From positions 35,377,626-35,441,625 of the forward strand of contig CM074516.1 in the NCBI GenBank assembly GCA_037379345.1: a stretch of 64,000 nt of DNA. The letters are read 5' to 3'. Of this stretch, positions 1 to 64,000 are shown in pieces. The notes under the pieces were generated by a model. It had not been told where the DNA came from, did no database searches, and saw nothing but the letters and a program-made list of their open reading frames with translations. The translations under genes and the position numbers were made by a program. The DNA comes from Perna viridis. Lineage: Eukaryota. Positions within the stretch are counted from its first letter, which is position 1. Each line of letters opens with the position of its first letter.

Positions 1-409
1 GCCCACATTACAAATGAATCTACGATTTTAATTAATGTCTTGCAATCATCATTTAACTATAGTATATTTACCTTGCTCATATGTTAATCCCTTCATTTCT
101 AAGAGTTCTTTTACAATTAAGGCTATAAAAAAAATAATATATTCGCATTTCAATCTTCTGTATGCTTGTATATATCGAAAACAGATGCCCTTTTATATCT
201 TTTTGAAAATGTCAATATTTTTTTATCACTTCTGCCTGCTTTGTTTGCGAGTTTGAAAGATACGAAGGAAGTTTTCTGTGAAGTACAAATTTGTGTTTGC
301 AAAGCATATGCTCAAGAATGTTAATGTTTTATGTTCAACATGTTCAAGTTTGCTTTACTTCCCTTCATTTATTTTACTCTAAACATATTTTTCTCAAATA
401 AATACCTCA

Positions 410-2880
410 ATTATAATAAACATAAGAGTAATACATCATAAGGATTCGGAAACAAGCCTACGCTTACGTTAATCTGTCTCCTATCATATGACAAATATAA
501 GCACATTGAATCAGCATGCTCTGATACATTCGTTTTACATATATTAATGCAATAGTGAAATAGAAAAAAATATGTGAAAAGAAGATAGGCATGTAACTTA
601 ATAAAATAAAGAAGGGATATGATGAAATGCATTAGAAAACAACATACAATACTAGTGATAATATACACATCATTTACTTTTTAAAATATAAGATTGCACC
701 TTTAAGAATAATTCAGTATTGTGTTCTGTTGTAAGAGCATCAGACCCGTTTAAAAGAACATTAATATCAATCCGAAAACTCAAAGTTTGGATAGTGTTAA
801 GCCGGATTTCCGAGTATTTGTTGCATTGAAGTTTAAAAAAAGGTTGCTTGTCTCTACTTGGCCACAGGAACATTCCGGACTGGCTACCAGATTATGCCTG
901 AACAGATGTTCGTTGAGAGAGCTGCTGTTCATGTGCAACCTGGCATCCAATGTCAAAGTACGATGGTCGTGTGACATTATTAATACGCGATTAAAATATG
1001 CTCAGTTATCTTGAATTACGAGTGGCTAAGGGCTCATTGCACATTTTGATAATAGACGGTAGGAAATAGTTCTAATAAAAAGACGCCCTTTTACGTATTT
1101 CGGATAAAGGTGTGTGATTGACGCGTAAAATGGATGTGGAAGTCTGACCACGCATTTGGTACCAGGATACTTAAATACTCGGGAGTATCACTGTTTATAA
1201 TTTTATACATCATCACGAGTTTATGTTTTTCCTTCTATCGACGAGTTTTTCCCATCCGGTTTCACGATATAAATTTTCTAACAGTTAAACATTCCAATTC
1301 TGTGCCACCAATTACGATACGCATCGCTTCTATTGGTCTTATTAATTAAAATTTGAATGCCATTGTCCAATACGACATTCCTACATTCGAGAATATACGA
1401 AATATACATTTTCTCGGATGTAAACCGGTCGAGAATCAATCCTAAACGCGAAGAACATTGATCCTAGTGTAAGCTTTTTTAACGATATACTCAATATAGT
1501 CATGCTAAGAAACGTCAGCAGAGAAATAAGCACTCATGTTTTGTGACTAAACACTTCCTGGTGATCAAAATTGTCCATCTGCAGAGGATGTGAACCTGTC
1601 GGATGCGTTTGAATTAAATTGAACATTCATGTATTTTTTCGATGTCTCTTTTCAATGTGGAGTCCTCACTATAACATATAGACTAGTGTGGCCAGCAAAT
1701 AGTTTGATACAGGCATTGACGACGATAACGATATCGTTTATAAAACAAGAAATAATAGAGGTCCAAGTATGGATCCCTGCGGAACACCAGCTACCACTGG
1801 TTCCAAACTTGAAGAACAACCGTTTAAGACAACGCATTGGAATCTTTTAGTTAAATAGCTGCTAAGCCAACACAAAAGATACCCGGTCATACCATACTGT
1901 TGTAACTTATTAATAAGCAATAAACCGTAATGCCAGACACAATCGAAAGCCTTGGAAATGTTACCAAAAAAAAAACACGCAAATATCCTGATCATTGTCC
2001 AAAGCCTGGCCAAACGAATTTGAAATATCGACCAGTTAATTTATAGCTGACTGAATATCTGTGAGTGAATAAACAGTGATGATATTTATTGATATGATTG
2101 TCTCTCAAATTACTGTTAATGTATATATGAAAACAACGTTCCATACATTTTGAAATTATACTGAGAAGTGATATAGGGCGATAGTTCTTGACTTTTCGTG
2201 TATTTCCATTTTTAAATACTGGTGTCATGTTAGCTCTTTTCCACATAGTGGGAAAGAACGACTTCGAAAGTGAAAAATAAAAAAGCTTACACAACGGACT
2301 TCTCAGTTCTGAATTTGCGGCTTTCAAAAATCTCGGGCTAATACATGTATGGTCGGGGCCGGATGCCTTCACAACGCTAAGATTCTTGAGTACATTATCT
2401 ACTTTGGGTTCTGTAATTGCAAATTGATCAATCCATCCCATGATAATTAGAGTCGTCTACATTCGTTTTGCAGAAGGAAGAAGTCGTTGAATTCGTTTGA
2501 TTTGACAGTTTTGTGTCGGCGATAAGGTCATCATTTTTTAAACAACATTGATATTTTGACCGTGTTCCGTGCCAGGTATTTGAATGCATATGTGTCACCA
2601 TGATTTCGTCGATGGGTGGTTATCTTTCAATTAACCTGTAAGTTGATCTTGGTAACTCTGTTGAGCTTACCGCACTTGTAAAGTTACCAAGTTCCGTATA
2701 CGCCTGAATTTCGTACAATCGCTATCACGGTTTTTATGTCGCGCTTAAGAGTGCATATACCTTTTTTTACGAATAAATTTTCTCAGATTATTCGTCAACC
2801 ATTTCGGGTCCGCCTTCCGAACCGGCACCAATTTGTTTTGTATCAACTCGCCACCCGCATTAAAGATGACATTTTACTCT
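410..2880 (-). mobile_element. Degenerate 5'-truncated CR1/L2-group LINE (RT pseudogene)
   Basis: Broken minus-strand ORFs carry RT motifs: KASGPD, WKRANMTPVFK, NYRPISLLS..SKCMER (1992-2441); ISKAFDCVWH, GVPQGSILGPLLFL (1738-2013); C-terminal SPECSCG (780-977). Many frameshifts; ends approximate. Confidence 0.85.
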
Positions 2881-3061
2881 TATCATGATACTTACATGCT
2901 AAAGCTATGATGATGACACTGAGGGTTATAATAACAATAACAATTACAACAGACTTCTTTACACCTAGAATGAATAGAAATATGAATAGATAAATGTATT
3001 TCAGTGTGGCGCTTCTGGTATGTCTCTACCCGACAACCACGAGTTGCATATATAAATATAA

Positions 3062-3069
<8 letters not shown>

Positions 3070-3124
<55 letters not shown>
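3070..3124. repeat. (TG)n microsatellite
   Basis: Perfect TG run preceded by a short TA run. Confidence 0.98.
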
Positions 3125-3127
<3 letters not shown>

Positions 3128-4259
3128 TTATCAATATGTTAAGTAAGTTAGTGGTGCTGATATGCACAGTGTATATACGGAAGTGTACGGTTTTGCTGTA
3201 TATCGCACAAATGTGTTTACAACATGTATATTTCGTAGTCATGTCCTTTTCGTGTAGGTACTTCCGAAGATATCACAACACTGAATATATTCTGGATTCG
3301 TGTACGCTTAAAAAATACGAATAATACTACAAAAAATAACATGTATAATAACGACCTTTCAAAATTATTATTTACCTAGAAAAAATCGACATGCAACGTT
3401 CACATTTTGATTCTGAGGAGTCCGTCACCGAAAAAAAAGCATAATTTCTGCCAATATACCTTCTTCTATAAAAAGTTTTTGTATAATGTATCAGTTTTGT
3501 AATTATTTCTCCTTAATTTAAACCAATGGTGAATACCCTCAGGTTTCATCAAGAATGAACTTTACTCACACCTATGTTTTCATTACTGTCCGCTGTATAT
3601 TTTGACTACTGTACGCTGTATACTGATTGCACTGTTTTTAAATTGAAAATCGACAAGTGATTTGAAATCTCTTTAGTTGCTATTCAGTTTTAAACACATA
3701 TATCCAATTTAAGTGTTACTGTATGGGGAAAATAACGAATGCGTATATAGTTTCAGATGTATCATACATGTATGCGTGTGCTTATTTAGCGATGCAAATA
3801 AGAATTCAATTTTGAAAACTATTTGAGTAAATATTCTAGCCTCGTTTACACATTGGATAACATGACACGTACAATGCTTAAGAGACAAAGGAATCTCCGA
3901 AATACATGTATGCCTTTGTATCAAACAACCGCTTTTCGATGTTTACATGTTCATCTCGTTATACAGATGAAAAATAAACAGCTCTCCCTATTTCAATAAC
4001 AAATTAAAAAAACAATCATGAAAAATGTCATGGTAAATATATAGACGCGAATAGTGTTAAAAGCTGTTAAAATAACATAGGAATCCCATTAAAGATCAAT
4101 ACCTATATCTCAGTTTTATCCAAAACAAACAAGAATCGAGCGAAAATCAAACGCTTAAGATACGGACATGACAGGGAAAACAAACACACTTAACAAAGAA
4201 CATGAAATAACCAAAATACATGTAACACGTACAAGAAAAGCACAGGCAAATAAGCATCC

Positions 4260-4320
4260 CGCTTGGAGCATGAACCAGGTGCGCCGATAGGGTAAGCGTC
4301 CTCTACGTTTTAGAAACATC
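4260..4320 (+). repeat. Dispersed repeat fragment (probably Penelope-derived); a second, inverted copy lies near 32515-32552
   Basis: ggagcatgaaccaggtgcgccgatagggtaagcgtc matches the reverse complement of gacgcttatcctaccggtacacctagtccatgctcc at about 32517-32552. The family origin is inferred. Confidence 0.5.
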
Positions 4321-4599
4321 CACGAAAGTGCTCCTTATATGTCACGGCAGGGGTAGGCGAAAGAGGATAAGCGATTTTTGACACGTTAAACAAATCGGTT
4401 AACTCTCATGGTGTAGATGATACACCATCACGGTCCAGGAGTTTATGATGAAATCCACAAAACTTCTGTAGAAGTCTACGACAGAACAAAAAAGTTTGCT
4501 TAGTTACGGCAACCTCTAGTATAACGTATATGTTGTGATGTGAAAACTTCATAGGTGCTGAAGGGGTGTTGTCATAGATCAGTTAATTTAAGGCACTGA

Positions 4600-5742
4600 G
4601 CCAGCACTCCACAGTATTGTAGAACTACATAATTTTGGTCTTGTATTCTGATGCTTTGTAACATTTATCACTTTAAAAAATTGTCAAGCATCTGTAAATC
4701 TACATATCTAGAAATAGCTCAAGCCAAGGCCTTCAGGGTGCAGTGAAAATTTTCTGGAAAAAAATACCCACAGCAAATAGGGTTACCATAGAAACCATGC
4801 AAAAATATGCGAAAATTTGCAAAAAAAGTTCATAAAATCAGGTTTAAAAATATCAAATTTCCCGCAAAATATCTTAAATTTTTGCAGGTCCGGGTGTTAA
4901 AAGAATAGGCCTGCAGCAGCGCTAAGCTTGTCGTAAAAGGCGACTAAATAGTGCTCAGAACCCTATCCGGAGGCTAGGGCGCTCTGCCCACAGAGCAACT
5001 GGGATGTGTGCCCCAGGTAATGGAATGGGGTACCCCTGGCGTGTTACATGCTGGGGTTGTCAGGCTACAATACGGAAAACCAGACCGCAAACCATAGTGG
5101 TGCACCGTGTTGGGAAAGATGCCACGTTCCTCGCACGTTAAAGAACCCTACTGTGGTATTCTCCCGGAGTAGGAACCATAGGGCTCCGCCACAGGAGGCC
5201 AAATTGCCCGACCCTACCCATCCCTCCCTATTTCCAGTGGCAATCAAAATTTGTCGACCCCATTGTCCTTGTGTCCCGTCCCTTTTTCATTTCATGTTCA
5301 TTTTATCACCCAAATCATGTTCATCATCTGAATATAGCTGAAATATTGCTGCTCGGACGTTAAACCCCAACAAACAAACAAACAATATTTCATGCCTGAA
5401 AGTGTCCAAACTTTTTCCTTCGATAACCCCTTCCTCATATGAGCATCGCCGGTTAGATTTTGAGCTATTTCACTTCGTAATCCACTTATTAAATTTAGCA
5501 TGGTAAAAAATTAACTTACTTTCACTTCACAATGAAGTCAAATTGTCATTGAAAAATAGCCCCTTTCAAACTGAAAATATATAAAACATTGCAAAATACT
5601 TTGAAGTCTCCCTTTTCAGAAAATGTTTTATCAACAATAGATTCTTCATTTTTAATCACTATAGCTACCACCGGTTTCCATTAATGTCATTTTTCATCTC
5701 TAGCCAAAAGTGCGAAACTAAACTAAACTGTGGAGTGCTGGC
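4600..5742. mobile_element. PIF/Harbinger-like MITE containing a nested SINE-like insertion
   Basis: Perfect 16-bp TIR gccagcactccacagt (4600) / actgtggagtgctggc (5742), flanked by a 3-bp TGA duplication (TNA-type TSD). Confidence 0.8.
4883..5385 (+). mobile_element. SINE-like non-autonomous retroelement with a structured 5' end and an (AAAC)n tail
   Basis: GC-rich island within AT-rich DNA. Contains 5' gaataggcc...gcttgtcgtaaaaggcgactaa, a central gcacgttaaagaaccc motif typical of mollusc SINE central domains, and a 3' end atagctgaaatattgct...ggacgttaaaccccaa(caaa)n. Confidence 0.75.
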
Positions 5743-5903
5743 TGAGGAAGGTCATAAGTTCAATTGCCCATTATATGTTTTACTATAGTATATTAACATC
5801 TTTATCGGTATCTTTGTCTCAGAATGTGACAACTTAAAGAAGGGTCTGAAAAATTCGGGATTTGGACATGCTCTATTTTCAATTCCCTAAAAAGCCTGTC
5901 AAT

Positions 5904-7495
5904 TGTGATCTTGAGTTTAGGAGTCAGATCACGTGATGTTCTGTTTTTATGGTGTGACGTAATAGGCTGGAATGAAAACCAAGTTAACACAATATAACTT
6001 TATTAAAATAGATGTTTCTTGTATGGCGGCCGTTGTCCAAGTGGCCCGAATAATATAATCAAAACAATATGATAATGCATTAGAATAGGTTAATAGCTAA
6101 CATTTATGCATAAATTAAACAATGGGGAATTTAACTCATATTTTGATAAAGTGGGGGAATTTAGCTCATATAATGTTATTAGACAGTGCCAAACAAATAT
6201 TGTGAATTATGAAAACATGGGGCTTCTTTTACTTAAATGTAACTACATGGTTGCCATAGAAACCAAAATGTAAACAATAATGATTGACATATCTAGATAA
6301 AGATTAAATTGAAACTGTCACTAAATTGACATAATAACTACTAAAAACATATATACAACGCGCTGTGATCTAAAGAAAAAGTTAGTAAATGAAATGCAAA
6401 GCGTGCAGCATAATTGAAATTCAAGTTACGCTTAATAAACTATGTTGGTATTGAGCTGCTAAAAAGTATTACATAAGTACAGCTCATTTGTTTAATTTTA
6501 CCTTTAAATGCCTATTTACGGCTGAATTCATAGCTATAAATGAAATGTAACTTTGCCGCTGTTTACAAAATAAAGTTTCAAGTGGAGATAACTCCTACAA
6601 TATATCTTAAAACCAAAGCTTGAACTTGTTGCCAATAAATGCGCATGAACCATAGTAAGTATTGCAAAGTAAGTAATTGAGACAATGATTCAGTAGATTA
6701 TTATAGAACTACATACACATAAGTAAATGTTAAAATGTACACACACATATATGAACACAAATAACAACTGATTGTCATGTGCTAATAAAGATATTCTATT
6801 CAGATAAAGTGCGCTAATTACTGCAAGTTAAAACACTTAAAAATAAGTATCAAAATGTAATTTATACTAAGACATAAATATCTCATATTAACTATTAAAC
6901 ATTCAAATTGTAATATAAAAATTTACTACTTACCTGGAATGAAAACCAAGTTAACACAATATAACTTTATTAAAATAGATGTTTCTTGTATGGCGGCCGT
7001 TGTCCAAGTGGCCGAGTTTACCAAACATAAAGTTATGTTTTCACTCCAGGTGAGGCCCATTGAAGGAAAATAGCTATATACACAAAGAGCAAATATATTA
7101 AAACCCCTTATTGAACCTCTATGAAAAAATATGTGAAAAGCCATTTCATGTCACCTAATCCACCTATGTTAAGTGCTAGGACGCAGTCCTTAATCCGGAT
7201 ATGCTATAATCTTATCCCTGATTTTGTATAGCCTTAATTATACAGTTAATTATCAAGTCTTGGTATCTATTTAGTCTTACGTAAGATATTTACATACTTA
7301 AAACATGTTGGCACTACAGCATTATGTTTCTTTTTAAATATATGTTTATTAAAATACTTGTGAAACAATATTAAGTTTAGGTGACTGGCTTGGACATTAC
7401 AATGTACAAACATGAAAAATATCAAATGAAACAATAAAGAAAAATATATGCATATTATGTACAAGAAGGGATGATGGCTTGTTTTCCCTATCACA
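5904..7495 (-). repeat. 3' LTR (1592 bp = 625-bp LTR + 967-bp extra segment)
   Basis: 5904-6046 and 6934-7495 match the 5' LTR. The 80 bp at 5967-6046 are duplicated at 6934-7013, with 887 unique bp between them. Confidence 0.95.
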
Positions 7496-7510
7496 AATAC
7501 TCCCCTCATT
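7496..7510 (-). promoter_or_regulatory. Polypurine tract
   Basis: Minus strand AATGAGGGGAGTATT abuts the TG start of the 3' LTR. Confidence 0.85.
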
Positions 7511-7742
7511 AAGGTTTCTTTGTCCTCAAAGAACAAAGCTAATTGTCAAATAAATAGTAAAATGACTGATCAAAACAACATTCACATCCGATACCATCAG
7601 ATGGCAAGTCACACGAAGAGGCAGAAGACCATGCCCAACGCATACAATGTTTATATATTGAAAACTTTAGCCAAAGAGGTACGTCTGTAAAAGATCTCCC
7701 TAGCTATGTGGTTGGTTTGTAAAATTTTTTTTTTTTTTTTTT

Positions 7743-8171
7743 TTATTTGACTACTTGGAAAAAGTTGTTATGCACTATCAATATATAACAAGTAAATGGT
7801 GACTTGAACATGTGTTTTAAGCATCTTGCTTTGATGGGATTTATTGAAATTAGATCAGGTACATGTAAGGTGTGTTTAGTGTGTGTATTTATAATGTTGA
7901 GGCCTGACAATTGAATGTGTAATCTGGTGAAGATGGTGCCGGAGATTCTCATGTTAGAAATATTGTGTGGATTTGATATTTCCCAGTCTAGTTTAGCTTG
8001 TTTGGTAAAGAACACTCCATAGTTAATACGTTGTAAGCTCTCTCTGTCTGTTGACATACCCTCGACCATACTTATTATCATGAGAAGGCAGGCAAATCTT
8101 AGTACTCCTATTGAAAACAAAGATGAAGAAATTTTAAGACGGCAGTGTTTATCGTTTAAGGGAGGATCCAT
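7743..8171 (-). pseudogene. Internally deleted env-like third ORF of the Gypsy element
   Basis: Lies between integrase and PPT. A hydrophobic signal-like stretch (VLRFACLLMIISMVEG) is followed by LQRINYGVFF, then abruptly by unrelated-looking sequence. Far too short for a complete env. Confidence 0.6.
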
Positions 8172-8578
8172 TCCCTAATAGCACTATGGAACATGAGAAC
8201 GAGCTCATAATTTTGACAAACACTACACTAGAAATCCTAGAAGAGAAAAAATGTAAGAAGAGTACATAAGAAGTGCCTTACAATCTCACATCTAACTTGT
8301 AGATCAAATCAGGCATAGAGGAGCAATCAAAAATGAAGTGAAGTTGTTTGCAATTGTTAAATGCAAAATGCTTTAATGTAAAATGAAAACACTTGAAAGT
8401 GAAATGCAAAACACTGTAGTGTGAATTGTAAAATGCTTCTATGTTAACTATAACAATAGACATGTAAAATGAAAAATGATTATCCAGTAAAAATGTGTAA
8501 TGTAAAAATAAATTGTATTCCTATAAATGGCAATATGAAGTTTTCACTATTCCATTTATTTTGCCTTGTGTGTAAGAC

Positions 8579-9750
8579 TCATTTTCTGAAGCAGGGATTT
8601 CTATGTGGACGTTTTCGTTTCCTACCCTGTTGTGTTTTTGTTGCATGGTAATGGGTAATGGTATCCTCTGACAAGTTTTCTGCAGGTTGCCATGATGAAC
8701 CCGTATAACCTTTCCATTTGATGAGGTACTCCTTTTTACCATTGACCGTTTTTGAACGAAGGATTTTTTCTATGGGATATTCCCTGTCATCTATTTGAAC
8801 CGCTGGCTCATTGTTTGTGTTTTCATTTTTGTCTATGTTTTCATTATTGTGTTGTTGCTGTGGTATGTTTGGTTGTACTGGTCTGGGTAATTCTGGACGT
8901 GGGACGTCTGGTCCTGGTGCATTTAAATTTTGTCTGTGATCTGGATCATGGTAATGTTTGAGTCTATTTGCATTGATTAAACTCTTGATTTCTTTGTTTG
9001 TACCACACCTTCGAAGTTTGTAAGTGTAGTTTGGACCCTTGTCAACAATGTAAAATGGTCCATCTTGTTTTTTGTACAGTTTGGATGAGTACCCTACTGG
9101 AACTCTTGGAGTGTAAAGAAGCACTCTGTCATTGATTTTAAAGTCTGGAACTCCTGTGTTTTTGTCATAATGTTGTTTCTGTTGTTGTTGTGCAATGGCT
9201 AAGTTTTCAGTTGCAATTGTTTTGGCAATTTTCAAATTGTTGAGAATGTTGTCAATGTGTTTTTTCAAATTTTTGTTTAGATCTTCTCGTGGAATGAGAT
9301 TTGCATCAAAAAATATGTTCATCTCTTTTCCAAAAACAAGATGATATGGTGAAAATTGTGATGATGCTGATGGTGTCATACGAAATGCCATGAGTACTCC
9401 TGGTAATAACTCAGGCCAGTTGGATTGTGACTCATCTACTACAGTTCGTAAGCATTGTATGATGGTTTTGTTTGTGCGTTCTGCTATGGAGTTTGTTTGT
9501 GGATGGTATGAACTTGTGAAACTATGTTTGACATTGAAAATGTGGTTAACTGCTGCCACAAGTTTGCTCATGAAACCTTGTCCTCTATCAGTGCAAATAG
9601 AGTGTGGACTTCCATAGCGTGTAAAAATTTCTTTGTACATGACTGTAGCAATTTCTTCAGCAGTTTCAGATCTAACAGGATGAGCTTCAACCCATTTACT
9701 GAAAGAATCTACTATGATCAATATAAAGCGATAACCTTGTTTTGTTTCTT
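8579..9750 (-). CDS. pol: Integrase core and C-terminus with GPY/F motif and chromodomain (frameshifted continuation of pol)
   Basis: IVDSFSKWVEA, TDRGQGF, YHPQTNSIAER (DDE core), DGPFYIV, and YPIEKIL...YLIKWKGY..SSWQPAENL (chromodomain). Confidence 0.93.
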
Positions 9751-12648
9751 TTTGAATGGACCAATCAAGTCCATGTGCCATCTTGAAAAGGTGTCTGTGA
9801 TTGGCATTGGTGTCATTGGAACTCTTTTTGAGTGTGGTGGGTACTTTGCTTTTTGACATGGATCACAAGCTTTACAGTAATCTGCTACAGCTTGATACAT
9901 GCCTGGGAAGAAGTATTTTTGCTGTATTGACCTGTATGTGCGATCAAATCCAAAGTGTCCTTGATCATGGTATGCTTTCATAAGATCATTTCGAAGTGTG
10001 CGTGGTAATGCAAGTTGTTTAATGAATCTGTCATGTTTTTGTTTTCCCTTGTACCTTGGTTCATATTGGTGGTACAGGACTCCATCTTGCATGATGTACT
10101 GATTTGCTTCAATTGTGATTTTGCGTGCCATTTTTTCATCATCTGGTAAGTCTTGTGATTTAAGGTATGTGTACAAATGACAAAAGTCTGTACATTCACT
10201 TTGTAGTTTGCCTATGTCAACTGGTATAATGTCTGAAACTGTGACTTCCGCAATTGTTGGTGGTTTTGTTACTGTTGGTTCATTGTAAAGAAATGTCACT
10301 TCAAGTGCATCATTGTCTGTACTGTTCATGGAGTTGACAGTGGGTATGCTATCCTCTGGCTCAGTGACATCAACCTCCCGTGTCTCAGGATAGCTACGCC
10401 TTGAGAGACAGTCAGCAACTACATTGCTTTTGCCCTCTCTGTACAAAATCTCCATATCATACCCTTGTAACAGAACTGACCATCTAGCCAAACGACCAGA
10501 ACTTTGTTTGATGTTGTTAAGAAATTTGAGTGCTCTGTGATCAGTGTAAACTTGGAAATGTTTGCATGCTAAATATACATGGTAGTGTTTTATTCCTTCT
10601 AGGATTGCTAAACATTCATGTTCACTAGCTGACCATTTTCTTTCAGCTTCTGTCATACTTCTACCACCATAAGCTATGACTTTTTCTTGTTTGTTTTCAT
10701 GTAACTGTGAAAGGTAATAGCCGATAGCTGTGCCGCTTGCATCTGTGGTGAGAATGAAGTCTTTGGACATGTCTGGGTATGCTAGTATTGGTGCTGATGT
10801 AAGTGCATGTTTTAATGTGTCAAATGCCGATTGACATTGCTCTGTCCATTGAAATGTAACACTTTCTTTTGTTAAGTTTGTAAGTGGACTTGCAATTTTG
10901 CTGAAACCTTTGACAAACCGCCTGTAATACCCACATAAACCCAGAAAGCTTTTTATGTCCTTTTCATTTTTTGGAACTGGAAAAGATTTTACTGCTTCAA
11001 TTTTTTCATGATCAACTTCAACACCTTGTTTTGATATTTTGTGGCCCAAGTAAATGACATTTTTGCGAGCGAACTGACATTTGCTTGGATTGAGTGTAAG
11101 GTTTGCTGCTATCAATCTATCAAAAACCAGTTGTAAATGTTTTAAATGTTCCTCAAATGTTTTACTGAACAGCAAAATGTCATCAACATAGACTAGTGCA
11201 ATTTGGTAGTTCAGACGATGTAGCACTTGTGTCAGCAGGTGTTGAAATGATGAAGGTGCTGCTGCTAAACCAAATGGTAGACGTTTCCATTGGTATACCC
11301 CACTAGGTGTAACAAAGGCTGATTTTTGTGCAGTAGCTGGATCTAATGGACATTGCCAATAGCCTGACAACAGATCCAGTGTGCTGAATATCTGAGCCTG
11401 GGAACGCCCTAGGGAGTCTAGCACATCTTCAATGCGTGGCAGTGGAAAAAATTTTGGCTTTGTAACTTTGTTCAGTGCACGAAAATCACAGCAAAATCTA
11501 AGTTCACCATTTTTCTTTTTGCACATTACCACTGGAGCTGCCCACTCACTGTTTGACTCTTCAATTATGTCATGTTTTAGCATTTTTTCTAGCTGTTTGT
11601 TCATTGTATCTAAGACTGCTGGTGATTGTCTGTAAAATCTTTTTCTGATTGGTGTTGCATCTCCTGTATCTATTGTGTGTTTGTATAGATCAGTTAAACC
11701 TAATTCAGTTAGATCTCTTGCAAATGCTTTTCTGTTTTTGTGTAAAAATGCTAAAAGCAATGTTTTTTGTTCTTCTGTCAAGTCTGAGTGGCTCAAGTCA
11801 AAATCTAAACATGGTTGATCTTCGGTATGATTCATGGTACATGTAGTGTGTTGGTTTTCATCATTTGGTGGGTCTTGTAATGGTGTGATTGAATTGGATT
11901 CAACTTGACAGACTGATGCAACAACTACATTTGCTGGTAAATGTATGTTTTTCTTTGTTGGGTTCATGATCCTGATGCATGAGTCACCCGTTTCATCTAG
12001 TTTGACTAAGCATTTTGCGCCTGCGAGTGATTGTGTTGGTAGGTTTTGTAAAGGTTCTAGAAGTGCAATGGTATTCTTGAGATGTGACACTTTAATTGGT
12101 ATATCAACTTGATGCATTGGTTTGATTTTCATGTGTCTTTTTGTTCTAGCTAAGCCACTGTCTAATGCAATAGAGTGTGTGATTGGAATTTCTTCACTGT
12201 CTGGTTCTGGGATGTGTAAAGTATGTGTTGGACAATCAATGTTTGCTCTGTGTTTTGTTAAAAAGTCAAATCCAAGAATCAGACTCTGTTGCATTTTTGG
12301 AAAAACATGAAACTTGTATATGAAGGACATGTGTCCTATGTTGAAAGACAAAAGTATGAGACCTATGATTGAATGATGTTCACCTCCTACACCTACAGCA
12401 TCTTGAACGTGGCATTTTTGTATTTGTGAGAGGTCAAAATTTAAAGATTTGAGAAGGTTGAGGGAACAACAACTGATGGTCGCTCCTGTGTCAACTAATG
12501 CCTTAACATTTTGACCTTTGACAGTGATGTGTACTGAATTGCCCCTTAATGCTGAGATTTGTAAAACATGATTTGAATTTGAGATGATTTCTTTGTTCAA
12601 AGATTTTGTAATGTTAGTCTGTTTTGTGATTTGCCTTTTTCTGACTAG
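9718..12648 (-). CDS. pol: Pol: aspartic protease, RT, RNase H and integrase zinc finger
   Basis: ALVDTGA (protease); LPFGL and YVDD (RT); TTDAS...EHECLAI...TDH (RNase H); H..GH...C..CQ (integrase HHCC). The frame is open back to the gag stop codon. Confidence 0.97.
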   Translation of the reverse strand, partial: LVRKRQITKQTNITKSLNKEIISNSNHVLQISALRGNSVHITVKGQNVKALVDTGATISCCSLNLLKSLNFDLSQIQKCHVQDAVGVGGEHHSIIGLILLSFNIGHMSFIYKFHVFPKMQQSLILGFDFLTKHRANIDCPTHTLHIPEPDSEEIPITHSIALDSGLARTKRHMKIKPMHQVDIPIKVSHLKNTIALLEPLQNLPTQSLAGAKCLVKLDETGDSCIRIMNPTKKNIHLPANVVVASVCQVESNSITPLQDPPNDENQHTTCTMNHTEDQPCLDFDLSHSDLTEEQKTLLLAFLHKNRKAFARDLTELGLTDLYKHTIDTGDATPIRKRFYRQSPAVLDTMNKQLEKMLKHDIIEESNSEWAAPVVMCKKKNGELRFCCDFRALNKVTKPKFFPLPRIEDVLDSLGRSQAQIFSTLDLLSGYWQCPLDPATAQKSAFVTPSGVYQWKRLPFGLAAAPSSFQHLLTQVLHRLNYQIALVYVDDILLFSKTFEEHLKHLQLVFDRLIAANLTLNPSKCQFARKNVIYLGHKISKQGVEVDHEKIEAVKSFPVPKNEKDIKSFLGLCGYYRRFVKGFSKIASPLTNLTKESVTFQWTEQCQSAFDTLKHALTSAPILAYPDMSKDFILTTDASGTAIGYYLSQLHENKQEKVIAYGGRSMTEAERKWSASEHECLAILEGIKHYHVYLACKHFQVYTDHRALKFLNNIKQSSGRLARWSVLLQGYDMEILYREGKSNVVADCLSRRSYPETREVDVTEPEDSIPTVNSMNSTDNDALEVTFLYNEPTVTKPPTIAEVTVSDIIPVDIGKLQSECTDFCHLYTYLKSQDLPDDEKMARKITIEANQYIMQDGVLYHQYEPRYKGKQKHDRFIKQLALPRTLRNDLMKAYHDQGHFGFDRTYRSIQQKYFFPGMYQAVADYCKACDPCQKAKYPPHSKRVPMTPMPITDTFSRWHMDLIGPFKKKQNKVIALY

Positions 12649-13749
12649 TCAATTTTGGTTTTGTTGATTTTGTTGTTGTTCTCGTTCTCTTTGCCAGCAT
12701 ACCTCTTTGTAATGACCTAATTTTTCACAATGACGACATTTAACATTGAATGCAGGACACTTTCTCCTATCCCTTACATGCGACTTACCACAGTAGATGC
12801 ACTTTGATTGTGACTGCTGTCCTGACCTGTCTTGACCCCTTGACCGGTACTGTCCCTTTTTTTCATGTGAAAATGCCATCACCTCTTCTTTAAATGCAGA
12901 TCGAATACCTTCTACAATGGAAGAACATAAATCATTAATAGAAGTAGCATTGGAAGTATTGTTCGTACATGTATTTTGTGCTGCTTGATGCTGAACGGTC
13001 ATATTTACTGGTACAGGTGTTGCTGGTGAACACTCTGCCACACTTGTTGCTAACTGTATAGCTTGTCTAAGCTGGTTCATGGTTTTGGGATCTTTTCCCA
13101 CAACAAACGGTTTAATATTGTGCTGCAATCCATGAACTGTTAAACCTATAATTGTTTCTTCACTCATATTTTGCACTCCATTTTGTAAGTTTTGGACACG
13201 TGTTAAATATTGTATCCCAGTCTCATGTGGATATTGCTGCAACCTATCCAGCTCAGTGTTGGTATTTCTTTGTTTAAATCTCTCTAGAAAGGAGGCTTTT
13301 AAAAGATCAATGTCCTTTTTCGTTCCCTCAGGCAACGAATGGTACCAGGTTAATGCCTGACCCTGAATGTGAAATGGAAAAGAGGCTGCTGCAGCCGGTT
13401 TATCATGACCATTTATTTGTATATAATTTTCAAACATGGTCCACCACAGTGATGGGACTTGGGTGGTCTCGTCATGAAAATGTTGTAGAATTATATGCGC
13501 CATATTTCGCCTTCTTAAATTATTAATGACTTGGAGATTAGAATTTGTGTTACTGATACCACTTGATTCTGACTCTACAGGAGTAGGTTGACTAATCTGT
13601 CTAGACTGTTGCTGTTGGTCCAGTGAATCTGTAATTTCTTCGAGTAATTGGTCAACTGGATCCTGGGTCTCCTGGGCTGTTTGACTTCTGGTTTTGATGA
13701 AGTTAGTTGGTGTGGCCCCCTGTTTAGCACTGCCTTGATTTCTTGACAT
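12649..13749 (-). CDS. gag: Gag with C-terminal zinc knuckles
   Basis: ATG about 36 bp after the PBS start; capsid-like ALTWYHSL...SFLERF; CIYCGKSH...C and CRHCEKLGHYKEVC knuckles. Confidence 0.95.
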   Translation of the reverse strand: MSRNQGSAKQGATPTNFIKTRSQTAQETQDPVDQLLEEITDSLDQQQQSRQISQPTPVESESSGISNTNSNLQVINNLRRRNMAHIILQHFHDETTQVPSLWWTMFENYIQINGHDKPAAAASFPFHIQGQALTWYHSLPEGTKKDIDLLKASFLERFKQRNTNTELDRLQQYPHETGIQYLTRVQNLQNGVQNMSEETIIGLTVHGLQHNIKPFVVGKDPKTMNQLRQAIQLATSVAECSPATPVPVNMTVQHQAAQNTCTNNTSNATSINDLCSSIVEGIRSAFKEEVMAFSHEKKGQYRSRGQDRSGQQSQSKCIYCGKSHVRDRRKCPAFNVKCRHCEKLGHYKEVCWQREREQQQNQQNQN

Positions 13750-13769
13750 GTAGAGCGTCGTACAGGAAT

Positions 13770-13785
13770 CACGGGTTCTCTACCA
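13770..13785 (-). promoter_or_regulatory. Primer binding site
   Basis: TGGTAGAGAACCCGTG begins 2 nt after the 5' LTR. It resembles the initiator-Met PBS (TGGTAGCAGAG) with a gap; the priming tRNA is uncertain. Confidence 0.7.
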
Positions 13786-13787
13786 TT

Positions 13788-14412
13788 TGTGATCTTGAGT
13801 TTAGGAGTCAGATCACGTGATGTTCTGTTTTTATGGTGTGACGTAATAGGCTGGAATGAAAACCAAGTTAACACAATATAACTTTATTAAAATAGATGTT
13901 TCTTGTATGGCGGCCGTTGTCCAAGTGGCCGAGTTTACCAAACATAAAGTTATGTTTTCACTCCAGGTGAGGCCCATTGAAGGAAAATAGCTATATACAC
14001 AAAGAGCAAATATATTAAAACCCCTTATTGAACCTCTATGAAAAAATATGTGAAAAGCCATTTCATGTCACCTAATCCACCTATGTTAAGTGCTAGGACG
14101 CAGTCCTTAATCCGGATATGCTATAATCTTATCCCTGATTTTGTATAGCCTTAATTATACAGTTAATTATCAAGTCTTGGTATCTATTTAGTCTTACGTA
14201 AGATATTTACATACTTAAAACATGTTGGCACTACAGCATTATGTTTCTTTTTAAATATATGTTTATTAAAATACTTGTGAAACAATATTAAGTTTAGGTG
14301 ACTGGCTTGGACATTACAATGTACAAACATGAAAAATATCAAATGAAACAATAAAGAAAAATATATGCATATTATGTACAAGAAGGGATGATGGCTTGTT
14401 TTCCCTATCACA
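13788..14412 (-). repeat. 5' LTR (625 bp)
   Basis: TGTGATAG...GATCACA termini, internal AATAAA, and a match to the 3' LTR minus its 967-bp segment. Confidence 0.96.
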
Positions 14413-15375
14413 CAATTACTCTTCTGTAATGTGTGATTTTCTAAGAATTTACATCTATAAGGTCTTTGTTTTTACATTAGCCCTAGTTAAACAGTTCTCT
14501 AACAAAGGAGAATAGAACTGCACTATGGAAAAAATTCCCATTTACAGTCATGTACTCAACGAAAAACATTCGAAATTTCTAATGAAACAAAAATACCGGT
14601 TTATAAAGGACTTTAATGCTATATCCATCCATTGGTATCGACTCACTCACAATTAACACTTTAAAATATATTTCAACTAAATATTGTATCAAACAATGTT
14701 ATCTAATTCTAAATATTCACATACATTTGTAGCCTGAAAAAATGTTTCCTTAGACAAAAACTGTATACTTGATTTGCAGCTGTATAAAATATATCAAGAG
14801 GAATTGCCAGTATCATTTGCTTTCAGAACCAACATAACGTGTATGTACATTCAGCACTTCAAAACACTGTCATTAACTTTTCTTTATAATCATTATTTGT
14901 ATATACATATATATATAAGATCTGTCTTACATGAACTGGAAAGTGTTGATTTTATCCAAAAAAAAAAAAAATTGCTGGGTCAAAGATTCAGCAAATCCTG
15001 TAGGTTATACAATGCTGTATATAGCGTGCATATTTTATGAATGAACGTTGTCACATGAAAACTTATTTCCCCCCGAATACACAATGACCCACTTTGATGA
15101 TTTACTCCGTGCGTGAGAGACCCCAAACGATAGCCAATGACATTAAGAAACTCCTCAGTCCGTCATACATTACACATGTGTGCAAACCGGGTTTAACAGT
15201 ATTGAGTATATATGTTAGCACGAAAACGAAAATTAAACCAAGTATAGGAACAGTCAGCTGTTTGTCAGCGTCAGTCATATCGTGCAAATGATTGGCTAAC
15301 ACTGTGTTACGAAAGATTTTTGGGGGTTTTAGTGGTTTATATCCAAAAAGACAGTCGAATTATGTCCTAGAAGAT

Positions 15376-15799
15376 AGAACGGTACTATTTATTTCCCATA
15401 GGCGACAACAGTGAAACTTTGAAAAAATCACATCTTTAAAACAATGACGGAGCTATAAACTGACTTTTTTCTAGTAATATCTTCATTTCTCTAACTAAAA
15501 TTGCGATAAAAATCATTACAAAACAGCCTCGATTCTTTGGTGTTTCCAGCAGGTTATGTTTGGGGTCAAAGCCCCATCCCCCCTTTTCTGCGAATGGCAC
15601 ATAAATTTTAAAAATTTATAATATTTATATGTTTTTTACGTATAATGCAATTTGTTAAAAGTATAATAATGTTAGAGCCTGAAATTAATAAAACATTTTG
15701 AGCATCGGCACCATTTGTCCACTAACAGTGTCCGGAAGTATTTACTTAAGTAGGGTACACAAAAGGTCAGCCTAAAATAATGAGTAATAGTACCGTTCT
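15376..15799. mobile_element. Small MITE
   Basis: 14-bp perfect inverted repeat agaacggtactatt / aatagtaccgttct; no clear TSD. Confidence 0.55.
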
Positions 15800-17311
15800 C
15801 AGTAGAAACAACAATGTTCTAGCTTTATAATATCGTGTTTATGTAAATATTATGTACTGATGTTTTACTTAGTTTAAATGTAGTTATTTTAATGATTTAT
15901 TAATGTCATGTGTTTGCGTTTACACAGATGTTATAGGTTTTGACTATATACACTCACCAACTTGTAACTTGTAAGATACGAATGTACATGAAGACAAGAT
16001 GTACGTATACGTGTATTTATTACATGTAGTTTTTTTTTAAATTCCATGAAACTTACACAGAGGTGTTTGCAGCTAAAATGATGGAAAAGATGTGACAGAA
16101 GTTTGATATGTGTTGAACTTGCATAAATATGCACCTTAGGAAGTGTTCCTCTGCTAAGTATGAATTTGCTTTCTCAGTATGATAAAATGCATACAGATGT
16201 ACAGAATAATTGAATGCTTTTTCATGGTTAAGAGCGCATTTGGGAAGGTGTGTATCATGTTCTTGAGAGTATATAAATTGCCATTTACTTTCTATCGAAG
16301 TATCATACTAAACTGACCTAAGAGGGACATTACTGACTAAGAGATAGGTTCCAGGGTCAACTCTCTTTGCTCTTGGCTTGTTCTTCTGACATTTCTACCA
16401 CAAGATATTTGAAAGGTAATGACTAATATCAGTTGAAGTGTCGGTGGCATTGGCCAAACTTACTCGTTACTTCTGCATAAGGGGTACATATCATTTGATT
16501 TAAGTGTAGAATCCTTCAAAAGTTAATCAAAGAACAACTAAATAGCTACAGATCACCACACGGTCGTCTTTTTATCTGGCACTTACTAATGGAAGAATTA
16601 TACGTTTATAGAAACTGACAACTAAGTTGCTAAAACGTGTTTTAATGTTCATAGATTTATTTATTTCTAATATACTCTTTACATATTTACATTTTTGTAA
16701 ACAGTATTATAATACGTTTTACATTCTCTCATAATTCTTTACAGAATGGCCATTGTATTTTTGTATTGATCAAAATTTGTTGTTTTCTTTTATCTCACTG
16801 TATAGTAATACAATTAATGAGAATATAATTTGATATTGAATCTTGAACTCAACCGTTGATATTATAAACGAACCCCGATAACGTATACAGAAATTGGACC
16901 CGTATAAAAGTAACACAGATTCATAACCTTTCATTAATATAACAATAATTCGCACTTGCTCAAATTAATGATGAAACTATTTTTGCGGCGAGGGGTAACA
17001 GATATAATAAAAAAAATGCAGACTCTCGATATCAGTTCCGATCTGCAATCGTTAAAGAAAAAAGGCTATAACTTCCGACAGTAATTGATAGTATCATAAT
17101 TGCATAGAAAAACAACAGCCTGAATATCATTCTATAAACATGATGTTGACAACAGCTAAAACCCGCAAAACACAAAAACATTACAGACATAGCGATCTAA
17201 TAGGGAACTTTCGAGTTATGTTACCTCTCCTATTTGGAGGAGCATTGCATATATTAGCCGATCAAAAAGTTCAGCATCCTTACTTCCGGTTTATAGTTGT
17301 CAACGTAAACA

Positions 17312-17450
17312 ATGTCGATGTCTCACTTAAGCTTTCCTGGAAATTTTAGTCGGATGCCAGTACCCGAACTGAAATCGTATTTAATGGACAGAGGAATCTC
17401 ATGTACATTGTACAGAAGGTCGGCTTTGGTTCGTTTGCGTAAAAAGCTTC
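17312..17450 (+). pseudogene. Possible SAP-like domain remnant of a transposon accessory ORF
   Basis: FSRMPVPELKSYLMDRGIS...RSALVRL resembles the SAP motif pattern; no continuation found. Confidence 0.3.
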
Positions 17451-18239
17451 TAGCAATATGTAATAAGTACCTCAGTAATTCAACTTTCAAGTTTAGTTTA
17501 TTCTTGTGTTGAGGTCATCTTTAAGTTACAAAATACAGATACATACAGGAGTGAAACGAAACCATTGGAATTTGTTATGGTTATCTGAAGTAGCGGCAGT
17601 ATGCTGCGTTTTAATACTGCTGTTACAGTAATTATTTAGCAGAGCTTTTTACGGCAATCAACTAAGTAGAGTAGTGTTAAAGTATAATTCGCTGAAGTTT
17701 TTCTTTATGTATTTATGATATAGTGGTGGTACCAAGCTCAAGCCAGCGAACAATAAGGCAGTAAACAATAAGAAAGCGCGAGAAAACTCCAATATCTAAA
17801 AACCATAAAACGTAACAAGCCCACAACGGACTTTGCCATTTTATTTCAAATTATTATCATTGGATTATTTCGTATTAAAATTGTTGACACTATTGCGTTT
17901 ATGCACGTATTTCTAATGCATTCCAAATTGCTTTATAGAAACTGAAATGGAAAACTTTTTGAATAAAATTTTGAATATCTTCATAGACGTAAGATATTTG
18001 TTGTCATGCTGATATGATTAATTAACTAATTTTGGACCCTGGTTTAGGGTCCGATTTGTAAATGTCTGGATCTGACATTGATAACTCTGTCAACTTCAAT
18101 TATAGAACTCAATTCAGTTAATTACATAAAGACAGAATAATGTTAAAAATAAACAATTCCCCTTCTATATATATATACAAAAATAAATTATATGCCTTTT
18201 TGTAAAAACACACAAACAAAAACGTACAAACAAACTTGG

Positions 18240-19420
18240 AATTTCCAGTTTTGGGTGAATGGTTCATATGCACATCCTGGAAATTTAGAAGTGAGCAAAC
18301 CGGTATTGTGACTAACTACCCATGAATGGCATGTAAAAACTTTGCCGTAGGAGTTTTTTATAACACCTTGAAGACGGGTCCCCTACATGACGTTTTTTCC
18401 CAACTTTGAATTCCATGTTAGGGAGAACAGTCCAATTGCACACCCTGAAAATTTGGTGGTGAACTAATCGGTATGGTGACTAACGAACCCTGAATGGTCT
18501 GTAAATGCTTTGCCGTAGTATACTTTTACGACACCTTGAAGAGGGGTCTCCCTCATGAGTTGCTTTGCAACTTCGAATTTCTTGTTTGGGAAAACGGTTC
18601 GTATACTCACCCTGGAAATTTGGTGGTGAACTAATCGGTATGGTAACTAACTTACCCTACAAGGCCTGTAAAGGTTTTGCCGTAGGAATTTTTATATAAC
18701 ACCTTGAAGAGCGGTCCCCTACATGACGTTTTCTCTTAACTTAGAATTCCCTGTTCGGGACAACGGTTCATATGCACACCCTGGAAATTTGGTGGTGAAC
18801 TTTCATGCCATTTGTGGTCAGGTTATCTCACTACCGGTTAGTTTATCTCCAGATTTCTAGGATCCATATTAACCTGGAAGCCCGGGTAAAATTTTCGTTC
18901 CACATATTTCTCTCAAATATAACCCCGGGTCATCAGTGACGTCTTCTGTCTCTTGATTGGCTGAACGAATTTGACTTTATTTTATTCACTTAAATACGTT
19001 TTAATATTTAAATTTAAAGAAAATTACGTTTAAATATTTTTTTTTCAAATTAATGATAGCGTCTTTTGATAATTGCACAATTACAGAGTTAATTTAGATA
19101 ATCTAATCTTTGTTTTTATTTTATTTCATAAGCGGCAATTTACTCATATATTGCACATATCCGTCGCTGGTGACCTGAGTCTATATTTTAGCGATCCTAG
19201 GTTCGCTTATGATATTGACCAGGGGACCAGATTAGGATCCATATATGAACTGCTCAGAGAAAGTTTCAAATTTGGCAGTTTATTTTACTCAAAGGATCCC
19301 TTTTCAAGTAGTTATAAAATATTTCGTAGCCTTAAGCTTTAGTGGTAAATTAAGGGTTGAGTTAGTTAATTGCCAAATTTCTAGGATCCGCATAAAGATC
19401 GTTTCCCCAGAAGTGGAACA
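18240..19420. repeat. About 168-bp tandem repeat (about 3.3 units) followed by inverted partial units
   Basis: Units begin near 18261, 18429, 18596 and 18764 (cac.ccctggaaattt...tttgccgtag...acaccttgaaga). 18803-18863 is the reverse complement of the unit, and further inverted fragments run to about 19420. Confidence 0.85.
18870..19234. mobile_element. Non-autonomous DNA transposon with a 10-bp TSD (AcademH-like)
   Basis: Ends taacctgg...ccagatta (imperfect TIR), flanked by GGATCCATAT at 18860-18869 and 19235-19244. The superfamily is inferred from TSD length and termini. Confidence 0.7.
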
Positions 19421-19907
19421 CCCCCCTTTTCCCCAATACACACACCTTATTTTTCTCATTCTAGTCATGAATTAACTATTTGTAGAAATGTTTTTGAGGA
19501 GCGTATATAAACAGTGACGGGTGACGGGTATTTATTTATTTATATTTCGTTTATTTTTTTCTATTTTGTTTGTGTTAATTGACAAAAAGGGATGGAATTT
19601 ATTCTTGTATCTATATGTTTTATATCTATATAGAAGTGGAAGTGCTTATTTTCAACAATATTCTCTCTTTATGTAACTGATTTGTGCTATTAAATTAACG
19701 GAGGTATTAATCTCAGATCTACAAATGGTAGCCCTAAAAAGTTTTACATGTATACACATGTGAAAGTGAGGCTCAACAAGATGGACGTTTGTTTTTTTCT
19801 CGGTGAAAATTTATAGTGTAAACATGGATTTATTATAACATCTAGACTTTTATTGTGATAAAAGAAAATATCAGAAGAATTGAAAGGTATATTTGCACCG
19901 ATTATTT

Positions 19908-20747
19908 ATGCCGAGACACAAAAATCAGCCCAATCAAAGGCCTAGGTACAGTACATCAGATTCAGATAGTGATTATTATCGGCCTACACCAAAACGAATG
20001 AACACTAAATCTTACTCATATTCCTGTCCTAAGCCTATTAATTTAACAATGTCGACAACATCCGATACAACATCTACCCAGTCGGATCAAACTGTTTCCA
20101 CTGCTGACCTTTATAAACTAATGTTGACAGTAAAACAAAATCAAGATTCCCTGAGAACGTCACTCGAACAGAGAATTTCAAATTTAGAGACAAAATTTAC
20201 AAACGAAATAAAGATGAGCATGAAAACACTAAAAGATGAAATGACTTTAGAATTTGCTCAAGTTGACAACAAAATAAAGGAACTGGAAACTAAAATGTCA
20301 AATTATGAAAGTAAACAACAAGAAATAAACAATGATCTACCGTCTGTTAGTATGAAAAATGTTCAGCCAAAACTTGTATTTAGAAACATTAAATCTGAAG
20401 GATTAAATACTGATAGCCTGGAGACGTATGTTAACGGAATACTAAGATCAATTGGATTAGAGTTTAGTGTAGTTAGCGCTCAGCAGATCGGTAATCCGAA
20501 TAACGGAAGAGTAAACAATACACAACGTCCGAAACCAGTTCTTGTTACTTTCGGAGATGAAAATCAACGTGTTGATGTCCTTAAGAACAAACGAAAACTA
20601 AAAGACATAAATGATTACAAAAATATCTACATAGAAACAGATCGTACACGACAAGAACGCATCAACGACGCTAATTTGAGACAGATAATCAAATCAATTC
20701 CAGAACTTCAATTTCGAGGCGGGCGTGTAACCGTGAAGCAAAATTAA
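19908..20747 (+). CDS. LINE ORF1p (coiled coil plus RRM-like domain)
   Basis: Heptad-rich centre; RPKPVLVTF...VLKNKRKLK...IYIETDRTRQER. First ATG at 19908. Confidence 0.9.
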   Translation: MPRHKNQPNQRPRYSTSDSDSDYYRPTPKRMNTKSYSYSCPKPINLTMSTTSDTTSTQSDQTVSTADLYKLMLTVKQNQDSLRTSLEQRISNLETKFTNEIKMSMKTLKDEMTLEFAQVDNKIKELETKMSNYESKQQEINNDLPSVSMKNVQPKLVFRNIKSEGLNTDSLETYVNGILRSIGLEFSVVSAQQIGNPNNGRVNNTQRPKPVLVTFGDENQRVDVLKNKRKLKDINDYKNIYIETDRTRQERINDANLRQIIKSIPELQFRGGRVTVKQN

Positions 20748-23700
20748 CAGTTAAGCCAGTCAAATAGTAACGATGCCGAATTAAGACTGGCTTGTTGGAA
20801 TTGTAATGGTTGGTATGTGACACGACAAAACGATGATAGTAGGGAATTACGAGAAAGTATTTTAACTGCATTAAACTACGATATAGTTGGACTTTGCGAA
20901 AGTCACTTGAGAAATGATCAGACTATTAATTTGGAAGGTTATCATTGTATTGGAAACAATGGAAAACAAATTTCGAACAACGCATGGCGTGGTAGTGGAG
21001 GTATTGGTTTTTTAATTAAAAACTCGCTATATGACAGTTTTGAAGTAAACATTCTAGACGATAGTAGAGATGACATTTTATGGATTTATTTAAAAAACAA
21101 AGATGACCCAGAGCTAACTTTATATTTATGCGTGTGTTATCTACAACCCGAGCGATCGAGTAGAGGTAAAATTGCTCAAGAATTCTATGACTGTCTTTTA
21201 TCTCAGATGTATCTTTATAGTACAGGTTGTCCGATTTTCATTTGCGGTGATTTCAATGAACGAGTTGGAAATCTCCAAGATTTTAATGATTCATTAGACT
21301 ATTTGCCAAAACGTATTCCTATTGACGAAACAAGAAACGCATTTGGTGACTATTTGCTAGACTTCTTGAAGGACTCTAACTGCTGTATGCTAAACGGACG
21401 TGGTGATTACTCGAAAGACAATTTTACGTTTGTTTCACCCATCGGGAAATCAGTAGTTGACTATATGATTGTCCCATATACAGTACTTCCGAATGTTTGT
21501 AACTTTGAAGTAAAACTGATTTCGTCTCTGATAATTGAAAATGGTGTTCAACTTTCGACGAATACACGATTACCGGATCACTCTATACTTACCTGTTCAT
21601 TTAGAATCTCAGAATATGATCAACTCAACAAGAACATATTAGATACAACCGAAAACGTCACTGATACTACGAATATAAAATATCAATCAACACGTAAATA
21701 TAATGTTTCAAAGACTTATTTACCAGTGAACGATGCATGCGATGTCTCGAAAATGTTATCGACTCTTTACTCGATATCCGCAATATTGACGATAGAATTA
21801 ACACTATATACGAATCATTCATTGAAGCTATTCATCATGAAATGGACAACAAGGTTGACTACAAAGACTATACACCAAGTTCGAACAACGTAAACGACGA
21901 AATGCTAAACCATACTGGAACAATGATTTACGAGACTTATTGATAGAAACAAAGCTGAGAAAAAATACCTACAATTTAAAAGAGACAGACGGATTAAAAA
22001 TGAACTGAAAAACACGTTTAAAATAAAGAGAAGACAATTTGATAAACGTCTACGACAAGAAGAACGTAAATATGTGGCTCAAAGACTTGATAATATTAAA
22101 ACGTTTAACCAGAAGAACCCGAAAGAATTTTGGCGGGAAGTAAACAAACTTGGACCCGGGAAAGATACAAAAACAATTAATAGCGTGATAATGGGTGACG
22201 GTAGTGTTTCTCATAACCCAAACGATATTCTGTCTAGATGGAAACAGGAATACGCGAAACTTTTTTCTGGTGATATTCAGAATGTGGACAATGATTTTTT
22301 TGAACAATTAGAACAATTAAACACACAGTTAGAACAAGAATTTGAAAGTTTGAACCATACAAATGAAACGATTGATACTGAACAACAAAGTATAAACGAT
22401 CCTATATCGATTGAAGATGTTAAACGTGCGGTACATGGTTTAAAGAATGGTAAAGCAGTCGGAGTCGACAATGTTCCAAATGAAATTTTGAAAAGTGACA
22501 AACTAACCAACATTCTTCATGAACTATATAATGTTTGTTTTTCACATGGAATAGTACCTGATATGTGGTGCCAAAGTATCATCTGTCCGATTTTAAAGAA
22601 TGGAAAGGACTACCGTGATCCATTAGGATACAGAGGAATTAGTCTTACGTCAACTGTCGCTAAAGTATTTAGTCAAATAATGAATGAAAGACTTGTTAGA
22701 TATCTTGAGAACAATAATCTATTGAGTGAAGAGCAAAACGGATTTAGGTGTCTCAGATCATGTCTGGATCATATTTATTCCTTGTGTACAATTTTGCGTA
22801 ATAGAAAACTAATGAACTGTGATACTTTCTTGTGTTTCGTAGACTTTAGCAAAGCCTTCGACTCGGTCAACCATACTATTTTATGGAATAAACTTTTAAG
22901 TTCAGGTATACATGGAAATATGTTCAATACTATCAGATGTCTTTATTCGAAACTGAAAACTGCTGTCCGCTTGTCTCCCGGGATTCTCACCGATTGGTTC
23001 TCAGTTGATACAGGAGTACGCCAAGGCGATAATCTTGCTCCTACGCTCTTTGCGTTATTCATTGACTGTTTAGTACCACAAATTAACAATTTATCATGCG
23101 GCGTTCAAGTTGGAAAGGATATGATAAGCTGCTTACTTTATGCGGATGATATTGTGTTTATCTCTGATAGTCCATACGGTCTGCAACGCCAACTTGACGT
23201 CTTACATGAGTGGACAAAATTAAACTGTTTACATGTGAATATTGATAAAACAAAGATTATGCATGTTCGTAAAACAACAACTGACAGATGTGATTTCTCG
23301 TTTATGCTTGGTAATACAGCAATTTACTTCGTTGATAGATATCGCTATCTTGGTTTAACAGTCTCTGAAAATATAGACTACAACATATCTGTAAAAGAAC
23401 TCCCAGTTGCGGCTAGCAGGGCACTTGGATCATTAACCTCCAAATATCTTCATATGGGTAACATGGACTATGCTACATTCGCAAAGATATACGATAATAC
23501 TGTCATCCCCGTAATGGACTATGCGTCAGGCGTTTGGGGTTTGAAACGATATGATGTATTAGAAAGACTTCAGTATCGGGCTATTCGTACTTTCTTAGGT
23601 GTTGGGAAAACCTCACCGATTCCAGCAATAACGGGTGATATTGGATGGACTCCAGTACACATAAACAATCAGTGTAACGCAATTAGATTGTGGTGTAGAC

Positions 23701-24332
23701 TTATGAACTTACCGGAATCCAGAATTTGTCGAAAAGTGTTTAGTTGGGATGTTGAGATTTCGGCACGATACAAAAATACATGGTTTAATAGTGTTAAAAC
23801 AATTTTGAACAATAGTGGTCTGGCAAATTTACTTAATCATACAGACAATCAAGACTTGATATCGACAAAGTACATTATTGACTCAGTAAAGACTACACTT
23901 ATAGACAATTTCAAAATCGAGTGGAATACAAAAGTTCAAGACATGCCAAAACTTAGAACATATAAGCTATTTAAGACCGATTTTAGTACTGAAGCGTATG
24001 TGAAAAACTGTTTATCGAGGAAACAGCGATCAGTTATTGCCAGAATACGATGCGGGACACTATCATTAGAAGTGGAACAAGGCCGCTATCGCAATATTCC
24101 GTTAGACCGTAGATTCTGCAAAGTGTGTAACTCTAACCTCATTGAAGACGAAAACCACCTCCTACTTTTGTGCTCTGGTTACGCAATTAGGCGAAATGAA
24201 CTTATACAACAACTGTCTTCCATAAATTTTGACTCTCCTTTAGATGCGCTAAAAAAACTGCTGACGAATAATTCCAAAATTGTTGCAAACTATATCATAG
24301 ACTGTTTAGATATACGACGTGGTGTTATATAA
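20748..24332 (+). pseudogene. LINE ORF2: APE endonuclease, RT and CCHC motif, with frameshifts in the linker (about 21710-21950)
   Basis: LRLACWNCNG, GLCESHL, ICGDFN, SVVDY and PDH (APE); VDFSKAFD, GVRQGD and LLYADD (RT); CKVC...EDENH...C at the C-terminus. Confidence 0.93.
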
Positions 24333-24562
24333 AAACTTGCTTATTCAAACTTATTTCACCTATAACAAATGACGTTAAATTTATAGAACCCTCATTTTCT
24401 ACTTAACTTAATGTGTACATATGACAGTGCTTCGTAAGCCTATCTGGCTGGCTAAAAATATATCTGTAATCTATGTATTTGAACATGAAAAATTCAGGTT
24501 GCACTTTAATAAATTATTTATTCATTCGTTCATATACACATACACATAAAACTACAACTCAA

Positions 24563-25151
24563 GAAACAAGAAAAACTGTAAACAAAGCTCACTTGGTGAT
24601 ACCCCCACTTTCATCCATTAAATTAAATAGGATACAATAAGTGATTTAAACATTAAGATGGAAAATAAAACAGGAGTGTACAATGGTATCATGTAATAAA
24701 GAATATGTGAAAGTTTCATTAAATTTAGAGGTTATGCGCATAAGAAGATCACCCCTTTCCCCCGGTCAACAAGTACTGAAGTCAACAGTTTACACCAGGA
24801 AATACCAAAAGTTATTCAGATGGTAAAACATGATAGAGGGTGAGAAATGAAATTGTGTAGTACTGAGTCTGTCACTTTAATCATACTGAGGGAATTGCGG
24901 ATTAACAGAGTATTCCCCTATGGACGACATATGACATAGTACATAATTTGCAGCAGGAAACCTAAAAGCATTCAGATAGGGAAACAAAGTGCATTTGTAG
25001 GAGGTGCACAATAGCGTAATGAATTGAAAAATCAGTAAAAGTTTCATCAAATTCCATTCAGCAGTTTCATAAGAGTTTAGAACAGGTGACGACGAACAGA
25101 CGGACACCATAATCACTATATACCATCCGCTTTTCAAGCGGGGTATAATAA
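24563..25151 (+). mobile_element. Helentron/HINE-like non-autonomous element
   Basis: Starts aaacaaga; ends with gacgaacagacggac and the hairpin ccgctt-ttc-aagcgg followed by ggtataataa, an architecture typical of bivalve HINE-like repeats. Confidence 0.55.
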
Positions 25152-25759
25152 CCCATACTTGTTTTAAGGAGGTAGAGCTAGGGTAAGGGACACAACTCTT
25201 CAAAATATCAATGGAACGTTTGTATTCAGCATTTTACATCAATCACTTGTAAGCATCTATGTAATTTGGGTTGATTTTATTCTGCTTCAAATGAAAGCTT
25301 GAAAGGCTTTGGTGAAATTAATTATGGTACAAACATATCACTGATTTCAAGAGTTAAGTCCCTTACCCTAGGTCTATCTCCTTAAATATTTATCAGTAGA
25401 TTTTTTTTTAGATTTTCGATATTAAGGTTAATAACAGAAGTTAACAAACAAATAATAAAACTAGATTCTATAGTTGCAATTAAAGTTGATGGTTTATGGA
25501 ATAAGTTCAATTTTGTTTAAGTTAGTAGTATATACAAAACATGTAATCCTTTCACAGTAGTGGTACACAATGGAACAACCTCTTTCATTACTTTAGCTGT
25601 TTAACAAATAAAAATTAATGTTTGTCTTATTTTCATAGCCAAATAAGAGCGTAATTTTGATACACTATTTTTCATACCATGCATGGCTTGCTCGTATCTG
25701 CAGCATTTTTTATTTAAAGGTTTAAGAATTGTTTACGTAGAAAAAATAATATACACTAC

Positions 25760-28700
25760 CATTATTTCTTCCTGATATGTTGTACAATGTATTGTCCAAA
25801 CGAAAATCCCTCCAGAAAGACTCTGGTCTGTCAACAGTAGTTGTTTCATCACTAAACAAAATAAGTAAGTTTGTTATTACAATGTCCTGCATTTTTAATG
25901 TATCTCTTTTTTTCTGGATGTGAGTCTTGTTTTTTTTCGCAAAATCAGTGGAAATACTTTAACAAGGGGATTAGCAGATAGCACTGATAAGATAAACTGC
26001 TCAAAGGATGACAAATCTGTATAAATATTATCAAATTCAAACAATCTACTGCCCCACGTGCAGCAAGGCAGTTACGACCAACTAGGCGTAAAACTCAACC
26101 GACGAAAACCCGTACGCAACCTACCTATTATCCAGTGAGCATGATGATACAAAAGTTTTATTCCTGAACAAGACATTTAGTGTATTTCTTACAAACTAAG
26201 CAGCAGTCTTTATAGGATATGGAGGGTGATTCACTTTTAAAAAAAAAAGTTACAGACCACATTAGCAGTCATAGTTATTTTAGGTCGCTTCATTGCATAG
26301 ATTGTGTATGCAATTGGGACTTAGGAAGATTTATCGATCTAGATTTGGTTTGATTTGGTTGATTTTAGTGTGATATATAAATGTAAGGTTTCTAAAAAAA
26401 ATCTGATTACAAAAAGTACCATCGTTATGTAAAATATGGCTTATGTCAACAGGAAAGGCGTCATGTGTTGAATGGGGTTCCTAGACCATGAATCACCTCT
26501 ACCATAGGCAGTCTGAATTTTATATGGCCTGGTACTTAATATGTACATTATGATTAGGCTATTTGTTATTTAACTTTTCTGAGTTCACTTTTTTCTCGAA
26601 ATTATATGTTACTAATGTTAAAAATAATGTACAAAATTATTTACTGTGATACATGTACAAATGCGATCACTTCTAACCTGTCTTCGATCCTGTCAGGATT
26701 CGCTGTCATAGAACAGCTCTAAACTGTCAGAAACTGTTCTGACCCGCGAAACACCTTGTCAGGATCTGTCAGGGCTCTGTCATGGGTCCTGACACCCTCC
26801 TGTCAGGAACTGTTCTAAGTAGAACAGATATGTGTATTAGAAGAGTTCCTGACAGATTCTGACAGTCATTAGCTCGAGAATACTTCCCTGACTGAATTAC
26901 ATACAGTACATGTACGTGATTCCAAAAAAAAATGCGTAGCACCCGAGTCCCGAATCGTACGACGGGAAGGAAGCCTTGCTATGTTTAAACTTGATTTTTT
27001 TTTCTATTTTTTACCCGACTTTTATGTATGGCATGCAGTACCAACAAACATTATTGCCTGCCGTACCTGTTACGCCCCTGACTTTAAAGATATTAGACTG
27101 AATTCTTTTGGTTGCAGATCTATAGACATCGGTAAGATACAGAGTAACTATTTATATTGACAATTTCAGACAGTTTATACAGAAATTTTAGACCTTTATG
27201 GAACTTCAAAGTGTTCACACTCATACACTTTGAAAGAATATGACATTTTTGAAGAATTTTGACTTATAAATATTTATACCTTTTTGAAGAATTATGACTG
27301 AAATATATAAGTCGCAGTCAATCTTGAACTTCGTGAGAATTACCAAACATCTGAAAGTTATGGGTTACCACTTTTACACTTAAAACGGAACCAAAGACCT
27401 TCAATTTTATAATTAAATAATTTAATTTAATTAATATGTCGCAGTGGAATCCATCCCACAAACTATTCTAGAAAAATATGGCCACTGCTATAAGAAAATG
27501 AGCCGTCCAACTTTTAATATTTTATTAAATTCTGAAAAACAATAATCATCAATTGTAAATAAATACAATTCATTAATAACACATAGATCTAAGTAGAAAA
27601 TACTATATTTTCTCCAGGAACAATACCTGAAATCTATGCTCAAAATATTCGGAACTTCGATTCAAAAGTATAAATGTACTTTACTAAACTTTCTATTATA
27701 AAATGTAAAATCTTTATCTAACTTTACTTCGCGTGAAATTATCCGTAAATTTATCCAAAATGTTGCTGATAAAACTTTATTCGAATTACTATAAAATATC
27801 ATGAATTAGAACAATAATTTTTACATAGCTAGTAATTTATCTTTAACTGAGAATAAATAAATGCTTTTGAAAATACTTCAAAATATTAACGATACCTGAA
27901 AAGTAGCGGCATTAACCAAACTACCATATTTGTGATACTGAATCTGGACTATATAAACATAATCCAGTAGTAATATTTCTTTAAATAGTACACATACTAG
28001 TGCAAGCATACCGTGCACGTGATAATGCAACAAGTTAAACGCGCGAAGCGTAAACGTAGTAAATAACTGTCATATATAGTATAGTATAGTCCGTTCCGTA
28101 TATCTGTCCATGAATGAAAAGGTCTCCAGTACTATAGTGTTGTCCAGATATATATGATTTACGACCATGAATGATTATATGAATAATGTGCATGAATGAA
28201 ATGGTTAAACAAACTCTATGAACATGACTCCACAAACCAGACACACACAACACATAAGATAACTATATAGACTAAATACCCGGTGACAAATATCACATGT
28301 GTATGACAGAATGTAAAAAAATATACATGTAAACAATGATGATTTTTGAACGATGATCGAGTGACTGGACCGTGATCAACGAAAATTTGAACGAGTAATT
28401 TTGGGATAATGATCATGACGAGCTCTATATACAATGTAAATGATATATATAATTGAAAATTCAAAGTAAATTTTGAAATTAAGATTTTTTTCCTAATCGG
28501 ATTAGGTTATTTAGATTAGTCACTCAGTTTCATTTGTTAATCGCGAAATTCCTGTTCTAAATAATTACGTCACACAGAATAGAAAGATTTAGTGTCAGGA
28601 ACTGTCCAGGGGTATAACAGTTTAAAACAGCTTTTCGTATTTTCTTTGTCACGACCCAGGACAATTTCTGTCAGGATCTGTCAGGGAATAGGGTAAAACG

Positions 28701-31700
28701 TGTCCTGACCCAGGACAGCCTCTGTCAGACCCTGTCAGGATCTGTCAGGATTTCTGTTCTAACTGCTGTCATAGAACAGTTTTCCTCACAGATTTTAAGA
28801 GAGGTTAGTAGTGATCGCATCTGTATGTGGTCTTATAGCCTTCTATTTATCAATACTACATTTTACTTTGCAAACAAATTGTTCATTTTCCTTTTGTTTG
28901 AAATTTTTACACACTAAGAGTAATTATGGTAGCATGTATTTTGGATGGTTCTATTTTCCAAGTCTTTTTTATACAATCACAATAGAAAACTACTAGACAG
29001 TATATGTTACTTGCTTGGTCCGAGTCGGTCTCCGAGTATGCAGCAATAAGGCACTTTGATTAGAATAAATACTGATAATAATTTTGGCTACGTTTCCCAC
29101 CTATATTCACTACAATTTGTCTAAAATGTATGATAAGATCGAATCAACCTTATTATATGGTTGGTTAAACTCTAAATAGGTCTAAATCCAGGCTCTGTAT
29201 GTGTCATTTTTAGTAATAAACATTTGTTTTAACACATACATTATGGATGGAAGAATTGGACAAGTAACTAATCCGCCTGGTGAACCGCATTCATAATCTG
29301 AAAAATCAATAAAACTAGTAATGTTACACATCGGTTATGGATGTAAAAATGAGACTCGTGGTAACATATTGTATTGATTTAAAGTTAGTCATTTTTATTT
29401 GTACTGCACACTTGGTCTGACAAAGCATCATTTTAACTTATTGTACGTGACAAACGCAAATTAAAACCTTCGTTTGGTTAGGATAAATAATTAAAGGTTG
29501 AAATTAAATTAAAATTTTCAACTGCGTAGATTATGTCCTTCTTAAAATGTTCATACCTGGTGTCAGTCTTTTCACGTTGTTTGGACACTTCTTCAAATAA
29601 CACGTACAATCTTCAAGATTTGGTTCACAGTAACAGGTATTTTTTGGTTTGTATAGGAAGTCATATCCTCTCGTATAGTCACAGCGACAGAACCGGTCTT
29701 TGTAAGTAGTTCCGTTATTATGGATCACTTGGCCTTCTCCATTACACTGTGATTTCTGGTAAACACATTCATTGAAGTCGGACGACCAGTATGGTTTTGG
29801 TTGGTAACGGCTTTTAGGGCAACTTCTTGAATTTAATCGCCCTTCTAAATATACGTAACTACCTTGATTTGAAAAAAAAATGTAATAGCTTTGACAATCG
29901 ATATTCGATTAGATGCACCATGCAACCAAGACCAAGAAGTCAAACGTCATAGAGAAAGATTATAGTTATTGAACGGTTAATGCAAAGTACATTGCACATG
30001 ACCAACATTAGGCCATGTGAGCTGTTGCCATAGCTTAGCGTCCGTCATGGTTGTTGTCTGTAAATAACTCTTCAAATATCTTCTCTGAAACTACTTTATA
30101 GGTATTAATGAGTAGGCATGAGTGTTCCGTAGGTTATCCTGCACAAAAATTGCGTTGGGACTTTAGATAAGTGGTAAATATGACTCTCGTGTCTATTTAT
30201 AGAACATATATGAGTAAAGCCGCTAATTTCAAGGTATAACTAAAAAGAACTAGTGAAAGAGGAACATAAATACAACACTCCTTCTTGGACCTGAAAACTT
30301 CAACAGAAGTCGAGTTAGAATTATTGCCCTTGATAGGCAAAGACGTTGAAAAGCGTGGGCATGACTTTTATGCAGTGTTCAGTCGATATCTTGAAAGTCA
30401 TGTTAGATAAAGAGATTATTCGATGAAATGGTTCTTATTATAAGGATCCTGTAAGTACATTTTGTATCGATTGGATCGAAGTCATATGGCGACTCCTCAT
30501 TATAGTTTTACGATTTAAAAAATGAAAAATCATATTTGTTTAGTCTTCAGCCGCCATATTTTGAAATAATGCCAAATAATAATAAATAAACAAATAATTC
30601 CGATTGATGTATGATTCTTCTGATTACATGTAGCACTACAGAAGATTTAACTGACTCCTTGTGAGAAAGATACAGTCATTGAAATGTCAAAATAGCAATT
30701 TTTGCGGTTTTTGGCCGATAAAGAACCGTGGCAGATAGAGTAAAGGTTTAAACAGCTGAATTTTATACTTATTCCTGAAATCAACAAGATGTTGCATATG
30801 CTACGTCATGATTAGAATACACCCACTCTGTCATTTTAGTCAATCTCATCATGCAAAGGTAATATATCAAATATCTAAGCATTCCCTGTAATAGAAGCTG
30901 AAAAATCTGTTAAAAAAATTCAATTACACGCAACCTAAAAAAAATACTAAGTCGATCCTTAAACCAGAAGTAAATAAGTGAGGAACCCAGAAAGGGGACA
31001 CACGGTGCAAGTCATCATGCAACAGCAATATTCCGAATTTCTAAACATTTCCACCAAAATAAGCTAAAAAAATCAGTTACGAAAATTGCCATTATTAAGT
31101 CGATCGGTAAACAGAAAGTAGATAGTGATGAACCTTAAAATGGTAGACACGGTACGAGTCATCATGAAAAAAAACAATATACCAAATATCTAAGCATCCC
31201 CTTTCACCTAAGGTAAGACATCTGGTACAAAAAAAAGTGTAACGGGCGGGCGGACGGACGGAGAAAGTGCTTTCGTTTTCAGATTTTTCTCGTCAAGCCA
31301 GATACTTACTACGACTTGTACTAAAATGTTAATAAACTAAAATAGATACATGTAATAGTCTTTAATCGTATCCTGTTCGCGTGATGTTTAATTATACAGT
31401 AATGATTTGTGATTATATATCCTGAGTCTGAACATTATACATGAATTATCATGGATTCATGAAAAGTTTCACAAAGCTTAAAACTTGTACTGATCTTAGA
31501 AGTGCTTAGGCACAAGTCAGAGTATTAAACAGTTAACGGGGAGGGGCTGTCTTTTTTTTTTTTAAGTATGTATTATTTTAATTTTAAAACTCATTTCAAC
31601 TCATCCTTGGACTGAAATTAAAATGAAGATTATGATGCAATATCCCTTTAAATTTCTCAAAAATGTAGATTTGTTAATGTAAGTTTTAATTCTGGCTGCT

Positions 31701-32859
31701 GCTAAAAAATATTATCGCACAGGTTTGTTTTTTTTTATTTTCACCAAACCAAAAATTCGTTCTTATTCACCGTGCCTTATTTGGTCCGCACACCAAGTTC
31801 TAAATTACTTGGGTTAAAATGCTAGATCATCAAGAAATTAGCGTTAAAAAGACTTACAAAGAAAACCTTATGTAGATTTAATTTTCTCACTAGGTACAGA
31901 CACAAACATTCTCTAGAAGACTGTCGAGGCTTACCCGAACATCAAGCTACCATTAGACTACAAAGGTTAATAAATATTTATAAAACGGGTAACTTATATG
32001 GTACCTGCAGGCTGTTTTAGTGCTGAAAAGCAGTGGATGCTATATATCTTTCGTAATGAGTCAAATAAACAATGATATCTTCTTAATGGGTGGCATCTAA
32101 AATATTCTGCAACAAGAGATTCTAAAGGTTGCGGTGGACATTTTCCCAGATTTAAAGCCTCTGACGAATCCATAAGCAAAGCAGCAACCTGAAAGTGAAT
32201 ATGTATATAGTTGGAGTACAGTATTTTTTCTGGTAGGTATAAATGTGCTTGAAAATCACCACGAAAGTGATGAGTGGAGGTATGCACGAGGGGCCCTCCA
32301 AACCCAAGATTGTATTACAGTAATTTCTTAGGATTTGTTAACTAGAACAAACAAAACTGTACGTTTATTTAACGAATATGATTAATATTTTCAAGAATCT
32401 CAATACAAGAGAGTTGAACTTCCGATCAATCTATATCTTTTGAGAGAAAAACGTATTCACCTATCTCCTTCCAGTATTTTGTATAGTAGGGATAACGTGT
32501 TTTTGTTTTACCTTTTGACGCTTATCCTACCGGTACACCTAGTCCATGCTCCTTGTTACAAGTATTACTAGAGTCCTAAGGCTGGTTGCTTATTTACTTC
32601 TGTTCTTATGTGGGTGTTACTTTGATTCTGTTAGGTTTTTTGCCGTGTCTATTTTTCTTGGTTCCCTTGCACTCATGGTTTTAAACAATCTGAACTAGTT
32701 TGTAGGCTATGATTTGCAGTAAATATGTATTAATCAATTTTAAGTCATGTGCTATCTAAGATCGCCAGTTTGAAAATGTACATAAGATTCTTCGATAAAC
32801 AGTAATAGGTAAATAATACTTACTAAGCATATTAAACTTGCAGCAGCATGCGTTGTCAT
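25760..32859 (-). CDS. Spliced host gene for a secreted or membrane cysteine-rich protein. Exons 32859-32824, 32188-32005, 29862-29557, 29297-29240, tentatively 25851-25760; 3' end not found
   Basis: All introns are GT-AG with consistent phases (0,1,1,2). Spliced product: MTTHAAASLICL|VAALLMDSSEALNLGKCP...YHCL...|GSYV...CPKSRYQP...ECVYQKSQCNGEGQ...DRFCRCDYTRGY...CYCEP..EDCTCYLKKCP...|DYEC. It starts with a signal peptide. Confidence 0.8.
26658..28823. mobile_element. 2.2-kb non-autonomous TIR DNA transposon with subterminal repeats
   Basis: About 27-bp TIR CA(A/G)ATGCGATCACT(T/A)CTAACCT(G/C)TCTT flanked by TA. Many CTGTCAGGA/CCTGAC motifs occur in both subterminal regions. No transposase. 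Confidence 0.88.
30790..31265 (+). repeat. HINE-like element with about 160-bp internal tandem units and a (CGGA)n microsatellite
   Basis: Repeated tcatcatgcaa...aatat..caaatatctaagcat units near 30847, 31012 and 31159; cggacggacgg at the end. Confidence 0.6.
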
Positions 32860-33335
32860 TTTGTTAAAAGATAGAACTTTCGGCAACTCTTTTCCTTATT
32901 AACTCGTTTTACCCTTCAACACAAACTTCCTACAAAAATAGATGTCGTTGACAAGTGATCGATCAATCATAATGTATTTGTTGCATCCTAGCAGGCAATT
33001 CAACGTCGAATCGACGTTGAAAAACATTATTCTTCAACCATTTTCACCGTTGAATCAACATTCAATTTTAGTTTCATATTAAAGTTTCAGTGACATCGAA
33101 GCTTTAACTTGTCCCAACGTTGAATTTCAACGTTCTACATTTGTATGAACGTTATCTTGAAGCTCGTATATATACATGTCAACGTTAAGCTATCTCAATC
33201 TAATTTCAACATTGAACTTCAAACTACATATCAACGTTGAGCTATCAATATTGTATACACGTAAATAAATCAAGTTTTCTTTTATTTTGAGAAACATTTA
33301 TCGGTGACGTTTGTTCAGGATGTACACTGTACACT

Positions 33336-34170
33336 GTGCAGCTTCCTCGAATTTCCGTCCATTATTGGCTACTCCCATCGGAAATGCATTGGGAAAAGTA
33401 CAGTGTACTATTAGAAAGAATCCCTAAACATATGAACAATATAACTTACGTACCACACAACACGCCATATAGCCTTCAACGAACTGTACAACCGTTACAA
33501 CATAGTGACAAGGGGACATCTCCAAACTTAAACAGATCAACAAACGAATCGAATCTACAAGATGTTATCAAAGATATTTATGTTAAACTCAAACCCCTCG
33601 AACTTTTACCTGCTATGAACGATCGACTTGGAAATCTTGAAAAACTGAACTCAATCATTTTAAAACTGAGATTCAACCTAATAAGGAACACGCTGGCCGA
33701 AATGATACAAAAATCAGTCTCCTTGAGTCCGACAATAAACGTTTGATTTCAGAATATGACTATATTCGTTCACCTAACGCTCAACTACAGAGAGAAACGG
33801 GAGAAATGTATGAAAAGGTACTTGAGATGCAAACTCGATCTATGGGTGACAATCTCATATTTTCGGATCTACCTGAAGTTGAGCGCGCTGAAACACCGGA
33901 ACAAAAGGAACAAATTGTTCAACAATTTATGAATGAAAAGTTAGGTTTAGAGGAAAATAACATCCAATTTCATGTTGTACAAAGACTGAGACCTCGTAGA
34001 GACAATAAGCCAAAAAGTATAGTGGCGAAATTTGAACGACGAAAAAACCGTAATATTGTCCTACAAAAATCGAGAGAAAAACTTAAAACACTGAGTACAT
34101 GTATAAAATACAAGAGCAGTACCCTCCCGAAATAGTTTCAAGACGCAAAGAATTATGGCCTGTGTCACCT
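33336..34170 (+). pseudogene. Degenerate LINE ORF1
   Basis: Coiled coil, then RSMGDNLIFSDLPE...FHVVQRL...KPKSIVAKF (L1/CR1-type RRM); frameshifted and truncated at 34171. Confidence 0.75.
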
Positions 34171-34171
34171 A

Positions 34172-35245
34172 AGTAGTATACTATGAGTTTCTCGGGGGAA
34201 TTAAGGGAGTTAGCCCCAATGCGCATGCACATGACGTCACATCCGTTGGCCGTGGACCGGAAGTGATCGATACGGGAGGGGGACCGGAAGTGGACCTTGG
34301 GTGTGACCGGAAGTGGACTTAGATGGGGGACCCATGACCAATAATGGGGACCATTTAGTGTCATTATATTGTATACTATAAACAGGTATGTATAAAAAGG
34401 GGTGTATTATGACAAGCGTTGTCTTTCTTTCTCTATGTATTTTTTTAATTTTCATTTTTTTTCATTAACGTTCATTGTTTTTTAATTATTTTTGCTAATT
34501 ATTTGTTTGTAATTTCATTGTCTTTGTGTAATAATGTCAAATTGAATGGCCACTTTTTGATTTGGAATTATTTGTGTTCAATGGATTGTGTAATTTGAAT
34601 AGATGTCTCACGGATTAGACAGATGTTTCAAACTTTGCATTTTACCGGTAATTTCAATATCCCGTGTATTGATTTTTAACCGCTTTTTATTGTGCTTTAT
34701 GAATACATTAAAGGTATAAGGACATGTTCTGTTATGTCTACAACAGGGAAATCAATTTTTATCATTGTTTTTTTCAGTGGTAGTTTGTTTCCTACGCCCT
34801 TTTTCGTTTGAGACTTGTGTGGTCGTCTAATTCTTTTCTTTTGTTATTATGAGGAGATTGAACTTTTTACTGCTATAGTATTTTCGATATTAGGGTTAAG
34901 GGTTATTGTTAGTGGTAAGGGTTATGGTTAGGTTAGGGTAAGGGTTAGGATTAAGATTATGGTTAAGTGTATGGTTAAGTATAGACTAAGGGTTGAACCT
35001 TCAGAATTGCGCAGGGTTACTTGTGTCTATCGCAGGTTTTGTATTGGTTAAGGCTTGGTGTTAGACCTTTGTGTTATGAATGTTATTGTTAAAGTAATAA
35101 CCATCTAGTGTTAAACCTCATGTCAGACATAGTTAAGGTTAGGATGAGTAGAGGGCAAAATTGTAGGTGATTAGAATCAGTAGAGTAGAGACAAGAGTCG
35201 TTAGAGTCGGGTGTAAGTGTCAAGAATCGTCAGAATCGGGAGTAT
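34172..35245 (+). mobile_element. Probable Polinton/Maverick terminal (TIR) remnant
   Basis: Begins AGTAGT exactly where the LINE ORF1 stops. A GC-rich block with TGACGTCA and three CCGGAAGT is followed by degenerate GGTTA repeats. No partner TIR in the window. Confidence 0.5.
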
Positions 35246-35259
35246 ATTAAATCAACGTC

Positions 35260-35640
35260 CGATATGATGAAGCCCATATATGTAAAATTGCTTAATCTGA
35301 TTCTAGATAACGGATTTATACCCGAGTCTTGGACCGCAGGAAATATCCAAACTATATACAAAAACAAAGGTGATCCTGGTGACCCTAATGCATATCGAGG
35401 GATCACCTTAATTTTAAATTTGGGAAATTATTAACATCTGTTCTGAACATGAGATTTATTAAATTTTCAGATTTTATCGGTCTTATTACAAAATATCAAG
35501 TTGGTTTAAGAAGGGTTTTTCAACAGCCGACAATATTGTTTTCACTATATGCGCTCATACAAATTTATTTGGGTCTTGGCAAAAAACTTTATTGTACCTT
35601 TACTGATTTTTATAAAAGCGTTCGATACTTTTTTAACATT
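35260..35640 (+). pseudogene. Degenerate LINE RT fragment
   Basis: Reads GFIPESWTAGNIQTIYKNKGDPGDPNAYRGITL and later KKLYCTFTDF; frameshifted. Confidence 0.75.
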
Positions 35641-35666
35641 AGAAATTGATTTTCTAATATTACAAA

Positions 35667-36131
35667 ATGGATTTGTTGTCGGCATTTCGAAGGGAAACAA
35701 ATTGTGCCCCCTTACTTGCTGACCTATTCCTTCACTCTTATGAGACTGACTTTATAACTGATTTGATCCGAAAGAAAGAATATCATTTAGCTAGATCCTT
35801 TAATCTTAGTTCCCGCTATATAGATGACGTATTATCTTTAAAGAATCCTGATTTCGGGGAATTGATACATCACATCTTCCCCAAAGAACTTGAGATAAAG
35901 GATACTACAGACGCTGTTGGGTCAGCCTCATATCTTGGCCTACACTTAGAAATCGATGGTAAAGGAAAACTATTGACCAAACTTTACGACAAACGTGATG
36001 ACTTTTCATTCAGAATTGTCAACTTTCCTTTCATCTGTGGCAACATCCCTTCAGTATGGAGTGTTCATATCACAACTCATACGTTATGCCAGAGCTTGCC
36101 GAAACTACACAAACTTTTTGCATCGCGCTAG
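35667..36131 (+). pseudogene. Penelope-like element RT fragment
   Basis: TNCAPLLADLFL, RYIDD, SYLGLHL and TKLYDKRDDFSFRIVNFPF are characteristic PLE RT motifs. Confidence 0.85.
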
Positions 36132-39100
36132 AACTGTATATACAACGAAAAGCTAAGGGCAGATAATTGTGGTCTCGTACCTGAATTTTGTTTACGTCAC
36201 ATGATATGTGTAAAATATTCCCACCATCCGTGGACAACTGTAATATTTCCGGTATCTGTACAGATTGTTCTGACAGGCCAAAACTGAAATGGATGATGCT
36301 AGAGATGCCCTTATAAGGGATAAAAAAATGTAAAGTATTGCGCATGCTCATCTACTAACCCAATGTTAGCACAAAAGGGTCTATTCCATGTACATATCGT
36401 ATTGACCATGGCTACCATCGCTTCGACAAAAGATAGAGCCATTTAGAGGCTCAAAACGGTATGATCTGCTTTATTCCATTCATTTTCGGCATTGTATATT
36501 AAAAAAACAATAACATTAAAAAAATATTGTTAATATGGGGTAGGCATTGCCTAAATCTGCGAGCATCGTGAGCTTTACCATGCATTTATCGGCACGGTCT
36601 GTGCGAGACTTGTAAAAATGGTAAAAGACATTACAAAGTGGGGGGGCGGGGTCGACCCGGATGAAATTTTTGCTTCGCAAGTGCAATTTTTTTATTTATA
36701 TTTAAGATTTACACAGCCATCACTGAAGTCTTAAAGGGTGAACAACGAATCATAATGCACGACAAAGGCCTATATGCTAATTAGATTGGAATTATTAGTT
36801 TATAAAGATAATTATGACAAACATATAATTTGGAAACAGAAATATAGGCAAATACATTGAACACTACAAATATACTTTTTGTTGTACTTCTTTGTTCAGC
36901 CAAGTTACTATAACAAATTACACTGAGAACCAGAGCAACACTACTGCTTGTTTTCTGAGTCAAAATTGAGAACTACACAATATCCAATTAAATGTCATTT
37001 ATTGGAATGACGAAATCTAATCAAATTTCTAAAACAGAAGCGAAGAGGATTATGTTTCAGCGTAAGCGGACCCAAATTAGGTTAAAGCGTATAAACTAGT
37101 CAGAAATTGAATACATTCATTATATTTTAATTAAAAATTAAAAAAAAAGATATATCCACCACTTTTATTAACACTGAGTAAACAGCAACTTTAATTTTCC
37201 CGCCGTGTAGTCATTCTAGAAAACAAATTGGCCGCCATTTTAAAATCTGCGGCAAGACGCTGTCATTTCATCACTGGGAAATGTTCAGTTATTTGCCAAA
37301 ATTGAAGACACAGTTATTAAAGCAGTAGTTTAATTATAAACCTTTCACTCTTTAGAAGCCCAGAACCAACATATAAGGGCAACATACATTTATGCAATTT
37401 TCAACATGCTTATTAGTTTATGAATCAGTCACATCACTTAGGAAGGAAGGGGTTTATCCGGGTGTCGGGTGAGATTTCACCATTAAAGTTTACTTGTTTT
37501 TAAGCGAGAGTGGGGAAAAATAGATGTGGTGGTGTCCATCCTTCACGATAAATACGGGGCAAAATGGAAGGATTTTATTATTATTTTTTTTATTTCTTAC
37601 CAGATATTTACTAGCCTAATTGTAGCTATTTGAAGTATAGATATGCTCAATCGCGATTTTTTTCAATTTTGTCAATTTTTTAGGGGCGGGAAGGGATGAG
37701 AATCTACTTATTAATTTTATTTGGCCGAATATTTGTATATATCTACTAGTAGGAAAGGAGCTGCCGTTAGGCAAAAAAGCTTTTGCCTGCACTTAATTTC
37801 GCCATTTTTGTTTTAGATAAAATACATCCAGGAGAGGCATGGACCTGCTGGGGGCTTTAAGCGGACCCCCTGCCGTAATTTTGCCTACACTTCAATTTGG
37901 CCTCAGTTACGTGCCTGCATTTTATTTTGACAAAATTAAATATTATATTTAAACGAGAAAAACACTGCAGGACAGGATTATTTGGTGACAGCTTGTTGAT
38001 AGTCTATATTTCAAGAGAGTTCAACTAAACTTTTGACGACTTAAGCAAATGGTAGCCTGGATCCCCTCCTCTCTGGATTTATTGATCGACCCCCCCCCCC
38101 CCCACCTTTTTAAAATAAGTTCAACGATTACAATATTGAAAAGATTACATACATAAACAAGGCACGATCATTGTTAAAATGTTAAATGAAGAATTATTAT
38201 ATTCCTTACTTGGACAAATACATGTGTACCATGTGATATATATTTTGCAACTTCCTTTATAGAAGTCCTTGACCTTTCAAAACCACATAACCATATTTTA
38301 TGGTTACTTTCAATAAACAGATATCCCCATATCTAATTATAGCAACATATAAAGTTTTCCAAAAACATTAATTTTGAAATTACTAACAAAGAGAGATAAC
38401 TCAAACTTATTTCAAGGAACTTACTGTGGTTTATTCAAAATCAATGAACTAGTCTGTTTCACCAATTCAATTATTTCTGAAAAAAATAAGAAAAAAATAC
38501 ACACTTAAGAAGCATAATTATTTGATTTTAAATTAATAAAATTAAAAAAAAAATACAAACAAAGTATTAGGTCATACTTAATTTTAATTTTCTTAAAACA
38601 AATTTCTGTAGAAGTTAAAAACAGACATGTGCATTAAAAAAATTCTTCTTTAAATATATATTGCTTACATTTTAGTTGAAGAGTGCCTTCCAGAAGATCA
38701 TTATTAAATTCGTCAACCGTGAGTTTATATTTGTCCAAACTTTTATTTTCTTTTCCTCCAGTTTTAGGATTCCAATATATAATCTGTAAAATAGTAATTT
38801 AACATGTATTAAGTACTATATTTATAATTATTGAATGCAAAATTAAAAACATAAAATGCAACTGATATAATGTACCAACAAAAGCAATTCTAAAATAACT
38901 TAAAATGCTAAACAAAAATTAAAAGCATAAAATACAACTAAAACAATGCTTTAACCAAATCCATTCTGAAAAAAGCACACAAAAGTTTATAATAATGCTC
39001 CCCCCATTAGGTTAAAGCAAAATATATAGCTTAGTGTTAATAAATAAGCAAACTTTTAAATAAAGAATAAAGTCTTTAATTCCACATGTATTTATTGTTA

Positions 39101-39782
39101 AAAGTTTTTATATCTTCAGTAGTTCAAATATTATTGTTGTCACATTTAGTGGCATTAACAACACCAAGGACAGTCATTCTCAAAAGTGTTGAAGGATGAA
39201 ATGAAGATTCTCTATGATTTAGTGATGTCTTGTGCAACATATGTACCACACAATTGACAATTTTATTCAGATGAAATTCCTGTTTTGATTTGGTCTCATT
39301 GTTAACGAAATATGATTCACTTGAAAGCCATGTTTTTACTTTTGTATGTTTGCGTGTAAAATTGGATTCTATAATTCCTACCAAAGCCAAACAGAAAAAA
39401 ATATTAATTAACAAAAATCATAGAGAAAAAAAGTTTATTACTTGTGAAACTCAAATATTGCAAACATCTTCATTTAATTAATTATTTCAACATTATAACA
39501 AACTGGCCATGACTACCTCATAATAATGTTGAAATTAATTTTCAGTTGATATTTTGCAATATTAAAAATTTCAGTCATTATGAAACCTAAAATAGTGCTG
39601 TTAGAAAAACAATTATTGAACATCCTAGCAGTCAAACTTATTTGATTATATTTAATTCCTTCAAATTTGGTTTCAATACAAATTATATGAAATATAAGTG
39701 AAATTCATATACATACTTCATGTTATGGAAAGGTTTACTTTGACAGAAATGAAAAAAAAACCTTCACTAAAATGTATAGTTG

Positions 39783-42290
39783 TTAGAATGGTTTGGACCA
39801 ACATGCACACCATAGAATCAAGGAATGATAGGTTTTTACCCTGAATATCTTCCAAGATTTCAGGTACTGTAGTACTTTTCTGTGGTAAACAATTGGGTTA
39901 TTTTCCTCATCATCCCATACATGTATGATATATTTTCCTTTATAAAATGTAGGTGGTTTATGTTGGTTTACAGAGTCTGAGGAAGATGGTTTTGATACAG
40001 GATGAGCCAATGGTTTTGATGGAGGTTCTATTGATGATGGTGGATAATCTGAAGCTGATGATGAATTGCATAATATTTTTAATGAATGATGTGATGGAAC
40101 AGGTGGTTGTATCTCCATTAATTCACTTGACTGACAATTGTTATTTATGTTGAGTTCTGAGTTTTCAAGTAAAATTAGCTCTTTTAATTGTTTTACCAAT
40201 TGGTTTAAATCAGCCCCTTTTCGAAAAATAAGTTTGTCATCGACTTTTTGCTTCTTTTCTGTAAGTAATTTGTTGTTTAACAGCTGAAATTTTGTCCTTT
40301 TTATAAGTTAATGTATTCAAAAAATCTTCTACTTCTCTTTTTGACTTCCATTTGCCACCCATTTTTGAAATTGCCTGATGGAGTAAACAAGTTTGGACAT
40401 TATTTTTTTTTTAATTTGGCTTCTTTTTCCTCAATTCTCTTTTTCGAAATTGAACCCCTCTCTCACTGTAAGGTCAAAAATTCCCTTATATCTTTTTGCC
40501 TCCATTTTTCACCATTTCTTCTTGCTGTTTCTATATTTTTTGCTTTGTCATGTTTTGTCTCTAACCAGTCTAAAGTTTTATTATTACGCAGCATAAAACT
40601 TTGGCATTTATAGATGTTACATTGATATTGGTGGAAACAGTTTTTTGTCTATCGAGTTGTCCAAACATCCTTTCCATGGTTACGTTAGTTGCAAAGTAGC
40701 TTTCACTTTCCTGTAATTTTTTCAGGGTTGGTTGATAATATTTTCCATTTGGTAAAAAATTTGAAAAAAAAATTCCGACATTTTAACAACATAGCTCCAG
40801 TAACATCTTTAATGACTTCAAAAACAATTGAGCTGCATTTTTCTTTTAAAAGTGCCATCTGATATACTGGTGTATCATATTTCTCATCATTAAATAAATC
40901 ATAATCATTGTTCAAAATAATTTCTGGAGTTTTAGTAATTTTTTCCAGTTCTTCAACAAATGTGTTAAATATAGGACCCATTTAAAGTATGGGTAAATCT
41001 TTTGATGCTATTGAAAAATAAGGAGCTGTAATTTTAGTATTAATAATCCCCAGTGCCAAAAGAATGGAGTTGATAATATCATTTTCTAGAAGTTGAAGTA
41101 TGGACTGTTTCAACAAATTTGGTTTTGATCCACATGACTAGCAGGTAATAAAACTTTATCTTCTGCCTCAAGTAATAAACTCCACAAACATTGTTAAAAA
41201 TACATTAAAACGGTTTCCCTTCAAATTCATTATAGGTATATTGGAAATTCCATTCTCCATCATAAACTGTTGAAAAAAAAACAGGTTTCCCTACCTTTTC
41301 ATTGTATAAAAGTTTTGAAACGCATACTAATAAATTCTTGGTAAAAGATTCTCCTTGTTTATTGAATAAACATGGAAATTTCAAATTATGTTTTTGCTCA
41401 ATGTTTCTTGATATTTTTTCAGCAAATTCATAAAATTGAATCAGTACATATATTGAACATTGAAATTGATTTAGGTCCAGTGCTAATTCATCATCTATAT
41501 TCTCATTTTTCATTTCATAAATAAGTCTATTAGCCATTAGTTCGGTGTTACTTCTATCAGTCATACAATTGGTGATTTTCGATAAAAACTTTTCTTTATC
41601 ATTGACCATATCAACAGTAGCACCTACATAGTTTTCAGCAGATCCACTAGCTATTTCCTTAATTCCTGTGAAAATCAATTTATATATCACAGGATGCTGT
41701 ATAATGAAATAAACTTGATAATATGTTTTGGATGGGTACGTTGTGAGACAAGCAGCTCATAAAACATTCACTAACTGCAAAACAGTAACCCTGACTCACT
41801 GATTTGTGTTGATGTGGTTTTCATCTTTTTGGTAATATTTTTTAGTTTTAAAAAATCTAGTTCTTTAGTTACTTTCTTAAGTTTTAAAACCTTTCTCTTC
41901 AATTTTTTCTTTTCATTTCCCAATTGTATGATTTGGGTGTTGACTTTCTTCTTCAATGCTAATATTTCTGTAGGTTGTACTTCTTTCCTAATCTTCTTTG
42001 GATGTTTGAATGGCTCGGTTAGAAAAAGTACTGCTTCATGTTCTTTTCTGCATGTTTTTAAATATCTCAGTCTGTTGTTTGTACTAATTATCCTCTTTTG
42101 GAGAGTTGATGGTAATACATCATCAGGGTTAATTCTCCATATTTTACAAAACCAGTGATGTAATATTCTTCTGCATCCAATTCCATTGTACGATTTTGCA
42201 ATTAAATGCAAATCAATAGCAGTTTGGTTGGTTAGTTTTTCCACGTGAAATGGAATTTGAGGATATTTGTGATTCACATTAATCAGCAGA
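39783..42290 (-). pseudogene. Decayed large DDE-type transposase-like gene
   Basis: Collinear broken ORFs: basic coiled coil; KEIASGSAE, NCMTDRSNTE and QFQCSI; ATNVTMERMFGQLD (hAT-like ERxF C-terminal motif, about 40650-40692); Tudor-like KGKYIIHVWD at the end. Superfamily uncertain. Confidence 0.55.
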
Positions 42291-42735
42291 TATTACCTTA
42301 TTTACTAAAGCTACATGTAAATATATAAATTGAAGCTGTTAAAAAGCAAGCTGCAATAAATAGAGTGTGCAAGCAAAACTTAAAAAGCAAAGCAAAGTGA
42401 CTTTAAATAAGCATTTAATAGTTGCCATTTTTATGAATAATCTCACCTCATTTTTTATATTTCCATCAATAGTTGGAACAAATGATATTGAAAATTGGAA
42501 TGCAACATTTGTATTATTATTTTTCATTGGTTCTTGCAGATCTTAATGTGATTGGGGCTCCACGTAATATTACATTTACAGGTACTCGTATAAAGAAGCT
42601 GTGCTGTACTCGGATGAATTGTATTTTTTTAACATTTAATTAAAAATCAATTCAATTTAGATAAATATATTGTATTTAATTATTTCTCACTAAATAAAAA
42701 TTAAAATCATTATCTTAGTATAGTTATTATTATCT

Positions 42736-43530
42736 TCATTTCCTGCATTTCATACTGCTTACAGAATGAGATGATGAATTGGTATCACTGTCATCCAACT
42801 GAAGAATTACTAAATGCAGGGAAGGAAGTTCACTTGCCTCACCTGAAACATCATGCAGGTAAGCCTCAGTGTCACTAGAACTCACTTCAATGTAGTTAGA
42901 AAATTTATTATTTTCATAACTAAAAGGAGGCTGAGTTTCTGCATCACTGAAACTTACACCTGCTGAACATGCAAGAAGATCAGGTGGCATTTGGGTTTCA
43001 GCATCAATGAAGGATACTTCCTCCTGTTGGTTATGTAAACAGTTTTGAGGCTGAGATGCACAGTCACTGTCACTGAAACAAATGCCAGGTGATTCTGCTA
43101 CATGTTTGACAGCATATTCAGAATCAGACCACAGTTGACTGTCATAATCATCAAACAAATTTGATTGTGTTTGTGATTCTAGATTAAAGCTACTGGAATC
43201 TGATTCTGAAATTGCCATACTGCCTTCATCTGATGTACAGCATGTGACATCAACAGTGGATGAATCATCTGACCATGTGTCACTTAGATCAAACAGGAAA
43301 TCAGATGAATCCACTGTTTCTGGAGCAACTATAACACTTGCATTTGCCCTGCAATTGCAACAATTAGTCACATGGGTATGTGCATGGATCAGCAAGTTCC
43401 TCTGCAATATTGAAGTCTGGGAGAACATCAATGTTTTCTCTGCAGACAAATCTATATAGTAACGCTATTCTTGCATCATTGCATTGTGGCATTTCCAATA
43501 ATTGTGTCCTATATTGACATCTTGCCATTT
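42736..43530 (-). pseudogene. Frameshifted intronless ORF: Cys-containing N-terminus plus Ser/Asp-rich repeats; function unknown
   Basis: ORFs 43364-43546 and 42736-43449 overlap; repeats VSFIDAETQ and VSFSDAETQ. Confidence 0.4.
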
Positions 43531-46500
43531 TCTGTAAAATTAACATCTCATAAAATTTTCTATAAATCTATGTAAAATTATATATTTTCTTCAATATTCT
43601 AGTTTAAAATCTATAATGTTTGGATAAAATTAAAGCCAAAGACGACAGATGGAATTAATAAATGGTTTTAGAGTATGATTGTTTTCATAACTAGTCTAGA
43701 ACATAAAGAAGAGAGATCTTTATATGTTAGCCCAAGCAAATGCACAATGTTTCTTATAATACTAAATAAGTACATACCAAGTGAGGCCTGTTATACAGGA
43801 AATGTATCGTGTAATCAAGGAAATGTATTGTGTTGTACAGGAAATGTATCAATCTACAATAAAGAATGTAATAAAAACATCACCATTGGAAAGAAGAAAT
43901 ATACTATATTGTATTGTTTTCATATAAAATACAAAAATTATATGATACATGATAGATTTATTGGTTGCATCATGAAATTTATCACTTTAAAACTTGTCAA
44001 ACAAGATAAATTCACTTGTACATGTATTTAAGTTGTTTTAGTTGTCAAAATAAGGTTTAACCTTACACAAATTAAAACATAAATTGTTTTTATTGAAATT
44101 AATGGAATTTTGACCCAAATGTATAGAAGAAAAGAAATGAATGGATGTTAAAATTCATAAGAAAGTTACATTTATAAAGGGGGATTACTCAGTAAAATTC
44201 ATGTTTTTTTTTTGTCAGTTTTTCCTTTTTTTGTTACTTTGTAAAATGTTTTAATATGTAGATGATTTTTTAATAAATGCTGAAATATTTAGTATTTCTA
44301 AATTTAGTTTATCATATAAGGCATTGTTATGAGTTTCTATCAAGTTAATAGGCTTAGAGTTATCTCCCCTCTCCAAAGGACATCTGAAATATTTATGGTA
44401 AACCCAAAATAGATTATGTAAAACTATATTATGTTTCTATTTTTGCTATAAATTAGAGCTTAAAAGTATTCTGTTGCAATCTGTGGTAAAATTTTGTTAT
44501 ATTGATTAAACTATCTATGCACAACAACAGAAATATATTCAAAATTTAGAGTGTAATTGACATACAAAATCATTATTAATTGGTCAATGAAACAAAAGAG
44601 TGAGAAGCTGAGCCTGATTGTTTTTGTGCTAGACCAAAGAAGAAACAGCCCACAGGTAGGCAACCCAACCAGAAGCAGATATAATTGAAAAACCAGATTG
44701 TCATGAAGGTATAACTAGAAGCATGTTTATCTGTAAAAAATGACTCTTATTATAAATTTTTACTAGTAATCTTCTTTATATACAATTTAAATAACTTATT
44801 TCTAATAATTTTTGCTAATAACAAGGAAAGCAATGTAACAAAGGAAAGGCAATCCCAGTTGAAACCCCCTCTATTGAATAAATAACCTACACTCTGTAAA
44901 ACAGCATTTATTTAACATGCCAATGTATGTTTCAATGAAGATGTATACTTATGCTAGTTGTCAACTGTTATTTAATATATTGATGTGATTTTCCAACCCC
45001 CCCCCCTTTTCTTTATGTTCAATTTGTATATGTAATGTTTTCAAGTGTATGTACAAAATATTTATATAGTTTTTTATTTTGATGATTTTTATCAAAAAAA
45101 AGTTTTTAACAGTACATAGAGAAAAAAAAACTATAACCAAGGGAGTTAACTCTTAACCTCATATTTCCCAAATCAATTTTTCACACGTATTCACATAATA
45201 GTATATTTTAATGAAACACTCATTCAGGATTTTTTTTACAAAAAATATCGTCTATTGGAAGTGCCGCTGAGTGCTAGCGCATATTACAAAAAAAATATTT
45301 GCAAAAGAGAAGAAACCCTGTGTAGCTACACATGTCTATGATACGATTTAATCTAAAAATAGATAGGCTAACTGGTATTTATGGAAACGCATTTGGGTCA
45401 CTTTTTAAATTTTCATTGCTTCATCTCTTCTTTTTTAACTTGAGTTATTGTACATCAATATGACAAATCGACTTAAATAATTGCACTTGTTCTACTGTAC
45501 TATTCTTGTGGACAAATATACGTCGATTTGGCGTCGCTATTTTATGGAAGCGTATATTAGTCACGAGTTGCCGAGTTGTTTTGTTATCAAGTAAAAATAA
45601 ACAAGTAGGACAGATGCATTAAATTTCAATTTGTCGACTTAAATTTGTTCAATTGTTTACTTATTTTCTTTACTTTCCTATTTGTAAAATGTGAACATGA
45701 CAACACCTTTAAACAAGTCTACATGTCGCAAGTATATTTGTTCTGTTGCATTTGTACAAACAACGAAGAAGTAAACTTAATGATGTTTACTTGTTCAGTT
45801 ATTAAGTGGACATTTCGCCTTTTTTAAGTTGACTTGTTGCGTTGGAACAGGCTAAATCAACTTGTTGAAATGAGAAGCGTATGGAACAAGTCAACTTGCA
45901 TTTGTTGACTTGTTTGGTTAATTTCTTTTCTTTCCGACTTTTCAAGTTGATATCGCTCGGAAAATGTTTCTACATGCACCACATGATTATTTCAGCTAGA
46001 AGCATGGCAGTCTAAGGGGATGGATTTCTTTTAAGGTATCTATGCTTAATTTGTCATAGATTGTACCCCGTTCATTATGAATTCTTATGTTTTTCTTCAT
46101 TCATTTTTATTTCGACCCCCGGGTTTTGACTCCTGCCATACCATATTTCAAGTGGCGGAAGCAACATTCTGTGCATTGAACTCGCAATAATAACTGAACT
46201 ATAAATAGTGGTCTGACCCACTATGGTTTACACAGGACTTTTTTAGGCTCTTTAGCTCAATGGGATCGATTATACCGAAAAAAAAAACCATAAACGATCT
46301 TTCTCAGAGTTATATCTTTTTTTATCATTTGCTGTAGTTTTGGGTTTTTGTCATGTATGTTACATCAAGCATGACCATGTATGATATAAGTGTGATTTAA
46401 AAAAAAACAAAAACAAAAAAAAACAAGAAACAAAAAAACCTTGGTAACCCTTCTTGAAAAAAATACTCCTGAAATCGCAGTTTTTGTTGATTTTAGCAAA

Positions 46501-48099
46501 TTTATTTTGCGATCTGGATAGCTATACAGATATTAAGAAATTTAGTTTTAATTTGCCAAAATATGATTAGTATGACAAAAATATCTTCAATGTAATGTGT
46601 AAAATAATTGGTTGATCCTTCTGGAGTTCTAATTTATAAATAAATGATGATCATATGGTTGCAGTTGTTGTCCGTTAACGTTCAGTCAAAAATGAAACAG
46701 ATTGATGACTATTAAATATTTGACTCATCTTTTCCATGTTGTGTTTGAAAGCCTGAATCGCTCACCTGGCAGTGATTTTGTTACCTACTGTTTACCCTTG
46801 AATACATGCTTTTTTCCTAGGTTGCAAAATTATTTCAGAATCATGCAGAATTACCTAAAATTATCGGCACAACGTTTTCCCTAAATCCTATAAGGGGGGG
46901 ATTGTTTAAAAAGGAAAACAGAACATGTATATAGTTTTTCCCAATTAAGCCAAAAAGTACTGATAAACTTCTCTAATTTCAAGGAAGGGAAACTTAAAAA
47001 GGTAAACCATGCCCTTAATTAAAGAGAAAATGAAATTATGTATACCAAACAATATTTCGGGGGTCATAACTCCTACAGAAAATTTTTTTTTTCTTTAACT
47101 TAGTAGGAAGGTAGAGTTCATTTCATTAATCAGCTTTCTTTTTTTTATTTCCAAGATAAAAGCCAAAAAAAAAAAAAAAACCGGGAAATTCAGAACATTT
47201 CAAGGACCACAACTCGTTCAAAAATATTAGATTGTTTTCTTTCAATGTTGGTTGAGCGCTTTATGCTGTTTTATAATTAACATTGATAAGCTTTCTATTA
47301 AACATTTCAAGATAAAAACGAAAAAAATTCTGAAGCTTTAAAGGTTAATATTAGTTCAAATATATTTCTACCTTAATTTGTTAGTGGAGCTCGTCATGCT
47401 TTTCATTTTCATAATTTACATTAATCAGCTATCTGCTATAGTTTCAACGTTAGCATGAAACGGAAAGTTTGGACATTTTTAGGGCAACAACTCTTCAAAA
47501 CTAATTCTAATTATCTTGAACTTCGTAGACACGTAGTGTTGCATTTGATTAAACAACCTTTATTTTAGATTAGTGATCCAGAAACTCATATGCTTTCATG
47601 CTTCATGAACAGAGCCCTTTCTTGACATATAGGTAGCGGCATATTTTTGAAGAATAATCGAAGCTTTTAGCTACATGTAGGTTACACTGTATGGAATTTA
47701 CATCGATAGCCGGGCGTTTGGATATTGGAGTAAATTTTGCGAGTAGTTTAACACAGTTACAAATGATTTCACGGATTATTTTTATGTCGCCTGTTAGATA
47801 AGACACGGACTATTTGATTAAATTTTCCAAAGAAATTATCTTGCAGTAACCATAAAGTAGAAAAAGTAATCTGACCGCGAAGTCGGCGAAAACAATTTTC
47901 TGACCCGCATACAAATACCCCCCCCCCCCCGCCCTTCGGAAAATCAAATGGTCCGTGCCTAAATCCAAACGCCCGGATACTAATACGGATTCCATACAGT
48001 GGGTTAGTTTGCCTGTCCCTAAAATGTGACACAATACGATCGAAATATTTTATTCATAATTTTAACTTTCTAATTACTGGACCCTTTTCTTAGCATTTT

Positions 48100-49110
48100 A
48101 TACGATGTAATAGCCATGATACCATATCCAGGTGACAACGGAGATATTAAAGAACTACTATTTTAGCAATTTGTTCGCGACCTCGGAAATCTGTGGTTTC
48201 TTAATGATCCGTCATTGTATTTCAGCAAGAGTTTCAACGGTTGAGAGAATTAAACGACGAAGCGGATTGAGACGACGGCAAAACCGCAGCGATCTCGTAT
48301 TAGTCGCTCAGAAAATATATGAAGTCCGGAGAGAAGGTCATATAAATCTTGGATATAGGTTTTCATGGAGACTTTTGAATACACGCCACCACCTCTCTGT
48401 CAGTCAGGAAACCGTGAGGCACTTGTTGCGAATGATAGATGGAGAAGGTGTTAATTTGAGAACAAGACATCTATTACACAGGAGGACTTACTTCAACAGA
48501 GGACCAAATTTTCTTGTACACATAGACGGTTATGAAAAATTAAAACCGTTTGGAATTGCAGTTCATGGTGCTATTGATGGATTTTCCTGCAAAATATTAT
48601 GGCTACACGCTGGACCTTCTAACAACAATCCAAGGTATATTGCGAAGTATTTTTTAGATTTTATCCGAGAAAGGAGGTGTTTGCCGCGTGCAATACGTTC
48701 TGATCATGGTACCGAGAATGTATTGATTAGAGATCTAAAGATGGCGTTGAGATTTAATCATCACGATGACATGTCCGAATCTTTTTATTTGGAAGATCTA
48801 CTGAAAAATACATTGAAGGATATGCCTGATGCTGGTGATTTTTCTCCTAGCAACCCACTACATATAGAATGTGTTCGTTTTTTGTTTTCTTCTCCTCATG
48901 CAATCTCAATTACAGACATTTATGGATATTTGGAATTCTTACCGAATAAGACCACAAAGAAGACTAGGAGAAAGCCTGCGGGCATTCCAAATGTACTTTA
49001 CTGTCAACCACAGATGTATAACTGTGCATACTATTCGTTTGCTCTTCCATGTAATTTACAATCTATAGATGCTCTTAGCAGGGATTATTCAGATGATATG
49101 CCGGTTTTGA
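48100..49110 (+). pseudogene. IS3/IS481-like (IS3EU-type) eukaryotic DDE transposase, decayed
   Basis: HTH-like N-terminus; LGYR...VSQETVR; GPNFLVHIDGYEKLKPFGIAVHGAIDGFS; PRAIRSDHGTEN; frameshifted WNSYRIR. The region around the third catalytic residue looks deleted. Confidence 0.8.
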
Positions 49111-49267
49111 ACAAAACATTGTCGAATACTCAAACTTTGTCTCCTATAGAAATAATGCCAGGCTTTCCTGAGCGCTTACCAAAATTTCTACCACAGCCAA
49201 ACTTTTTACATAGGACCCTATATGAAAGCCAGGTGAACGCTAGATTTGGCTACTTATTTCGGTTTGT

Positions 49268-49372
49268 ATGAATATGAGTACCAACAACTGGAAATGAAAC
49301 AACTGGGTCGATGCCCCTTCTGGTGGACCAGAAGTCCCGAGGGTATTCTCAAGCCCAGTTATCAGACTCGTC
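49268..49372 (+). ncRNA. Degenerate type I hammerhead-ribozyme-like motif
   Basis: atATGAG-tacc-aacaact-ggaaat-GAAAC-aactggg...cccagtt-ATC. Stem III is perfect, but the CUGA box and stem II are mutated. Confidence 0.35.
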
Positions 49373-49406
49373 TGACATTAATTTTAGTACATAGTGTTTT
49401 ATAGAA

Positions 49407-49926
49407 AGGATTAGGTGTATTAAGCCCTAAATTGGCCCAAAATTAAAGTTATATTACAGTCATAAACTGTTGTGAAAACGTCTTTAAGTCAGTGCCTTTT
49501 AATAAAGCACATCTTAACCTAATATACATTTTACGATTTCGTAGTAACAAAATTTATCACTTTAAAGAAATTTGTGAAAAGTACAATAAAATGACATATT
49601 TTCCATGTTTTTAGGAGAAAATGAATGTGCTCGTATGCAACTTACAATAAGATATTTTAAGTGTACATTCGATTTGTATGAATTTCAAATTTGAGAAAAA
49701 CCTACAAAATTCGTGCTTTTTTATGTAACTTCGGCGTTTTAGCAAAAGATAGTATCTTTATATGGACATTTCAACATTACATTAAGCACAAGTCTCAAGT
49801 TACTGATAAATCTCTTTTATACAGATCTTTTTTGATAATTATAACTATAAAACACATTACATTTACATTTTAAAATGTTTAGCTGAAATACGGGGCTTAA
49901 ATCAGTGCTTATGACACCTACTCCTT
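49407..49926. mobile_element. MITE
   Basis: Imperfect TIR aaggattaggtgtattaagc / gcttatgacacctactcctt. Confidence 0.55.
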
Positions 49927-50182
49927 TGCCATATTTATTTAAATTCTAAACCCTCGAAATATGGAGTAGGCTTCATTTTTTGTTTACACATGGCAGATGT
50001 AATTTTTTCCGTTGTATTTAGCTACTTATTTCAGTCTGTTTGAATATGAATATTTTTCTTTACTGTTTGGATACTCCTTGAAACACGTATACAGCGTACC
50101 AAAATTCACAATATTTACACGACACTGGTATTCCCTATTTTTTAGTTATTTGGCAGAAATTGCAGTTGGACCCCTTATTGTA

Positions 50183-50660
50183 TTTTTATACACCCGTCTT
50201 TTAGACAGGACGTATTATGGTAATGTTGTCCGTTCGTCCGTCGTCAACACTTCGCACTCTAACTCAAACATGCTTTGAGCAATTCTCTTGAAACTTTGGT
50301 AAATTATTTGTATCTAGTATTAATGTAAGCTCCATTTCGTTTGATAAAAAATCCTATTTTTCCCCGATTTATGGGACTTAATTCATAAAAACGGTTTTCG
50401 CACTCTACTGAAAAATGCTTTGAGTAATTTTCCTGAAACGTCGGTGGATTGTTTACATCTATTTGCGGAAACTCCCTTTCATTTTTTATAAATTCCCAAT
50501 TTTTCCTTTTACGAGTTATGGGACTTCATTCTTAAAAAATGGGGGTTATCCACGATTTTGCAGTTTTCGCACTCTAACTCAAAAAATGCTTCTAGCAATT
50601 TTCATGAAACTTTGGTGAATTGTTCATTTGTTCATGTCTATTGGAGTAAGCTCCCTTTAT
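50183..50660 (-). repeat. HINE-like element with three internal units of about 150-170 bp
   Basis: cgcactcta...atgct...gaaac units near 50253, 50399 and 50567; terminal hairpin cccgtct-ttt-agacagg; gtcc microsatellite. Confidence 0.65.
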
Positions 50661-50749
50661 ATATATATATATATTTCATTTTACTTGTTTTTTATTTGGG
50701 GGGGGGTTATTTTTAAATTTTTGGTCAATGGAATTCCTTAGTATAATTG

Positions 50750-51160
50750 TTAGAGGATGATTGCTAATTTGTTAGCGATTTCATCTTCTAATGAAAGGGT
50801 TGTATTGCCGTGTTTAAGATGTTTTACGGAAGTTTTGGTGTTTGTGCCTTTTATTTTTGAATAAAATTCCAAACCTTGTTCATTGGAGTGGTGGATTTGA
50901 TGTTTGACAATCTTTTCAAAGAAATGCGTCTTGCCTGTTTGCATGTCCTGCGCGCTTTGGCTCGAAAACCTCGAAAAAGTTTTCAGAGGTTGGATGGTTA
51001 TCAAAGCGCCGATGTGGCTTGTTCCGAGCGGCAATAGCCTTATCACAGTCATCAGTATACTTTGGTTTATTTGGACACCTTGACGGTTCTTCTGTGCAAA
51101 GAGATTGAAAGGAAGGCCAGTCAGCTTTTCTAATTTCCAACAAGGAAGTCGCTCTTGAAT
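50750..51160 (-). pseudogene. LINE ORF2 linker remnant (I/Nimb-like)
   Basis: RKADWPSFQSLC, DDCDKAIAARNK and KIKG...EIANKLA motifs. Confidence 0.55.
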
Positions 51161-51234
51161 TGAAGAAAAAAGTCGTCTATTTTTTTACCTTTGTCATTGA
51201 GAGATTTACAGCCCACATTAGATTTGAGCGTTGA

Positions 51235-53130
51235 AATCTCCCAATAACATAAAGGGTGTCGATCACCTGACTTAAACAGGCCTATTTAGATATCTCTGCA
51301 TGATGAATTGAAAACTAATGATGGCCATCATGGAAGCAGATTGGGTCACTTTGAAAGTCATCATGACCACCTAAGTGTTTGCGTCAAGTTGGCTTACTAA
51401 CACATCTAGTTTCTGAGGATAAAAAAATCTCAATATTTTTCCCATAGGGTCCTAGTTAAAACTATGTTTGCTGATGGTTGCCAACTTGAATTTGCCGCGT
51501 GGTTTCTGACCAGAAGATCTTTAAACATTTTTCCATAGGGATCTATGTTAAAACTATGTCCATATCTTGATTTTCCAATCGGCATAAAAAAATATATACT
51601 TTTGTAGAGGACCTTCCAGTGAACACGCATGCAACAAATCAATTCAATTGGCCTTGGTGGTTTCTGAAAAGAAGAGCTTCAAAGGTTTAACACAATTGGA
51701 ACAAGTTTTCTGCCCTTGGCGGCCATGTTGATTTTCTGATCGGTACGAAAAACATAACTATTGTAGAACACCATCTACTGAACATCCATGCCAAGTTTCG
51801 TTAAAATTGATCATGTTGTTTCAGAAAAGATCAAAATGTGAACAGCTAATGATGGACAACGACGGACGCTCATGGGTAGCAAAACCTCACACGACCCTTT
51901 GGGTCAGGATGAGCTAAAAATGACAACCAGAACTGACGGACGCTCAGTGGTAGCAATAGACCTTTGGTCAGGTGGGCTGAAAACAATATGTTCAGATGAT
52001 ATTTGTAACAAGAGGCTCCAAGGAGCCTGAGTCGCTCACCTGGTATATAAGCCTTGTAAATATTTTCGCTCTGAACATTTCTGCAATTAAAGTTTCTTTC
52101 TATCTGTAACAGTTGCAAAAAAAAACAGTAAAATTTGTGAAAAATGGTTATTAAAGGGTAACAACTCCTGGACATCATTGGACCATTTCGGTCTGATTTT
52201 CTTTTTTAGATCTAATATTGTTAAACATTTTTCAATTTAAAGTTTCTTTCTAAATATTATAGTTTTTGAAATAATAGCCAAAAATGGAAAAAAATCGTGA
52301 AAACTTGTCAATAAAGGGCAATAACTCCTATAAGACATCATCAGACGATTTTGGCCATATTGACTTTTTTGTAGATCTAATATTGGTGAACGTTTTAGCA
52401 ATTTAAAGTTTCTTTCTTTGTATTATATTTTCTGAAATGATAGCCAAAAAAACGGAAAAATTTGTGAAAAATCATCTATTAAGGGCAATAACTCCTATAA
52501 GACATCGTCTGACGGCTTTGATCCAAATAGACCAAAGGTAGATCTCATCATTCTGATCATTGTCCTTGTCAGATTTTCTCTATCTTAAATGGTTTTTGAG
52601 ATACAATTCAATTTTGTGTTTTAGCCCTGGCGGCCATGTTTTTTCATCGGCGAAAATAATCGACACAATTTTGAAAAGGATGATTGTTGTAAAGTTTGGT
52701 AATGATTGGCCTTGTAGTTTTTGAGAAGATTTTTTAAAAAGTTTACGAACGGACGAAGGACGGACGCCAAGTGATGACAATAGCTCACATGGACCTTTGG
52801 TCAAAGTGAGTTCATTATTTATGACTGCTCAGTACTATCCAAGACACATCTACTGATAGTTTCTATGCTTAGTTCTAAAGAAATGAAGTTTAACGCAAAA
52901 CTTAACCAGAGTCCTTCAAACATAAAATGTAGGTCGTATTGTCCCAATTATTGTATGACTGCTCAGTACTATCCATGACACATCTGCTGATCAAGTTTCA
53001 TTGATACACTATGCATAGTTCCAAAGAAATAGACTTCAATGCAAAACTTAACCTGATAGTTCAGATGTTCATACGGACAGAAAAGGATAACACTATATGC
53101 CCCTCCACATTCGTGAGCGGATAAAAAAAA
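51235..53130. repeat. Cluster of nested HINE-like elements
   Basis: Repeated 3' ends with gacggacg plus gacc(c)tttgg(g)tc-a-gtgagct hairpins (about 51900, 51965, 52800); 5' end aacaagaggctccaaggagcc at 52007; about 165-bp tandem units at 52080-52590. Confidence 0.65.
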
Positions 53131-53631
53131 TACCTACAGGCAGACATTGGATGCAATGTGATAGCAATAGTTCCCCAACATTTAGGTCATTTGAGATAAT
53201 ATTATGTTATGGTACCAGATTGTTACTATATGTCATGTGACCTTGACCTTTGAAAGGATGGCCTTACACAAATCAGCTTCTAGCCATCAGACATATAGCA
53301 ATTTACCCAAGTTTATTTGAACTCTCTGAGTTGTTTGGAAACCATTTATTCTGGAAAACTATCAAGTCCAAATGGAATAAGGGAGTTTAACTTCCTTGTG
53401 AATAAGCTAAAATTCCACATGATTACTGTGCCCTATCAGAACAAATTGTCCTAATCATAAACTGTAGGGCAAGACATAAGCTATTTCAAATTGAAAATAA
53501 TATCTTTATTGAATAAAAGAAATTAAACAAATACAAAGTCTTATGGTTGTTTCAGCAAAACATATATGGGACAGGGGGAAAGAACTTTAATTTGCTATTA
53601 AGAATCTAGATTTGCCTTTTTGGTTGGTTAC

Positions 53632-54360
53632 CTAAATTTTCAAGTACCTTTGTTGCAATGTATGTTTTGCTAAAACAGCCCTTGCCATTACAAACAGTGT
53701 GTAGAAAATTTTAAACTTGACCTTTTGCCACTGAGTGTCCATATATTTCTCTACATTATATTTATCAGAAGGTTCAATAGAGGCGTGTTCATATCTTAAG
53801 TTTGCGCAATATATCATCATTACCTTGATGTGCTTCAATTTAAATAAAATCTTACAGGCATCAAAACTCTCTAGTTTGTCTAACTTGAACAATGACATTT
53901 GGTGATACAAGAGTAAATGATATATACAAGTACTTGAGATTTTCTAAGAATTTGATGTTTTGAATCTGTTTATTGTCAATACCAGTACTTGACAAATCTA
54001 ATGTGTTTATACTTTTATTTGACATTTTTTTTTTATAAAAATGATAAATCATTTAAAGGAGTTTCTGCCAACTGTAAGGTATTCAATATTGTTGCATTTG
54101 ATAATCTTGAGATCATCCAATTAAACTTATTTATTGGAATAATGACATTCTGAAAAGACAACTGCAGACATTTTATCCATCTCACATTTGTCAAGATAAG
54201 TTTAAGAACGGCAAATTCCACCATCCTATATAAGCAAGGGTTGCACATGATTATCTTATAGAAGGATGAGCGAACTCTTGAGAAAACAGTCAATAATTCA
54301 TCCACTGGTATATGTTTCATTATATGCACTAACACTTTCACTGGCAAATGCAAAAACTAA
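53632..54360 (-). pseudogene. F-box/LRR protein gene, frameshifted
   Basis: HLPVKVLVHIMKHIPVDELLTVFSRV (F-box); LNTLQLAET, INTLDLSSTGI and LKYLYISFT (LRR-like). Frame breaks occur mostly at homopolymers. Confidence 0.65.
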
Positions 54361-54769
54361 AAAGAAGTAATAAATGTCATGAAAGTTCAAACAACCCCTA
54401 CATAAAAAAACTATCAAAAAAAATTTAACTGTTTGAAATTTTCAGCAATTGGAAAAGACAACATGTGAACACCACTACTCTATTTAAAATAAAGGATATG
54501 GCATAATATTATGTGGAAAAAAAAACTTTTTTGATCACTTGGGGGCAACAAAAATTCAAAGCAACAACTATGTAAACTTGAATACAAATTGAATAAGACT
54601 TTCTCAAGATATTACACAATGGAAAAAGTGATATTTATAAAACAATAAACTGTCTTAAAAAGGTTATTGCATAAAATATAATAAAATCGATAGCAACATT
54701 TTCCAAGCCATCAAAATTAATGACCTCCACTGATCACTTATGAAATAAAACATAGCTAAAATCCAAAAC

Positions 54770-55225
54770 TACACATGCATAATCAATGGTTACTGACCAT
54801 TAACTCAATGTCAATTAAACAAGTGAGCTAAAAAGTAAAAGTACATTAATACACAGAATTCTTTCAATGGAGAATCTCTTCTAACCATAACTTGTTTTTT
54901 TCATGATAAAAATGAATGTAAAACTCTCACACTTTATTTGTGCAATGTGATTGTCAAATGTGAGATAACATTTTGACTTGAACCAAATTACACATGCTTA
55001 ATCAATGTCCCAATGGTTACTGACCATTAACTCAATGTCAATTAAAATCATAAACAGGTGAGCTTAAAAGTAAAAATATGTTAATACAAAGAATTCTTTA
55101 AATTGAGAATCTCTTCTCAGCATAACTTGCTTCTGTTAATGACCAAAAATGAATGTAACATTTCTACACTTTGTTTGTGCACTGTGATTGTAAATTGTGA
55201 GATAACCTTTGGACTTTAACCAAAG
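54770..55225. repeat. Diverged tandem duplication of about 220-235 bp
   Basis: tacacatgc.taatcaatg...ttgga(c)tt.aaccaaa occurs at 54770-54987 and 54988-55223. Confidence 0.85.
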
Positions 55226-55899
55226 TAAACTCTTTTAACTTGGTCTATTCTTGATCTACATCTTGAACAGTCAGTTTTGTTCAATTCCAAATGCATACCC
55301 CATTATAAGCAGAAGGCGTGATAACAAGGATCCAGTACAGCATTGATTTCACTGTCATTACAGACTGGGCATAGATTATTACCACTTGAGTTCTGGTTGG
55401 TCGTTCCACTTGTTCCAGGGTTGCTCATACCAGTTGTGATCAGGTTGCTTGTTCCACTTGTTCCAGTGTTGTTTAGACCAGTTATGATGAGGTTGCTTGT
55501 TCCACTTTTTCCAGGGTTGTTCATACCAGTTGAGATTGGATTGTTTATTCCACTTGTACAAGAGCTGTTTAAAAAAGTTCCAGGTGTGCTGGGATGGTGT
55601 ACCTGAAAAATATTTTATCAGTATAGGTGAGCTTACAAAAAGTTTAATCACATGCAATTTTTTTACCATGAATGCACTTGTCTAGTTGATAACTTTACAA
55701 AGGACAATACTAATGTTCTAGGGATATCAATTGTGAGTATGATTATTAGCCAGAGAAAACTTGAAACTTGAAGTCAGATTGGGTCACGCCCCCTAAATAA
55801 GTATCCCAGTGATATGCACATTTAAATACTGTCATGAATGCTTTTGAAAATTAGTTCAATGAAAAACTAGGGGTTGGTTTTTTTTTTTTTTTTTTAGTA

Positions 55900-56510
55900 A
55901 ACTTAAACATATGTCTCCCACCTTTTTTTACTGCTTGATAGTTCTATATATGCACAAAAAATGAATGATATGCACATCTTCATTGTCATGATAATTAAAT
56001 GTGTCAAGTTTGATCTCAATGCAAAGTACAAGTATTATCTTAATCCAATGTATGGTGTTGAAGAATTCAAGCTCGAAAGCCATATACTCTATATACTGTA
56101 TACTGAACTTAGTTTTCTAAGTCATTAAGGGCCGTAACTGTGAGAATAAATTGTGAATCGTCAAAAAAGAAGTGATATGCATATCTTCACATCATGATAA
56201 TTAAGTGTGTCAAGTTTTATGTCAATCCAATGTAAGATTTGGAAGAATTTGCACTTGCAAACCATATATCATATATTGAACTGAATTTTCTAAGTCATAA
56301 AGGACCATAACTCTTGGACAAATTTATGGATCGTTGAAAAAAAATATATAAATAAGATGCATATTTTCACATCATGATAATTAAGTGTGACAAGTTTTAT
56401 TTCAATCCCATGGAAGGTGTGGAAGAATTTCCTCTCGCAAAAGTTTTTACACGGACGGAAGGACAAGACAAAGATAACGTGTCCCCTCTGAGAGTAGGAA
56501 GACATAAATA
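55900..56510 (+). repeat. HINE-like element with three internal units of about 190-205 bp
   Basis: atgca.at.ttca...tcatgataattaa.tgtg.caagttt near 55968, 56175 and 56357; acggacgg and a hairpin at the end. Confidence 0.65.
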
Positions 56511-57649
56511 GCTATGAAGATTTTGATATTGTAGACCCCTTCTCTTGAATGCCCGCCCATTTTCTCTTGCATTTACCTCTTTGTGAAAAATTATCTCCTA
56601 TTAAAAGGGCACCCCTTTAACACAGTCAGTGGCCCACTATCACAACCTTAATGGTTCTTTTCACTCTCCATAATGGCCATGATATACCCAACTTCCGATC
56701 CTGACCCCAGACTTTCAGTCAGGTGAGCTAAAAATGAAAGTTAAGTGATTTTTTTTTACCTAGCGATAATTTCAAGAAACCTTCTATTAGAAAAGACAAC
56801 TCATGTTAATGTGAGGTAACTTTGTTTTATGGAAAGACAAAATTCTGATCTTGCAGGCCTTATAAGTCCATCTAGATTTCTATTATCATTCCTCACTTTG
56901 CCTATAGACTGCTTACATTACAAGAGGGGCCTGTCCTATAAGCTGATGCAAGAAAATAAGCATTGATGGATGTTGTTGGTGTCCCTAGATTGATCCATTG
57001 TTTAGATTCTGGCCTGGATTTTGGAGTATCAGTCTGTGTAGCAGCTCTTGGAGCAGGTGATGATAATTTGGGTAGAAAATCACTTTGTTCACTATCAGAA
57101 CTTGATTGACTTTCAATAGAAGGTTCCTGAAATGATGAAATTACAACAATTAAATTCAATAAACATGAAACATTAGACTCAATACCAGTTAAGATATAGA
57201 ATTTATGGTAACACTTCTAGTATCTTTATTTAAGAAGATTTTTCAAAGCCTTGTCCATTTCTATATATATAAATAAAAGAATATAATAATGAAATAACAG
57301 ATACTTGAGATAAAAAAAAAAGTATGATTAACTAATCGTATTGGGATAAATGAATATCGATTAATCGGTAATGTTTCTAGGAAACACGCCTGGAAAACTT
57401 GCAAGTCTCAATTTCAGCCTAACTGATAATTTAACACAAATTCTAACAATCCAAGAATGTCATGTAATGTTAAATACATATAAGGACCGGCACTTGGCTC
57501 TATAATCTAAATATAGCTTTGCATAACCAGGAAGAAATCTTTTTAACAATGCCGACTTCCCATTCCAGACAGTCTTCGAGTATTAAACTGTAGGCTCCCT
57601 GGGGAGCATGTAATTTTCATCTGGTTAACAGTTCCCAAAACAAAGCTGG

Positions 57650-58470
57650 CATTTCAACAATCAATCAAAGTTTGGTATTGAATAAGCAATATTTTGAAAT
57701 AAATTTCCAAAAGTGTACGGTGTTAAACTAAGTTTGGCAATGGCAACTTTCTAGGCTTTACGGCAGGCCATCTGGTACATTTCTGCAGGACCAAGAGATC
57801 ATTCCACAAAAGTTTGGTTTTGATTACAATCCTATGTAAAACTAAGTATGGCTTTGGCCACCATCTTTATCAGTTACCATTCTGGAAGAGACCCATCCAG
57901 TGAAAATTCCTTCAATATTTGGTTACAACTGAGAAAGTGGTTCTAGACAAGAAGCTTTTTATATGAATTTCCAAAGGGTCCTATGTTAAACTAAGTTCCG
58001 TGGTGGCAGCCATCTTGGTTTGCGAGCTGGGTCAACTGATATAATTCTGAAAGAGGATCACCCAAGGACCATTCTATCAAACTTTGGTTGCAACTGAGCA
58101 AGAGGATCCAGACAATAAGATTTTTAAATGTTTTCCCACAGACCTGTTAGTTCGGCTGTGGCGGCCATCTTGGTTAGCAGCCAGTGTCATCGGATACAAT
58201 TCTGAAAGAGGATCATAATCTACCAAAGGTTGTTCGAAATTGGCTCTGCGATTTCAAAGGAGAGGATTTTTTTATTACCACCCCCCTTTTTCTATTCAGG
58301 GCCCAGGATATATAAATTTGAAGGAGGACTACTCAAGGACCATTCTATCAATGTTTGGTGAAAATTGACACACTGCGGTTTCAGAAGATTAAAATGTGAA
58401 TTGTGGACAGACAGAAAACGGATACAAGTGATGGCAATAGCTCATATTGCCTTTACGCCAGGTGAGTTAA
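57650..58470 (+). repeat. HINE-like element with internal tandem units
   Basis: Recurrent tatgttaaactaagt...gccatctt...attctg units; ends ggacagacag...aggtgagttaa. Confidence 0.55.
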
Positions 58471-60329
58471 TATTGTTCACCTGGTTGTTTATACACCTTG
58501 CTATGTGTAATAAAAGTGTAATTTAAACCATTTTTTTTCTTCAATTTTTAGTTGATATTATTGAAATAACAAACATTAGTTAACTAGAATCAAAAAAGTT
58601 GTTTTTAAATATGCAAAAATAATCCAAACAGGCTAATTATCAGTTGTACCAGTATTAAATAATTTTGTGACCAAAATTGTGCCATCTCCGATTTTTCTCA
58701 AAACTTTAGAAAAAAGATGTGAATACAGTTACCCTTTATTTGACTGAAGTATTTTAACTTTAGTCCAACATTTATTTCTTACAGTTTTCAACTGCAAAAA
58801 TAAAACATAAAGTGGTGCGTTCGAATAGGTATAAACATGCGCACCTGCTTCTTTGTCTTTTTATTTGTACACATTAAAAAGTATATATGAATACTCTAAA
58901 GGTAATTTGTCATAATCTGCCATTGATTATACAAAGTTATATGTTAGAATTTACAAGGCATGTCGAATGAACTCCAAACTAATTGTAAACGGGGAACCCT
59001 GCATATAAATAGATATTTGTGTAAGGAGAAAATAATAATTTTCAATAAATAATTTTAAGACAAAACTTTGCGTCAGCTTCAGATTTTGACAAAATCTTTT
59101 TAAAACAAATAATTGAACAATATTCTCTAAATCAAATGGCCGGGATCTATAGCCAAAGTCAAAATCGGACAGATATCGATTATTTTGAGTTGGGAGAGTT
59201 TTTTTGGGCAAAAAGAAATATTTATGTTTTCAAAATATAGCAATTACCTTTACTTTCGTTGTCACGAATATGTAAAAAAAAAAATTTTTTTTTAAATCAA
59301 CTGTGTTTTATCAATTCTGTTTGATACTCTGTAACAATGTAATGTATTATTAAATGATTCCTTTTAATAAATTTGACCAAATATACAAAATCATCACACA
59401 GGAGAAATTCTACGGGGGAGATTACATTTAGTAACCTGTTTTCCATCCGAATAAAGTATATAAAAACACCCTTTACAGTGCTGCTGTGAGACGTAATACA
59501 CAATTAAATATACTTCACCTTTTCTTTTGTGAACAGATAAATGTGTGGCTTTTCTTTACCAATGTATTCCACGGTTGGAAAGTCTAATTGTTCCCCAGAA
59601 TATGCACCAATGTATGCCTCCAGCTTACTGATGCAGCCTTTGTAATTTCTTCCATTAGGGAAAAAAGATTCTTTTAAGTTCATCTAATATCTCGTCTTGG
59701 CTTAGATCCTTGCTTAATTGAACAGGTCTAGGACCACTATGGGGGGGACTTTTTAGTATTTTTTTTGTAGGATGTATTTGGATTGAGTATAAAAGTAGTG
59801 TTGCCAGCCAACGATGCAAGTCTTGGTACAGTAGGTTCTCTTCTGTTTCTGAAAGTAAAAAGAGCAATTAACAATGTATCTGTGACCTACTATTCACTCA
59901 GTTTACCCCAAATATTAGTAAATTGCTCATATGTTAAAGAAATACAATGAGTCGCTAGACATGAAGTAGATATACGACAGACCATCAAGTTCTTCAGGGT
60001 CATTCAAGCATGAAAACTAGGTCAAGGATTAATGACACATGTCAGACTGACAAGTACTAGTATACATGAATTTCCTATTGGTGCATTTTCAAGGGAATTT
60101 ATGTCACAAAACAAACTTTTTGACGTCATGATGTAAACTGGCACAATTCATTAACAAACAAGAAAAGAAGTATGCCCCAACCTCCTCTCCTGCATTTGAT
60201 ACTTATAGTTATGGACAAAGTTGTTTTGTTATGCACATTTTTTTTAAATTAAGTGTGTCTGTAAGACACAACTGATGCCCCCACCTGACCATAAGAAATC
60301 TTAACTAATCAAAAGGTATTCAGAAAGTA

Positions 60330-62270
60330 CAACAAAGTTCACACCTGTTATTTTGAGAATATTTGTAAGAGTTTAAAATCCCCCAAAAAATTACACCTCC
60401 ATTATGTGTATAAACATCCTACAAAATATTAAGGCTGTATCTCTTAAACTGTTAAAGGACAGACAAACTATTTTTCCTTAATATAGCTTGTATGGATAAA
60501 TTACGAAGTCCAACTACCTGTAATTTTGAGAATTCTTGAGAAAAATCTTAGTCAGGCACAAATGTAAGCCAAAATATGTTCCTATTAAAAAGATTCCTCC
60601 AGAACAAATTTAATGTGAAATATGTTCTTTTTGAACTTTTTTCACAGCAAAATTTTGTTTAATAAGTTCCCTCTAAGCGAAAATTGTTCCCTTATGTTAA
60701 AACCTTGTCTTGAAAGAATATTCAGAAATCAGAAATACATGCACGTTTCTCCAGAACTTATGTTACAGTAAATTTGTTCAATTTTAAACATTTTACATGA
60801 TTAAAAAGTTCCAGGAACTAATTTCATTATAAAATTTGTTCCACTAGGGCGGGCTGGGATTTTACCTTTAGCCAGATACTTTTTTTCGCTACAAACAATG
60901 CCGGAACATTGTCGGAATACTTCTTTTTATTTGATTGCCAAAATTGGTCAGAATATTTTTTTTCAACCACTTTAGTCACAAAGTTTGTTTTTACAAAAAA
61001 TCAGGGCCAGGAAAGTTTTTTTTAAAAAATCACAGCCACCCCCACCCTCCCAAGAAAATCAAATCGTCCATGCCTAAGCACCATACAAAATATTAAAGCT
61101 GTATTTCTAAAGCTGTATGAGGAGTTCAACAGACAAACCATGTTCCCTTAATGCAGCTTGTATGTCCAACTACCTGTAATTTTGAGAATTTTGGAGAAAA
61201 ATCTTAATCTAAGGCACAATGTGTACTAGAAACTGGTGTTCTGCCTGAATATATGCCCAACATGAAGACAAATTATTCCTAATAACTGCCACCACAAGGA
61301 GTTTTAAATTAGACTGTTGATCTTATTAATAGCAATTATGAACAATTTCAGAAAAAAATGTTGAAAAGTTAATATATTGTATAGAAATTGTGTGAGATTA
61401 AACTCCTACCAATATGCAATATGTAATCTATATTGTCCAAAAAGAAATTCCTCATCACAGTCACATCTCCATTATGTAATCTAGAAACCCATTAAGTTTT
61501 ATCAAAATCGTGCCAGTGGTTTAGAAGAAGTTGCGGACAATGCCATTGACCCATATATTGCCGAAAAATGAGTAAGTTCAAACATCCATATCTTCAACAT
61601 AAATTGTTAGAAATAAAATTCCTCAACACATGCACATCTCCATTATGTAATTTAAAAATCTATGAAGTTTTATCAAAATCCTGCAAATTATTTAATTGGA
61701 GTTGCGGACAACGCATTGACCCATATATTCATGATATTGGTGAAAAACATTTAAGTCCAAACACCATGATATCGTAGACATAAATTGTCGAAAATGACAT
61801 TCTTCACCATATGCACATCTCCTTTATGTAATCTAACAATTGATAGAGTTTTATCAAAATCCCTCAGATTGTTTAGGAGGTGCTGCAGACAACTCATTGG
61901 CTCATATATTTGCAAAAAAACAACCAAATCCAAACATCCATATAAATTGTCCAAAATGAAATTCCTGACTACATGCACATCTCCATTTATGTATTCTAAC
62001 AATCCACCAAGTTTTATCAAAATCCTGCATGTCGTTGTAGACAATCTATTATGGACAGACATGATGAAACCTATATACCCCTAAACATCGTTTGCGAGGG
62101 TATAATAACCATCCTACAAAATATTACAGTTGTATCTAAACTAAAGCTGTATTTCAGGAGTTCGGCAGACAACCATGTATGCATATGTATTCGGATGAAT
62201 GGACGGGAGAACGAACGAACGGACAGGGTTAAATTAATATGCCCCTGACTAAAGTCATGGAGGCATAAAA
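60330..62270 (+). repeat. Nested HINE-like elements with about 170-bp tandem units and inserted MITEs
   Basis: cacatctcc.tt.atgtaat...gttttatcaaaatc near 61463, 61633, 61814 and 61976; 3' ends tatacccc...gggtataataa (62105) and atgcccctgact-aa-agtca-tggaggcataaaa (62270). Confidence 0.65.
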
Positions 62271-63510
62271 AGAATAGGGGTGCTTTCTTTTATGCAGGTT
62301 CAACTGTTTCGTACCAAAACCCCCGTACCCTTCGTCCGTTTGTTCATCATTGGAAGGGGACCAGTAACATACCAATATTTGTAATTCCAACCAGGTCATG
62401 GAAAAGACCATGGGACAGTCATGTACCAAATATTGAAAGCCTATCACTTATACTTCACGAGATATGGACTTGAGCATGAAACTTGATGGCAACATTAACA
62501 GTGCCATTGGCGCCACCGGTAAAACGATACTTACAGGTGTATGTCTCGCTATTGTTTCGCAGGAGAGACAAAAACTGGTAGCAAAAATATCCAAGTTATC
62601 CATGAAAACAAGGTCAAAGTTTAGTGACTTGTCAGACTGGGCACATCCTAAGGGGTCTATTAACCAAACATGTACATCGCGACTTCTTCACTTTCTGAGA
62701 GAAACTGAACTACTCGCAAAAACTAGAGGTAAAATTAGCAGTCTTCGAATAATGGACATGAATTCAAGGTCAAAGCAATCAAAAATGCATTCAAATTCAA
62801 GAAGTTTTGCCATTTTTAGTGTCAAATCAAGAAGATTTTTACATACCTACATTCAGTGACAATATGTAAAGAAATTGTGTCTTTGGTCTTATTTAAAACA
62901 TCAAGCGCAATAAACATGAATCACTAAAATCTTCAGCCTTGCAGTGAAAGAATTTATTTTGTTTGTAATATAAATAAAACTTCTATGTCAATGTGGAGTA
63001 ATTCATGCAACTTTACAACCATAATGGATACTCAAGGTGGACAGTCTCTGATTGATTTGTCCAGATGTGATCAATGACAGATAAGGTACATTCATATTAG
63101 GCATGCAATACACAACATTTGAGCCAAATGTTCTGTATCAATAAATGTTTTGCTTGTTAATCTGCGGGGATAATTTTTAGGGGTTCAATTCTGAGAGACT
63201 GCTACAAAATCAGAGAACTTTAAATCGCAGGTATGAAAACTATGCAATTAAAGAAAAATATTACAATTGTTTGAATTTCATTTGCATGTTCTTATTTCTA
63301 TTACCTCTTCACCACCATATTTTTTTGCCCTTATATTTTTCAATCATTGCCATTACACGAGATGGTATACCTGTCAAGAAAAAAAAATATCTAAGAAAAT
63401 GTAAACTCTGCTTCCTAAAATATACTATACATATAGCAGACTTTTTGTTGCTTTTGGGACAAATTAGTAATTAACATGAATATATCGTCTAAGGAATTTA
63501 AAGACACTAA

Positions 63511-63753
63511 GGGGACGGCCATTTGAGGGAGGGGGGATCCTGGTAGATTTTTAAATTAAATAATCTGGCCTGATCCCCTAAGAAAATAAATAAATAATTT
63601 AGCGTTCCTCCAGATTCAACATTGCTATAGCATAAGGTAAACAATATGTCCGGAAGTGACGAATGAAATATTTCTGGCCTGCAAAAAGTTAAAAATAAAT
63701 AGTCTGACCCATCATAAACTGCCAGCCCCCCTCAGAATCGGATGTTCATCCCC
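63511..63753. mobile_element. PIF/Harbinger-like MITE
   Basis: GGGGA...TCCCC imperfect TIR flanked by TAA on both sides. Confidence 0.6.
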
Positions 63754-64000
63754 TAAAATATATGGCAAGAAAAAGTCCAAAATACTAAATAAAGTATGAA
63801 ATGAATGATAGTTCAAAATAGTGTAACTGCTCCTAAAACTAGGGGCTCCAAGGAGCCTGAAAGAGCCTGTACAAAGTCAGGAACTTGACAGTCAGTAACA
63901 CATTATTTCCTTTTTTCACTCACCTGTTTGAATTGTTCAAAGTGAATTTCGATCATTATTCGAAGAGAGATAATTCTCAAATCAGAAATCTTATAATTTT

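What the first reader, a model, noticed from the sequence alone, without database searches (positions are those of the whole stretch)
5967..6933. Asymmetric LTR: a 967-bp GT-AG intron-like segment in the 3' LTR that splices back exactly to the 5' LTR
Seen: on the element's sense (minus) strand the 3' LTR reads ...ttcattccag|GTAAGTAG-(887 unique AT-rich nt in total)-[80-nt duplicate of LTR sequence ending ttggttttcattcCAG]|cctatt. The extra segment starts with a perfect donor (CAG|GTAAGT) and ends with a pyrimidine-rich CAG acceptor supplied by the duplication. Removing it gives exactly the 625-bp 5' LTR. The duplicated 80 nt contain the LTR's AATAAA. Established: reverse transcription normally makes both LTRs identical, and these otherwise look identical. 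Inference, three options: (a) an introner-like insertion in which the insert brings the GT and an unusually long target duplication supplies the AG; (b) the family's native LTR has an intron after R, and strong-stop DNA from a spliced 5' end jumped onto an unspliced, extended 3' end (ggcc(c)ga microhomology sits at the junction), giving U3-R-X-R-U5; (c) both LTRs had the segment and one lost it by recombination between the 80-bp repeats.
Basis: partly seen in the sequence, partly recalled or inferred. Interest (0 to 1): 0.85.

Follow-up and report, generated by a model that had tools for sequence, protein, structure and literature searches.

The report
Retrotransposon end carrying captured intron-like DNA
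A very young mussel retrotransposon has 887 extra bases in one of its two terminal repeats, probably a piece of a host intron picked up by a copying error; it is a one-off accident, notable mainly because its edges fall on splice signals.

Summary
The structure is real. A minus-strand Ty3/gypsy element (chromodomain integrase, internally deleted F-type env; host probably a mytilid mussel) has a 625-bp 5' LTR A-B-C and a 3' end A-B-X-B-C (482/80/887/80/63 nt). All shared parts are 100% identical, with ATTG target duplication, PBS and PPT. That removal restores the 5' LTR is automatic for any insert plus direct repeat. The informative part is the CAG|GTAAGT join (1 in 110,982 background positions). 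X is unique in the window, has no ORF or terminal inverted repeats, and holds an inner TACTAAC-pyrimidine-YAG acceptor 564-571 nt after the GT. That suggests host intron RNA, and argues against clean 967-nt splicing. Best reading (0.5): strong-stop DNA jumped onto host intron RNA, copied it to its 5' splice site and returned to R. The 5' LTR then came from a normal co-packaged genome or lost X-B by repeat loop-out. Both steps have precedents. Boldest reading (0.15): a DNA fossil of an intron whose two ends were joined (host donor, cryptic LTR acceptor). Introner and native-LTR-intron readings are unsupported. The source of X, splicing and assembly could not be checked: no host genome or reads. 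Interest 0.4.

The parts
13788..14412 (-). 5' LTR, 625 nt, TG..CA, segments A(482)-B(80)-C(63)
14413..14416 (-). Target-site duplication ATTG (5' side)
13774..13785 (-). Primer-binding site, 2 nt after the LTR; its reverse complement equals the 12-nt PBS listed for an annelid F-env errantivirus (assigned there to tRNA-Ala with 2 mismatches)
12649..13779 (-). gag ORF (376 aa stop to stop), Retrotrans_gag
9718..12648 (-). pol part 1: protease, RT, RNase H, integrase zinc finger; 83% identical to a Mytilus coruscus protein over RT-RNase H
8579..9862 (-). pol part 2: integrase core and chromodomain, in another frame (frameshift near 9750)
7743..8174 (-). env remnant: N-terminal piece joined in frame to the last ~80 aa of a ~780-840 aa F-type env; the middle is missing. 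Acceptor-like site upstream at 8237
7500..7507 (-). Polypurine tract
7014..7495 (-). Segment A of the 3' LTR (U3-like, 482 nt), identical to the 5' LTR
6934..7013 (-). B, first copy (80 nt, R-like by inference): 5' hairpin, AATAAA at 6971, U/G-rich tract, ends in CAG
6047..6933 (-). X, 887-nt unique AT-rich insert starting GTAAGT and ending with an extra G before B; no ORF over 51 codons on the sense strand, no TIR
6363..6387 (-). Inner branch point TACTAAC, pyrimidine tract, TAG (6370) and CAG (6363): competing 3' splice site
5967..6046 (-). B, second copy, 80/80 identical; supplies the acceptor-like CAG
5904..5966 (-). Segment C (63 nt, U5-like), ends CA
5900..5903 (-). Target-site duplication ATTG (3' side)

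Best explanation
A single reverse-transcription accident in the particle that made this copy. (1) Minus-strand strong-stop DNA (copy of C and B) missed the 3' R and jumped onto a co-packaged host RNA X. The extra G at X|B may be a copied cap, which would make the B start the transcription start. (2) RT copied X back to its 5' splice site, either because the RNA ended there (excised or debranched intron, or intron-plus-exon intermediate) or because the exon end CAG offered microhomology. (3) RT returned to element RNA at the B end and finished, giving a minus strand with A-B-X-B-C. (4) The 5' LTR came from plus-strand strong-stop DNA of a normal co-packaged genome, or X-B was looped out during plus-strand transfer or soon after. 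Shown: the anatomy, identity, TSD and motifs. Inferred: all four steps, B = R, and the host-intron origin of X. The product is a passive scar that could be partly spliced in 3'-LTR transcripts; no function is implied.
For: The duplicated piece holds AATAAA and a 5' hairpin, where R is expected. LTR parts differ at 0 of 625 sites and B copies at 0 of 80, so insertion and integration are close in time. Matching TSDs tie both ends to one integration. X starts exactly at GTAAGT (26 of 110,982 background positions). It holds a same-strand TACTAAC + pyrimidines + YAG: 6 of 3000 shuffles and 1 of 122 background tiles; with CTRAY 227 of 3000 and 10 of 122. Precedents (passages read): completed strong-stop DNA transferring to a wrong site in HIV (PMC12657518); 24 of 88 HIV proviruses with intact 5' and defective 3' LTR, modelled by plus-strand transfer between genomes (PMC9278108); double template switch capturing host RNA in metazoan LTR elements (PMC5131818); Ty1/Ty3 plus-strand transfer through R-U5 pairing (PMC5371799).
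Against: The source of X was not found, so host-intron origin and microhomology are unverified. R boundaries are unmapped: an Inr-like TCATTC at the B end with AATAAA about 31 nt upstream would also fit a start near the B end. The B end lies 32 nt past AATAAA with no poly(A) remnant, so it is not obviously the RNA 3' end. The published captures replace internal ORFs with mRNA pieces, and the published asymmetric LTRs are deletions, not insertions. At least two non-homologous jumps plus an asymmetry step are needed. X's T>A skew (-0.15) is matched by about 10% of 488 windows, so it is weak. Cap copying is recalled; one search found 0 papers and one search gave only listings.
Confidence: 0.5

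Rival explanations
1. Joined intron ends in cis. A parent copy lay sense inside a host intron. The host donor (GTAAGT) was spliced to the cryptic acceptor at the end of B, the intron's 3' end was joined to its 5' end (spliceosomal intron circle, or an end-to-end RT jump), and RT copied across that AG|GT junction.
For: Explains both halves of CAG|GTAAGT, co-packaging and the missing poly(A). The B end is the top-scoring of 27 scored LTR AGs by a crude score, and as good as 71 of 110,982 background positions (21 with a branch-like motif). Full-length circles joining 3'ss to 5'ss are reported in yeast, human and Entamoeba (PMC11146597).
Against: Circles are rare. The pyrimidine richness of the B end is also expected downstream of a poly(A) signal, and two other LTR AGs score only one point lower. 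The inner acceptor at 6370/6363 should compete. It needs an unseen donor locus and still needs the X|B junction and the asymmetry step.
Confidence: 0.15
2. Post-integration insertion at DNA level: break repair or LINE target-primed reverse transcription patched X (from host DNA or intron RNA) into the 3' LTR with an 80-bp staggered duplication.
For: Explains the asymmetry in one step. LINE-like RT sequences occur in the window. LINE chimeras with splice-site junctions are described (10.1101/2025.02.02.635956, passages).
Against: It must hit the R-like 80 nt within the short time allowed by 0/625 divergence. There is no poly(A) tail, and TSDs in the passages read were 16-17 bp.
Confidence: 0.14
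3. Inherited LTR variant: a parent already had A-B-X-B-C, and this copy's 5' LTR lost X-B by splicing or by recombination between B repeats.
For: The structure is heritable in principle, because strong-stop DNA can land on the second B (inference). Splicing and B-B recombination give the same 5' LTR.
Against: B copies are 80/80 identical, so the variant is young, not native. It only moves the origin back one cycle. No second family copy is in the window.
Confidence: 0.1
4. Assembly artefact (chimeric join or collapsed haplotypes).
For: No reads were available. The integrase frameshift lies beside an A-run, as an indel error might.
Against: Matching TSDs; perfect LTR identity shows high base accuracy; the B|X junction is not a repeat boundary an assembler would choose, and it falls on a splice motif.
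Confidence: 0.07
5. Introner-like mobile intron that brings GT and takes AG from an 80-bp target duplication.
For: Same logic as introner families that carry the 5' site and co-opt the 3' site from the TSD (10.1101/2022.06.06.494994).
Against: No TIR (12/30 end match); single copy in the window (best Smith-Waterman score 36 vs 35-52 in 8 shuffles); known TSDs 3-8 bp; inner acceptor.
Confidence: 0.04

Closest known systems
LTR-mediated retroposition by double template switch (PMC5131818; retroviral capture of cellular RNA)
   Same: Foreign unique sequence fused inside an LTR element that has both integration ends; two junctions with element sequence
   Different: The capture sits in the R-like part of the 3' LTR and duplicates it instead of replacing ORFs; the cargo is intron-like, not mRNA; microsimilarity could not be tested
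[quoted passage not shown]
   Same: Intact 5' LTR with abnormal 3' LTR; junction at the presumed R start
   Different: Those are deletions; here an insertion with R-like duplication in an invertebrate germ-line element
Full-length spliceosomal intron circles (PMC11146597)
   Same: Junction of a 3'ss-like end directly to a 5'ss
   Different: Seen there as RNA; here a DNA junction whose RNA origin is unproven
Introners (10.1101/2022.06.06.494994; PMC11282704)
   Same: Insert supplies GT, duplicated target supplies AG, removal restores the target
   Different: No family, no TIR, 80-bp repeat instead of 3-8 bp
Chromodomain-bearing F-env Ty3/gypsy errantiviruses of Cnidaria, Mollusca and Annelida (PMC13524379)
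   Same: gag-pol(chromodomain)-env order, F-type env relatives, same 12-nt PBS as one annelid element
   Different: This copy has a deleted env and a frameshifted integrase; no tree was built

Membership tests
Ty3/gypsy LTR retrotransposon | LTRs with TG..CA, TSD, PBS, PPT | tested here: met
Ty3/gypsy LTR retrotransposon | pol order PR-RT-RH-IN | tested here: met
F-env errantivirus, chromodomain clade | env ORF after pol related to F-type fusogens; chromodomain on integrase | tested here: met
   Remnant matches 27 proteins; 3 of 8 scanned carry Baculo_F; Chromo E=1.8e-08
F-env errantivirus, chromodomain clade | Placement in that clade on an RT/IN tree | not tested
   No tree built; reference sequences were not in the supplement rows seen
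Introner | Multiple similar introns at unrelated loci | tested here: inconclusive
   One copy in 64 kb; genome unavailable
Introner | Short TSD and/or TIR (not universal) | tested here: not met
   No TIR; repeat is 80 bp
Spliceosomal intron (967 nt) | GT donor, branch point, pyrimidine tract, AG | tested here: met
   Motifs present, but an inner competing acceptor exists
Spliceosomal intron (967 nt) | Removed from RNA | not testable with these tools
   No RNA data
LTR-mediated retroposition | Insert maps to a host transcript, with microsimilarity at switch points | not testable with these tools
   No host genome; X absent from window, GTDB (one 21-mer), phages, plasmids
Reverse-transcribed intron circle | Both junction halves are the true ends of one host intron | not testable with these tools
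   Needs X's source locus and RNA

The most novel reading that the evidence does not exclude
The AG|GTAAGT junction is a genomic fossil of an intron whose 3' and 5' ends were joined (intron circle, or end-to-end jump), copied by an LTR retrotransposon RT. This would be a route by which LTR elements write spliceosome-cut intron ends into DNA and create a new, precisely removable intron.
Probability: 0.15. Interest if true: 0.75.

Novelty: new variant of a known kind. Interest (0 to 1): 0.4.

Why it matters
If X is host intron RNA captured at first-strand transfer, it is a natural germ-line example of excised-intron sequence re-entering a genome through an LTR element, and it shows one way a ready-made donor plus a duplicated acceptor can form a new intron. 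That bears on the open question of RNA-mediated intron gain. It also shows that LTR symmetry, used for dating and annotation, can fail at birth in invertebrate elements. As it stands it is a single copy with an unverified source, so it is a lead for a genome-wide screen (U3-R-X-R-U5 copies; do the X's start with GT?) rather than a new system.

Tried and rejected
Source of X: no significant second match in the window (BLAST; Smith-Waterman 36 vs 35-52 in 8 shuffles); one 21-mer gave 0 matches in GTDB genome contigs; no match in phages or plasmids; Rfam gave 0 at gathering score for the window and 3 sub-threshold hits, E 0.5-0.7, around the LTR. No tRNA genes in the window. Looking for family copies with flanks: 1 locus of 312 candidates (L001, 40% identity, unrelated repeats), uninformative. 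Host gene context: 6 Mytilus proteins matched only one exon at about 29.5-29.9 kb, so I could not tell whether the element lies in an intron. The env remnant gave nothing by word search or ESM Atlas and was found only by full HMMER. The shuffle test used criteria that the inner acceptor itself does not meet (branch distance, AG exclusion), so its counts (2 and 16 of 2000) were dropped and the test redone with criteria set after seeing the site. T>A skew of X: weak, not used. No folding or complex jobs were run; they do not bear on the question.

Full report
Observation. The structure is as described. On the minus strand the 5' LTR is 14412-13788 (625 nt) and the 3' end is A(7495-7014)-B(7013-6934)-X(6933-6047)-B(6046-5967)-C(5966-5904). 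Shared parts are identical: 562/562, 143/143 and 80/80. Both ends have TG..CA and the 4-nt duplication ATTG, the PBS follows the 5' LTR after 2 nt, and a purine run precedes the 3' LTR. Zero differences in 625 sites bound LTR divergence below about 0.5% (95%), so the copy is very young.

The element. Pfam finds gag, protease, RT, RNase H, integrase and a chromodomain. The best RT-RNase H hit is Mytilus coruscus at 83%, and a host exon at about 29.5-29.9 kb hits only Mytilus proteins (6 of 15 candidates), so the host is probably a mytilid (inference). A 143-aa ORF after pol joins the N-terminus of an env to its last ~80 aa; 3 of 8 relatives scanned carry Baculo_F. Integrase is frameshifted near 9750. 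[quoted passage not shown] No tree was built.

What is and is not surprising. Deleting an insert plus one copy of a flanking direct repeat always restores the target, so 'splices back exactly' carries no weight by itself. The weight is in the junction. GTAAGT occurs 26 times and CAGGTAAGT once in 110,982 background positions; allowing four end/orientation chances gives about 1 in 1000 for the donor, post hoc. The B end is a fair acceptor: best of 27 scored LTR AGs by one point, and as good as 71 background positions, 21 with a branch-like motif. U-richness is also expected after AATAAA, which weakens this. LTR asymmetry is not rare: 26 of 88 HIV proviruses, 24 with the 5' LTR intact (PMC9278108, passages).

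What X is. It is 72.7% AT, has no sense-strand ORF over 51 codons and no TIR, and has no second copy in the window or match in the prokaryotic collections tried. It carries TACTAAC at 6387, eight pyrimidines, then TAG (6370) and CAG (6363). A site like this appears in 6 of 3000 shuffles and 1 of 122 background tiles; relaxed to YNCTRAC, 26 of 3000 and 2 of 122; relaxed to CTRAY, 227 of 3000 and 10 of 122 (criteria set after seeing it). This moderately supports a sense-strand host pre-mRNA origin (a 564-571 nt intron plus about 320 non-coding nt, or a cryptic site in a longer intron). It also predicts that 3'-LTR transcripts may splice to this site and not restore the LTR. At the other junction X ends TATTC-G|GGCC where the LTR has AACTC|GGCC. 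An extra G at a pyrimidine/purine boundary in front of a hairpin fits cap copying at the RNA 5' end (recalled; one search found no paper, listings only), but could equally belong to X.

Mechanism. I favour an aberrant first-strand transfer onto host intron RNA, return to the element at the B end, and a 5' LTR supplied by a normal genome or by X-B loop-out (0.5). A simple jump alone would put X in both LTRs, because the 5' LTR is copied from plus-strand strong-stop DNA, so a second step is required. Precedents, all from passages: misdirected transfer of completed strong-stop DNA (PMC12657518); plus-strand transfer between genomes (PMC9278108; the review PMC12789967 notes reports that second transfer is intramolecular); R-U5-mediated plus transfer in Ty1/Ty3 (PMC5371799); host RNA capture with microsimilarity at 25 of 29 junctions (PMC5131818). 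Reading through a lariat branch would join the GT to the branch adenosine, not to the AG (inference; PMC5399748 passages describe RT pausing at branches), so an ordinary lariat read-through does not fit.

Rivals. Joined intron ends in cis (0.15) explains CAG and GTAAGT together; such circles are documented but rare (PMC11146597: outline, first part of Discussion and passages). It needs a donor copy inside X's intron. DNA-level or LINE-mediated patching (0.14) explains asymmetry in one step but not the position or the 80-bp repeat. An inherited variant (0.1) only defers the origin. Artefact (0.07) is untested. Introner (0.04) matches in logic (10.1101/2022.06.06.494994 and PMC11282704, passages) but not in TSD length, TIRs or copy number so far.

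Novelty. Each step is known. I found no report of an LTR element with a duplicated R flanking an intron-like capture, or of a reverse-transcribed spliceosomal intron circle, in the listings (titles and abstract starts only; one search listed 25 of 4,358; older subscription papers are not held). I recall early retroviral work on LTR-associated cell-derived inserts in unintegrated DNA that may be a direct precedent; it was not read. Verdict: new variant of a known kind, single event, interest 0.4; 0.75 if the joined-intron-ends reading (probability 0.15) holds. The deciding data, X's source locus and reads, were not available.

Noticed in passing
window 7743-8174 (-): env remnant with a large in-frame internal deletion, an acceptor-like site at 8237 and a run of about 20 A starting at its stop codon; a copy with deleted env and frameshifted integrase but identical LTRs may have been mobilised in trans, or the frameshift is recent or a sequencing error
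   Followed up: partly
window 12649-12651 (-): gag and pol are in the same frame separated by a single TGA; expression mode (read-through or frameshift) not examined
   Followed up: no
window 6250-6263 and 4782-4795: The only two RFX X-box-like palindromes (motif recalled) in the window: one inside X, one about 1.1 kb beyond the 3' LTR
   Followed up: partly
window 13888-13854 (-): AATAAA lies about 31 nt upstream of an Inr-like TCATTC, the spacing of a TATA box; an alternative transcription start near the B end
   Followed up: partly
window 6124-6178: 25-nt imperfect tandem duplication (84%) inside X
   Followed up: no
window 29531-29908 (-): Cysteine-rich exon matching Mytilus proteins, several with Ig and Roc/COR-type domains, at 45-55%; no other exon of those proteins found in the window
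   Followed up: partly
window 19884-24332 (+): LINE-like element: ORF1-like, endonuclease and RT in three open frames; a decayed LINE-like fragment also at about 700-2456 (-)
   Followed up: no
window 48120-49271 (+): ORF with rva_4 integrase-core domain
   Followed up: no
window 4596-4638 and 5704-5746: 43-nt inverted repeat (74%) enclosing about 1.1 kb just beyond the 3' LTR, possibly an old non-autonomous DNA element
   Followed up: no
window 18233-18801, 52202-52514, 55380-55571, 61417-62036: Several ~170-nt satellite-like arrays and a 48-nt array with open frames
   Followed up: no
L001:4204-9447: A contig of a bacterial MAG holds an LTR-retrotransposon-like RT between ~90% identical direct repeats, probably eukaryotic contamination
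   Followed up: no

Follow-up and report, generated by a model that had tools for sequence, protein, structure and literature searches.

Stop-codon readthrough as a means of expressing pol is already known, both from MuLV and, at TGA-CT(A/G), from the fission-yeast element Tj1. Tj1, Tosmo1-3 and Tcry1 are Ty3/gypsy elements that carry gag and pol in one frame, interrupted by TGA followed by CT(A/G); the junction has been interpreted as programmed readthrough, and transposition requires the Tj1 stop (10.1101/2022.12.06.519325). Tca2 of Candida albicans, a Ty1/copia element, has a gag-UGA-pol arrangement in one frame, and in S. cerevisiae reporters that junction by itself did not support readthrough (PMC2194720). 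The sequence UGACUA is a type II readthrough signal (UGA-CUA/CGG), which in alphaviruses is accompanied by an extended 3' stem; stems of this kind boost alphavirus readthrough 3-14-fold (PMC3159437, PMC13517186). Animal Ty3/gypsy elements are usually described as employing frameshifting or a single frame, with pol in the -1 frame in 28 of 51 (survey cited in PMC5009743). The chromodomain errantiviruses of Cnidaria, Mollusca and Annelida have the order gag-pol-env, a chromodomain past the integrase, an F-type env in 15 mollusc rows and LTRs of 0.4-1.8 kb; the main text describing them contains no occurrence of readthrough, read-through or frameshift (PMC13524379).

The element considered here lies on the minus strand of a 64-kb stretch of Perna viridis DNA (the window) and has LTRs at both ends, a chromodomain and an env remnant. 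Its TG...CA LTR ends and target-site duplication are those of an LTR retrotransposon, and its pol domain order (protease, RT, RNase H, integrase; Pfam) is that of Ty3/gypsy. It is a young insertion: the LTRs are 100% identical (562/562 and 143/143 nt), and the duplication, ATTG at 14413..14416 upstream and at 5900..5903 downstream, is intact. Comparison of the LTRs shows that 967 nt of the 3' LTR (5904..7495; 1592 nt, with an 80-nt direct repeat inside it) are missing from the 5' LTR (13788..14412; 625 nt, TGTGAT...ATCACA). Two bases past the latter, a candidate primer-binding site, proposed from sequence, starts with TGG (13772..13785). Gag (12652..13749) is 366 codons long and matches Pfam PF03732 (Retrotrans_gag, E 3.8e-10); zinc knuckles lie in its C-terminal part, and its tail is rich in Q/N. 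Three full-length gag proteins, each likewise ending shortly past the knuckle, share 44-51% identity with it. The first open frame of pol (9718..12648) encodes a linker, protease, RT, RNase H and the integrase zinc finger (Pfam) before a break cuts it short in this copy; the integrase core (Pfam rve, E 1.1e-10) and a C-terminal chromodomain (PF00385, E 1.8e-8) follow in another frame (8579..9862). This second break in pol, near 9750 within the integrase, had not been part of the original prediction. A neighbouring LINE has the junction TAA CAG TTA.

A chromodomain C-terminal to the integrase is a feature of the errantivirus clade, and the region between pol and the 3' LTR holds an env-like remnant of 142 codons (7743..8171) that appears to retain both termini of an F-type env and to have lost what lay between them. 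Pfam finds no match in the remnant itself, and an Atlas search with it returned a single weak match (0.75); it aligns, however, with two stretches (residues 30-76 and 743-822) in the third frame of locus L113, a frame of 832 aa that matches Baculo_F (E 1.5e-11). Compared by layout, the element resembles the errantiviruses of PMC13524379 in its chromodomain, its LTR lengths and, tentatively, its env, which is internally deleted here.

The gag-pol junction is as originally described. Gag ends at the TGA at 12651-12649 and pol continues in frame, the minus strand reading CAA AAT TGA CTA GTC AGA AAA; from the ATG at 13749 through the end of the stop there are exactly 367 codons, and beyond it 976 codons remain open in the same frame, to 9718. 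No ATG precedes the protease motif, the first downstream Met being codon 107 and the protease Asp codon 53. The TGA also divides the Pfam domains, with Retrotrans_gag 5' and protease, RT, RNase H and integrase zinc finger 3' of it. The stop and the following CTAG (12645..12651) form a type II context, UGA then CUA with coding sequence continuing beyond it in the same frame, and the stop and next codon are the same as in alphaviruses. Tj1 and its fungal relatives, which are without env, have a conserved GAA ahead of the stop where this element has AAT (10.1101/2022.12.06.519325). The gag-pol stop of Moloney MuLV is alike in purpose and position, but its signal is type III, UAG-G with a pseudoknot. 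The context of the present element is rare by chance: with both strands of the window counted, TGA-CTAG accounts for 5 of 8007 stop triplets, contexts resembling type I, II or III together for 123 of 8007, and none of the 627 possible single-base nonsense changes along the gag-pol frame yields it. The position is similarly restricted, as the knuckle-to-protease linker in which the stop sits makes up 69 of 1343 codons.

One suggestion that did not hold for this element is a stimulatory stem-loop 3' of the TGA; such a structure is present instead in relatives of the UAG type. Downstream folds at six lengths gave nothing above shuffles (z +0.8 over 172 nt), and in a long-range duplex scan 69 of 100 shuffles were equally good. 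The element lacks the alphavirus-like 3' stem, which many but not all type II signals have.

The stop is kept in other samples. All three contigs that span the junction (X1, X9 and X12, from three studies) retain it, with 8, 5 and 10 letter differences, respectively, and all gaps falling outside the junction; together with the RNA run X24, these records may be alleles of one insertion and not separate copies. The integrase break is missing from X9, X12 and X24, all of which retain the stop, and X9 and X12 have ~2 kb extra at 7989, within the env remnant. The stop is thus not copy-specific decay. In X24, reads have a single orientation and cover the junction at a depth of 12.6-16.7, so that sense-strand transcription crosses it.

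Junction DNA was compared at 30 loci, all on host contigs from two bins; of 45 matches, 15 had no locus attached and fell outside the comparison. Gag with a knuckle, a single in-frame stop and then pol is the arrangement in all six nearest relatives with junction DNA, and in none of the 24 gypsy loci that are less closely related. A +1 overlap, considered earlier from back-translated protein ends, was dropped, as the junction DNA shows in-frame stops. The context is UAG-G in four (UAG-GGG in L114, L194 and L116, UAG-GAU in L195) and UGA-C in two (L115 and L199); UGA-CUAG itself occurs in none of the relatives with junction DNA, which lie outside the closest families (58-74% pol identity). L114, L194 and L116 have a significant hairpin (folds of 60 nt, z from -2.2 to -3.7) beginning 6-8 nt 3' of the stop, the consensus of which shows two-sided change in 3 of 9 pairs, and no significant hairpin was found at L195, L115 or L199. 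By sequence, the three former loci carry type III-like signals, the structure seen being a simple hairpin (MuLV has a pseudoknot), and L195 has the MuLV-like context only; the element has neither. Since both bins derive from one sample series, the six relatives probably come from one host.

Protein frames extend the survey. Pol-only frames make up 165 of 173 single-protease relatives of up to 2000 aa; one pol search was limited to 1708 aa, which hides fused forms, and an unrestricted search was used alongside. No longer gag fusions were found, but the search also missed the gag-bearing P0091, P0124 and P0265, and this result carries no evidential weight. Peptide motifs corresponding to the hairpin arms, picked post hoc, occur at the pol-frame starts in 21 of 63 leaders, compared with 1.5 when sequences are shuffled. 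The lineage is mixed: P0065, P0149 and P0255 are single-frame forms, and the -1 forms L159/165/168 fall within the clade in one tree and outside it in another. Viral and metagenome contigs gave at least 112 loci, none close among the matches listed, and ten further bins gave weak matches only (three loci, E 1e-7 or worse). Judged from these comparisons, a single in-frame stop appears to be the common state of the lineage, with UAG-G and a hairpin in some members and hairpin-free UGA-C in others (the element, L115 and L199). The arrangement follows the element lineage, because relatives from another host have it and the 24 distant gypsy loci there do not; the originally suggested leakiness of stops in the host is not needed.

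Programmed readthrough of the gag UGA is, on this evidence, the best explanation and probably the right one. One LTR-driven RNA would serve the whole element. The majority of ribosomes would halt at the UGA and release Gag; at a few percent of them a near-cognate tRNA, aided by the following CUAG, would add an amino acid, and the resulting Gag-Pol would then be cleaved by the protease. The leaky stop looks like a built-in route to little enzyme and much coat protein. The original prediction of readthrough is thus backed by comparison as far as layout is concerned, in other samples and in relatives alike (3/3 contigs, 6/6 nearest relatives); that ribosomes read through the stop, how often they do so and which residue they insert we infer.

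Other routes to Pol have to be weighed against this. A minor spliced RNA, or one started separately, could bypass the stop: between stop and protease, at 12552, is a CAG preceded by a stretch in which 9 of 15 bases are pyrimidines, gene models of the sister families P0265 and P0092 (predictions) leave this region out when joining gag and pol, and Copia splices while Tca2 has a minor junction promoter (PMC2194720). No splice joint was found at the junction in X24 or the three contig sets; detection in X24 required at least 3 reads at a depth of ~13-17 and skipped the repeat at 12653-12696 beside the stop, so that a form below ~1/5 of the RNA would escape it. A separate start would also meet its first Met beyond the protease active site, and such RNAs leave the shared frame and leaky context in 6/6 relatives unexplained; we consider this route very improbable. 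The least probable of the alternatives discussed here, by a small margin, is another kind of bypass, with reinitiation at a non-AUG codon downstream, incorporation of selenocysteine or ribosome hopping, even though the Tca2 UGA is apparently passed by a non-canonical route (PMC2194720). Many related pol frames have a Met shortly past the presumed stop, but in junction DNA these codons lie within the 3' arm of the hairpin, and the element has none. Rfam found no SECIS element in 5800-14600 up to E 1 (2 weak unrelated matches only), and the UAG of four relatives is not a selenocysteine codon. Pol packaging requires fusion to Gag, which also counts against such bypasses.

The TGA could, alternatively, have arisen by a nonsense or frame-changing mutation and become fixed in a family that is defective and copied with the Pol of another element, with CTAG following by chance. 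This copy is indeed damaged elsewhere, in integrase and env, its junction is altered relative to the near relatives P0009, P0092 and P0031, whose pol leaders have two hairpin arms that are missing here, and assembled contigs lose rare variants. Against this stand the chance rarity of both position and context, the stop in records free of the integrase break, and the relatives, whose stop is at the same place, where full-length gag proteins also end. Moreover, no second, more diverged family was detected in the internal part of the element at 82% likeness, each run giving one contig. We regard a defective family as very unlikely, close to the spliced or separate RNA in this respect and ahead of the other bypasses.

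A report of readthrough for the marine env-bearing clade was not found in the literature, with no match for readthrough or stop codon in PMC6238403; subscription-only papers and Repbase notes may mention such junctions. Programmed readthrough may, with somewhat better than even probability, be the usual mode of Pol expression in a lineage of marine-invertebrate Ty3/gypsy elements, large and old, that carries env and a chromodomain and has switched signal classes, with MuLV-like UAG-G and a conserved hairpin in most branches, hairpin-free UGA-C elsewhere, and UGA-CUAG having replaced the former in this element. Annotation pipelines call such elements broken or invent introns over the stop (P0265, P0092), so that intact families are undercounted. 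If the lineage-wide reading is true, hairpin peptide motifs in database pol frames would open hundreds of natural variants to mining, and these would be the first such signals for testing in molluscan cells. A whole marine lineage that relies on readthrough, and in which type II and type III signals coexist, would offer a natural series on the evolution and replacement of such signals.

The gag frame of the element starts on the minus strand with an ATG at 13749, has 366 codons and ends in a TGA (12651-12649), followed by CTA GTC AGA AAA and a frame that stays open for 976 further codons. This bears out the original prediction of a gag and pol split by one in-frame TGA-CTAG. A retrotransposon gag domain lies upstream of the TGA, and protease, RT, RNase H and integrase zinc finger domains lie downstream. 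That no ATG stands ahead of the protease motif also holds: the earliest Met past the stop is codon 107, whereas the protease Asp is codon 53. In the window, 5 of 8007 stop triplets occur as TGA-CTAG; none of 627 single-base changes to a stop, as tallied over the gag-pol frame, yields it, and the linker from knuckle to protease takes up 69 of 1343 codons. The TGA-CTAG junction is a real feature, beyond chance expectation.

The whole element runs from 14412 to 5904 (minus strand), with two LTRs that have TG...CA ends and with ATTG duplicated on both flanks. The LTRs match at 100% across 562 and 143 nt, and the insertion is therefore young. A 967-nt segment of the 3' LTR (5968-6933, minus strand), absent from the 5' LTR, sits between 80-nt direct repeats and has intron-like ends (GTAAGT start, TTCCAG end). 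The long LTR form is probably the normal one, since a contig of run X9 joins it to the gag leader. Pol is interrupted near 9750 in the window copy, and a second piece beyond the break encodes the integrase core and a chromodomain. An env-like frame of 142 codons (8171-7743, minus strand) corresponds to the two ends of a longer frame, the third one (832 aa) in the related locus L113, and that longer frame matches Baculo_F. About 2 kb more is present at 7989, within this frame, in contigs of runs X9 and X12, and X1 contigs break there too; the frame is thus an env without its middle. The nearest named proteins are from Mytilus, which makes a bivalve the probable host. In its anatomy the element agrees with the chromodomain-bearing errantiviruses that PMC13524379 describes from cnidarians, molluscs and annelids.

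Of 24 listed runs, 20 (from 9 studies) contain 50% or more of the sequence words found in 11500-13900, and four runs from four studies (X1, X9, X12 and X24) were compared. The original prediction called for aligning the junction across copies; in the other samples the stop is kept. Junction-spanning contigs, from which rare variants are dropped, differ from the window by 8 (X1), 5 (X9) and 10 (X12) letters, every one of them tabulated and none at the junction, the repeat adjoining the stop (12653-12696) being skipped in the read and contig comparison. All gaps counted in these contigs correspond to indels listed at other positions. X9, X12 and X24 lack the integrase break, and all three retain the stop. 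These copies may be alleles of one insertion.

Programmed readthrough is most likely how Pol is made: ribosomes would sometimes decode the gag UGA, giving a small share of Gag-Pol. Of this proposal, the layout, the conservation of the stop and transcription were shown; UGA decoding, its rate and the inserted residue are what we infer. The raw RNA reads of X24 have a single orientation, consistent with sense transcription, and a depth of 12.6-16.7 across the junction. That a minor spliced or separately started RNA supplies pol is unlikely; a weak acceptor at 12552 would suit such splicing, and no splice joint at the junction is listed in the X24 reads, in which forms below about one fifth of the RNA would escape detection. 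It is quite unlikely that the stop is a fixed defect complemented by another element, and some other bypass of the stop is most improbable, a SECIS search by Rfam, which gave no match, counting against it.

Scans of viral and metagenome sequences yielded 112 loci, of which none is close to the element, and junction DNA of relatives came from host contigs inside symbiont bins of a genome collection. Among 80 loci, the three best-scoring ones that include a junction all have an in-frame stop after the knuckle. The two bins concerned were searched for the protease; there were 45 matches, 30 available as loci, and all six loci with a protease score of at least 90 have a knuckle, a single in-frame stop and pol; all six come from these two bins, of one sample series. 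Their junctions are TAG GGG TAC (L114, L194), TAG GGG TGC (L116), TAG GAT (L195), TGA CAG (L115) and TGA CGC (L199). UGACUA is a type II context, and UAGGGV and UAGGAU are type III (parts of PMC13517186, PMC3159437). This layout occurs in none of the remaining 24 loci, of which a script scored 17 as having a knuckle frame that overlaps in a different phase, 1 as cut and 6 without assignment. The bins (G001 and G002; L113-L117, L193-L245) hold dozens of animal retrotransposon contigs, with 4 and 41 protease matches, and these contigs are host contamination.

In three full-length gag relatives, 44-51% identical, the protein stops 10-40 residues past the knuckle. Of the 258 pol matches examined, 179 have a protease score of at least 50; among the 173 that have a single protease and do not exceed 2000 aa, pol-only frames number 165. 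In the other 8 the protease lies further along, and three of these (P0065, P0149, P0255) seem to be genuine single frames. Pol-only frames are compatible with a stop or a frameshift, and on their own are therefore not decisive. The gene model of P0265, from a sister family, skips the junction region.

A hairpin begins 6-8 nt past the stop (60 nt folded) in L114 (z -2.9), L194 (z -3.7) and L116 (z -2.2); the same folding reached no significant hairpin in L195, L115 or L199. The four UAG junctions show two-sided change at three of nine predicted pairs, and L195 disrupts four; a firm claim of covariation would need more than four sequences. Translated in the pol frame, the arms give short peptides. 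The 3'-arm motif, picked post hoc, is found in 21 of the 63 pol leaders that have at least 30 residues (1000 shuffles: mean 1.5, maximum 6), two of the matches discussed being gene-model or gag. RT trees of 166 and 84 sequences, a subset of the matches with midpoint or distant-outgroup rooting, place the arm-motif proteins in one group (support 99) with the stop elements verified from DNA, and the element's closest neighbours (P0031, P0092, P0009) bear the motif. A stem-loop, for which the original prediction had suggested folding the downstream sequence, did not emerge: the element has no stem of its own after the stop, and both arms of its relatives are also absent. The proteins suggest that the element moved from a UAG-plus-hairpin signal to UGA-CUAG. 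The -1 elements L159, L165 and L168 fall within the clade in one RT tree and outside it in the other.

Other features were seen alongside. L075:4446 and L077:2149 are distant gypsy-like loci that both RT trees show as sisters. Upstream of pol each has a very long frame, of 1256 codons in L075 and 716+ in L077, and the junctions read TAG CAA CTA and TGA CAA TCA, respectively; these are type I (CAR-YYA) contexts, and the pair would be a separate readthrough lineage. In an adjacent LINE the ORF1 stop TAA is followed by CAG TTA, which is CAR-YYA-like (20745-20753, plus strand); its endonuclease frame runs on in frame past the TAA with its first Met at codon 154, and this copy has a second break at 21891-21927. 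The idea that leaky stops are common in this host is unnecessary for explaining the junction. The window also holds a 383-codon frame with an integrase-core match (48120-49271, plus strand; PF24764, E 9.8e-14), four clustered open frames of 173-242 codons with an A-rich coding strand and no Pfam matches (39783-43464, minus strand), and short arrays of diverged 150-180-nt repeats (18224-18801, 52078-52520, 56163-56441 and 61417-61910).

A stop in frame between gag and pol is already on record for MuLV and Tca2 (part of PMC2194720), and fission-yeast gypsy elements have TGA-CT(A/G) there (part of bioRxiv 10.1101/2022.12.06.519325); the mechanism is therefore not new. That the arrangement is uncommon in animal gypsy elements agrees with passages in PMC5009743. 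No published report of readthrough in this marine clade was found in the literature searched, and readthrough wording is absent from the main text of the clade paper (PMC13524379), whose supplements were covered for 15 mollusc rows out of some 46 (supplement 1) and for a portion of supplement 4. The point of interest is the probable use of readthrough across a lineage, with more than one class of signal.

Follow-up and report, generated by a model that had tools for sequence, protein, structure and literature searches.

The window analysed here, a stretch of 64,000 nucleotides from contig CM074516.1 of Perna viridis, contained a full-length copy of a LINE, designated family A, together with its two open reading frames (Table 1). 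Homology among the genomic copies of this family began at positions 19748–19762 of the window. The APE and RT domains identified by Pfam in ORF2 gave the element the layout of an APE-type LINE, and ORF2 of the window copy terminated at a TAA (24330–24332). An intact element of the same family, with an ORF1 of 279 aa and an ORF2 of 1199 aa, was found on a 4.9-kb contig (L071) that showed 99% identity to the window over 19771–24536. An alignment of the two revealed that ORF2 of the window copy was missing 1 nt near 21886 and 4 nt near 21946. As these two deletions sum to 5 nt and leave the frame unrestored, and as the translation diverged from that of the relatives before them, at least one additional indel probably lies upstream. 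The window copy is full-length but dead, and is a member of a young bivalve LINE.

Table 1. Features of the family A LINE copy, in window coordinates
Feature	Position	Strand	Basis or remark
LINE copy, full-length, family A	19750..24536	+	~4.79 kb, ends approximate
ORF1	19908..20747	+	279 aa then TAA; ATG at 19908
In-frame TAA between ORF1 and ORF2, candidate recoded codon	20745..20747	+	genomic copies, intact contig, two Mytilus relatives
CAGTTA, fits CARYYA, restricted to family A	20748..20753	+	genomic copies; differs in Mytilus
AGCCAGTC, family A version of the C-rich motif	20754..20761	+	position table across lineages
Predicted hairpin, family A only	20752..20794	+	10-bp stem 20752-20761 / 20785-20794, begins 5 nt past the stop
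APE endonuclease domain of ORF2	20796..21512	+	Pfam Exo_endo_phos 2e-8, Exo_endo_phos_2 3e-4; alignment to relatives
W-N-C-N-G-W APE motif	20796-20813	+	codons 17-22 of the downstream frame
Three in-frame stops in the frame-shifted stretch of ORF2	21891..21926	+	stops at 21891, 21906, 21924
Reverse transcriptase domain	22620..23363	+	Pfam RVT_1 1e-32; PDB matches R2 and L1 ORF2p RT ~1e-30
Cys-X2-Cys...His-X4-Cys motif, ORF2 C-terminus	24117..24173	+	translation

The junction between the two ORFs read AAT TAA (20742–20747), followed in the same frame by CAG TTA AGC CAG TCA, and translation across it gave QLSQSNSNDAELRLACWNCNGW. An earlier note on this DNA had claimed that ORF1 and ORF2 share a frame across the TAA at 20745–20747, that no in-frame ATG precedes the first APE motif, that the APE region starts about 11 codons past the stop and that CAGTTA is an exact fit to the CARYYA consensus. 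The sequence of the window agreed with all four, as the first Met was found ~150 codons in, beyond the first APE motifs, and the strand leading into W-N-x-N-G-W began near codon 11–12. The stop was TAA in all nine genomic copies of family A, window included. The eight other copies, which were 97–99% identical, encoded CAGTTA in seven cases and CAGTTC in one, and the junction of the intact contig was identical to that of the window. As nine of nine copies and the intact contig carry the TAA, the stop at 20745 belongs to the family and is not a copy-specific nonsense mutation, the outcome that would have counted against the earlier note. Additionally, the stop was unchanged in an intact element whose contig probably came from a transcriptomic run, and the junction was recovered with its stop unaltered in Logan contigs of four probably-RNA runs, although such contigs lose rare variants and do not show rare editing, level or strand.

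An AlphaFold model of the ORF1 protein (mean pLDDT 72.7, moderate confidence) predicted, in order, a disordered N-terminus, a long coiled-coil helix (residues 65–141), an RRM-like domain (155–233) and a small C-terminal domain. The best structural matches of this model in the PDB (Foldseek) were the human LINE-1 ORF1p trimer structures 2YKO, 2YKQ and 2LDY (E 3e-5 to 1e-4), and 2W7A was also among the matches. The predicted architecture is therefore L1-ORF1p-like, and human LINE-1 ORF1p is the protein whose coiled coil, RRM and small CTD the predicted mussel fold resembles best. The two proteins differed, however, in having no detectable sequence similarity and in the shorter CTD of the mussel ORF1; a sequence search of the PDB with ORF1 gave no match, and Pfam analysis of seven ORF1 proteins gave weak coiled-coil matches only. 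For ORF2, phmmer E-values were near equal for R2 (4e-33) and L1 ORF2p (~1e-30), a comparison of the RT region only. As the ORF2 sequence is equally close to R2 and L1, the element would fall outside the L1 clade. A search of a protein atlas for this LINE clade returned generic RT/endonuclease clusters only.

The arrangement found in the window was shared by 29 lineages, comprising family A, four more families of the same genome, Mytilus edulis, M. galloprovincialis, a MAG contaminant and ~20 metagenome lineages; ~20 further diverged APE matches in the same genome lie outside this count. In all 29, ORF1 and ORF2 occupied one frame, exactly one stop separated them and the linker lacked Met; this is the Gag-Pol-type layout, in which a single frame is broken once and the first catalytic motif is preceded by no initiation codon. 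As the lineages share ancestry, these counts represent non-independent trials. APE identity among them nevertheless fell to ~33%, and the APE tree had deep branches with a median terminal length of 0.37. A long same-frame ORF1 (190–330 aa) was present in ~19 of the 29, and ORF1 and ORF2 were also in frame in two further relatives for which gene coordinates only were used. The frame was constant throughout while the C-terminal tail of ORF1 ranged from 4 to ~190 residues and the linker from the stop to the APE domain ranged from 5 to 127 codons. Families E and F had only 5 codons between the stop and W-N-x-N-G-W, so decoding there must begin within ~2 codons of the stop. Two lineages that seemed to have a different layout (L068 and L065) were decayed copies in which the difference was an artefact of frameshifts, and the second of these encoded an in-frame TAG-G. 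Judged by this comparison, the in-frame single stop clearly exceeds what would be expected by chance. Part of the frame conservation could have been carried over passively from an ancestor whose spacer had zero length.

Relatives outside this layout initiated ORF2 conventionally. In the ORF1-less relatives L074 and L076, ORF2 started with a Met 8 codons ahead of the first APE motif, and in the outgroup L109 ORF1 lay in another frame and ORF2 had an ATG. Gene callers cut the elements of the clade at the stop and begin ORF2 at arbitrary internal codons; as they split the elements there, annotation of such LINEs should allow an in-frame stop.

The context of the stop was counted on 25 non-redundant lineages. 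The stop was TAG (UAG) in 22 of these; the stops of ORF2 itself in the elements were, for contrast, TAA in five, TAG in one and TGA in one. Position +4 was G in 21/25, though the encoded residue varied (D, E, G, A, V), and position -2 was A in 19/25; positions +5, +7 and +8 were mostly purine. A C-rich motif was found ~10–17 nt past the stop in most lineages, with C at +13 in 16/25, and in L121 it remained beside the stop despite a linker of 127 codons. In the L085–L093 group, residues were kept on both sides of the stop (A-P-G-Y, stop, D-x-x-P-H-G), with synonymous changes. Alignment of family A with M. edulis showed a nucleotide identity of 0.97 in the 10 codons from the stop, compared to 0.79 overall, which made this the third-highest segment. 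The same 10 codons were among the higher segments in the other two pairs (0.80 vs 0.66 and 0.83 vs 0.65), and the synonymous codons within them were 100% identical compared to 67% overall. These patterns indicate a constraint on the stop and its surroundings that acts on the RNA.

In readthrough signals of type III (MuLV/luteovirus), the primary-sequence element is UAG plus a 3′ G (Firth & Brierley 2012, PMC3542737) or a purine-rich octanucleotide. The usual context of the clade, UAG with G at +4 and mostly purines beyond, matches this element. The mytilid subclade, which includes the window, departed from it in having UAA as its stop, and family A additionally had C at +4. After the UAA, the mytilid branch read N-A-N-UUA-AGC-CAG-UC, in which UUA-AGC-CAG-UC was kept and CAR was not: the hexanucleotide was CAG-UUA in family A, CAU-UUA in M. 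edulis and UAU-UUA in M. galloprovincialis.

This bears on the proposal of the earlier note that CARYYA is the signal for readthrough, which it expected to be conserved while neighbouring codons drift. The motif was absent one step outside the family, and the rest of the clade encoded UAG then G, so that this expectation did not hold. It is conceivable, if doubtful, that CARYYA in family A is a functional type I signal that replaced the ancestral UAG-G: CAG-UUA directly follows the stop in eight of nine genomic copies and in the intact contig, the mytilid subclade altered its stop and context together, and CARYYA stimulates readthrough of UAA too (PMC3542737). Against this, the nearest relatives with intact ORFs break the CAR rule, and the part conserved there is UUA-AGC-CAG-UC. 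A CARYYA match was found in one of ~28 lineages, where the chance per site is ~1/250 to 1/500, and this single match may be no more than chance. The CARYYA of the family may thus be either a lineage-specific replacement signal or a coincidence.

Type III readthrough signals normally need downstream RNA structure. No shared structure was detected between +1 and +100 in 20 lineages (folding z between -2.05 and +1.24) or between -90 and +93 in 28 lineages (mean folding z 0.14). The hairpin predicted in family A had a z of -1.85, with 6/200 shuffles folding equally well; as its 10-bp stem was not conserved in the Mytilus relatives, a role for it is doubtful. A candidate pairing of 6–8 bp was identified between the C-rich patch at +11 to +17 and the GGN-UGG codons of the N-G-W motif. 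This pairing ranked in the top ~11% of control windows in 13/26 lineages, a rank that is confounded by composition.

With both ORFs in one frame, a single stop dividing them and no start codon beyond that stop, readthrough is the most likely route to the enzyme; the AUG found in relatives that have no in-frame ORF1 upstream favours the same reading. We consider it probable, on these comparative grounds, that ORF2 is reached by obligatory stop-codon readthrough, giving an ORF1-ORF2 fusion. The majority of ribosomes would terminate at the ORF1 stop and yield ORF1p, while in a minor share a near-cognate tRNA would read the stop, so that translation ran on into ORF2. The product would be an ORF1-ORF2 fusion comparable to retroviral Gag-Pol, which may use its coiled coil to join trimers of ORF1p on the same RNA. 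The broader proposition, that an entire clade of APE-type LINEs in bivalves and other marine invertebrates, its ORF1 resembling L1 ORF1p, makes ORF2p only as a fusion via A-N-UAG-G readthrough, with the signal turned over in mytilids, seems to us evenly balanced. The mytilid branch would have moved to UAA and a new 3′ context, which became CARYYA-like in the window's family alone. Of the earlier note's model, the Gag-Pol-like fusion made by readthrough is thus favoured by the frame, the single stop and the lack of an ATG in 29 lineages, while CARYYA as its determinant is not. The occurrence of readthrough, its efficiency and the fusion as the active form are all inferred from comparison. Termination is generally efficient when +4 is a purine, so that only basal readthrough may take place. 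We know of no LINE for which a functional ORF1p-ORF2p fusion has been shown.

The main competing explanation is AUG-independent termination-reinitiation, in which ribosomes or 40S subunits restart on the codons after the ORF1 stop and make a separate ORF2p. Mechanisms of this kind have been proposed for human L1 and, using an AUG, for SART1 and caliciviruses. Alisch in 2006 reportedly described the L1 ORF2 mechanism as AUG-independent. An unconventional termination/reinitiation mechanism has been reported for human L1 ORF2, and SART1 uses UAAUG (PMC5972666, PMC3894237). In the present clade ORF2 directly abuts the stop, the G at +4 favours efficient termination, and a readthrough-stimulating structure was not found in the folding of 20 and 28 lineages, all of which would suit reinitiation. 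A shared frame is not required by this mechanism, yet 29/29 lineages keep one despite their plastic ORF1 tails, and in LINEs known to reinitiate, as in the outgroup L109, the stop overlaps a start that lies in another frame. No AUG was present in any linker of the 29 lineages, nor was one beside or overlapping the stop. The first four codons contained no conserved near-cognate start, and 16/29 lineages had none at all there. Additionally, UGGGA, motif 1 of the calicivirus TURBS, was absent from -90 to -1 in 25/29 lineages, although tethering sequences of another kind may be present. We therefore rate reinitiation well below readthrough, as an unlikely though serious account of the junction.

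ADAR editing of UAG to UIG, read as UGG (Trp), could open one long ORF in some transcripts. U-A-G is the preferred ADAR triplet, and the amber/W site of hepatitis delta virus is a stop edited by ADAR. UAG was conserved in 22/25 lineages, and two decayed copies from different families (L070 and L068) encoded TGG where their relatives had TAG, as if edited RNA had been retrotransposed; two such changes are, however, not unlikely through ordinary transition mutation. No conserved duplex was found around the stop, where z averaged 0.14 and the A had a mean probability of 0.40 of being paired; the UAA of the window's subclade would need two edits, and the stop was unchanged in the contigs of the four probably-RNA runs, though contigs drop rare variants. 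Editing is accordingly improbable. Splicing at an acceptor formed by the AG of UAG|G, which would connect ORF2 to a short 5′ exon containing an AUG, is scarcely credible even though the site is similar to the YAG|G acceptor consensus. No donor-like site (at least 8/9 matches) was found in the 5′ UTR or ORF1 of 10/15 full-length lineages, the sole phase-0 donor-like site belonged to one family and preceded its ORF1 ATG by 414 nt, no pyrimidine tract preceded the stop in families A, B and C, and the contigs of the four runs showed no joint at the junction.

Among known systems, readthrough in this clade would resemble that of gammaretroviral (MuLV) gag-pol and of other type III signals (luteovirus and tombusvirus type), in which structural or RNA-binding and enzymatic ORFs also occupy one frame with a single UAG followed by G and no start (PMC3542737). 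The lineages L095 and L096 encoded UAG-GGA-GGU and family B encoded UAG-GUA. The LINE clade differs from MuLV in that no pseudoknot or stem-loop was found ~8 nt downstream of the stop, in that the host element is a non-LTR retrotransposon without a protease to cut the fusion, and in the UAA of the window's family. The tobamovirus type I signal shares with family A the six bases after the stop, which fit stop-CAR-YYA exactly, but this motif was not kept in the closest relatives of family A or in the clade, and the stop is UAA instead of the usual UAG. In human L1 and SART1 of Bombyx (UAAUG) the RNA is likewise bicistronic and expression of ORF2 is tied to where ORF1 ends, and an AUG may be dispensable for ORF2 in L1 (PMC5972666); the present clade, however, has no spacer, AUG or frame change, and its conserved shared frame is not found in those elements.

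In the group 3 LINEs of Paramecium, ORF1 and ORF2 also share one frame, and the authors who described this suggested that the ORF1 stop is read through; that paper reported no comparative or context analysis of the stop (PMC5405496). Compared by description only, those LINEs differ in belonging to ciliates, which have deviant stop-codon usage, and in being of another LINE clade with a zinc-finger ORF1. A 2013 review of LINE protein biogenesis named reinitiation, IRES and 2A and did not name readthrough (PMC3894237). A full-text search of the literature revealed no description of the layout of this clade, and the suggestion made in passing for the Paramecium LINEs was the only mention of readthrough.

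The translation of ORF2 from a bicistronic LINE RNA is a long-standing open question, for which this clade offers a clean, testable case: its elements combine a single stop in a conserved context with the lack of both spacer and AUG. Natural controls exist too, namely a relative that lacks ORF1 and has an AUG for ORF2, and a sub-branch whose stop and context differ. If the fusion is real, cis-preference and the low ratio of ORF2p to ORF1p would be explained by a simple rule, and Gag-Pol logic would extend to non-LTR elements.

The reading frame of ORF1 in the LINE of the window (family A) continued past its TAA as CAG TTA AGC CAG TCA and then into ORF2, in which APE and RT domains were recognised (Pfam). 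No ATG was present between the stop and W-N-C-N-G-W, and the first Met of the ORF2 frame lay approximately 150 codons in. On re-reading, ORF1, TAA, CAGTTA (a match to CARYYA) and ORF2 were therefore in one frame with no ATG before the first APE motif, as the earlier note had described. The window ORF2 contained in-frame stops at 21891, 21906 and 21924, between APE and RT. The 4.9-kb public-run contig L071 carried an intact element, with an ORF1 of 279 aa, TAA CAGTTA and an ORF2 of 1199 open codons in the frame of ORF1. Relative to L071, the window copy was one nucleotide short near 21886 and four short near 21946 (within 21700-22073), and such small deletions shifted its ORF2 frame and created the stops; frame arithmetic suggests at least one further deletion upstream. 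The window copy is defective. Homology to L071 ended at ~24536, and the 3′-end of the element (24500-24545) had no poly(A) tail, the end region being AT-rich with short ATTC and ACAT repeats.

Features of the family A element in the window
Feature	Position	Strand	Basis
LINE element, family A	~19750-24536	+	alignment to genomic copies and L071
ORF1	ATG 19908 to TAA 20745-20747	+	sequence read
First APE motif of ORF2, W-N-C-N-G-W	20796-20813	+	ORF1 frame continued

Ten matches to the junction region were found in the genome at 97-99% identity, one of which lacked the junction itself. TAA was present in all nine junction-covering copies, window included, as well as in L071, so the stop is not specific to one copy; it was followed by CAGTTA in eight and CAGTTC in one. 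These copies were too alike one another to be informative on constraint.

The P. viridis genome contained four or more other families belonging to this LINE clade. Family B (L056, L059, L060 and L063) had ORF1 and ORF2 in frame across TAG-GTA CAC, and as its copies (at least seven) were near-identical, with ORF1 (308 aa) and ORF2 (1167 aa, fully open) intact, it looks recently active. Family C (L054) had an in-frame TAG-GAA AGA, and families E (L037) and F (L065) were in frame with only five codons from the stop to W-N-x-N-G-W. Of two Mytilus elements, the one from M. edulis, intact and 81% identical in APE, had TAA CAT TTA AGC CAG TCA at the junction, and the one from M. galloprovincialis (71%) had TAA TAT TTA AGC CAG TCT. 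A locus 45% identical, L072, had TAG GAC AGC between in-frame ORFs of 260 aa and 1204 aa; this complete eukaryotic LINE of the clade lies on a contig of a MAG that carries the bacterial label Sedimenticola sp. (GCA_040505915.1, contig JBEVXV010000967.1) and is probably wrongly binned host DNA. A metagenome scan with the APE alignment returned 43 loci. In all those assessed, which had the APE N-terminus, enough upstream sequence and no severe decay, going upstream in the frame of APE led first to a single stop and then to an ORF1 open in that frame. In one of the related loci, L121, the linker to the first APE motif extended to 127 codons, open, in frame and without Met. In total the layout was found in 29 lineages, and in ~19 of them a long ORF1 (190-330 aa) was open in the shared frame; two further relatives were in frame as judged from gene coordinates alone. 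In a maximum-likelihood tree built from the APE region the branches were deep, and the UAA-bearing mytilid group (support 100/99) was nested among UAG lineages.

The absence of an AUG accompanied an upstream in-frame ORF1. Where 5′ tandem repeats replaced ORF1, at L074 (2700-3100) and L076 (1-200), ORF2 opened with an ATG of its own, eight codons ahead of the first APE motif. The nearest outgroup found, L109 (700-1300; APE 28% identical), had the classical layout, with ORF1 in another frame and ending 25 nt inside an ORF2 that starts with ATG.

Among 25 non-redundant lineages the stop was TAG in 22, with G at +4 in 21, A at -2 in 19 and C at +13 in 16; the ORF2 stops of these elements were TAA (five), TAG (one) and TGA (one). 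The codon after the junction stop encoded D, E, G, A or V, exactly the residues of G-initial codons, which indicates that the base rather than the residue is constrained. In the L085-L093 group of loci, synonymous changes had left A-P-G-Y ahead of the stop, and P-H-G at codons 4-6 beyond it, intact, so that both sides appear to be read as protein as far as the stop and immediately beyond. The 10 codons from the stop were among the best-conserved nucleotide stretches between family A and both Mytilus elements (0.97 identity versus 0.79 overall for M. edulis), with synonymous codons 100% identical versus 67% overall. CARYYA, which the earlier note took as the signal, is lineage-specific, since the Mytilus elements have CAT TTA and TAT TTA in its place.

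A C-rich patch (for example GCCAGUC, CCCAGCC or GCCGGUC) occupied approximately +11 to +17, a position unchanged in L121 despite the long linker. In the window (20754-20761), and at the corresponding places in other lineages, it was complementary to the GGN-UGG of N-G-W (20808-20813 in the window), ~40-50 nt further on. The candidate pairing, of 6-8 bp, showed some matched changes (C:G, A:U, U:G) confounded by base composition; the variable N of GGN and its partner co-varied in a number of lineages, one clade being the exception. We regard this pairing as a lead only. Folding of +1 to +100 in 20 lineages and -90 to +93 in 28 found no conserved RNA structure at the junction.

This layout requires that ribosomes start to decode ORF2 no more than a few codons past the stop, without an AUG and in the frame of ORF1. 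Readthrough would account for this start position, the frame, the missing AUG and the conserved identity and context of the stop. The serious rival is AUG-independent termination-reinitiation, which has a precedent in L1 (PMC5972666) but which we consider unlikely, as it does not predict a shared frame. ORF1 tails were low-complexity and varied from 4 to ~190 residues, so ORF1p should tolerate a frameshift near its end; under reinitiation this would merely move the stop to another frame, and the shared frame is therefore not trivial. No variant with the ORF1 stop in another frame was found in the 29 lineages, nor were TURBS-like motifs or near-cognate starts conserved among them. A-to-I editing of UAG to UIG is far less probable. 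The triplet would suit it, as would two decayed copies of different families, L070 (~1393-1395, minus strand) and L068 (~2242-2244), with TGG exactly where relatives have TAG; this could be an ordinary transition or a trace of retrotransposed edited RNA. However, folding of 28 lineages gave no duplex around the stop, the branch of the window has UAA, and the stop was unaltered in contigs from four runs (four studies) guessed to be RNA. Splicing with a 3′ splice site at UAG|G is barely credible, as 10 of 15 full-length lineages had no donor-like sites and the four-run contigs covered the junction with no joint there. These contigs tiled the element at low depth, a weak indication of transcription with no bearing on translation.

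The ORF1 model began with a disordered head and a helix (65-141), after which came an RRM and a small C-terminal domain, and its best match was the human L1 ORF1p trimer, a likeness of predicted fold. By sequence ORF2 stood no nearer to L1 than it did to R2, which places the element outside the L1 clade.

A strong claim of readthrough is weakened by the lack of conserved RNA structure at the junction and by the purine at +4, which usually favours termination; LINEs need very little ORF2p, so that low readthrough could suffice. Type III readthrough signals have UAG then G in their primary-sequence part, which the UAG-G of this clade matches in that part, and CARYYA is able to act on UAA too (PMC3542737). 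A 2013 review of LINE protein biogenesis did not list readthrough among the mechanisms (PMC3894237); it has been suggested for Paramecium group 3 LINEs (PMC5405496). The readthrough proposed in the earlier note is retained on the shared frame, single stop and missing AUG of 29 lineages, without CARYYA as its conserved signal. This is strong comparative evidence, short of proof, that ORF2 may be reached by stop readthrough, which would be recoding of the Gag-Pol type in this LINE clade.
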